A stretch of DNA of 32,000 nt from NCBI RefSeq assembly GCF_000009705.1, contig NC_003272.1, positions 2,250,001 through 2,282,000 on the forward strand, in the 5' to 3' direction. How positions within the stretch are numbered: the stretch's first letter is position 1; each line of letters begins with the position of its first letter. Source of the DNA: Nostoc sp. PCC 7120 = FACHB-418 (lineage in GTDB: Bacteria; Cyanobacteriota; Cyanobacteriia; Cyanobacteriales; Nostocaceae). Under the pieces are notes generated by a model. That model worked only from the letters and a program-made list of their open reading frames with translations, did no database searches and was not told the origin of the DNA. Made by a program: the position numbers and the translations under genes. Below are positions 1 to 32,000 of this stretch, piece by piece.

Positions 1-51
1 CTCCCTCTGCTCCCCCTGCTTCCGTTACCCCCCTCCTCCCAACCCTTAATT

Positions 52-735
52 TCAACTAGGAACAGTCAAGGGTACACCGTTATCTGTGGGTTTCAACTGG
101 AGAATAAAGGGAACAGCTTTTAATACCCATTGAGAAATCGGTGGGTAATTGACGGCTTCTTCTCCAAAACAAATATCCAACATATCCGTGTGAATAATCC
201 CTGGATTGAGGGGAATAGCCGCCATCCCAGCAGGTAGTTCTTGCGCCAAAGCACGAGTTAACCCTTCAATTGCCCATTTAGAGGCACAATAGGGAGCAAC
301 TAAGGGTGAAGTAGAGCGTCCCCAGCCGGAACTCAAGTTAATGATAATGCCGTGTCGCTTCTGTACCATTGCAGGTATAAAGTAGCGAATTATATGCACA
401 ACCCCTTTGATATTGATATCAATCAATTGGGAAAAATCCGTAGAGGGAACTTCCCATAAAGGTGCTGGTTGATTAGCAATTGCTGCATTATTAATTAATA
501 TGTCTGGTGGTTCGTATTCCTTGAGTATAAGTTCTGCCCAAGCTTTTACCTGTGCCTCATCTGCTACATCCACGGCGACAAAGTTGTGGGGTGAGCCAAA
601 TTTGTGGCTTAATTTCTCAACAGTGACTTGGGAACGAGCGCAACCAATAATCGTATGTCCTTCTTGAATAAACCGCTCTGTCAAAGCGTAACCCAGACCT
701 CGGCTGACACCAGTAATGAGGATGAGTTTGACCAT
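52..735 (-). CDS. SDR-family short-chain dehydrogenase/reductase
   Basis: 227-aa ORF. It has an N-terminal Rossmann dinucleotide motif (ITGVSRGLG), an NNAA motif and a catalytic YxxxK (YCASK), as in classical SDRs. Confidence 0.85.
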   Translation of the reverse strand: MVKLILITGVSRGLGYALTERFIQEGHTIIGCARSQVTVEKLSHKFGSPHNFVAVDVADEAQVKAWAELILKEYEPPDILINNAAIANQPAPLWEVPSTDFSQLIDINIKGVVHIIRYFIPAMVQKRHGIIINLSSGWGRSTSPLVAPYCASKWAIEGLTRALAQELPAGMAAIPLNPGIIHTDMLDICFGEEAVNYPPISQWVLKAVPFILQLKPTDNGVPLTVPS

Positions 736-837
736 ATTTTCCTTTTTATTGTCTCAGCAAGCTCAACAATAAAATACTATTACTGCCAATGATTAAACTC
801 TCTGAAGTCGCATGAATTTCATACTATTGGCTGATAA

Positions 838-1018
838 GTAAGTAAGCCGTGGTGAAAATTTACAACTATGTAACAAACAATCAAGCAGAAGAATTAGAGT
901 TAAATCTGACACGCTGTGTACTGTAATTTCCCTTTTCTCCTCTTCTTTGAACTCCATCCATCACAGCATAAGCAAGGTCTAAGTAAGTCGTGGGGAAAAT
1001 TCACAAGTATGTAACAAA
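838..1018 (+). repeat. Two copies of a ~40-bp direct repeat in the tgt upstream region (838..877 and 979..1018)
   Basis: gtaagtaagccgtggtgaaaatttacaactatgtaacaaa versus ctaagtaagtcgtggggaaaattcacaagtatgtaacaaa, 35/40 identical with starts 141 bp apart. Copy A contains the partial palindrome TTACA-N4-TGTAA. Confidence 0.6.
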
Positions 1019-1138
1019 TAGATAAAAGTTGAAAATTGGCAATAGATAAGCGGTAAAGGGTGATGACTAATCAGTTACTGTTTATTTATTACCAATTATT
1101 TTTGGTGAGTGCTGAAGTAAGGAGCAACTACTTCTTAA

Positions 1139-2302
<1,164 letters not shown>

Positions 2303-2314
2303 TGAGTAATTGGT

Positions 2315-2352
2315 AATTGGTAATTGTTTTGTATCATTAGCAATTACCAATT
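2315..2352 (+). terminator. Hairpin downstream of tgt, built from GTAATTG heptamer repeats
   Basis: aattggtaattg (2315..2326) pairs perfectly with caattaccaatt (2341..2352), with a 14-nt loop and tttt following. It begins 13 nt after the tgt stop. Confidence 0.45.
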
Positions 2353-2394
2353 TTCACCGATATCATTTAGTCTCAAAACAGATTGATATACTAA

Positions 2395-2540
2395 AGGACT
2401 TACGCATGAAAACAAAAGATCAAGGGTTTGGAGAAGGGTATAGGGGTGTAGGGGTATAAATGTTTGAAAGCCTTACACCCCCATAATACCCTTACACCCT
2501 TACACCCAGTCTCAACAGAAAATCTGGGTGCGTAAATCCT
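2395..2540. mobile_element. MITE-like palindromic element with terminal inverted repeats
   Basis: The termini aggacttacgca (2395..2406) and tgcgtaaatcct (2529..2540) are 11/12 complementary. The inner arms ggtgtaggggtat and atacccttacacc are also complementary. The element has no coding capacity and lies between the convergent tgt and GT2 genes. Confidence 0.55.
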
Positions 2541-2567
2541 ATACTATTGATAAGCTGCTTTCTTTTT

Positions 2568-3401
2568 TTATAAAGAAAATGCTTTTGGACTTAATGAAAT
2601 TTGTGCTTTAGTACTATAACTATCTACAAGCTGTTCTAAGCGTTCAACAATACTGCCTTGAAGGATGGAATAGTTAGCTTGATTAGTGATAATTAGCAAT
2701 AGCTCAGTTGCCCATTGCTCATAATTAGAACTACCAATAATACCAATAGAAGACTGGATATATTTAATAAGAATGCTGTCATTGAAACCAAAGCCACTGT
2801 CACCCCAGATGCAAGCAGATTGCAGTAAATACTCGTAGTCTGCGAATACTTGAAACTGGGGGTTCCATCTAGGAGCATTGCTCTGGTGGTGGACGAAACC
2901 ATTGCTGTCGAATATCTCTTTTTGCCATAAAAGCTGCTGTAAGGAGCAGCAATCGCTAGGTGAAACAAACGGCTTTCCTTGGCGAACAACATTACCATTA
3001 CGGATGACATCGCGGCGGCGCTGCTGTCTTGCTATGCTATATCGAAGATTGGAATGTTGTTTAAAGTACTGCCGCATTGAGGCAACAAATTCAGGGGCTA
3101 TACTGTTGTCATCGTCTAGGTATGAAACAATCTCACCACTAGCTGCATCTAGTCCCAGGTTACGAGCGTAGCACAAGCCAAAGCCACTGCAAGGGTCAGG
3201 GTGTTCCATTTCCATGTAAGTGATAGGGAAATCAGCATTTACCCTAATGCTGGTGATAATATCTCTGGTGTCAGGATTAGCCCCATCATTGATGACGAGC
3301 CATTCAAAATTGCGGTCAGTTTGACTTTGAATGCTTGGCAGTGCAGTAGATGCAAGCTGCATAGGTCTATTGTATGTTGCAGTGATGATTGATAATTTCA
3401 A
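2568..3401 (-). CDS. Family-2 glycosyltransferase
   Basis: The N-terminus LSIITATYNRP plus INDG and the acidic motif YLDDDN are GT-A/GT2 hallmarks. The start codon is TTG. Confidence 0.8.
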   Translation of the reverse strand: MKLSIITATYNRPMQLASTALPSIQSQTDRNFEWLVINDGANPDTRDIITSIRVNADFPITYMEMEHPDPCSGFGLCYARNLGLDAASGEIVSYLDDDNSIAPEFVASMRQYFKQHSNLRYSIARQQRRRDVIRNGNVVRQGKPFVSPSDCCSLQQLLWQKEIFDSNGFVHHQSNAPRWNPQFQVFADYEYLLQSACIWGDSGFGFNDSILIKYIQSSIGIIGSSNYEQWATELLLIITNQANYSILQGSIVERLEQLVDSYSTKAQISLSPKAFSL

Positions 3402-3478
3402 AGCTCCATACCTCTATCATTTGATTGCGTTTGACAACCTAAGCGCGAAAATACGCAATTTAAATGCGTAACAGCTTA

Positions 3479-4606
3479 CTAGACTTTGAGGAACCAGCGT
3501 TGGCGGTACATGAGGACGGCGACAGCCCACCATAATAGTACGGTGACTAGGGCGAATAGTAGAGAACCGTTGTAGGTTCCAGCCCAGGAAGCGAAGATGT
3601 TTTGGTATATCCAGTTAAAGGTGCTGGGGGCTGTTTCCCCTGTACCGATTTTGGTTCTGACTAAGATTTTAATGAGTAAAACTGATAGAACGAAAAGAGC
3701 GATCGCATTTAACCCCATAATTTCAAAAGGCTTACCCCAGCGTTTGATTAACCTCACCTCAATTAGTTCATAACAAGCGGCTAATAGCAATAAAGCCCAA
3801 CCACTGGTAAACACCACATAAGAACTTGTCCACAGTTTTTTATTAATGGGGAACACCCAACCCCAACCCCAACCAACAATTAAGCAACCAATCCCAAATA
3901 ATGCTAATCCTAAACTTGTCCGTGTTTGTACTGGCTGTTTACGTATCCATTCCCCAGTAAAATAACCAGCTAAAACACTCACAATAGCAGGAATCGTGCT
4001 GAAAAGTCCCTCTGGGTCTCCCAAATTTTTAAACCCATCCCCCGCATACAGATGAGATTTGGGTATAATCAGGCGGTCAATATAAGCCCCAAAGTTGCCT
4101 TCCCTCGTTAACACACCAGCACCATAGTCAGGTACAGGGACATACATCATCGTGAGCCAATAGCCGACGAGTAAAACCCCAGCTAGTATCCATTGTCCTT
4201 TGCGCGGTAGGTTGAGGACTGTCAAGGAAGCAAACAGGTAACTCAGGCTAATACGCTGCAATACCCCCATGATGCGGATATTACTCAAATCAAACGTCCA
4301 TATACCCTTATTCCAAAAGCCATTGAGTAACAAACCCAAAACAAAGAGGATGGCGGCGCGGCGGAAGATGCGCCAGTAAACAACCGAGGTGGGTTTATTC
4401 TCCTGGGTGTATTTGGATAGAGAAAAAGACATTGCCACACCAACAATAAATAAAAAGAAAGGAAATACTAAATCAGTTGGTGTGCAACCATGCCATTCAG
4501 CATGAGCTAAGGGAGGATAGACATCATCTGCAACCCCCGCCATATTGACGAGAATCATCCCTGCAATAGTAATACCGCGAAATACATCAAGCGAAGTCAG
4601 GCGCAT
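3479..4606 (-). CDS. Polytopic membrane acyltransferase, HGSNAT-like (DUF1624/DUF5009 type)
   Basis: 375 aa with about 10 hydrophobic segments. The N-terminal signature R..SLDVFRGITIAGMILVN is typical of heparan-alpha-glucosaminide N-acetyltransferase-like proteins. Confidence 0.65.
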   Translation of the reverse strand: MRLTSLDVFRGITIAGMILVNMAGVADDVYPPLAHAEWHGCTPTDLVFPFFLFIVGVAMSFSLSKYTQENKPTSVVYWRIFRRAAILFVLGLLLNGFWNKGIWTFDLSNIRIMGVLQRISLSYLFASLTVLNLPRKGQWILAGVLLVGYWLTMMYVPVPDYGAGVLTREGNFGAYIDRLIIPKSHLYAGDGFKNLGDPEGLFSTIPAIVSVLAGYFTGEWIRKQPVQTRTSLGLALFGIGCLIVGWGWGWVFPINKKLWTSSYVVFTSGWALLLLAACYELIEVRLIKRWGKPFEIMGLNAIALFVLSVLLIKILVRTKIGTGETAPSTFNWIYQNIFASWAGTYNGSLLFALVTVLLWWAVAVLMYRQRWFLKV

Positions 4607-4767
4607 GGACAGAATTTTATCCTTGATGACTATCTAAACTACCTCGCCTACTGCACGGAATTAATTAATTTTTACAAACCTTTGACAACCCCTATATGAT
4701 TAAGCCCTACTCGCAGTAATTAGCCTTGAAGCCTCTTGATTTTCTTAGAAATAGCTTTGCCCTACCT

Positions 4768-7700
4768 TTATCCCTGCCACTCCTTCAACTTTTTCTGTGC
4801 ATACTCCCGCACTTGCTCATCTGGATCATTCTCTGCTCTGTCGCGCAACAGTGGTAAAGTTTTTTCATGCTGGGGATACTGTTTGATAATTATCTCAAGA
4901 GCAACGCGCCGGGGATTTGGGCTAAAACTATCATGGCTACCTTCAAAGGGGTCATTAACAACACAGTTGTAGTATGTTTCCAAAAGTTCAGGCTGGGATT
5001 TAAAAGCTTTAGCTAATTCTTGCACTACCGACCATCTCACAATTGAACTATTATCCGCAGTGGTAAGTTGCTGGAGAATAGTTTTGGTATTGGGGTCATC
5101 TTTGTGAGCCTTGACTAATTCTTGTACGGCTGTCCGTCGCACATCCGGGTCATTATCCGTAGTAACGAGTTGTTGGATGATGGTTTTGGTACAGATGTCA
5201 TCTTTATAAGCCTTAGCTAATTCTTGGACTACGGTCTGTCGCACATCCGAATCATCATCTGTAATGGCACATTCTTTAAGGAAGGTTTTGATAGTGAGGT
5301 CATATTTGTAAGCCTTAACTAACTCTTGTACGGCCGTTCGTCGCACATCCGAATCATTATCGACAATGGCACGTTTATGAATAAAAATTTTGATAGTGGA
5401 GTCATCCTTGTAAGCCTTAACTAACTCTTGTATTGCTGTTCTTCGCACATCCCAATGTTTATCCATAGTAGTAAGTTCTTGGAGAAAAATTTTGGTTGTA
5501 GAGTCATCTTTATAAGCTTTGACCAATTCTTGTAATGCTGTTTTTCGCACATCCCAACTATCATCTCTGATAGCAAATTCCTTGAGAAAAGTTTTGGTCG
5601 TGGGTTCATTTTTATAAGCTTTGACTAATTCTTGTATCGCTATCCGCCGTACTTCCCAACGCTTATCTACAGTGGCACATTTTTGGAGAATAGTTTTAGT
5701 TTCGAGGTCATCTTTGTAAGTTTGTGCTAATTTTTGTACAGCTATTATTCGTACAAAATCATCATCTGCATTGGTACGTTCTTGGAGAATTATTTTAGTG
5801 GTGGATTTATCTTTGCAAGTCTGATTTAATTCTTGTGCTGCTGTTCTTCGTACATCCAAATCATCATCCATAGTGGCACGTTCTTGGAGAAATGCTTTAG
5901 TAGCGGGGTCATATCTGTAAGCATTAATTAATTCTTGTACTGCTGTCATTCTCACATCCCAACTATCATCTACCGTAGCAATTTGTTGGAGAAAACTTTT
6001 AGTCGTGGGGTTATTTTTGTAAGTCCGAGCTAATTCTTGTATTGCTATTCGTCGCTCCACTGAGTAATTATTTGCAGTGACAATTTCTTGGAGAAATGTT
6101 TGAGTTGTAGGATCATCTTTGTAAGCCTGGGTGAATTCTTGTATTGCTTTCTGCCTTACATCTGAGTCATCATTCACTGTAGCAAGTTGTTGGAGAAAAG
6201 TTTTAGTTTCGGTTGAATCTTGCCAAGCTGCTGCAATTTCTCTAACTGCTTGAGTGCGGATATCTCGAATAAACTTAATTTCTTCGGAATCGTATTCAGG
6301 GCGATAATAATACCAGATATCATATTTAGTTAAGTTTTTTAGGTAGTTCAGTAATTTATCAGAAATGGACACTATCAATGAACGATTTCTCACTTCGACA
6401 AGACACTTAGCGGCTAAAAACATATTGATGAATTTATTTTCTTCACCATCCTGCACCATTAAATAATCAATAATTTCACCAACAAACTTGGCATCAATCA
6501 TACCAGCAATTAATAGTAAGACTTCATGCCAAGTTTCATCACGCCAGTGTTTGCCAAAAACTTCCGTTTTTAAATCCTCAATTGAAAGACTGCGTTCCTT
6601 CTCAAACCGCCAGACAAACTCCCAAGCACAGAAATATTCCAAAAAAGTGCGATGCACAAAAGCATAGTAATCAGCACCGAGGAAACATAACATAAAGTTA
6701 CGAGTTCTCAGTTGTTCTCTCATTACCCTCGCAGCTTGTCTGGGTTGATTAATTTCTGTAGTTCTTAAATATTCAGTCAGAATATTTTCTAATTGATCAG
6801 CACTAATCACATTACCAGCTAAACCCGCACCACTTGTTTGCATACTATAGGCAACTTGACGCAGCATAGCTTGCTTATCTTTGTAATCAATAGTCTTATG
6901 ATCTAGTCGTTTATCTTCAACTAAAGCCCGTTCCACATCCCACTGATGCAACAATACCCGCGATGCTTGTTCATAAAGTGAGTTTCTATCTCTAGGTAAT
7001 TCTTGATTACGATTAAGAATTGCCATCATCGTCAACAACAGAGGATTTCCTGCTAATTCTGTAATGGCTTTTGAATTTTCAATTCCTCTTAGCAGCCTTT
7101 CCCATTTTCTAAGTTTATCTGCTTCATCACTGAAAGTTAACTCATGCCAACGGTGAATAAAATCTTGAATTTGTGCTGAGTTCAAATCTTGCAACATAAA
7201 ATGGCGAAACTCAGCATCACGAAGCCGTTGCGGTTTATAACCAATTACGCGAGAAGTAACAATCACCTGCACATTAGGATACTCATTAGTAAAGCGATGA
7301 ATATCTGTAATTACATCCTCTCGCTTACCAGGGTCAAATACTTCATCTAACCCATCAAACATGACTAAAGCGTTACCAGCTTGTAGCTGTTGATGTAATT
7401 GATGTTGATTGAGATGTTCAATTGCACCGCTACATTTATCCAAAAATTCCAAAAAGTTATGACACTCATTCCCATCCCGCCGCCGCATATAAGTACGTAA
7501 CTCAATTAACAAAGGAATTGGTTGTGAGATCACATTATCTAATGGTGACTCAGACCAATTCAAAGCTAAATACTGCAACAGCGTAGACTTACCAGAACCA
7601 GGATCACCCAAAATTACAACATATTTATAACTTTGCTTATTATTAACAACATCTAATACTGAAAGTAGTGGCTGTTCTAAATAAACCCTTGTGAGTTTTT

Positions 7701-8541
7701 GCAATTCCTCGGCAGCAATTTCTGCCTCTATCTGGTCAGTTTCTCGCAGCCTTCTAAAGTGTTCCTTCGGCAGTTCATGAACTCGCGGCAAAACTTGATG
7801 CACTTCCCGCACATCTTGAGCTATGAACATTCGCCATAACTTGAGTTCGTTATAAGCGTAGCCAGTCGTATCTAAACTGTCTAATTTTAAATTGCCGTAA
7901 CGCTCACTAATTGCTTCTTGATAGCGTTTTAAATCGAATTGAGAAATAATGCCAGCTATGGCTTGTGTGTTTTCTTTAATTTGTTCTATATTCTGAGAAT
8001 CAAGAATTGCCCTCATTTCGGGAAATTCTCGAATAATCTTCTTCACTTTTGATAAATATTCTCTGCCTATCTTCTTCCATTTAAAATCTTCTGATAAGGA
8101 ACTAGAGGCGACCAATTGATACCAAATTTCTTGTAATCTCTTAGTATTGATAGCCTCACATTCATAGTCGAAAGCATCACCCAAAATTTGTTTAACTTCT
8201 GGCTGCTTTAAAAACTGCTGTAACGGCTGGGTATAATTTTCAATTTCTTCTTTTGATAGTTCACCGTATTCCAAATCTTGCTGCATGAGTTGCAGAAATT
8301 CTGCAAACGCCATTACTTCAGCTTTCTGTAGTGGTTCTCGCTGGAATGGCGCAGTCACAGCATTATGAATAATATTTCTGAAAAAATCTTTAGCGTAATC
8401 TTTGACTAACTCTTCTAAAAATTCCTTGCTGATGATAGTCTTAACCAAAAATCCAAATGCTTTTCCTGCAATCCAAGTACCAAACCATTCAATTAGCATA
8501 CCCGTGTCTGTTGATATTCTGAATACGAGTATATACACCAA
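4768..8541 (-). CDS. STAND NTPase: helical N-terminal domain + NACHT + about 12 HEAT-like repeats
   Basis: Walker A GDPGSGKST (nt ~7590..7615), Walker B LVMFDGLDE, sensor VIVTSR and GNPLLLTMM. The C-terminal third consists of ~35-aa repeats (xFLQxxAxxDxDxDVRRTAVQELVKAYKDDxTTK). The start is more likely the ATG at 8499 (MLIEWFG...). Confidence 0.9.
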   Translation of the reverse strand: MVYILVFRISTDTGMLIEWFGTWIAGKAFGFLVKTIISKEFLEELVKDYAKDFFRNIIHNAVTAPFQREPLQKAEVMAFAEFLQLMQQDLEYGELSKEEIENYTQPLQQFLKQPEVKQILGDAFDYECEAINTKRLQEIWYQLVASSSLSEDFKWKKIGREYLSKVKKIIREFPEMRAILDSQNIEQIKENTQAIAGIISQFDLKRYQEAISERYGNLKLDSLDTTGYAYNELKLWRMFIAQDVREVHQVLPRVHELPKEHFRRLRETDQIEAEIAAEELQKLTRVYLEQPLLSVLDVVNNKQSYKYVVILGDPGSGKSTLLQYLALNWSESPLDNVISQPIPLLIELRTYMRRRDGNECHNFLEFLDKCSGAIEHLNQHQLHQQLQAGNALVMFDGLDEVFDPGKREDVITDIHRFTNEYPNVQVIVTSRVIGYKPQRLRDAEFRHFMLQDLNSAQIQDFIHRWHELTFSDEADKLRKWERLLRGIENSKAITELAGNPLLLTMMAILNRNQELPRDRNSLYEQASRVLLHQWDVERALVEDKRLDHKTIDYKDKQAMLRQVAYSMQTSGAGLAGNVISADQLENILTEYLRTTEINQPRQAARVMREQLRTRNFMLCFLGADYYAFVHRTFLEYFCAWEFVWRFEKERSLSIEDLKTEVFGKHWRDETWHEVLLLIAGMIDAKFVGEIIDYLMVQDGEENKFINMFLAAKCLVEVRNRSLIVSISDKLLNYLKNLTKYDIWYYYRPEYDSEEIKFIRDIRTQAVREIAAAWQDSTETKTFLQQLATVNDDSDVRQKAIQEFTQAYKDDPTTQTFLQEIVTANNYSVERRIAIQELARTYKNNPTTKSFLQQIATVDDSWDVRMTAVQELINAYRYDPATKAFLQERATMDDDLDVRRTAAQELNQTCKDKSTTKIILQERTNADDDFVRIIAVQKLAQTYKDDLETKTILQKCATVDKRWEVRRIAIQELVKAYKNEPTTKTFLKEFAIRDDSWDVRKTALQELVKAYKDDSTTKIFLQELTTMDKHWDVRRTAIQELVKAYKDDSTIKIFIHKRAIVDNDSDVRRTAVQELVKAYKYDLTIKTFLKECAITDDDSDVRQTVVQELAKAYKDDICTKTIIQQLVTTDNDPDVRRTAVQELVKAHKDDPNTKTILQQLTTADNSSIVRWSVVQELAKAFKSQPELLETYYNCVVNDPFEGSHDSFSPNPRRVALEIIIKQYPQHEKTLPLLRDRAENDPDEQVREYAQKKLKEWQG
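4990..6204 (-). repeat. About 12 diverged ~105-bp coding repeats (HEAT/PBS-lyase-like) inside the NACHT protein
   Basis: A periodic DVR..A.QEL..AYK motif recurs every ~35 aa. The repeats are clearly diverged at the DNA level, unlike the array at 24281..26233. Confidence 0.8.
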
Positions 8542-8595
8542 CTTGTTTAAGGTTACGAAATTTCCAGGTTATTGCAGAAACGTCAAGGTTAAATC

Positions 8596-9315
8596 TCAAA
8601 TCAAATTATCAGGATCTATTCCCAAGGCGCGTAATCTTTCCGCCAACTGTTGGGCGCGTTGTGCTTCCTGCTGGGCGCGTTGTTGGGCAAGTTGCGCTTG
8701 TTGTTGCGCCTGTTTAATCTGTTCTTCTGGTGTGGGATAACGCTTCCCTGCTTCGTCGTACCAATACATCCATTCCCGCGTTACACCGCAATAATTTCCC
8801 CTTTCGCAACCAATTCCTAAGCCAATTTCTGGTAGCCAAATTGGGTTTCCTTCTTGCAATTCATATTTGCCGTTCACTAATTTATGTACTTCTAAATGGG
8901 GTTTGCGACGGCGGCGAGAAGAATAAATGACGTAATAAAGTACACCCAAAGCGGCATAGTCATTTAATTTATCACTGTATTCTTTGCGGTAGTTTTGAGA
9001 AACAACTTCTAACACCAATATTGGCGTAACTTGTTCATCCCACAGCACATAACTGGGACGCAGTTCTTCATCATAAAATCTTTCTACCCCAAGGCTCAAA
9101 AACCCATCTGGAACAATTGGTGGTTGATCGGGGTGAAAATAAACACCCATATCTACACCAAAAAACCAGTCCATCCGTTCTGCCCAGAGTAGCAGCAGAA
9201 TTGCTTTTAGTAATCCTGGGATAAGTTCTTGCAGTTCGTTATCCACTGGTGTTTCGTCAGAGTCTGGTAGTTCGTCGGCTGAAGGTAAGTACCTTGGCAA
9301 GTTGAAGTTTAGCAT
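8596..9315 (-). CDS. Uma2-family (DUF820) PD-(D/E)xK-type endonuclease
   Basis: Carries LPSADELPDSDETPVDNE and a core ending ILVLEVVS.. The Q/A-rich coiled tail ending LRALGIDPDNL is typical of cyanobacterial Uma2 proteins. The ATG at 9315 is preferred over the TTG at 9330. Confidence 0.8.
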   Translation of the reverse strand: MLNFNLPRYLPSADELPDSDETPVDNELQELIPGLLKAILLLLWAERMDWFFGVDMGVYFHPDQPPIVPDGFLSLGVERFYDEELRPSYVLWDEQVTPILVLEVVSQNYRKEYSDKLNDYAALGVLYYVIYSSRRRRKPHLEVHKLVNGKYELQEGNPIWLPEIGLGIGCERGNYCGVTREWMYWYDEAGKRYPTPEEQIKQAQQQAQLAQQRAQQEAQRAQQLAERLRALGIDPDNLI

Positions 9316-9375
9316 GACGGGTTGCCCCAAAATCTTCTACACCAGTGTTTTCATCAGTATTATAGCGGTTTCTTT

Positions 9376-9468
9376 GGTGTAGGGGTGTGGCTTCACCCTC
9401 ACACCCTTACACCCTTACACCCACATACCCCTATACCCCTATACCCCCACACCTACACTCTGATATCC
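9376..9468. repeat. Short tandem/inverted C-rich repeats (cccttaca / cccctata units)
   Basis: ggtgtaggggtgtgg...cacccttacacccttacacccacatacccctatacccctataccccc. It belongs to the same motif family as the core of the 2395..2540 element and lies in the divergent Uma2/serA intergenic region. Confidence 0.6.
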
Positions 9469-9595
9469 TCTAGTACATGGTGTGAGTGAAGGTTAAGTTG
9501 TTATTAAAACGCAGATTTTTTGCTGAAGTGTAACGAATAAAGTCTAAACTAAAAAGTCTTGTGCAGCAAAACTTGTCACTATAAATGATGTAATC

Positions 9596-11176
9596 ATGTC
9601 TAAGGTTCTCGTCTCCGATCCTATTGACCAGGCTGGCATTGACATTCTCTCGCAAGTCGCTACTGTTGATGTCAATACAGGTCTCAAACCAGCAGAATTA
9701 ATAGAAATTATTGGTCAGTATGACGCGTTAATGATTCGTTCTGGTACGCGCGTCACTCAAGAAATTATTGAAGCAGGTACACAACTGAAAATCATCGGTC
9801 GTGCCGGTGTGGGTGTGGATAATGTAGATGTTCCGGCTGCTACTCGTCGAGGAATTGTTGTTGTCAATTCTCCTGAGGGGAACACTATCGCCGCCGCCGA
9901 ACACGCCTTGGCGATGATGCTGTCATTGTCTCGCCACATCCCCGATGCTAACGCTTCCGTGAAACGCGGTGAGTGGGATCGTAAAACTTTCGTAGGTGCG
10001 GAAGTTTATAAAAAAACTTTAGGGGTTGTCGGTTTAGGCAAAATTGGTTCCCATGTGGCGGCTGTTGCTAAAGCAATGGGGATGAAATTGTTAGCTTACG
10101 ATCCTTTCATTTCCACTGAACGGGCCGAACAAATTGGCTGTCAGTTAGTAGATTTAGATTTGCTGATGCAGCAATCTGACTATATTACCCTGCACATTCC
10201 CAAAACCCCAGAAACCACCCACATCATCAACGCCACCACTCTGGCGAAAATGAAGCCCACCGCCCGGATTATCAACTGCGCCCGTGGGGGCATTATTGAT
10301 GAAGCAGCCTTAGCCGCAGCGATTAAAGAAGGGAAAATTGCTGGGGCGGCGCTGGATGTGTTCGAGTCGGAACCACTGGGTGAATCAGATTTAAGAGCGA
10401 TCGGTAAAGATATCATTCTTACCCCCCACTTAGGTGCATCCACCACAGAAGCCCAGGTGAATGTAGCTATTGACGTAGCTGAACAAATCCGCGATGTACT
10501 TTTAGGTTTACCCGCACGTTCCGCCGTCAACATCCCCGGACTCGGCCCCGATGTGTTGGAAGAACTAAAACCCTATATGCAGTTAGCGGAAACCTTGGGT
10601 AAGTTGGTAGGACAGCTAGCAGGTGGGCGGGTAGAACTACTCACTGTCCGCTTACAAGGGGAACTCGCTACTAACAAGAGTCAGCCTTTAGTAATTGCTT
10701 CCCTCAAAGGATTACTACACCAAGCCCTACGGGAACGAGTAAACTACGTCAACGCCAACATAGAAGCCAAGGAACGGGGAATCCGGGTTATTGAAACCCG
10801 CGACGCTTCCGCCCGTGACTATGCTGGTTCCCTACGCCTGGAAGCGACAGGAACCTTAGGTACTCATTCCGTGACCGGCGCATTGCTAGGCGATAAGGAA
10901 ATTCACCTCACCGACGTTGACGGCTTCCCGATTAACGTCCCACCAAGCAAATACATGGTGTTTACCTTGCACCGTGATATGCCAGGAATCATTGGCAAAC
11001 TCGGTTCCTTACTGGGCAGCTTTAATGTCAATATTGCCAGTATGCAGGTAGGGCGGAAAATCGTCCGTGGTGATGCCGTTATGGCTCTCAGCATTGATGA
11101 TCCTTTACCAGATGGCATTTTAGCGGAAATCACCAAAGTACCCGGCATTCGGGACGCGTATACAGTAACACTATAG
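9596..11176 (+). CDS. serA: D-3-phosphoglycerate dehydrogenase (long form with C-terminal ACT domain)
   Basis: 526 aa. It has the NAD-binding motif GVVGLGKIGSHVA, the catalytic R..E..H context (NCARGG, LTPHLGAST) and a C-terminal ACT-like regulatory segment. Confidence 0.93.
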   Translation: MSKVLVSDPIDQAGIDILSQVATVDVNTGLKPAELIEIIGQYDALMIRSGTRVTQEIIEAGTQLKIIGRAGVGVDNVDVPAATRRGIVVVNSPEGNTIAAAEHALAMMLSLSRHIPDANASVKRGEWDRKTFVGAEVYKKTLGVVGLGKIGSHVAAVAKAMGMKLLAYDPFISTERAEQIGCQLVDLDLLMQQSDYITLHIPKTPETTHIINATTLAKMKPTARIINCARGGIIDEAALAAAIKEGKIAGAALDVFESEPLGESDLRAIGKDIILTPHLGASTTEAQVNVAIDVAEQIRDVLLGLPARSAVNIPGLGPDVLEELKPYMQLAETLGKLVGQLAGGRVELLTVRLQGELATNKSQPLVIASLKGLLHQALRERVNYVNANIEAKERGIRVIETRDASARDYAGSLRLEATGTLGTHSVTGALLGDKEIHLTDVDGFPINVPPSKYMVFTLHRDMPGIIGKLGSLLGSFNVNIASMQVGRKIVRGDAVMALSIDDPLPDGILAEITKVPGIRDAYTVTL

Positions 11177-11186
11177 GAGTCAGTAA

Positions 11187-11230
11187 TCAGGAGTCAGAAG
11201 TCAGCAGAAATTATTTCTCCTGACTCCTGA
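11187..11230 (+). terminator. Hairpin after serA
   Basis: tcaggagtcag (11187..11197) pairs with ctgactcctga (11220..11230), giving an 11-bp perfect stem with a 22-nt loop. The downstream U-tract is only moderate. Confidence 0.4.
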
Positions 11231-11254
11231 ATTCTGGATTCTCAATTTTCAAAA

Positions 11255-12175
11255 ATGGCAAACACTTGGTGGGAACTACAGATTTCATGTGAATCGGCGC
11301 TAGAAGACTCTGTTTCTTGGCGACTGGAAGATTTTGGTTGTCGTGGTACAGCTAGCGAAAGTAAGGGTGATTCTTGCTTAGTTAAGGGTTATTTGCCGAT
11401 ATTTCAAGCACAGTTATTAGATTTAGCGGCGCTGGGGCTATGGTTGCAACAAGATGCCCTGTGTATAGGATTATCTTCTCCTACCTTGACTTGGCAGCTA
11501 ATTGATGAGGAAGATTGGGCGAGTAGCTGGAAACAATATTGGCATCCCCAGGAAATAGGCGATCGCTTTCTCATCAACCCCGCATGGCTACCATCACCGG
11601 AAAACTCCGATAGGTTAATCATCCGCCTCGACCCTGGCGTAGCATTTGGTACAGGAAACCATGCTACTACTCAATTATGTCTAGAATCCCTAGAAATGAG
11701 ATTGAGTGAGGTTCCCAAATCGTTTATCAGTAAAGGAGGGAACCAAGAACCTGTCATAATTGCGGATATTGGCTGCGGTTCTGGTATCCTTTCGATTGGG
11801 GCAGTTTTATTAGGCGCACAGAAAGTTTATGCAGTAGATACCGACCCTTTAGCTGTGCAGTCAACCTTCAGCAATCGCGCCCTCAACGAAGTAAACCCAG
11901 AACGCCTAGTACCAGCAGAAGGTAGCGTAGATATCTTAAAGAAACTGATTGAACGCCCGGTAGATGGTATTGTTTGCAATATTTTAGCTGATGTCATTAT
12001 TCAATTAGTCCCAGAAATCAGCGAGATATCTAAACCTAGCACTTGGGCTATTTTTAGCGGGATTTTAGTTGAACAATCTACCTCTGTTGCTGAGGCTTTA
12101 GAAAAACACGGTTGGGTAGTCGCTACTATGTGGAAACGCAAAGAATGGTGCTGCTTAAATGTCAGGCGTACTTAA
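11255..12175 (+). CDS. prmA: Ribosomal protein L11 methyltransferase
   Basis: Contains the PrmA motif [15 protein letters not shown] and the SAM-binding motif [10 protein letters not shown]. Confidence 0.88.
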
Positions 12176-12338
12176 ATTATCAAAAATTGTGAATTTATTC
12201 CCTTAGCCAACAGGAGACAAAATTCGTGAATAGAGTGAGAGTGATGAGGTTCCGTCAACTATCGCTTTCTCTCATTTAATATCATGCTGTTTCCGTTAAA
12301 ATATATAAATATGTCTTTCCTCTGGGCATGGCAATTTT

Positions 12339-12665
12339 ATGACACTTCAGAAGTTAGAATCACAACTACTTGCCTTGACACCAAACGAGAAAGCACAGGC
12401 AATTCAGTTACTTGCTCAAAGTTTGGGCAACCCTTGGCGAGGGATTGAGAAAACTGCCTATGTGTGTGGTGGGGATGCGTGTATTACCGGAACCCGTATT
12501 CCTGTTTGGGTTTTAATTAATGCGCGTAGGTTAGGTATTAGTGAAGCTCAACTTTTGAAAGACTATCCCACTTTATCTGCAACTGACTTAACTAATGCTT
12601 GGGTTTATGCCACAGTATACCCAGAAGAAATTGAAACAGCCATTCGGGAAAATGAAGAAGACTAA
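12339..12665 (+). CDS. DUF433-domain protein (antitoxin-like partner of DUF5615 PIN-like toxins)
   Basis: 108 aa. The core GGDACITGTRIPVWVL...Y..LS..DL..A..Y is the DUF433 signature. Confidence 0.75.
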   Translation: MTLQKLESQLLALTPNEKAQAIQLLAQSLGNPWRGIEKTAYVCGGDACITGTRIPVWVLINARRLGISEAQLLKDYPTLSATDLTNAWVYATVYPEEIETAIRENEED

Positions 12666-12688
12666 TGGCTCGTTTATATGCAGATTAA
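12665..12688 (+). pseudogene. 7-codon remnant (MARLYAD*) of a DUF5615 / Mut7-C PIN-like toxin gene
   Basis: The ATG overlaps the DUF433 stop by 1 nt (TAATG), which is the usual coupling in DUF433-DUF5615 pairs. As I recall them, intact partners begin M.RL(Y/L)ADEN...; here the frame stops after 7 codons. Confidence 0.4.
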
Positions 12689-12749
12689 ATGCCTGATAGC
12701 TTAGATTGATTTGAACATTCAATCTCTCTACCTAATAATAATTAATATG

Positions 12750-12775
12750 TAGAGATGCAAAAATTTGCATCTCTA
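12750..12775. terminator. Bidirectional hairpin between the DUF433 locus and the convergent thioredoxin gene
   Basis: tagagatgcaaa (12750..12761) pairs with tttgcatctcta (12764..12775), a near-perfect 12-bp palindrome in an AT-rich context, 13 nt from the trx stop. Confidence 0.55.
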
Positions 12776-12787
12776 ACTTAATCTTGA

Positions 12788-13105
12788 CTAAACGAAACTT
12801 TGCAAACGCCGTACTAAATCGGGCGTTTGCAATACACCTTCAATTCGATCTACTGGTTTACCTTGTTTGAATAATACCAGTGTTGGTAGAGCTGCAATTT
12901 GATACTGAGTTGCCAACTCTGTGTATTTTTCTGTGTCAATTTTGACAATTCGTATGCGGTCTTTAAGTTGATTGTTTACTTGTTGTAAAATTGTCCCCAT
13001 CATCTGACAGGGGCCACACCAGTCAGCATAAAAGTCTACTAAAACAGGTAAATCAGAACCAGATAGCATCTCTTCAAAGCTGTTGAATTGTTTTTTCTCA
13101 GTCAT
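12788..13105 (-). CDS. Thioredoxin
   Basis: Has the WCGPC active site and a ~105-aa thioredoxin-fold length. The ATG at 13105 (MTEKKQF) is preferred over the GTG at 13114. Confidence 0.9.
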   Translation of the reverse strand: MTEKKQFNSFEEMLSGSDLPVLVDFYADWCGPCQMMGTILQQVNNQLKDRIRIVKIDTEKYTELATQYQIAALPTLVLFKQGKPVDRIEGVLQTPDLVRRLQSFV

Positions 13106-13414
13106 GTGACACACACCATTTTTATTGATTGAATCTAATATTAATGTCTGCTTTCTAGAAATGGTGTAACGTTATTTTGTTTTTATTGTTGCTAAACTTT
13201 GCATCTCTTTCTTAAGGTATATGTACTGGGGATTAGGGATTGAGAGAGTTGGTTATTTTGTAGTCAAGTTTCTTTGTGCAATTTGCAATTTCGTCGCCAG
13301 AACCACTAGGATATAAGCGAATTTTGAATCTCTGATCAGACCAACGATAGATAAGCAGAAACTAGATACAGCAAGTAGTTCCTCAACGAAAATCTAAAAT
13401 CCAAAATGGTATGA

Positions 13415-14233
<819 letters not shown>

Positions 14234-14324
14234 TGAGTGCTGAGTACTGAGTGAGGAATCAGGAGCCATTATTTCTTAATTTTGAATTTTGAATTTTGAA
14301 TTGATTGCCCCCTGCTCCCAACCA

Positions 14325-15419
14325 TCAGGACTGCTGACGGATTCTTTGCCAGACTGTAAAGCCAAGCAGCAGAATAATACTGATGGCCGTGGTAACTATG
14401 ACCATCACGCTCATCCCTTGGACTCTCATTGCCAGTAAGTTGCACACCAAAGTGATTGACCACAAGGTAAATGCAGCATGACGTTGGGAAAATCCCCAAT
14501 CGAGTAAACGGTGGTGTAGGTGGTCTTTGCCGGGGGTACTCAAGGGGTTTTTACCTGCTAGCAGCCGTCGAATAAACACTTGGGTTGTGTCCAATACTGG
14601 CAACAGCAAAAATAAAACGGTGGGGCCAAGAGCAAATATAGTATTTCTTTGCAGGCTACCTAAAATACTAGTTGCGGCTAGCACGTAACCGAAAAAGTAC
14701 GCCCCAGCATCACCCATGATGATTTTTGAGGGATGGAAGTTGTGACGCAAAAAGCCTAAAGCCCCACCACCTAAAGCAGCCAGAACTAAGGTAGCCGCAG
14801 CCTTATTAGGGAATTGGGCAGATACGCCTAACAAACTCATGGCAGTGATAAAACTAATGCCTCCTGCCAATCCATCCATCCCATCCATCAAGTTGACGGC
14901 ATTGGTAATACCCACAACCCACAGCACAGTCAGCAACATTGAGAGAATGGAGTCGATGGGTGTGCCGAAATCCACATCAACGACAATACCGTTAGCAACT
15001 AGTAATAAAGCTGTGATAATTTGCGTCCACAACCGTACAGAGGGGGGTAATCCGAACTGATCGTCAATAAAGCCGATCAAGACTAGGATCGAACCCCCTA
15101 GTAAAATAGTCAATACCTGAGCTAAAACGTTTTGTAGCTCAATGGGTCGCAAAAGGCTAGCTAACACCAATGCGGCAATTACTCCCGCATAAATGGCTAA
15201 ACCCCCTGCATTCGGCAACGGTTCTCGATTGAGTCGTCGGGCATTTGGTTGGTCAGCCCAACCCACCCGCAAGGCAAATTTACGTATCGTGGGAATCAAA
15301 CGCCACGTTACCAACCAAGCCAACATAAACGTGAATACTACTGCCAACCAGCCGGAACCGCTAGGGTCAGCAATGCCTATAGACCTAAGGGAGTTGTAGA
15401 TATTCATCTCCCAATTCAA
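14325..15419 (-). CDS. Family-4 glycosyltransferase (MraY/WecA-type polyprenyl-phosphate sugar-1-phosphate transferase)
   Basis: About 10 TM segments, with the NAVNLMDGMDGLA and GDAGAYFFG motifs of the MraY/WecA family. The alternative ATG start is at 15407. Confidence 0.82.
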   Translation of the reverse strand: MNWEMNIYNSLRSIGIADPSGSGWLAVVFTFMLAWLVTWRLIPTIRKFALRVGWADQPNARRLNREPLPNAGGLAIYAGVIAALVLASLLRPIELQNVLAQVLTILLGGSILVLIGFIDDQFGLPPSVRLWTQIITALLLVANGIVVDVDFGTPIDSILSMLLTVLWVVGITNAVNLMDGMDGLAGGISFITAMSLLGVSAQFPNKAAATLVLAALGGGALGFLRHNFHPSKIIMGDAGAYFFGYVLAATSILGSLQRNTIFALGPTVLFLLLPVLDTTQVFIRRLLAGKNPLSTPGKDHLHHRLLDWGFSQRHAAFTLWSITLVCNLLAMRVQGMSVMVIVTTAISIILLLGFTVWQRIRQQS

Positions 15420-15507
15420 CCATTACTGCCAGTATCCTACATGAGCATCAAGTGTATATTAATCAATTTTTTTTACTTCCACACATGATCTAAAGTTTTT
15501 GATGTTC

Positions 15508-17249
<1,742 letters not shown>

Positions 17250-17308
17250 GAAGAGGCAGGGAGCAGGGGGCAGGGAGCAAGGGGGAAGAAGTGACTGCAA
17301 GATTTTCG

Positions 17309-17343
17309 CCCAGTACCCAATCCCCAATCCCCAGTACCCAATA
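17309..17343. repeat. STRR-type heptamer repeats (CCCAGTA/CCCAATC)
   Basis: cccagtacccaatccccaatccccagtacccaat, preceded by a G-rich cagggagcagggggcagggagc block. Confidence 0.7.
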
Positions 17344-17353
17344 GCCAAACATT

Positions 17354-17413
17354 AGGGGCAACTTCTCTGCGATCGCCTGCTTCTTTGCAGGTAAACCCAG
17401 GGAAGTTGCCCCT
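17354..17413. terminator. Long hairpin between the convergent groEL and heme oxygenase genes
   Basis: aggggcaacttc (17354..17365) pairs perfectly with gaagttgcccct (17402..17413). The 36-nt loop contains a HIP1 site and a small cctgc/gcagg sub-hairpin. Confidence 0.5.
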
Positions 17414-17475
17414 TTAATTTACGAAAATTTACACCAATTCATCAAAATTCAGAAATCTTGAATTTTGCATTGGTA

Positions 17476-18192
17476 TTACTCAGCAGTGGCTAGTTCGGTA
17501 GCGCCGCGTGTGCGCTTGCGAGTCAAGGTGTTGAACAGCATCATGCCGATTGCCTTGATGAGGTTCCCTTCTAGTTCTTGGAACATTTTCATGTTCATAC
17601 CAAAAGCGGCGTTAGCTTCATCAACAATGCGATCGCCTGTCGCTTCATCAATTGCCAACTCATCTAATGTTTGACGATATTTAGCCTTAAAAGCTTTCTC
17701 ATCAGAAATATCTGCGAACTCATAAAATGCAGTTCCTTGCCCATCATTCAAATTCATCGCTGTCACAGCAATGTTTTTGAGAATTTGTCCCCCGGATAAA
17801 TCACCTAAATAACGGGTGTAAGAGTGGGCAATCAACAATTCTGGTTCGGTTGCAGAGATTTCCCGAATGCGTTGTACGTAAGCTTCACCTGCTGGCGACA
17901 GTTGAATTTGTTCCCGCCAGTTAGCGCCGTAATAGTAACTCAGGTCTTGCTCTAGAGTCTGCTTACGATTCAGTTGGGAAAAGTTTATTTTAGAAACAAT
18001 TGGGTGCTGGCTATGCTTTTCCATCTCCTCTTCCATTGCGGAGTAGACGTAGTAGAAGTTGGCCACTAGCTTCCGGTAAGAGCTTTTTTCTACCACTCCT
18101 TTTAAGAAGCATTTGACAAAACCTACATTTTCTGCCATTGTGTGGGCTTTTTTCGTACCTACACGTAGTTTGTTTGCTAAATTGCTGCTCAT
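17476..18192 (-). CDS. ho1: Heme oxygenase 1
   Basis: 238 aa. LANKLRVGTKKAHTMAENVGFVKCFLKGVV is the canonical HO-1 proximal-helix region. Confidence 0.93.
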   Translation of the reverse strand: MSSNLANKLRVGTKKAHTMAENVGFVKCFLKGVVEKSSYRKLVANFYYVYSAMEEEMEKHSQHPIVSKINFSQLNRKQTLEQDLSYYYGANWREQIQLSPAGEAYVQRIREISATEPELLIAHSYTRYLGDLSGGQILKNIAVTAMNLNDGQGTAFYEFADISDEKAFKAKYRQTLDELAIDEATGDRIVDEANAAFGMNMKMFQELEGNLIKAIGMMLFNTLTRKRTRGATELATAE

Positions 18193-18704
18193 ACTAAATT
18201 TCTCAACCTTAAAAGGTCAACTGCCAGAGTTTTAAATTACGGACGGCTAAAAAATGCCACTAAAACGTAACATTAGAACTATTTGATGAGAATTTATATT
18301 AATATTTTTTAAGTAACTAAAATTTGTACTTTTGTTAAGTAAATATCAAATCAAGCCAGTAAAAATGCCAATACCAAGAAAAATTTTGCGGGGAGAGCCG
18401 CATTCAGAGAAATGTGATCGCTGGAGCAAACCGTGGAATTTATGAGACTTCTGTAAAGTTGTCAAGTAGTACTGGCGACTATTGAAGTCAGGAGTTAAAC
18501 TGAAGAGCATTAAAACTCAGTAAATAAAATCTTCATAAAATATTGACAATGCCATCATTTTTTTAAGTAATTTCACTTAAGCAAAACGTGAAAAATAAAT
18601 TTGTTTTTCAAAGAAAAATAACTATCATAAAAGCAAATCAAAAAAGTCTTGACTCTTAGTTATTTAATAGAGTGGAAATTTACGTGAGTTTGATAGGAAC
18701 TGGT

Positions 18705-18830
18705 GAGACAGCGCTGCGGGAAGGTTTCCCTTTCTACTTGACGCTGCGCGTAGCTTGCTTCTCCATTCGCGGAGCTTTCCGCAGGCGACTGCGTTTCGCT
18801 GTTCGCGGAGCGTTCCGTAGGGAAGAGTAT
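18705..18830. repeat. GC-rich repeat island inside a 748-bp AT-rich intergenic region
   Basis: Internal 20-nt direct repeat ttcgcggagctttccgcagg (18766..18785) and ttcgcggagcgttccgtagg (18802..18821), 18/20 identical. Composition changes abruptly relative to the flanks. Confidence 0.55.
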
Positions 18831-18940
18831 CCAAAGGGGAATTGGCAACTGGGTTGTTTACTCAGCACTCAATCCTTAAAATCTGCCGAACTGGCCTTAA
18901 AGTAATAATTCTTAGTGTGATGTGAGGGGTGTTTAAAAAT

Positions 18941-20413
18941 ATGGTTTCATCTATAACTCGGATTCAGAACTACGTAATAGATGGTGCAGCTACATCCAAT
19001 GGATTAGAAACAGTCCTTGAGAGCAACTTTGCACCCAGTTTAATATCCCTACCAGCAACACCTCTGTTTGGTACAGATGGTATTCGTGGCAAAGTAGGGG
19101 AATTACTGAGTGCGCCTTTAGCGTTGCAAATTGGTTTTTGGGCAGGCGTAGTTTTACGTAATCATGCTGATCAATTAGGGCCAGTAATCTTAGGACAGGA
19201 TTCCCGTAACTCTAGTGATATGTTGGCGATGGCTTTGAGTGCAGGGTTAACCGCAGCCGGGCTAGAAGTTTGGTATTTAGGTTTATGTCCTACTCCTTGC
19301 GTGGCTTATTTAACTAGTATGAGTGAAGCCATTGGCGGCGTGATGATTTCTGCTAGTCATAACCCTCCCGAAGATAACGGGATTAAAATTTTTGGTGCTA
19401 ATGGTGGTAAGTTATCCCAGGCTTTACAGGCAGAAATTGAAAAAGGTCTGCGGGGAAATCTGCCAATTACAAGTAATGTCAGTAATTGTGGACGGCATTA
19501 CTCACGTTGGGAATTGGTGAAGAATTACGGCGAAGCTTTAAAACGACCCTGGCAAAATAAAGTGAATCTTCAGGGAATGAAGGTTGTGCTGGATTTAGCT
19601 TGGGGTGCAGCCGTGGGATTAGCACCATCAGTATTTGCAGAGATGGGGGCAGAAGTTATTTCCCTGCATAATGCCGCAGATGGCGATCGCATCAACGTTA
19701 ACTGCGGCTCCACCCACCTAGAAATGTTGCAAGCGGCTGTGCAAGAACACAACGCCGATTTAGGTTTTGCCTTTGATGGCGATGCCGATCGCGTTTTGGC
19801 TGTAGATCCCACAGGTCGTCCTGTAAATGGCGACTATATCCTGTACCTGTGGGGATTGTACCTCAAACAACAAAACCAACTCCCAGACAACTTGATTGTT
19901 TCCACAGTCATGGCAAACCTGGGCTTTGAGAAAGCTTGGCAGCAACAGGGTGGTAAATTAATTCGCACCGCCGTTGGCGATCAATATGTGCAAGCAGAAA
20001 TGATCAAAACTGGGGCAATGTTGGGAGGTGAACAATCAGGACACATCCTGTGTAGCCATTATGGAATGACTGGGGATGGCTTGTTAACAGCCTTACACTT
20101 GGCAAGTTTGGTCAAACAATCTGGTGTTTCCTTAGCCGAATTGATAGACCAAAGCTTCCAGACCTATCCCCAATTATTGCGGAACGTGCGAGTTGTAGAC
20201 CGCGATCGCCGCCTGAGTTGGCAAAACTGCACACCAGTACAACAAGCGATCGCTCTTGCCGAGAAAGCAATGGGTGATACTGGTAGAATTTTAGTTCGGG
20301 CATCCGGTACGGAACCCGTCATCAGAGTCATGGTAGAAGCCGCCAACGCCGAACTAGCTAACTATTGGACAAATGAACTAGTAGCCCAAGTACAACAACA
20401 CCTAGCGCCATAA
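18941..20413 (+). CDS. glmM: Phosphoglucosamine mutase
   Basis: Has FGTDGIRG, the active-site serine loop SASHNP, FDGDADR and GEQSGH. The ATG at 18941 is preferred over the GTG at 18929. Confidence 0.9.
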
Positions 20414-20478
20414 CTGAGTTCGACACTTCCCATTCTTGAGGCAGAGGGGCAGAGGGCAGGGGAGGCAGGGGGAGAAGT

Positions 20479-20552
20479 CCCCAATCCCCAATCCCCAGTC
20501 CCCAATCCCCAGTCCCCAGTCCCCAATCCCCAATCCCCAGTCCCCAATCCCC
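20479..20552. repeat. STRR1-type heptamer array, 10 full units of CCCCAAT/CCCCAGT
   Basis: A perfect 7-bp period runs from 20479 to 20548 with a partial 11th unit. It is preceded by a G-rich ggcagaggggcagagggcaggggaggcaggggg block. Confidence 0.9.
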
Positions 20553-20590
20553 AAAAATTTTGAATTGATTCATCGCCCAGACTACTGAGT

Positions 20591-21637
20591 ATGATTAACA
20601 TTGACGGTTCCTACGGCGAGGGAGGCGGGCAAGTCCTCCGCACTTCCCTGAGTTTAGCCGCCATCACTGGTGAACCCATACGTATTGCCGGCATTCGCGC
20701 CGGACGCAGGAAGCCAGGATTAGCAGCACAACACTTAACAGCAGTGCGTGCGGCGGCGAGAATTTGTCATGGGGAATTGCAAGGTGATGCTTTAGGTTCC
20801 ACGATGCTGGAATTTATACCTGGTGGTGGGGTAAAAGCAGGAAATTATATTTTTGATGTCAGCGAAGTACAGCAAGGTGGTTCGGCTGGGGCGATTACTC
20901 TGGTTTTGCAGACAATTCTCTTACCTTTAGCTTTAGCAGATGGTGATTCTCATATCACCTTACGGGGTGGAACTCATGTCATTTTCAGCCCCACAGTCAC
21001 CTACATTGAGCGAGTATATCTGCCAATGTTATGTCGCATGGGAATCAAGGCACAAGTTAAGTTAGGTGCTTGGGGATGGTATCCCAGGGGTGGGGGAGAA
21101 GTCAATTTACAGGTGAAGGGAGGCTGTCAACTCTGCGGTCTTAACTTGCTGGAAAGGGGAGAATTAAAGCGGGTACAAGGACTAGCTGTGGCGACAGAAT
21201 TACCTGCACATATACCCCAGCGCATGGCAAATCGGGCTGAGAATTTGTTACGTACAGCAGGTTTGCGGGTATCTATGCAGGCGTTACGTGAAAAAGGTGT
21301 TGCACCAGGGGCGGGGATTTTTTTAACGGCTGAGTATTGTAATAGTTTGACGGGTTTTGGTGGCTTTGGACGTTTGCGATTGTCTTCTGAAAAAGTAGCA
21401 GAGATTGCTTGCGGACAACTATTACAATTCCATGAAACTGGCGCACCAGTTGATGAACACCTAGCAGATCAATTATTATTACCGGCGGTTCTGGCTTCCG
21501 AGTCCAGTCAGTATAAAGTGGCTGAGGTGAGTACACACTTAACAACTAACGCCGCAGTCATTGAAAAGTTTGGCTTAGGAAAGATTACCGTCAATCAAGC
21601 AGAAAGGGTAGTGGCGATCGCCTCTAGTAAAGTTTAA
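20591..21637 (+). CDS. rtcA: RNA 3'-terminal phosphate cyclase
   Basis: [24 protein letters not shown] and GLAAQHL match RtcA. The C-terminal LADQLLLP...STHLTTN holds the nucleotidylated-His motif. Confidence 0.9.
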
Positions 21638-21639
21638 TC

Positions 21640-22143
21640 CTACTTCCAAATAATAGGAGCGATCGCCGCCATGAACAAGAGAAAAGCTATTTCTAAAACG
21701 TAGCTGATAAAGACACTGCGATTTAAAAGACCATCCCAGAGATAGCCTTGGCGCTTGGGGTTATTGGTGCGCTTGTGGGTATGCGACCAACTACTGTAAA
21801 TCCCAGGGGTTTTGAAACTATATGTATTAGTGAGAATATACTCAATTTCGTAAACGCGGGGATAGAAACCGCGCTGAAAGTGTTTCCATTGACTTTCGAG
21901 AATCCAGAAAAATAGGGGAATCGTGCAACCGATGAGAGCGATCGCTGTAGCGTTGGGTCTTTGCTGTAACATCAATGTTAAAACACCACCAGTCCCAGTA
22001 ATTCCCAGTGCTTTGATTACCCAAATCTGCTTGTTGTAGTCTTCGATAGTGTTTTGCAGAAAAAAGTATTCCTCCTTGAGCAAGTTTAATTCAAAATCAC
22101 TCAGGGGTTGAGACTGGGTTTCAGTTGGTAATGGGTAAGACAT
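21640..22143 (-). CDS. Hypothetical small membrane protein (3 predicted TM helices)
   Basis: 167 aa. A ~35-aa polar/amphipathic N-terminus is followed by TM1 IWVIKALGITGTGGVLTLML, TM2 AIALIGCTIPLFFWILE and a C-terminal TM VFISYVLEIAFLLFMAAIAPIIW. I recognise no family. Confidence 0.55.
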   Translation of the reverse strand: MSYPLPTETQSQPLSDFELNLLKEEYFFLQNTIEDYNKQIWVIKALGITGTGGVLTLMLQQRPNATAIALIGCTIPLFFWILESQWKHFQRGFYPRVYEIEYILTNTYSFKTPGIYSSWSHTHKRTNNPKRQGYLWDGLLNRSVFISYVLEIAFLLFMAAIAPIIWK

Positions 22144-22263
22144 TGTTGTTAGTAGAGTTCACTGAGATGAAGTTAGCATAAACAGGGCTGAGTGCAAAAG
22201 ATGAACGTAAAATGCTTACCTTAGATGTGTTTCCCCTAGTACAGCAATTCAATCATCCTAGAA

Positions 22264-22350
22264 AGACCCCTCCCCCAACCCCTCCCCGACGCGGAGAGGG
22301 GAGCTAATTCTCCCCCTTCCCTCGTAGGGAAGGGGGTTGGGGGGTTAGGT
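22264..22350 (+). repeat. 87-bp double-hairpin dispersed repeat, intergenic copy
   Basis: The two hairpins are cccctcccc-gacgc-ggagagggg and cccccttccct-cgt-agggaaggggg. It is about 90 percent identical to 23081..23167 in the same orientation. Confidence 0.75.
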
Positions 22351-22392
22351 TTGTGATTACTGAATCGATATTCTAGTGGCTTAAGATGTTCA

Positions 22393-22623
22393 AATACTCG
22401 CCCACGAGATAAAAATACTCGCCCACGAGACAAAAATACTCGCTCACGAGATAAAAATACTCACCCACGAGATAAAAATACTCACTCACGAGATTCTAAT
22501 ACTCACTCACGAGATTCTAATACTCACTCACGAGACAAAAATACTCGCCCACGAGACAAAAATACTCGCCCACGAGATAAAAATACTCGTGAACGAGATG
22601 CTGATACTCGTGAACGAGAATTA
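22393..22623 (+). repeat. Tandem array of 11 x 21 bp (consensus AATACTCGCCCACGAGATAAA)
   Basis: There are exactly 11 contiguous 21-bp units with no spacers. Each holds a small CTCG-N4-CGAG palindrome, and 7 of 11 carry an A5-6 tract. The array ends 148 bp upstream of the ATG at 22772. Confidence 0.95.
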
Positions 22624-22771
22624 TAAACTGAACAATAAAGTTACAATTTAAGTCAGTAAATTAAACCATGTCTATAAAACACACTCACTAGAAGTTAGGT
22701 AAGCAACATTTAATCTTTCTCTCTATCCCTTTCTCTTTCCCCAAAATCAGCATTTCACTATCCGGCACACC

Positions 22772-25700
22772 ATGATCAACTGGAATGACTACCTAGAATC
22801 ACTCTGCAAAGATTATGCCCAATGGTGGAATGCTTACACGTTGACGGATGTAGTAGGACAGCAGCGAATTGAGCAGAAGCGATCGCCCCTACTGTTAGAT
22901 TTTATAGTGCAGACGGTACAATCTGCCAAGGAAGAAAGGAGCGCCAGCCAGGAGCAAGTTGAGCGTTTAGACGTGCTAGCAGGGTTGCGAAAGTATGCTC
23001 AAGAACACGTTTTGCTAGTAGGGCGACCAGGTTCAGGGAAATCGACAGCTTTATTGCGGTTATTGCTAGAAGAAGCGGAGAGACCCCTCCCCCAACCCCT
23101 CCCCGACGCGGAGAGGGGAGTATTAGCTCCCCCTTCCCTTGCAGGGAAGGGGGTCGGGGGGTTAGGTCAAATCCCCATCCTAGTAGAGTTGCGCTATTAC
23201 CAAACCTCAATCCTAGACTTGATTCGGGATTTCTTGAAACGCCATTGCCTACTACTAGACACTGCAACCATAGAACAACTGCTGTTTGACGGGCAATTTT
23301 TGCTGCTGGTAGATGGTATCAACGAATTACCCTCAGAGAAAGCGCGACAAGATTTATATAAATTCCGGCAAGACAACCAAAAAACCACGCCGATGATATT
23401 CACCACGCGGGATTTAGGCGTGGGGGGTGATTTGGGCATTACCAAGAAGCTGGAAATGCAACCCCTGACAGCAGAACAAATGCAGCAATTTGTCCGCGCC
23501 TATTTGCCAGCACAGGGTGAACAGATGTTGCAGAACTTAGGCGACAGGTTGCGGGAGTTTGGGGAAACACCGTTGCTGCTGTTTATGCTGTGTTTATTGT
23601 TTGTTGAAACAGGAGACATCCCGCCGAACTTGGGTTTGCTGTTTCGCGAGTTGACCCAACGTTATAAGAACGAGTTGAAGCCAAATGTCCCAGTTAAAGG
23701 TGTGTCACGGGATCATTGGTCATGGTTATTACAACATTTGGCGTTCAACATGACCAAAGGGGATAAGCTGACAGAATTGAATGTTGCCATACTCAAGTCA
23801 AAAGCAGAGGAAGTTTTAACGCAGCTTTTGAAAGATGAAGGATTTAATCCACCCCGTGACCAAGCATCAGAATCGTTGAAAGATTTACTCAACCATGATT
23901 TAATTCAACTGGCTGCAAATGACCAAATTGAATTTCGCCACCAACTAATTCAGGAATATTACACCGCCGAATGTTTGCTCAAGCTGTTACCAAGCCTCAG
24001 TGATGACTCTCTCCAGCGAGAGTATTTAAATTATTTAAAATGGACTGAACCCCTAAAATTGATGCTGGAATTGGTGGATGATAGGGCGCTGGCGGTGCGA
24101 GTGGTGAACTTAGCCTTAAAGGTAGATTACCAGTTAGGCGCAAAGTTAGCAGGTGCAGCAAAGCCAGAGTTGCAGCAGCAGACAGTTGATTTAATACCTG
24201 GGTTAAAAATTCCTTTATTATTCAAAATCTGCCTTCTAGGTTTAACTAAATCTGAAAAAGCAATTTCTCATCTCAATCCATTACTAGAAGATGAAAACTC
24301 CTCTGTGCGTGATAGTGCGGCATCTGCCCTGGGAGAAATCAAATCAGAGGCGGCGATTCCTGGGCTAATTAAATTACTAGAACATGAAAACTCCTCTGTG
24401 CGTTATAGTGCGGCATCTGCCCTGGGAGAAATCAAATCAGAGGCGGCGATTCCTGGGCTAATTAATTTACTAGAACATGAAAACTTCGATGTGCGTTATC
24501 GTGCGGCATCTGCCCTGGGAGAAATCAAATCAGAGGCGGCGATTCCTGGGCTAATTAATTTACTAGAACATGAAAACTCCTCTGTGCGTTATCGTGCGGC
24601 ATCTGCCCTGGGACAAATCAAATCAGAGCAGGCTATTCTAGGGCTAATTAAATTACTAGAACATGAAAACTCCTCTGTGCGTTATCGTGCGGCATCTGCC
24701 CTGGGACAAATCAAATCAGAGCAGGCTATTCTAGGGCTAATTAAATTACTAGAACATGAAAACTCCGATGTGCGTTATCGTGCGGCATCTGCCCTGGGAG
24801 AAATCAAATCAGAGCAGGCTATTCCTGGGCTAATTAATTTACTAGAACATGAAAACTTCGATGTGCGTTATAGTGCGGCATCTGCCCTGGGAGAAATCAA
24901 ATCAGAGCAGGCTATTCCTGGGCTAATTAATTTACTAGAACATGAAAACTTCGATGTGCGTTATAGTGCGGCATCTGCCCTGGGAGAAATCAAATCAGAG
25001 GCGGCGATTCCTGGGCTAATTAATTTACTAGAACATGAAAACTTCGATGTGCGTTATAGTGCGGCATCTGCCCTGGGAGAAATCAAATCAGAGGCGGCGA
25101 TTCCTGGGCTAATTAATTTACTAGAACATGAAAACTTCGATGTGCGTGATAGTGCGGCATCTGCCCTGGGAGAAATCAAATCAGAGGCGGCGATTCCTGG
25201 GCTAATTAATTTACTAGAACATGAAAACTTCGATGTGCGTTATAGTGCGGCATCTGCCCTGGGAGAAATCAAATCAGAGGCGGCGATTCCTGGGCTAATT
25301 AATTTACTAGAAGATGAAAACTCCGATGTGCGTTATAGTGCGGCATCTGCCCTGGGAGAAATCAAATCAGAGGCGGCGATTCCTGGGCTAATTAATTTAC
25401 TAGAAGATGAAAACTCCCCTGTGCGTAGAAGGGCGGCATCTGCCCTGGGACAAATCAAATCAGAGGCGGCGATTCCTGGGCTAATTAATTTACTAGAAGA
25501 TGAAAACTCCCCTGTGCGTAGAAGGGCGGCATCTGCCCTGGGACAAATCAAATCAGAGGCGGCGATTCCTGGGCTAATTAATTTACTAGAAGATGAAAAC
25601 TCCTCTGTGCGTTATAGTGCGGCATCTTCCCTGGGACAAATCAAATCAGAGCAGGCTATTCTAGGGCTAATTAAATTACTAGAAGATGAAAACTCCTCTG

Positions 25701-27415
25701 TGCGTAGAAGGGCGGCATCTGCCCTGGGAGAAATCAAATCAGAGCAGGCTATTCCAGGGCTAATTAAATTACTAGAACATGAAGACTCCGATGTGCGTTA
25801 TCGTGCGGCATCTGCCCTGGGAGAAATCAAATCAGAGCAGGCTATTCCAGGGCTAATTAAATTACTAGAAGATGAAGACTCATTTGTGCGTTATCGTGCG
25901 GCATCTGCCCTGGGAGAAATCAAATCAGAGCAGGCTATTCTAGGGCTAATTAATTTACTAGAAGATGAAGACTCCTCTGTGCGTTATCGTGCGGCATCTA
26001 CCCTGGGACAAATCAAATCAGAGCAGGCTATTCCAGGGCTAATTAATTTACTAGAAGATGAAAAATCCTCTGTGCGTGATAGTGCGGCATCTGCCCTGGG
26101 AGAAATCAAATCAGAGCAGGCTATTCCAGGGCTAATTAATTTACTAGAAGATGAAAACTCCTCTGTGCGTGATAGTGCGGCATCTGCCCTGGGAGAAATC
26201 AAATCAGAGCAGGCTATTCCTATGCTCATGAATCGGTTAGAAAATGAAGAGTTTGTGTCAGCAAATAATGGGAATACTTTGTATTCTGCACTAGAAGCAC
26301 TGGAAGCAATACAAGAAAACTGTCAATACTATAGATGTCTCACAGAACAGAAACCACAACTATATCTTCCCCCATCCCAGCCAAGTAAAACATCCCTAAT
26401 GTACATCCTCCACCTCTCAGACCTGCACTTCGGCACACCTGACGAAGCCAACAAGTGGTCTAACCAACTAGCGATGGACTTGAAACAAGAACTCCAGATT
26501 CCTCACCTTGATGCCCTCATTCTCTCCGGCGACATCGCCAACAAATCAACCCCCGACGAATACGCAGCCGCCCAAAAATTCCTTGATGAACTTCGCCAAG
26601 ACTTCTCCCTCAAATTTGAGCAAATTATCATCGCCCCTGGTAATCATGACCTCAATTGGCAAATCTCAGAGGAAGAAGGTTACATCCCAACACTTCGCAA
26701 AAAATATCAAGAGTCAATGGATGAGAGTTGTGTAATTGATGATGGTGGTGCATATATTGCAGTTGTAGATCCAGAAAACCACAAAAGACGCTTTGAACAC
26801 TTCAGCAACTTCTACCAAGCCATTAAAAACCAACCCTATCCCCTAGAGTATGAGAAGCAATACACCCTAGACCATTTCCCTAACCAAAACCTACTCATTC
26901 TAGGCTTAAACTCCGCTTGGCAATTGGATCATCATTACAAATCCCGTGCCAGCATTAACATAAATGCACTCACCAACGCCCTCACAGACATTCGCCGCAA
27001 TCAATATTATCAAAACTGCATCAAAATAGCAGTATGGCATCATCCCCTAGATAGCGCCTGGGAAGACCGCATCAAAGACCAAAGCTTCATGGAACAGTTA
27101 GCCGTCGCAGGTTTCCGCTTCTTCCTCCACGGACACGTCCACAAAGCCGAAACTAGCCTCTACCGTTATGATATGAGTGCTAACGGTCGAAAACTTGACC
27201 GCATCTGTGCAGGTACTTTCGGCGCACCCACCCGCGAACTTAACCCCGGTTATCCCTGGCAATACAACCTGCTGAAATTTGCAGACAATAAACTAACCGT
27301 CTACACCCGCCGCCGCGAAGAACTCAACGGCCCATGGAAACCCGATGCACGCTGGCTAATGGGTGCAGGGCAAAATCCATTACCCTACTACGAAGTAATG
27401 ATGGATTACACGTAG
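22772..27415 (+). CDS. STAND NTPase: NACHT + 21 near-identical HEAT repeats + C-terminal calcineurin-like metallophosphoesterase
   Basis: NACHT motifs: Walker A GRPGSGKST, Walker B FLLLVDGINE, MIFTTR and GETPLLLFML. The array has 21 units of LLE(H/D)ENxxVRxxAASALG(E/Q)IKSE(A/Q)AI(P/L)GLI(N/K). The C-terminal ~340 aa carry all five MPE motifs: LSDLHFG, SGDIANK, PGNHD, VWHHP and HGHVH. Confidence 0.9.
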   Translation: MINWNDYLESLCKDYAQWWNAYTLTDVVGQQRIEQKRSPLLLDFIVQTVQSAKEERSASQEQVERLDVLAGLRKYAQEHVLLVGRPGSGKSTALLRLLLEEAERPLPQPLPDAERGVLAPPSLAGKGVGGLGQIPILVELRYYQTSILDLIRDFLKRHCLLLDTATIEQLLFDGQFLLLVDGINELPSEKARQDLYKFRQDNQKTTPMIFTTRDLGVGGDLGITKKLEMQPLTAEQMQQFVRAYLPAQGEQMLQNLGDRLREFGETPLLLFMLCLLFVETGDIPPNLGLLFRELTQRYKNELKPNVPVKGVSRDHWSWLLQHLAFNMTKGDKLTELNVAILKSKAEEVLTQLLKDEGFNPPRDQASESLKDLLNHDLIQLAANDQIEFRHQLIQEYYTAECLLKLLPSLSDDSLQREYLNYLKWTEPLKLMLELVDDRALAVRVVNLALKVDYQLGAKLAGAAKPELQQQTVDLIPGLKIPLLFKICLLGLTKSEKAISHLNPLLEDENSSVRDSAASALGEIKSEAAIPGLIKLLEHENSSVRYSAASALGEIKSEAAIPGLINLLEHENFDVRYRAASALGEIKSEAAIPGLINLLEHENSSVRYRAASALGQIKSEQAILGLIKLLEHENSSVRYRAASALGQIKSEQAILGLIKLLEHENSDVRYRAASALGEIKSEQAIPGLINLLEHENFDVRYSAASALGEIKSEQAIPGLINLLEHENFDVRYSAASALGEIKSEAAIPGLINLLEHENFDVRYSAASALGEIKSEAAIPGLINLLEHENFDVRDSAASALGEIKSEAAIPGLINLLEHENFDVRYSAASALGEIKSEAAIPGLINLLEDENSDVRYSAASALGEIKSEAAIPGLINLLEDENSPVRRRAASALGQIKSEAAIPGLINLLEDENSPVRRRAASALGQIKSEAAIPGLINLLEDENSSVRYSAASSLGQIKSEQAILGLIKLLEDENSSVRRRAASALGEIKSEQAIPGLIKLLEHEDSDVRYRAASALGEIKSEQAIPGLIKLLEDEDSFVRYRAASALGEIKSEQAILGLINLLEDEDSSVRYRAASTLGQIKSEQAIPGLINLLEDEKSSVRDSAASALGEIKSEQAIPGLINLLEDENSSVRDSAASALGEIKSEQAIPMLMNRLENEEFVSANNGNTLYSALEALEAIQENCQYYRCLTEQKPQLYLPPSQPSKTSLMYILHLSDLHFGTPDEANKWSNQLAMDLKQELQIPHLDALILSGDIANKSTPDEYAAAQKFLDELRQDFSLKFEQIIIAPGNHDLNWQISEEEGYIPTLRKKYQESMDESCVIDDGGAYIAVVDPENHKRRFEHFSNFYQAIKNQPYPLEYEKQYTLDHFPNQNLLILGLNSAWQLDHHYKSRASININALTNALTDIRRNQYYQNCIKIAVWHHPLDSAWEDRIKDQSFMEQLAVAGFRFFLHGHVHKAETSLYRYDMSANGRKLDRICAGTFGAPTRELNPGYPWQYNLLKFADNKLTVYTRRREELNGPWKPDARWLMGAGQNPLPYYEVMMDYT
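23081..23167 (+). mobile_element. 87-bp double-hairpin repeat inserted in frame within the NACHT domain
   Basis: It encodes RPLPQPLPDAERGVLAPPSLAGKGVGGLG (29 codons, no stop) between the Walker A helix (..LLLEEAE) and the next strand (QIPILVELR). The paralogue at 4768..8541 has only about 10 residues at this point. Confidence 0.75.
24281..26233 (+). repeat. 21 x 93-bp near-perfect tandem coding repeats (HEAT array)
   Basis: The period is exactly 93 bp, and unit n starts at 24281+93(n-1). Units 4 and 5 (24560..24745) and units 13 and 14 (25397..25582) are identical neighbouring pairs. A degenerate capping unit follows. Confidence 0.95.
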
Positions 27416-27460
27416 TGGTATGGCAAGGCTAAAATGTTGCATTTTTTTCGGGAAATGGTA

Positions 27461-27481
27461 TGAGTCTCAAATGGAGACTCA
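27461..27481. terminator. Hairpin between the convergent NACHT-MPE gene and cyaB1
   Basis: tgagtctc-aaatg-gagactca, an 8-bp perfect stem with a 5-nt loop, followed on the + strand by cctgaattttgaatt. Confidence 0.5.
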
Positions 27482-27500
27482 CCTGAATTTTGAATTGATA

Positions 27501-30083
27501 TCACTTCTCCTGAAACGTCCACACCCCTTCATCCCATTCTGAATCTGTTGGAGGTGATTGTAACCAATGCTGACAGCGTAGCAGATGCAACATCGCGGCT
27601 TTGTCATGTTTATCAACTGCTAAAACATTGGCAAATTCTGCTCTTGCTAAGGAAAATTGACGTTGCAGGTAATATTCCCGTCCCTTGTGATAATGCTCAA
27701 TTACCTGCAATTTTTCACTAGCAATGGGGTCAGAACGTAAACCAATTAACTCGTATATAGATACTGGCTCATTTCTGCCTTTAACACGGATAAAATCTAG
27801 TTCTCTAGCCCAAATATTTTCCTGGCATGGTTTAAAAGTATTATCACTGAGAATAATGTCGCAACCATACTGCTTACTCACACTTTCTAAGCGGGAACCC
27901 AGATTCACACCATCACCAATAGCTGTAAATTCCATACGTTTACTAGAGCCAATGTTGCCACTAATTACGGTGTCGGAATTGATGCCAATACCGATATTGA
28001 TTCGGGGTTTATTAGCTGCATAACGTTTTTGATTAAATTCTTGTAAGCGATGACGCATTTCTATAGATGTTTTTACAGCCATCCAAGCGTGTTCTTCTAA
28101 GGGCAAAGGTGAACCAAACACGGCCATAATCGCATCACCGATGTATTTATCCAGAGTGCCTTTGTGTTTGAATACAGCCTCTACCATCGACTCAAAATAT
28201 TCATTGAGCATACTTACGACTTCTTCGGCTTCCAGATTTTCCGTCAAAGTGGTGTAACCGCGAATATCCGAAAAGAGGATGGAAACTTCTTTGCGATCGC
28301 CTCCCAGTTTAGCATCGTCTAATTTCAGCAATTCCTCGGCTAATTCCTGAGTCATGTAGCGATACATCGTACTCTTGAGGCGCTTCTCATCGCTAATATC
28401 TTCCATCACCACCAACGCGCCGCAGACTTGCTGGGGATCGCTAGCATCGGCAATGGTATTAATCGATAGGTTAATGCTATTTTGTGCTGCTTCAGTGCTT
28501 ACTAGTGTGCGGTCTGGGTAATATTGCTGGCGGCCTTTGAGGTCTGTCCCATGTAAGGCATCTTGACACCATTTGCTAAAATCGCCTTCTTTAATGGCGA
28601 TCGCCTCACTGATGAGTTTACCTTCCAAACGATCTTCTGATTCCAGCCCCAACAAACGCTGGGCGCTTTCATTCGCTGCAATAATTGTCCCAGACTTATC
28701 TGTGGAAATCACACCGTTGGACAAACTCCGCAGAATATCCCGTTGCATTTGCTCTTGTTGCTTGACTGTGGCAAACAACTGAGCATTTTGTAAAGCCACC
28801 CCGGCTTGAATATTAAAAGCTTCCATGAATTCTTCGTCGTTGCGGTCAAAACTCGCTTGGAAGCATTCGGGCGCTATCGGCCAAGTTTCTGGATTATAGG
28901 GGGGGAACTCTCCGGTTTTCTTTTTATTTACCAGTTGGGTCACACCAATTAATTCTTGGTCGCCGTTAAATACAGGCATACATAATAAACTACAGGTGCG
29001 GTAGCCATTTTGCTGGTCGATTTGTTTGGCAGTTGCCGAGTCTGGATGGTCGTATAAATCAAAAGGGATGTTGAGTTTTTGACCGGATGCGGCGACGATC
29101 CCGGCAAAACCTTTACCTATGGGAACGCGCAACTCCTTAGTAGAACCATTATCTTGAGTAATTTTCGTCCATAATTCATGGCGATCGCGGTCTATCAGCC
29201 ATAAGGTACTGCGATCGGCGTTCATCAGTTCCTTGGCTTCATCCATTACCCGTTTGAGGGTATCTTCTAAATCCAGACTACTTTGGCTCAGAGACTTTAC
29301 CGCCTTCATCATCGCCGCCGCCGCCCTTTGTTTTTGCGTCGCTATATAAAAGGAGCGTGACGACTCCAAAATCAAGCGAATTGAGGGCGCAAATTCTTGA
29401 AACAATTGCTCATCTGCACTGGTAAAACCTTGATTATCAATCCGTTCTGCTAGCAGTGCATCAGGAGGACTGTAAGGTTTTAATTTGTTGAGTAACTGTA
29501 CCACCGCGACTAATCGCCCTTGCTCACTCAATAGCGGTAAAGCCAGCATTGTATATGTGCGGTAGCCAGTGATTTTCTCTTGTTTTTGGGCAAATATCGA
29601 CCGAGGATCGTGATAAAAGTCAAAGGGTATATTAACTACTTGTTTAAAAGTAGCGACTTCACCGGCAATCCCCTTGTCGGCGGGGATGCGAATTTCTAGG
29701 GAGCGATCGCCTTCTCCGGCGGCGACAATCGACCACAATTCTTGTTTTTCTTCATCTAGCAAAAATATAGTCGTCCGATCTGCCCCCAACAATTCCCCAG
29801 TTTTTAAGGTAATTGACTGCAACATCTCTTGCAGGATATTTTCAAACCCGTGAGAATCCAACATTGACAGGGTTTGATGCACAATTTGGAGTTTTTGCTC
29901 GACTTCTGTAACAACTTGTTTAAAAGTATCCTGAGTTAAGGGAGCAAGAAATGTCGAAATAGTACCTTTTCTGCGGGCTAGTGTGCCGACAGGAGCCGAA
30001 GTTTCTGGCAAGTTTTGCTCTTGGTTTTGCGTACCTAAGATCAAATCGCCAGTCTCCCCAAAATTACGCTGTTGCAATGACAT
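27501..30083 (-). CDS. cyaB1: Adenylate cyclase, GAF-GAF-PAS-class III cyclase-TPR-like architecture (CyaB1 type)
   Basis: 860 aa with two GAF domains (the second has an NK...F..DE-type motif, NKKKTGEF...FDRNDEEF), a PAS segment (LRSLSNGVISTDKSG) and a class III catalytic domain (VSILFSDIRGYTT, KYIGDAIMAVFG, GDGVNLGSRLE). This matches my memory of Anabaena CyaB1 in length and domain order. Confidence 0.88.
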   Translation of the reverse strand: MSLQQRNFGETGDLILGTQNQEQNLPETSAPVGTLARRKGTISTFLAPLTQDTFKQVVTEVEQKLQIVHQTLSMLDSHGFENILQEMLQSITLKTGELLGADRTTIFLLDEEKQELWSIVAAGEGDRSLEIRIPADKGIAGEVATFKQVVNIPFDFYHDPRSIFAQKQEKITGYRTYTMLALPLLSEQGRLVAVVQLLNKLKPYSPPDALLAERIDNQGFTSADEQLFQEFAPSIRLILESSRSFYIATQKQRAAAAMMKAVKSLSQSSLDLEDTLKRVMDEAKELMNADRSTLWLIDRDRHELWTKITQDNGSTKELRVPIGKGFAGIVAASGQKLNIPFDLYDHPDSATAKQIDQQNGYRTCSLLCMPVFNGDQELIGVTQLVNKKKTGEFPPYNPETWPIAPECFQASFDRNDEEFMEAFNIQAGVALQNAQLFATVKQQEQMQRDILRSLSNGVISTDKSGTIIAANESAQRLLGLESEDRLEGKLISEAIAIKEGDFSKWCQDALHGTDLKGRQQYYPDRTLVSTEAAQNSINLSINTIADASDPQQVCGALVVMEDISDEKRLKSTMYRYMTQELAEELLKLDDAKLGGDRKEVSILFSDIRGYTTLTENLEAEEVVSMLNEYFESMVEAVFKHKGTLDKYIGDAIMAVFGSPLPLEEHAWMAVKTSIEMRHRLQEFNQKRYAANKPRINIGIGINSDTVISGNIGSSKRMEFTAIGDGVNLGSRLESVSKQYGCDIILSDNTFKPCQENIWARELDFIRVKGRNEPVSIYELIGLRSDPIASEKLQVIEHYHKGREYYLQRQFSLARAEFANVLAVDKHDKAAMLHLLRCQHWLQSPPTDSEWDEGVWTFQEK

Positions 30084-30809
30084 AGGTAATTTTTGATATA
30101 ACAGGATTAAGACTTTTAAGAATTTATTTAAGTGTTGCTAAAAGCAACGAGCGATAGACATTACACACAGTGTAATCTGTAGTTCAGCCATCGTCATCCG
30201 GCTCTATTCCTGGTTTAGCCTAATTTATAGTCCTCATCCACAAACTACTGTACTTCCAGTAAAAATGTATAGACAATAACCCGGAGGCGATTATTAAGTT
30301 AATAGTTATACCAAAATATTAAGCTATTACTTGCTTGACCGACTCTACTCATAGGGGTAGTGTATAAATCATAGTTCCCAATTTTGTAGGTCAGGCAACA
30401 CTTTTCAGTAAAAAATATTAACCTCTCATCCCTCGGTCTATTCCCTTTTTCATATTTGGTGGTGTAAGAAGCTTATAGAAACGGCCGGCTGCTAAAAAAT
30501 TGTGAAATTACTGCATAAAAATGGAAACCGTTACTGATAAGTACACAGATGGATTAGTTTTTTTCGGAACATCCAGATAAAAAATATCCCTAATATAGGG
30601 TGCGTCAGTCAGATAAAATCCGGAAATACCACGAAATTATTCATATTTACGCACTCTACTAAAAGCTATTTTGGGATAATGTATTTTTTGTGTTCCCTTA
30701 CTTAACAGTTGTATTTTCCATTACTTGTGATGAAGTTTTTGTGACTTGGTTGCAATGCTTCTGCCTTGTCAGATTCAATTCCTATGTTTTGCAAGGGGGG
30801 TACATCAAT

Positions 30810-31046
30810 ATGACAGCTTACACATTAAGACAAGCTAATTCTTGGTTCAACATTGGCGCAATATCAAAGTTGGGAACTATATTTGCCGTTCATGATGGTG
30901 ATGATCGACCAATCAGCCCCGACCCAAGGGACATTGCAGATGAATTTGACGAAATATTTAACCCATCAGCAAAGCCGAAAAAAAAGGTTGTTAATCCGGA
31001 TGCTGATCCGTCAACATCTCCCGCAATCGACCCTGATTCTGAATAA
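30810..31046 (+). CDS. Hypothetical small protein with an acidic, Pro-rich tail
   Basis: The ATG at 30810 is preceded by aagggggg about 12 nt upstream. The 78-aa product is MTAYTLRQANSWFNIG...DADPSTSPAIDPDSE. The GTG-extended version from 30690 seems less likely. I recognise no family. Confidence 0.35.
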   Translation: MTAYTLRQANSWFNIGAISKLGTIFAVHDGDDRPISPDPRDIADEFDEIFNPSAKPKKKVVNPDADPSTSPAIDPDSE

Positions 31047-31206
31047 TAAACCTATGTAGTTTGCATAAATATCTTTGTGAGGAGGTAGGGGGAATAGGGG
31101 GAATCTTTCTGTAATTTTTTTCCTTGCTCCCCCCTCCCCACTTTTGTGCCTCATCTCCCTGTCCCATTCCCTATTTTTCAGCTAGTAAAGACGCTAAATA
31201 ACTGAA

Positions 31207-32000
31207 ATGACTCAAAACGGCAAAGGTAGTTCATGGCAATTGAACTTAGCAATTTCCCTAACATCTGCTGGTGTTATAGGCATAAGTATCGCTTCTTCTG
31301 TTGCTCAATGCGCCTTTGCTCAAAGTGTCATTATTCCTGATCAAACCTTAGGTAATGAAAGGTCTCAGGTGAGTGAAAACTACAATAATAATCCCACCGA
31401 AGCAGTTACAGGAGGATCGGTTCGGGGTAATAACCTATTTCATAGTTTCCAAGAATTTAACGTTAATGAAGGACGTTCAGCACTTTTCGTAGCTCCTAAC
31501 AGTAGCATCCAGAACATTTTTGTCAGAGTTACAGGTAATAATCGCTCTGATATTTTCGGGAAGTTAGAGACTTCTGGTGTCAATGCCAATTTGTTTGTGA
31601 TTAATCCCAATGGGATTTTTTTTGGGCCGAATGCCACACTGAATATAGGTGGTTCTTTCGTGGCGAGTACAGCTAGTGGAATTCAGTTTGGCGATCGCAC
31701 CATTTTTAGCGCCACTTCTCCCCAACCTTTATTAACCATGAGTGTACCTATTGGACTGCAATTTGGCAGAACAGGGGGAGAGATAAATGTGCAAGGGGAA
31801 TTAGCAGTTCCCACAGGCAAAACCCTGGCATTAGTAGGTGGAAATGTAACTCTAGATGGTGGTAATGTTAGCTTTCTCCGGCGTAGGACAATCAAGGCAG
31901 AAAGTGGCCAAATCGCTATGGGGGGAATACTAGGAGTAGGTACAGTAGGAATAAATTTGAATGCTAATAACGACATCAACAACCAAATTTTAAGTTTTTC
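31207..32000 (+). CDS. Filamentous-hemagglutinin-type N-terminal (TPS) domain exoprotein, 5' part (runs off the window)
   Basis: My own translation from the ATG at 31207: MTQNGKGSSWQLNLAISLTSAGVIGISIASSVAQCAFAQ (signal peptide), then ...GGSVRGNNLFHSFQEFNV..G..ALF......IQNIFVRVTG...S.I.G.L.....ANLFVINPNGIFFG.NA.LN, the canonical TPS secretion domain. The frame is open to 32000. Confidence 0.8.
   Translation, partial: MTQNGKGSSWQLNLAISLTSAGVIGISIASSVAQCAFAQSVIIPDQTLGNERSQVSENYNNNPTEAVTGGSVRGNNLFHSFQEFNVNEGRSALFVAPNSSIQNIFVRVTGNNRSDIFGKLETSGVNANLFVINPNGIFFGPNATLNIGGSFVASTASGIQFGDRTIFSATSPQPLLTMSVPIGLQFGRTGGEINVQGELAVPTGKTLALVGGNVTLDGGNVSFLRRRTIKAESGQIAMGGILGVGTVGINLNANNDINNQILSF

Follow-up and report, generated by a model that had tools for sequence, protein, structure and literature searches.

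alr1903 of Nostoc sp. PCC 7120, a NACHT-HEAT protein with a C-terminal metallophosphoesterase and a probable role as an NLR-like conflict switch

The gene alr1903 of Nostoc sp. PCC 7120 raises the question of what a NACHT protein might do with a metallophosphoesterase (MPE) placed behind its repeat array, and whether such a protein belongs to an immune or signalling module. We examined it within a window of 32,000 nt, the whole stretch of DNA analysed, following up an earlier note on this sequence. The 1,547-aa product is identical to BAB73602.1, and its domain order, a short N-terminus followed by a NACHT NTPase, 21 HEAT repeats and a C-terminal MPE, was confirmed as the note had read it by Pfam profiles and motif positions (Table 1). 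Our search of the published literature on alr1903 returned a HetR ChIP table only. We consider the protein probably to be a single-chain NLR-like (NACHT-clade STAND) immune or conflict switch with a dimetal phosphodiesterase output, probably working with TM167, a small membrane protein encoded next to it.

Table 1. Features of the alr1903 locus, in nucleotide positions of the window
Feature	Position (nt)	Strand	Basis or remark
TM167, 167-aa three-TM protein, presumably all1902, PADLOC PDC-M50A family	21640..22143	-	divergent from alr1903
Divergent intergenic region shared by TM167 and alr1903	22144..22771	.	palindromic copy and tandem repeat
Tandem repeat, 21 nt x 9.4	22392..22589	.	in divergent intergenic region
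NACHT-HEAT(x21)-MPE, whole gene, alr1903 / BAB73602.1	22772..27415	+	ORF, ATG start, 1547 aa
N-terminal extension, conserved, aa 1-83	22772..23020	+	motif W.YL.SLC..YAQWWN.YTLTDV
NACHT NTPase with helical and winged-helix domains, aa ~84-480	23021..24211	+	motifs, profile, fold
Walker A GRPGSGKST, aa 84-92	23021..23047	+	motif
GC-rich palindromic repeat element, in frame, translated PLPQPLPDAERGVLAPPSLAGKGVGGLG, in loop past Walker A helix	23084..23167	+	28-aa insertion
Walker B FLLLVDGINE, aa 176-185	23297..23326	+	motif
FTTR, aa 210-213	23399..23410	+	motif
GETPLLL, aa 264-270	23561..23581	+	motif
21 tandem HEAT_PBS-type repeats, 31 aa each, aa 504-1154	24281..26233	+	presumed ligand sensor
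Cap/junction motif NNG.TL..A..AL.AIQ..C.YY, end of solenoid	26264..26332	+	precedes whichever C-terminal domain relatives carry
Calcineurin-like MPE, C-terminal, aa 1210-1547	26399..27412	+	profile, motifs, model
MPE motif DxH, D1217-x-H1219	26414..26434	+	
MPE motif GD, G1253-D1254	26525..26545	+	
MPE motif GNHD, G1290-N-H-D1293	26636..26650	+	
MPE motif HH, H1423/H1424	27032..27046	+	
MPE motif GHxH, G1454-H-x-H1457	27128..27142	+	

Early matches listed were no longer than ~860 aa, and Nostoc HK-01 and Moorena have adjacent split ORFs; from these arose the idea that an assembly had joined two genes, one NACHT-HEAT and one HEAT-MPE, through their repeats. Such a chimera was ruled out, since a full-length search turned up about 96 fused relatives and since independent complete genomes encode the identical protein: besides the complete chromosome of PCC 7120, FACHB-709 is recorded with the same 1,547 aa, as is A. 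cylindrica FACHB-170 (here as a same-length cluster member).

The NACHT motifs that the note had listed were all found, and they were invariant or nearly so in an alignment of 70 full-length relatives. In the terms that define NACHT-clade STANDs, GxxGxGK[ST] corresponds to GRPGSGKST and hhhhDGhDE to LLLVDGINE (aa 177-185). The Pfam NACHT model (PF05729) scored marginally (27.2 bits; cutoff, 26.7), with an alignment limited to aa 150-247, probably because of the 28-aa in-frame insertion after Walker A. This insertion is a palindromic element with a second copy at ~22265-22350 in the divergent intergenic region, and relatives carry different insertions in the same loop with the flanking motifs kept. 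An NBD-HD1-WHD-HD2 fold was indicated by the model of P0286, a short homologue with 72% identity on which the comparison was run in place of the window protein, and which matched NLRC4, NOD2, NLRP3 and NAIP5 (E 4e-10 to 1e-7). The 83 aa ahead of the P-loop gave zero Pfam matches and are too short for an enzymatic effector, in line with the note's view that no effector precedes the NTPase.

Pfam HEAT_PBS recognised 21 stretches behind the NACHT module. At the DNA level, the array is a 93-nt tandem repeat of 20.9 copies with 95% matches (nt 24281-26221), and the units differ at positions 4, 6, 7, 8, 11, 12, 19, 24, 27 and 31. Variation was concentrated in these 10 codons (dN 0.34, compared with 0.011 for the remaining 21), and the mean dN/dS among the 21 units was 1.75, a value confounded by gene conversion and by the post-hoc choice of sites. 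The units matched alphaRep structures (3ltj, 3ltm, 4jw2) at 27-32% identity, and the positions randomised in alphaReps (xxVRxxAAxALGx) presumably coincide with unit positions 7, 8, 11, 12 and 19. That repeat variation concentrates at the alphaRep-randomised positions, as this analogy suggests, is a new observation; alphaReps themselves are engineered and, unlike alr1903, lack an NTPase. Across relatives the repeat number ranged from 2 to about 28, and it differed by one unit between close strains. Near-identical repeats, few variable surface positions and unstable copy number are also seen in fungal NLRs of the HET-E/HET-D type, whose effectors, unlike that of alr1903, are N-terminal and whose repeats are mostly WD40, ANK or TPR. 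The within-repeat pattern and the TM167 neighbour were both missed by the earlier note.

The C-terminal domain was assigned to Pfam Metallophos (PF00149; aa 1210-1458, 37.3 bits versus a cutoff of 21.5) and includes a conserved C-terminal beta extension of ~90 aa. Its five motifs occur in order and were invariant or nearly invariant in alignments of 51 and 70 homologues. The AF2 model of the domain (pLDDT 88.8) adopted the MPE fold, and its best 50 PDB matches were MPE-superfamily chains throughout, so the dimetal site is predicted to be intact, as the note had proposed; the full-length model reached a pTM of 0.57, which makes its inter-domain geometry unreliable. In Foldseek searches the MPE model was closest to YydB, with Lmo2642, GpdQ, Rv0805 and SMPDL3A as further neighbours (E 5e-19 to 1e-9) and Mre11 at ~1e-7. 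The modelled fold thus resembles small-molecule phosphodiesterases more closely than Mre11, which had not been noted before. A literature search on YydB/YydD gave nothing useful, and a viral fold library returned generic MPE matches only. The best named profile matches were to two metallophosphatases validated against phage, DS-9A and DS-8 (NCBIfam DS9_1 'anti-phage phosphoesterase', 4e-25; DS8, 4e-22), and PADLOC added PDC-S60 (3e-24) and 'Effector / Endonuclease' PDLC00736 (1.5e-20), all of them domain-level matches far below the family cutoffs.

The architecture that the note had set apart from the usual order is not rare. NACHT-HEAT-MPE was found in 96 of the 120 best relatives, in many cyanobacterial genera and in Sorangium; the design is common in filamentous cyanobacteria and has been catalogued in general terms only. 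The other 24 relatives have no MPE, and three of their tails are only 31-70 aa long. In the subset whose tails were scanned, the conserved cap motif was followed by a caspase, a TIR or a DUF4062 domain (one each), by a tail with zero Pfam matches in which we read a D..ECK motif, and, in P0360, which has an N-terminal trypsin, by a tail without an assigned domain. The prevalence of MPE together with other domains behind the same cap motif therefore marks the C-terminus as an exchangeable effector slot in this clade. The MPE family itself also occurs as a standalone protein, in EAD1-VMAP-M1-MPE, HEAT-EAD8-MPE, TIR-MPE and MPE-SIR2 fusions, in MPE-NACHT-LRR, MPE-nSTAND5-TPR and AAA16-TPR-MPE proteins, and next to MoxR genes. 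These partners, among them STANDs with the domain at the N-terminus, support a mobile effector module and with it the note's choice of the MPE as candidate effector. The family was distributed over filamentous cyanobacteria, myxobacteria and Desulfobacterota, which fits the conflict systems described for 'multicellular bacteria' (PMC7159879, PMC8195603).

The sole specific recurrent neighbour of the fused loci was TM167, whose linkage to this family is new here. Of 35 loci with enough flank, 15 had a divergent homologue no more than 2 kb upstream; more than half of the fused loci, every Moorena locus among them, lacked it. Loci seeded with TM167 contained an MPE-family ORF, a NACHT ORF or both in 35 of 54 cases, in varied architectures; the protein accompanies the MPE family whatever the fusion. 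The control, 0 of 4 loci without an MPE, was underpowered (Fisher p = 0.15). The window protein matched PDC-M50A weakly (E 0.001), but 52 of 70 family members hit this profile (best 4e-11), and a few of those 70 matched DUF2270 (nine) or 8xMP (four). Kaur et al. report a small TM protein (SLATT) that occurs together with nucleotide-related effectors. TM167 differs from that partner and was rejected as a SLATT or EACC1 protein: Pfam models of neither matched, with SLATT absent at E<=10 for the window protein and at E<=0.01 for 70 relatives. Distant relatives showed no common theme (one follows a minimal nucleotidyltransferase, another an acyl-CoA-synthetase-like gene), and a search of plasmids yielded nothing beyond one truncated remnant, which lies on a plasmid of Nostoc and carries no annotation. 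Our literature searches on PDC-M50 and 8xMP gave nothing useful and found no published description of a gene for the small three-TM protein. Scanning the shared intergenic region for promoters and terminators produced nothing above shuffled expectation.

How far the module had been described before depends on which feature is considered. Its exact order is without experimental characterisation in the accessible parts of the sources, as the note had said, and 'undescribed' was otherwise only partly right, because Kibby et al. list calcineurin-like phosphoesterases among bNACHT effectors and place some effectors at the extreme C-terminus, past the repeats, and because DS-8, with a homologous MPE, is validated against phage. 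For the same reason, the effector distal to the sensor is correctly placed by the note and is not the departure it was taken for, having already been noted for bacterial NACHTs. Like bNACHT and Avs (AVAST) proteins, alr1903 is a NACHT-clade STAND whose sensor is of the repeat type and to which an enzymatic effector is fused; none of the tested bNACHTs covered in the accessible text of Kibby et al. has the NACHT-HEAT-MPE architecture, and PADLOC Avs profiles (E<=0.01) did not match alr1903, whose architecture also differs.

The closest relatives by the MPE are DS-8 (NF053861) and DS-9A (NF053862), with homologous metallophosphatases. According to the DS-8 report (PMC13092281), both catalytic and NTPase residues are needed for phage defence, and the metallophosphatase is coupled to a NACHT NTPase on one polypeptide, as in alr1903; in contrast to alr1903, it is N-terminal (profile 1-234 of 994) and the HEAT array is absent. 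Accordingly, alr1903 scored 77.7 bits against the DS-8 equivalog cutoff of 790, with the MPE domain alone aligning and the order reversed, and 88.5 bits against the DS-9 cutoff of 420. DS-9 pairs its enzyme with a HAD phosphatase, whereas Pfam scans of the window ORFs picked up no HAD family. A three-TM partner such as TM167 is not mentioned for DS-8 or DS-9 in the accessible part of that report. As to CBASS, an effector-profile match was present (1.5e-20) but no CD-NTase-type nucleotidyltransferase was found in the window. The MPE family is also shared with the EAD, vWA-MoxR-VMAP and DO-GTPase systems (Kaur, Burroughs, Iyer, Aravind 2020, 2021), whose calcineurin effectors Kaur et al. predicted to be nucleotide phosphodiesterases; unlike in EAD-type systems, the effector of alr1903 lies directly behind NACHT-HEAT without an adaptor.

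Among NLRs in general, an output module behind the repeat sensor has a precedent in mammalian NLRP1 and CARD8, where FIIND-CARD is C-terminal. Their output differs from that of alr1903 in being an adaptor freed by proteolysis and not an enzyme, and homology is limited to the NACHT.

The genomic setting of alr1903 is not a classical defence island. Most of its neighbours are housekeeping genes (RtcA, PGM, heme oxygenase, GroEL, CyaB2), and the position of the gene is not syntenic between genera, so that the survey of synteny and defence genes proposed in the note came out ambiguous. RtcA lay beside the TM gene in five loci only (the window, L004, L019, L089 and L091), which could be lineage synteny.

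If alr1903 is a conflict switch, a trigger, whether a protein of an invader or some other cue of stress or non-self, would be bound on the concave face of the HEAT solenoid, as position-specific variability and the alphaRep analogy suggest. Binding would free the protein from autoinhibition and permit nucleotide exchange and oligomerisation of the NACHT, steps that we infer from its conserved NTPase motifs and NLRC4/NOD2-like fold. Oligomers would then cluster or unmask the MPE domains, leading to phosphodiester hydrolysis. The substrate would most probably be a nucleotide or a nucleotide-derived small molecule in preference to bulk DNA, to judge from the fold neighbours and the homology to DS-8 and DS-9A. 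More speculatively, the affected cell of the filament would then arrest or die, and TM167, tied in by genomic linkage, may serve as a membrane co-effector, a docking site or a safeguard.

The same switch could end instead in an Mre11/SbcD-type nuclease that degrades DNA or RNA, a classic abortive-infection effector, which we regard as possible but doubtful. The PADLOC endonuclease match (1.5e-20) points that way, STANDs often bear nuclease effectors (Kibby et al.), and SbcD profiles and PDB chains match weakly by sequence over the first ~95 MPE residues. These last matches, however, are confined to shared N-terminal motifs, an Mre11 capping or DNA-binding domain was not detected in alr1903, and Foldseek placed YydB, Lmo2642, GpdQ, Rv0805 and SMPDL3A 4 to 12 orders of magnitude before Mre11; nucleotide substrates are, moreover, what the DS-8 authors (PMC13092281) and Kaur et al. 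predict. We give hardly any credence to a decaying gene, that is, a repeat-ridden ORF with a mobile-element insertion on its way to pseudogenisation. Its signs would be the palindromic element within the NACHT, the divergent FACHB-595 allele, which stops just past GHVH, and the HK-01 and Moorena orthologues, split within the HEAT array. Yet the 4.6-kb ORF is unbroken with all catalytic motifs intact, several strains share the identical protein, relatives tolerate other insertions in the same loop, and alr1903 is transcribed and regulated. The Moorena halves, too, have constant lengths in four assemblies (751-813 and 501-503 aa), which suggests function as two polypeptides.

Two further readings would keep the enzyme and remove the phage. 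A self-directed cell-death or allorecognition switch, acting in filament development or kin discrimination like fungal HET-type NLRs, is in our view unlikely. It would suit a family concentrated in multicellular bacteria and a transcript whose level 6 h after nitrogen step-down was 4.9-fold lower in a hetR mutant, with a HetR ChIP peak inside the gene (PMC4192349); such HetR-dependent expression, taken from one published table, could point to a developmental instead of an antiviral role. The peak may nonetheless be an artefact, because the DNA under it is repetitive and a HetR motif is missing there, and in the accessible literature the sole tested relatives of the MPE (DS-8, DS-9) and bacterial NACHTs are anti-phage. 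Less probable again is a non-immune cAMP/cGMP phosphodiesterase, regulated and paired with the cAMP-activated adenylate cyclase CyaB2. alr1903 and cyaB2 (27501-30083) converge across about 85 nt, the surrounding genes are housekeeping, JGI labels many homologues 'CpdA', and the class III cNMP phosphodiesterase Rv0805 is among the fold neighbours. Against this, a CyaB2-like cyclase was near only 2 of 80 genome-collection loci plus two others looked up, and with the adjacency thus not conserved a functional tie to cyaB2 was rejected; the 'CpdA' annotations come from automatic COG naming, the repeats are hypervariable and their number is unstable, and close relatives swap the C-terminal slot for caspase, TIR or DUF4062, which would be unexpected for a dedicated cAMP pathway.

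Beyond the conflict switch that we favour, TM167 and the MPE may together form an unrecognised two-part effector cassette with the HEAT array as a code-like reader, a joint reading that we put forward tentatively, as a whole, and as doubtful. The cassette would serve NACHT-HEAT, NACHT-LRR, nSTAND5-TPR and Roc-WD40 sensors and SIR2 fusions, and its phosphodiesterase would make or destroy a small nucleotide, or cleave a lipid head group, that gates or targets TM167. Alternative residues at four or five concave positions per unit might then read an extended or periodic ligand, much as in engineered armadillo or alphaRep binders or in TALE and PUF repeats.

PCC 7120 is a genetically tractable model cyanobacterium, long since sequenced, for which cultured cyanophages exist, and this makes alr1903 a convenient place to start. 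It offers a way into the substrates of the metallophosphatase effectors of bacterial NLRs, including DS-8 and DS-9, into how an effector behind a repeat sensor is switched on, and into the role of a three-TM partner. Its alphaRep-like array gives a view of how repeat shuffling may create recognition diversity in bacterial NLRs, in parallel to fungal NLRs. If the link to TM167 holds, it would reveal a reusable effector cassette common to several sensor classes in multicellular bacteria.

The protein encoded by this single unbroken ORF is identical to BAB73602.1/WP_010996067.1 of Nostoc (Anabaena) sp. PCC 7120. In a published table, alr1903 is the immediate neighbour of cyaB2 (all1904), with matching coordinates (PMC4192349), and the adjacent ORF in the window has a GAF-GAF-PAS-cyclase architecture consistent with CyaB2; the gene is thus alr1903 of the model organism. 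The earlier note had described an NLR-like STAND protein with a complete metallophosphoesterase (MPE) behind its repeats, and the NACHT motifs, HEAT array, and MPE motifs that it listed were all confirmed by motif positions, Pfam, and alignments. In Pfam, Metallophos scored 37.3 bits (cutoff 21.5) and NACHT 27.2 (cutoff 26.7), HEAT_PBS matched 21 stretches, and no family matched residues 1–83. The C-terminus carries the calcineurin-like phosphoesterase motifs in the order DxH, GD, GNHD, HH, and GHxH, and alignments of 51 MPE domains and 70 full-length relatives show little or no change at the NTPase and catalytic residues. By these tests, alr1903 is a NACHT-clade STAND protein with a calcineurin-like MPE.

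Features of the window around and within alr1903 (nt, window position; aa, residue of alr1903)
Feature	Position	Strand	Description
NNH2-NACHT-HEAT gene	nt 4768–8541	−	1257 aa
Uma2-family gene	nt 8596–9330	−	putative restriction endonuclease
rtcA	nt 20591–21637	+	RNA 3'-phosphate cyclase
Three-TM gene	nt 21640–22143	−	167 aa, three predicted TM helices
Palindromic element, copy	nt ~22265–22350		
21-nt tandem repeat	nt 22392–22589		AAATACTCGCCCACGAGATAA, 9.4 copies, 90% matches
alr1903	nt 22772–27415	+	1547 aa
Palindromic element, copy	nt 23084–23167		
NACHT Walker A	aa 84–92		GRPGSGKST
NACHT Walker B	aa 176–185		FLLLVDGINE
NACHT motif	aa 210–213		FTTR
NACHT motif	aa 264–270		GETPLLL
HEAT array	aa 504–1154		21 units, each exactly 31 aa
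Cap motif	aa 1165–1187		
CyaB2-type cyclase gene	nt 27501–30083	−	convergent with alr1903

The only paper naming alr1903 found by literature search was a HetR ChIP-seq study (PMC4192349). It reports a HetR peak without a HetR motif inside the gene (PCC 7120 coordinates 2274728–2275590; its Table 1), and lists, for 6 h after nitrogen step-down, a 4.9-fold lower alr1903 transcript in a hetR mutant. The repeats may have given rise to the peak as an artefact, or the gene may be under developmental control.

Since the matches listed in MPE-only and NACHT-only homologue searches were proteins of at most ~860 aa, and since Nostoc HK-01 and Moorena carry NACHT-HEAT and HEAT-MPE as adjacent ORFs, repeat-mediated misassembly of alr1903 was considered possible. 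It was ruled out by a full-length search, which found NACHT, HEAT, and MPE in this order on a single chain in 96 of the 120 best relatives (943–1747 aa). Hosts include Anabaena, Nostoc, Calothrix, Nodularia, Fischerella, Moorena, Symploca, and Coleofasciculus, among others, and a Sorangium version has a different NACHT subfamily. Among 80 loci from a scan of species-representative genomes, 35 were fused and seven split. At the HK-01 and Moorena junctions, stops and frame changes fall within degenerate HEAT units; each locus is one gene in split or frameshifted form. The Moorena pieces have consistent lengths across four assemblies. The split points of the two loci lie within the HEAT array (9600–10300 in both L002 and L003). 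A separate allele, from Anabaena sp. FACHB-595 (P0241), is identical over 1457 aa, diverges directly after GHVH, and then stops.

The C-terminus of the NACHT-HEAT clade is an effector slot. The 24 MPE-less proteins among the best 120 relatives mostly have a tail of 190–370 aa behind the repeats (31–70 aa in three). Pfam scans of the tails of six of them identified a Peptidase_C14 caspase (P0294), TIR_2 (P0313), and DUF4062 (P0320), the last renamed as a NADase domain in a recent preprint. No Pfam match was obtained for the tails of P0339 (aa 1130–1360), where a D..ECK motif suggests a PD-(D/E)xK-like nuclease, or of P0360 (aa 1115–1324), which has an N-terminal Trypsin_2 domain (aa 1–215). Precomputed Pfam lists, which give presence in the protein only and not place, add more caspase and TIR relatives. 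A cap motif (NNG.TL..A..AL.AIQ..C.YY) precedes every scanned tail, and in some relatives (P0245) an EAD8 adaptor stands between cap and MPE. The MPE family also occurs as a standalone protein and as EAD1-VMAP-M1-MPE, TIR-MPE, MPE-SIR2, MPE-NACHT-LRR, MPE-nSTAND5-TPR, AAA16-TPR-MPE, and WD40-Roc-...-MPE; given these many architectures, it behaves as a mobile effector module, not as a sensor or a housekeeping enzyme.

The named profiles that the alr1903 MPE matched best were DS9_1 "anti-phage phosphoesterase" (4e-25), PADLOC PDC-S60 (3e-24), DS8 "anti-phage protein" (4e-22, profile positions 1–234 of 994), and a PADLOC "Effector/Endonuclease" model (1.5e-20), all of them domain-level matches below the family cutoffs. 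DS-8 combines metallophosphatase and NACHT in one protein, and E. coli loses its phage defence when either domain is mutated; DS-9A, a homologous metallophosphatase, is partnered by a HAD phosphatase (PMC13092281). The effector domain is common to alr1903, DS-8, and DS-9, yet the membership tests assigned alr1903 to neither system, nor to Avs or CBASS. The fold closest to an AF2 model of the domain (pLDDT 88.8) was B. subtilis YydB (PDB 9a6c_B; E 5e-19, TM 0.64), which that entry models in complex with YydD; a literature search found no report on YydB/YydD function. Lmo2642, GpdQ, Rv0805, SMPDL3A/B, acid sphingomyelinase, and purple acid phosphatases followed (1e-12 to 1e-8), and Mre11 reached only about 1e-7. 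From this fold ranking alone, we would favour a small-molecule phosphodiesterase, acting on nucleotides or possibly lipid head-groups, over a nuclease.

At the DNA level, the HEAT array is a 93-nt tandem repeat (20.9 copies, 95% matches), and nearly all nucleotide differences among the 21 units are non-synonymous. The variable positions are 4, 6, 7, 8, 11, 12, 19, 24, 27, and 31 of LLEhENssVRysAASaLGeIKSEqAIpGLIn. Mean pairwise dN and dS were 0.107 and 0.061 over all 31 codons, 0.34 and 0.16 at the 10 variable codons, and 0.011 and 0.037 at the other 21; the sites were selected after the fact and gene conversion breaks the assumptions of the model, so we take the excess as suggestive. In the model of a homologue, the HEAT portion matches artificial alphaRep binders (27–32% identity), whose randomised positions (xxVRxxAAxALGx, concave face) fall at positions 7, 8, 11, 12, and 19 in alr1903. 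Repeat number varies from 2 to about 28 among relatives, and near-identical strains differ by one unit (1516 vs 1547 aa). A Trichormus variabilis copy (P0370) has one repeat fewer. Fungal het-type NLRs are described as combining the same three traits: strong conservation among the repeats, variability confined to certain sites, and a copy number that is unstable (PMC4986451).

Upstream and divergent of alr1903 lies the three-TM gene (presumably all1902), overlooked in the earlier note, whose product, TM167, matched no family in Pfam or NCBIfam. All-against-all clustering of flanking ORFs returned it as the only specific recurrent neighbour. It is the sole neighbour shared with the HK-01 orthologue, which has a different neighbourhood, and in the genome scan a homologue was divergent and ≤2 kb upstream in 15 of the 35 loci, fused or split, that had sufficient flanking sequence. 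Metagenome loci seeded with TM167 had an MPE-family and/or NACHT ORF nearby in 35 of 54 cases, the rest being mostly contigs <3 kb. Where NACHT-HEAT-MPE is absent, the partner of TM167 is still an MPE protein: MPE-NACHT-LRR, beginning 4 nt downstream on the same strand (L097), MPE-nSTAND5-TPR (L119), MPE-SIR2 (L129), or MPE joined to an unknown region (L123). At L073, a standalone MPE has the homologue 73 nt upstream. No TM167 gene lay within 5 kb of four NACHT-HEAT paralogues whose tails are caspase, TIR, or DUF4062, a difference (0/4 vs 15/35) that is not significant (p = 0.15). Judged by gene context, the three-TM protein appears to track the MPE domain.

The wider TM167 family comprises small standalone proteins in about 228 clusters, which share the signature EYF.LQ...ED(F/Y)(D/N)...IK.W...FW..E..WK.FQ...Y.R...IE, and corresponds to the PADLOC candidate PDC-M50A (52 of 70 members matched, best E 4e-11). 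Calcineurin, PNPase, and TIR effectors of GTPase-centred conflict systems are described as often accompanied by a 2TM SLATT protein, a predicted nucleotide-gated pore (Kaur et al, PMC7159879). Although the three-TM protein of the window has no detectable SLATT match, the analogy suggests a possible mechanism for it. In L147 (5693–5983 and 6001–6480), a distant relative (P0414) directly follows a 96-aa minimal nucleotidyltransferase, in a group of toxin-antitoxin-like genes (Fic, DUF433, DUF5615) that interrupts an NADH dehydrogenase operon. In the window, 2 nt separate the end of rtcA from the stop of the three-TM gene; RtcA also adjoins the TM gene in L004, L019, L089, and L091, which could reflect synteny within a lineage or a connection with 2',3'-cyclic phosphate chemistry.

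The rest of the window is mostly housekeeping (Tgt, SerA, PrmA, thioredoxin, GroEL, heme oxygenase, PGM, RtcA). Its synteny is kept solely in a close Nostoc relative (L004) and the TM gene alone is common to HK-01; the pair thus relocates. It is not in a classical defence island. Adjacency of cyaB2 to alr1903 homologues is not conserved, and the match of its cyclase domain to PADLOC Pycsar cyclase models (best E 4e-23) is read as shared cyclase-domain homology. A second NLR-like protein (NNH2-NACHT-HEAT, NNH2 being an N-terminal helical domain) is encoded 14 kb from alr1903, adjoined by the Uma2-family gene, which matches PADLOC PDC-S03. The 21-nt tandem repeat between the divergent three-TM gene and alr1903 may be regulatory or belong to a cyanobacterial repeat family. 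A GC-rich palindromic element of ~87 nt is present in two copies (about 92% identity). The copy inside alr1903 is translated in frame within NACHT, directly behind the Walker A helix. In relatives this loop holds elements that differ or are nested, and it therefore tolerates mobile-element insertions.

On balance, we regard alr1903 as probably an immune or conflict switch, in which a ligand would trigger NACHT oligomerisation, this would activate a nucleotide-directed phosphodiesterase, and the membrane partner would take part, with arrest or death of the cell as the outcome. Our confidence in the MPE substrate and in the role of the three-TM partner is much lower. Published work already covers effectors behind the repeats at the C-terminus of bacterial NACHTs (Kibby et al), conflict systems of multicellular bacteria with calcineurin-like effectors (Kaur et al), and a validated metallophosphatase-NACHT system (DS-8, PMC13092281). 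Our literature search found no published description of this particular abundant NACHT-HEAT-MPE clade with its conserved cap and effector slot, of the link between three-TM protein and MPE, or of the alphaRep-like pattern of HEAT variability. That alr1903 belongs to a tractable model organism makes it of added use.

What the first reader, a model, noticed from the sequence alone, without database searches (positions are those of the whole stretch)
24281..26233. 21 near-identical 93-bp HEAT units with variation confined to a few codon positions
The repeats are nearly identical at the DNA level, and some neighbouring units are 100 percent identical (units 4=5, 13=14; units 8, 9 and 11 encode the same peptide). 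Almost all differences fall at the same positions of the 31-aa unit: pos 4 H/D, pos 6 N/D/K, pos 7 S/F, pos 8 S/D/P/F, pos 11 Y/D/R, pos 12 S/R, pos 19 E/Q, pos 24 A/Q, pos 27 P/L and pos 31 N/K. The 5' and 3' variant blocks occur in shuffled combinations, which suggests unequal crossover or gene conversion. High internal repeat conservation with hypervariable surface positions is the pattern described for fungal NLR WD40/ANK/TPR arrays, where it is interpreted as rapid generation of new recognition specificities. Seeing it in a bacterial NACHT protein is notable. The paralogue at 4768..8541 has old, diverged repeats, so this array was homogenised or expanded recently. It is also a likely site of assembly collapse or copy-number polymorphism.
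Basis: partly seen in the sequence, partly recalled or inferred. Interest (0 to 1): 0.72.

Follow-up and report, generated by a model that had tools for sequence, protein, structure and literature searches.

The report
Self-shuffling HEAT sensor of Anabaena NLR
Gene alr1903 of the model cyanobacterium Anabaena PCC 7120 holds 21 nearly identical 31-residue HEAT repeats that differ mainly at residues lining the repeat's binding groove; this is probably the fast-evolving target-recognition arm of an NLR-type immune protein, a pattern known from fungal and some bacterial NLRs and shown here for this repeat type.

Summary
Positions 24281-26233 hold 21 in-frame 93-bp units (91% mean nucleotide identity, 17 distinct units). 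The array is not an artefact: the same 1547-aa protein is found in the 2001 PCC 7120 genome (BAB73602.1, alr1903) and in one recent complete assembly, and a second (FACHB-595) carries the same 21 units. The protein reads NACHT, then 21 HEAT repeats, then a metallophosphoesterase. The repeats are 55-60% identical to engineered alphaRep binders. Variable positions 7, 8, 11, 12 and 19 are five of the six groove positions that alphaRep libraries randomise. In 11 independently homogenised arrays of this cyanobacterial family, these positions give pN/pS of 2-7. Positions 24, 27 and 31 instead mark two old unit lineages being mixed. Four-gamete tests, excess similarity of adjacent units and a fully reshuffled array in a syntenic sister genome support unequal crossover or gene conversion. 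Precedents exist: internally conserved WD/TPR repeats in bacterial NLRs, HEAT repeats in Podospora NLRs, and C-terminal effectors in bacterial NACHT proteins. This is therefore a new member of a known kind, in a genetically tractable organism. A conserved three-helix membrane partner gene is a new lead. Immune function is inferred, not tested.

The parts
22772..27415 (+). Whole gene alr1903 (1547 aa): short conserved N-terminus, NACHT module, 21 HEAT repeats, metallophosphoesterase.
   Evidence: ORF list and translation. Pfam hits NACHT, HEAT_PBS x21 and Metallophos. Exact match to BAB73602.1 / WP_010996067.1. The locus tag follows from its adjacency to cyaB2 = all1904.
22772..24187 (+). N-terminal conserved segment plus the NACHT nucleotide-binding and oligomerisation module (P-loop domain with helical and winged-helix domains).
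   Evidence: Pfam NACHT scores 27.2 bits against a cut-off of 26.7. Invariant G84-P-G-S-G-K-S-T92, D181-G-x-N-E185 and T211-T-R213 across 40 homologues. AlphaFold2 model has pLDDT 80, and the best PDB fold matches are NLRC4, NOD2, NLRP3 and NAIP at E 6e-11 to 1e-8.
23021..23047 (+). Walker A motif (P-loop), GRPGSGKST.
   Evidence: Read from the translation; invariant in the alignment.
23084..23169 (+). GC-rich palindromic small repeat element translated inside the NACHT ORF (about aa 105-133). It forms a disordered loop between Walker A and the next strand.
   Evidence: 89% identical to the intergenic copy at 22265-22350. pLDDT is below 50 for residues 108-130. This loop carries translated palindromic elements of varying type and length across the family.
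24188..24280 (+). Diverged leading repeat (N-terminal cap of the array).
   Evidence: The in-register translation DLIPGLKIPLLFKICLLGLTKSEKAISHLNP keeps the repeat outline only.
24281..26233 (+). The finding: 21 units of 93 bp (31 aa), alphaRep-type HEAT repeats. This is the proposed ligand-binding solenoid.
26141..26233 (+). Terminal unit 21, ending in the variant ...IPMLMN. It is orthologous to the terminal unit of the sister genome, so the array edge escapes shuffling.
   Evidence: The same IPMLMN ending occurs in L011 unit 25, with 5 nucleotide differences.
26234..26398 (+). C-terminal cap helices and a low-confidence linker.
   Evidence: The AlphaFold2 model of the tail has helices at residues 5-37, then pLDDT below 50 at 33-47.
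26399..27412 (+). Calcineurin-like metallophosphoesterase effector domain. All metal and catalytic motifs are intact.
   Evidence: Pfam Metallophos covers aa 1210-1458. Invariant or nearly invariant D63-x-H65, G99-D100, G136-N-H-D139, H269-H270 and G300-H-x-H303 in tail numbering. Model pLDDT is 83, with fold matches to the YydB model, GpdQ and the cyclic-nucleotide phosphodiesterase Rv0805. Sub-threshold hits to the anti-phage phosphoesterase families DS9_1 and DS8.
21640..22143 (-). Divergently transcribed 167-aa protein with three predicted membrane helices. Candidate partner of the metallophosphoesterase-type genes.
   Evidence: Highly conserved (alignment A5). 257 homologues, all named ones cyanobacterial and all unnamed; no Pfam family. 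Found within 1.3 kb upstream in 10 and at about 4 kb in 1 of the 14 metallophosphoesterase-tailed loci, against 3 of 34 others, all three degenerate; Fisher p = 4.6e-6, not corrected for phylogeny.
22392..22620 (.). Tandem 21-bp repeat AAAAATACTCGCCCACGAGAT (9-11 copies), each with the palindrome CTCG-N4-CGAG, 150-380 bp upstream of the start codon. Possibly regulatory.
   Evidence: TRF row 22392-22589 and the sequence itself. About 70% conserved upstream of the L003 and L048 genes.

Best explanation
alr1903 encodes an NLR-like STAND protein. Its 21-unit alphaRep-type HEAT solenoid is the ligand-recognition arm, its NACHT module is the nucleotide-driven switch and oligomeriser, and its C-terminal metallophosphoesterase is the output. 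Shown: the domain order, intact catalytic motifs, and the restriction of amino-acid variation to one face of helix B (positions 7, 8, 11, 12, 15, 19, plus loop position 4). By close homology to alphaRep crystal structures, that face is the concave binding surface. Also shown: units are kept nearly identical and reshuffled by recombination between them. Exact repeats of 152-164 nt, mosaic units, excess similarity of neighbouring units and conserved array edges are the classical signature of unequal crossover or gene conversion. Meanwhile, differences at the groove positions persist or accumulate faster than synonymous differences. Each reshuffle or copy-number change therefore makes a new combination of groove residues, in effect a natural alphaRep library. 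Inferred: a foreign protein (most plausibly from a phage) or an altered self protein binds in the groove. This releases the NACHT module, which oligomerises and activates the phosphodiesterase domains. Those domains cleave a nucleotide-type phosphodiester, and the outcome is growth arrest or death of the infected cell in the filament, possibly through the conserved three-helix membrane protein encoded next door.
For: Architecture and folds. The repeats match alphaRep at E 7e-86 with about 55-60% identity, and the alignment puts reader position n at alphaRep position n+11. alphaRep positions 18, 19, 22, 23, 26 and 30 are the randomised ones, and alphaRep proteins bind through the concave face that carries them. 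Family-wide entropy peaks at positions 8, 11, 12, 19, 15, 4 and 7 in 10 other homogenised arrays (Spearman 0.59 against the window, p 5e-4). The variability moment at 100 degrees for helix B gives p = 2e-4. pN at the six a-priori positions divided by pS over all codons is 4.7 in the window and 2.0-6.9 in all 11 arrays, against 0.5-1.0 elsewhere. Amino-acid identity is lower than nucleotide identity. Recombination. Turnover: the syntenic sister genome L011 has flanking genes at dS 0.10-0.17 and 95-97% identity, yet 25 units with no collinear unit orthology and different residues. NACHT and tail dN are 5-20 times those of neighbouring genes, with dN/dS 0.46-0.51. Immune character of the family: the same NACHT-HEAT core carries interchangeable effectors. 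C-terminal ones are metallophosphoesterase 18, caspase 13, TIR, CHAT, PNP, DUF4062 and EAD8. N-terminal ones are trypsin-like peptidase and EAD10. The phosphoesterase module also occurs fused to EAD1 and TIR elsewhere. The literature places HEAT sensors, calcineurin-like effectors and C-terminal effectors among antiphage bacterial NACHT proteins.
Against: No experiment links alr1903 or any close relative to defence. No PADLOC or NCBIfam defence model is matched at family level: EruA 17.8 bits against a cut-off of 1000, DS9_1 92 bits against 420. pN/pS among recombining paralogous units is not a formal test of positive selection. 'Other' positions give ratios near 1 in some arrays, so part of the signal may be relaxed constraint. 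In the window itself position 15 is invariant, and the helix-B moment alone is only p = 0.07. The array is unchanged in three assemblies of the PCC 7120 lineage, so turnover is slow on laboratory time scales. The sister-genome array comes from a short-read assembly, so its unit count and order may be imperfect, although its residue content cannot be an artefact. No coordinates were available to measure solvent exposure directly. The ligand and the enzyme substrate are unknown.
Confidence: 0.6

Rival explanations
1. The array is a recent neutral amplification in a scaffold or signalling protein, for example a NACHT-regulated cyclic-nucleotide phosphodiesterase working with the neighbouring adenylate cyclase CyaB2. 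Surface positions vary only because they are unconstrained. Homogeneity comes from slippage or unequal crossover and has no adaptive role.
For: The tail's closest folds are small-molecule phosphodiesterases (GpdQ, the cAMP/cGMP phosphodiesterase Rv0805), and JGI names homologues CpdA. The gene is convergent with cyaB2 = all1904. pN/pS at the non-a-priori positions is near 1. The array is stable in the laboratory lineage.
Against: The adjacency to cyaB2 is not conserved: no cyclase hit in any of 78 related loci, and synteny with the sister genome ends at the stop codon. pN/pS of 2-7 at positions defined in advance from alphaRep is above neutrality in 11 of 11 arrays. The same core swaps between caspase, TIR, CHAT, PNP, DUF4062, trypsin and EAD modules, which is typical of conflict systems and not of a cAMP pathway. 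dN of the whole gene is 5-20 times that of its neighbours.
Confidence: 0.2
2. The receptor recognises something other than phage: for example strain-specific nonself, plasmids or transposons, or a self protein such as a phycobilisome component, since the repeats are of the phycobilin-lyase HEAT type. It could also be tied to HetR-controlled development.
For: The repeats match HEAT_PBS and the phycocyanobilin lyase 5n3u. alr1903 is reported as 4.9-fold changed in a hetR mutant, and a HetR ChIP region lies inside the gene. Fungal NLRs with internally conserved repeats act in allorecognition.
Against: Groove residues turn over quickly between close relatives, which argues against a conserved self ligand. 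The ChIP region has no HetR motif and overlaps or adjoins repetitive DNA. Filamentous cyanobacteria are not known to fuse cells (general knowledge).
Confidence: 0.15
3. Assembly artefact, or targeted hypermutation by a diversity-generating retroelement.
For: Short-read assemblies of relatives break, collapse or split at this array. Such retroelements do diversify putative sensors in multicellular bacteria (paper listed).
Against: The identical 21-unit array appears in the 2001 Sanger-era chromosome and in two recent complete genomes. No reverse transcriptase is among the ORFs of at least 100 aa scanned with Pfam (15 of 27, covering the main coding ORFs of the 32-kb window). The variable columns involve all four bases rather than adenines of a template. 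Variation consists of reshuffled cassettes.
Confidence: 0.03

Closest known systems
Fungal NLRs with highly internally conserved repeats (Podospora HET-E/HET-D/NWD family; also ANK, TPR and HEAT types)
   Same: A NACHT module is joined to repeats that are 85% or more alike. Variation is limited to a few positions on the binding surface. Units are reshuffled and evolve in concert, copy number changes, and the arrays are hard to assemble.
   Different: This case is bacterial, and the repeat is a 31-residue alphaRep-type HEAT rather than WD40. The effector sits after the repeats at the C-terminus. Exchange between paralogues was not tested. No allorecognition biology is known.
Bacterial NACHT antiphage proteins (bNACHT; Kibby et al.) and Avs/STAND sensors
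   Same: A central NACHT module with a repeat sensor (HEAT is listed as a sensor type). Calcineurin-like phosphoesterases are listed as effectors. [quoted passage not shown] The family is expanded in multicellular cyanobacteria.
   Different: No tested bNACHT or Avs family is matched at the sequence-model level. Those papers do not describe near-identical repeat arrays or unit shuffling. Function here is untested.
alphaRep artificial binder proteins (Urvoas/Guellouz/Minard)
   Same: The same 31-residue repeat at 55-60% identity. Five of the six library-randomised groove positions are the naturally variable ones here. Position 30 shows E/Q/K in both.
   Different: alphaRep proteins are engineered consensus proteins of 2-6 repeats with caps. 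This is a natural 21-repeat array embedded in a signalling protein. Position 26 is fixed as Ser in the window. Loop position 15 (alphaRep numbering; reader position 4) also varies.
Highly repetitive prokaryotic WD40 proteins and TPR-like proteins with high internal identity (Hu 2017; Marold 2015, as cited by Dyrka 2020)
   Same: Enriched in cyanobacteria, with near-identical units and diversity at predicted interaction hotspots.
   Different: The fold is different (beta-propeller or TPR against HEAT solenoid). No link to this NACHT family has been made.
GpdQ / Rv0805 / CpdA class III phosphodiesterases and the B. subtilis YydB phosphoesterase
   Same: The fold and all metal-binding motifs of the C-terminal domain.
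   Different: Only 14-16% identity. The domain is fused to a NACHT-HEAT protein, and its substrate is unknown.

Membership tests
NACHT / STAND NLR-like NTPase | P-loop NTPase with Walker A, Walker B and a sensor arginine of the NACHT type, matching the Pfam NACHT model | tested here: met
   GRPGSGKST, D181-G-x-N-E185 and T-T-R213 are invariant in 40 homologues. Pfam NACHT scores 27.2 bits against a cut-off of 26.7, which is marginal. Homologues carry a precomputed PF05729 hit.
NACHT / STAND NLR-like NTPase | Fold of the nucleotide-binding oligomerisation module as in solved NLRs | tested here: met
   The AlphaFold2 model (pLDDT 80) best matches NLRC4 4kxf, NOD2 5irm, NLRP3 7alv and NAIP, with E 6e-11 to 1e-8 and TM-score 0.5-0.58.
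NACHT / STAND NLR-like NTPase | Ligand-induced nucleotide exchange and oligomerisation | not testable with these tools
   Requires biochemistry or cryo-EM.
NLRs with highly internally conserved repeats (fungal type) | Repeat units about 85% or more identical to each other | tested here: met
   91.2% nucleotide and 83.6% amino-acid mean identity; 5 of the 21 units are exact copies of another.
NLRs with highly internally conserved repeats (fungal type) | Variation confined to a few positions that form the binding surface | tested here: met
   Positions 7, 8, 11, 12 and 19 equal alphaRep concave-face positions. The family-wide helical variability moment gives p = 2e-4. The mapping is by homology; no coordinates were available. 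Positions 24, 27 and 31 are a separate helix-A stripe that is not hot across the family.
NLRs with highly internally conserved repeats (fungal type) | Positive diversifying selection at those positions | tested here: inconclusive
   pN(a-priori sites)/pS is 2.0-6.9 in 11 of 11 arrays. However, this is a pairwise count on recombining paralogous units. No recombination-aware site model was run.
NLRs with highly internally conserved repeats (fungal type) | Unit reshuffling and copy-number change between strains | tested here: met
   At least 5 recombination events within the unit. The window has 21 units against 25 in syntenic L011, with no collinear unit orthology. Related complete genomes have 17, 17 and 19 units. 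Caveats: L011 is a short-read assembly, and the PCC 7120 lineage itself is invariant.
NLRs with highly internally conserved repeats (fungal type) | Exchange of repeats between paralogous genes | not tested
   Only 32 kb of this genome was available. The one other NACHT-HEAT gene in the window has a different 34-residue repeat.
PBS-lyase / alphaRep-type HEAT repeat | 31-residue two-helix unit matching HEAT_PBS and the alphaRep consensus | tested here: met
   HEAT_PBS has 21 matched stretches at E 2e-148. alphaRep chains match at E 7e-86 to 1e-27.
Catalogued antiphage systems (PADLOC models; NCBIfam EruA, DS8, DS9_1) | Score above the curated family threshold | tested here: not met
   EruA scores 17.8 bits against a cut-off of 1000; DS9_1 92 against 420; DS8 78.5 against 790. 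PADLOC hits cover only the HEAT repeats or the phosphoesterase domain.
Diversity-generating retroelement target | Nearby reverse transcriptase with a template repeat; adenine-specific substitutions | tested here: not met
   No reverse transcriptase among the 15 of the window's 27 ORFs of at least 100 aa that were scanned with Pfam, which cover its main coding ORFs. The substitutions involve all bases.
Calcineurin-like metallophosphoesterase (class III phosphodiesterase-like) | Motifs D-x-H, G-D, G-N-H-D/E, H and G-H-x-H, and the fold | tested here: met
   The motifs are invariant or nearly invariant in 44 sequences. Pfam Metallophos E 5e-9. Fold matches GpdQ and Rv0805 at E 1e-11. The substrate cannot be tested with these tools.

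The most novel reading that the evidence does not exclude
alr1903 and the divergent three-helix membrane gene form a two-gene cell-suicide immune module of heterocyst-forming cyanobacteria. In this reading, recombination among 93-bp cassettes acts as a germline generator of binding specificities, a natural counterpart of alphaRep libraries and functionally analogous to lamprey VLR or fungal HET-E diversification. The C-terminal phosphodiesterase makes or destroys a nucleotide signal that gates the membrane protein. Its HetR-dependent expression would tie immunity to the developmental state of the filament.
Probability: 0.2. Interest if true: 0.8.

Novelty: new member of a known kind. Interest (0 to 1): 0.52.

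Why it matters
How bacterial NLR-type sensors acquire new specificities is largely unknown. The tested examples have diverged, non-repetitive or slowly evolving sensors. Here, evolution by cassette shuffling at defined groove residues is visible in a gene of Anabaena PCC 7120, an organism with good genetics and known cyanophages. The repeat scaffold also already has dozens of crystal structures and a mature binder-engineering toolkit (alphaRep). That combination makes the hypothesis directly testable: swap or reprogramme groove residues, then look for altered phage or ligand specificity. It also gives alphaRep engineers a large natural data set of tolerated 13-25-repeat arrays. On the practical side, alr1903-type genes are systematically broken, collapsed or split in short-read cyanobacterial assemblies and their annotations.

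Tried and rejected
1. The gene at 4768..8541 is a different NACHT subfamily: 25% identity, an NNH2 N-terminus and a 102-bp repeat.

2. Membership in a defence system was checked with PADLOC and NCBIfam. Only domain-level or sub-threshold hits were found.

3. A sequence search of the PDB with the NACHT part gave nothing. Fold search was needed instead.

4. Pfam and PHROGs searches on the 167-aa neighbour gave no family. I looked for SLATT-type two-helix effectors. Only one member hit S_4TM at E 0.09, and 8xMP hit at 0.04, so no assignment was made.

5. A functional link to the downstream adenylate cyclase cyaB2 was rejected as non-conserved.

6. A diversity-generating retroelement was rejected.

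7. An exact 33-mer of the unit was scanned against metagenome contigs and gave 0 hits. A blastn of six units against plasmids gave no match. No extra population data were obtained from either.

8. I considered whether the array is more conserved between species than its flanks, which would suggest transfer of the array. It is not. The consensus units differ at 5 of 93 positions, in line with about 10% divergence of the gene.

9. The apparent copy-number alleles of 20 units, and of 21 with a different composition, in the 90% cluster come from short-read contigs. They affect exactly the identical units, so I do not count them as evidence of polymorphism.

10. The exact 25-mer is absent, but the element is present in diverged form.
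Full report
OBSERVATION. Tandem Repeats Finder reports one array at 24281-26221 with period 93, 20.9 copies, 95% matches, no indels and score 3035. All units are in frame within ORF 22772-27415 (+), 1547 aa. Units 4=5, 13=14 and 8=9=11 are identical in DNA, and unit 10 differs from 8/9/11 by one base. There are 17 distinct units. Mean pairwise identity is 91.2% for nucleotides and 83.6% for amino acids. Only 24 of 93 columns vary, and they fall in 15 codons. Singletons at position 16 and the terminal-unit changes at 28 and 30 were missed.

IDENTITY AND AUTHENTICITY. The protein is identical over its full length to BAB73602.1 / WP_010996067.1 of Nostoc (Anabaena) sp. PCC 7120, on a 6,413,771-bp chromosome. 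It is also identical to XPT18481.1 of Anabaena sp. FACHB-709, the complete chromosome the window comes from. A third complete genome (FACHB-595) has the same 21 units with a shorter tail. The downstream GAF-PAS cyclase is cyaB2 = all1904, and the gene itself is alr1903. An assembly artefact is therefore excluded. In contrast, short-read assemblies of the same lineage yield seven 'partial' proteins and a split ORF in NIES-23. They also yield two full-length variants: one of 20 units, and one of 21 units with six copies of the FD-YS unit. Both variants differ exactly where units are identical, so they may be assembly collapses. Among 78 related loci, 13 contigs end inside the array and three carry N-gaps in it.

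WHAT THE PROTEIN IS. Pfam finds NACHT (marginal), 21 HEAT_PBS repeats and a C-terminal Metallophos domain. Walker A, Walker B and the TTR sensor motif are invariant across 40 homologues. An AlphaFold2 model of residues 1-503 (pLDDT 80) best matches NLRC4, NOD2, NLRP3 and NAIP. The tail model (pLDDT 83) keeps every metallophosphoesterase motif. It is closest to a YydB model, the glycerophosphodiesterase GpdQ and the cyclic-nucleotide phosphodiesterase Rv0805, with Mre11 further away. The tail also hits anti-phage phosphoesterase models below threshold.

THE FAMILY. The NACHT part has 768 homologues; every hit that carries a name is cyanobacterial. In the 78 loci recovered from other genomes, the same NACHT-HEAT core carries interchangeable effectors. 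After the array these are metallophosphoesterase 18, caspase 13, TIR, CHAT, PNP, DUF4062 and EAD8. At the N-terminus they are trypsin-like peptidase and EAD10. This modularity is the hallmark of NLR-like conflict systems. Kibby et al. already list HEAT sensors, calcineurin-like effectors and occasional C-terminal effectors for bacterial NACHT proteins.

WHERE THE VARIATION SITS. The repeat is 55-60% identical to artificial alphaRep proteins (E down to 7e-86). Positions 7, 8, 11, 12, 15 and 19 therefore equal alphaRep 18, 19, 22, 23, 26 and 30, which are the six positions randomised in alphaRep libraries. These positions lie on the concave face through which alphaRep proteins bind their targets. 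At 100 degrees per residue, these six positions span a 140-degree arc of helix B, while the invariant V9, R10, A13, A14, L17, I20 and K21 occupy the opposite arc.

Ten other arrays in the family with at least 82% internal nucleotide identity show the highest entropy at positions 8, 11 and 12 (1.6-1.7 bits). Positions 19, 15, 4 and 7 follow. Their helical variability moment is significant (p = 2e-4). Using the alphaRep positions as an a-priori class, pN divided by pS over all codons is 4.7 in the window. It ranges from 2.0 to 6.9 in all 11 homogenised arrays, against 0.5-1.0 for the remaining codons.

The window's positions 24, 27 and 31 behave differently. They are biallelic and form an i, i+3, i+7 stripe on helix A. 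They are not hot in other arrays (0.36-0.67 bits). They separate an 'EAAIPGLIN' type shared with L004 and L006 from an 'EQAIPGLIK' type that is fixed in the sister genome. I read them as two old unit lineages still being mixed, not as recognition residues.

HOW THE ARRAY EVOLVES. Fifty-two of 91 informative site pairs show all four gametes, which requires at least five exchanges inside the 93-bp unit. Adjacent units are more alike than random pairs (0.952 against 0.912, p = 2e-4). Exact repeats reach 152-164 nt at offsets of one or two units, well above the short homology that RecA-dependent exchange needs (general knowledge). The diverged leading repeat and the 'IPMLMN' terminal unit are conserved with the sister genome while the interior is not. 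This is the expected edge effect of unequal crossover.

Nostoc parmelioides FACHB-3921 (L011) is syntenic upstream, with 95-97% identity and flanking genes at dS 0.10-0.17 and dN/dS 0.02-0.16. Its alr1903 orthologue, however, has dN of about 0.09 (dN/dS 0.46-0.51) in the NACHT and tail regions. Its array has 25 units that vary almost only at positions 4, 5, 7, 8, 11, 12 and 19, with no collinear correspondence to the window's units. Within-array pS (0.056) is below the between-genome dS, so units have been duplicated or converted since the split. In the related loci that come from complete genomes or complete-chromosome assemblies, the unit counts are 17, 17 and 19, with internal identity from 0.65 to 0.92. 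In A. azotica FACHB-119 the array region is deleted. Homogenisation is therefore recurrent but not universal. L011 is a short-read assembly, so its exact unit count is provisional.

MECHANISM (best reading, confidence about 0.6). The HEAT solenoid is the ligand-binding arm of an NLR-like switch, and its groove residues define specificity. Recombination among cassettes creates new groove combinations and lengths. Ligand binding would release the NACHT module to oligomerise and activate the phosphodiesterase. The architecture, the motifs, the position of the variation and the recombination are shown. The ligand, the activation step, the substrate and the immune outcome are inferred from the family's effector repertoire and from published work on bacterial NACHT proteins.

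RIVALS. First, neutral amplification in a cAMP-related regulator. The fold resembles cyclic-nucleotide phosphodiesterases, and cyaB2 is adjacent. However, that adjacency is unique to this lineage, and the a-priori sites exceed neutrality. Second, a non-phage ligand or a developmental role. A HetR ChIP region lies inside alr1903, and the transcript is reported 4.9-fold changed in a hetR mutant, but the region lacks a HetR motif and touches repetitive DNA. Third, an assembly artefact or a diversity-generating retroelement; both are excluded.

COMPARISON WITH WHAT IS KNOWN. The phenomenon is the one described for fungal NLRs, including HEAT-type genes in Podospora. Dyrka et al. noted it in passing for WD and TPR repeats of bacterial NLRs, and Hu et al. 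described it for cyanobacterial WD40 proteins. I found no paper describing it for HEAT/alphaRep-type arrays in bacterial NACHT proteins, and none characterising alr1903 functionally — its only mention is the HetR ChIP-seq table noted above. I therefore rate it a new member of a known kind.

A NEW LEAD. The divergent 167-aa gene (21640-22143) encodes a strongly conserved protein with three predicted membrane helices and no known family. It accompanies 11 of 14 metallophosphoesterase-tailed genes: within 1.3 kb in 10 and at about 4 kb in one. Only 3 of 34 other loci have it, and all three are decayed genes (Fisher p = 4.6e-6). It is retained in distant orders where the other flanking genes are not. 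The test is not corrected for phylogeny. It does recall the pairing of nucleotide-processing effectors with small membrane effectors noted by Kaur et al..

Noticed in passing
window 23084-23169 and 22265-22350; also L002-L012 at the equivalent loop: An 86-bp GC-rich palindromic element occurs once in the upstream intergenic region and once translated in frame inside the NACHT domain, between Walker A and the next strand (aa ~105-133, predicted disordered). Across the family this loop holds translated palindromic elements of different types and lengths (42-73 residues between motifs), so it is a tolerated insertion hotspot inside a P-loop domain.
   Followed up: partly
window 22392-22620: Tandem 21-bp repeat AAAAATACTCGCCCACGAGAT, 9-11 copies, each with a CTCG-N4-CGAG palindrome. 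It lies 150-380 bp upstream of the alr1903 start and is weakly conserved upstream of orthologues in L003 and L048. It may be an operator array or a repeat element.
   Followed up: no
window 21640-22143 (-): A conserved 167-aa protein with three membrane helices and no family assignment. It is divergently paired with the metallophosphoesterase-tailed NACHT-HEAT genes across several cyanobacterial orders (11/14 against 3/34 loci).
   Followed up: partly
window 27416 onward; L011 15050-21517: Synteny with the sister genome N. parmelioides ends right after the alr1903 stop codon. The cyaB2 region downstream has no counterpart in any of the 12 close loci, so the gene sits at a rearrangement boundary.
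   Followed up: partly
PCC 7120 coordinates 2274728..2275590 (inside alr1903; roughly window 24650-26870): A published HetR ChIP-seq peak region of twice the usual width and without a HetR motif lies inside alr1903, overlapping or adjoining the array. alr1903 is listed as 4.9-fold changed in a hetR mutant 6 h after nitrogen step-down (PMC4192349). Multi-mapping in the repeats may contribute to the peak.
   Followed up: no
window 4768-8541 (-): A second, unrelated NACHT protein (NNH2 N-terminal domain, 34-residue HEAT-like repeats, 102-bp period, 71% matches) lies 14 kb away. A Uma2-family putative endonuclease gene sits next to it at 8596-9330. This may be a small defence-gene neighbourhood.
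   Followed up: partly
L048 (Anabaena azotica FACHB-119) 11421-11425; P0362 (FACHB-595); L007: Signs of gene decay in relatives. One locus has a deletion that removes the end of the NACHT region, the whole array and the start of the phosphoesterase domain. Another has a tail 75 residues shorter in an otherwise identical allele. A third has lost the tail and keeps only a remnant of the 167-aa gene.
   Followed up: partly
window 20478-20554, 9394-9453, 17168-17348: Short tandem heptamer and nonamer repeats (TCCCCAA x11 and others), resembling the short tandem heptamer repeats I recall as typical of Nostocales genomes. The GGTATGGGT repeats at 17168-17240 fall at the 3' end of the Cpn60-family ORF (15528-17249).
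   Followed up: no
L064 and L065 (Symploca sp. SIO1C2): Two contigs of one metagenome-assembled genome carry arrays with identical statistics (14 units, 0.743 identity). They may be duplicated loci or a duplicated contig.
   Followed up: no
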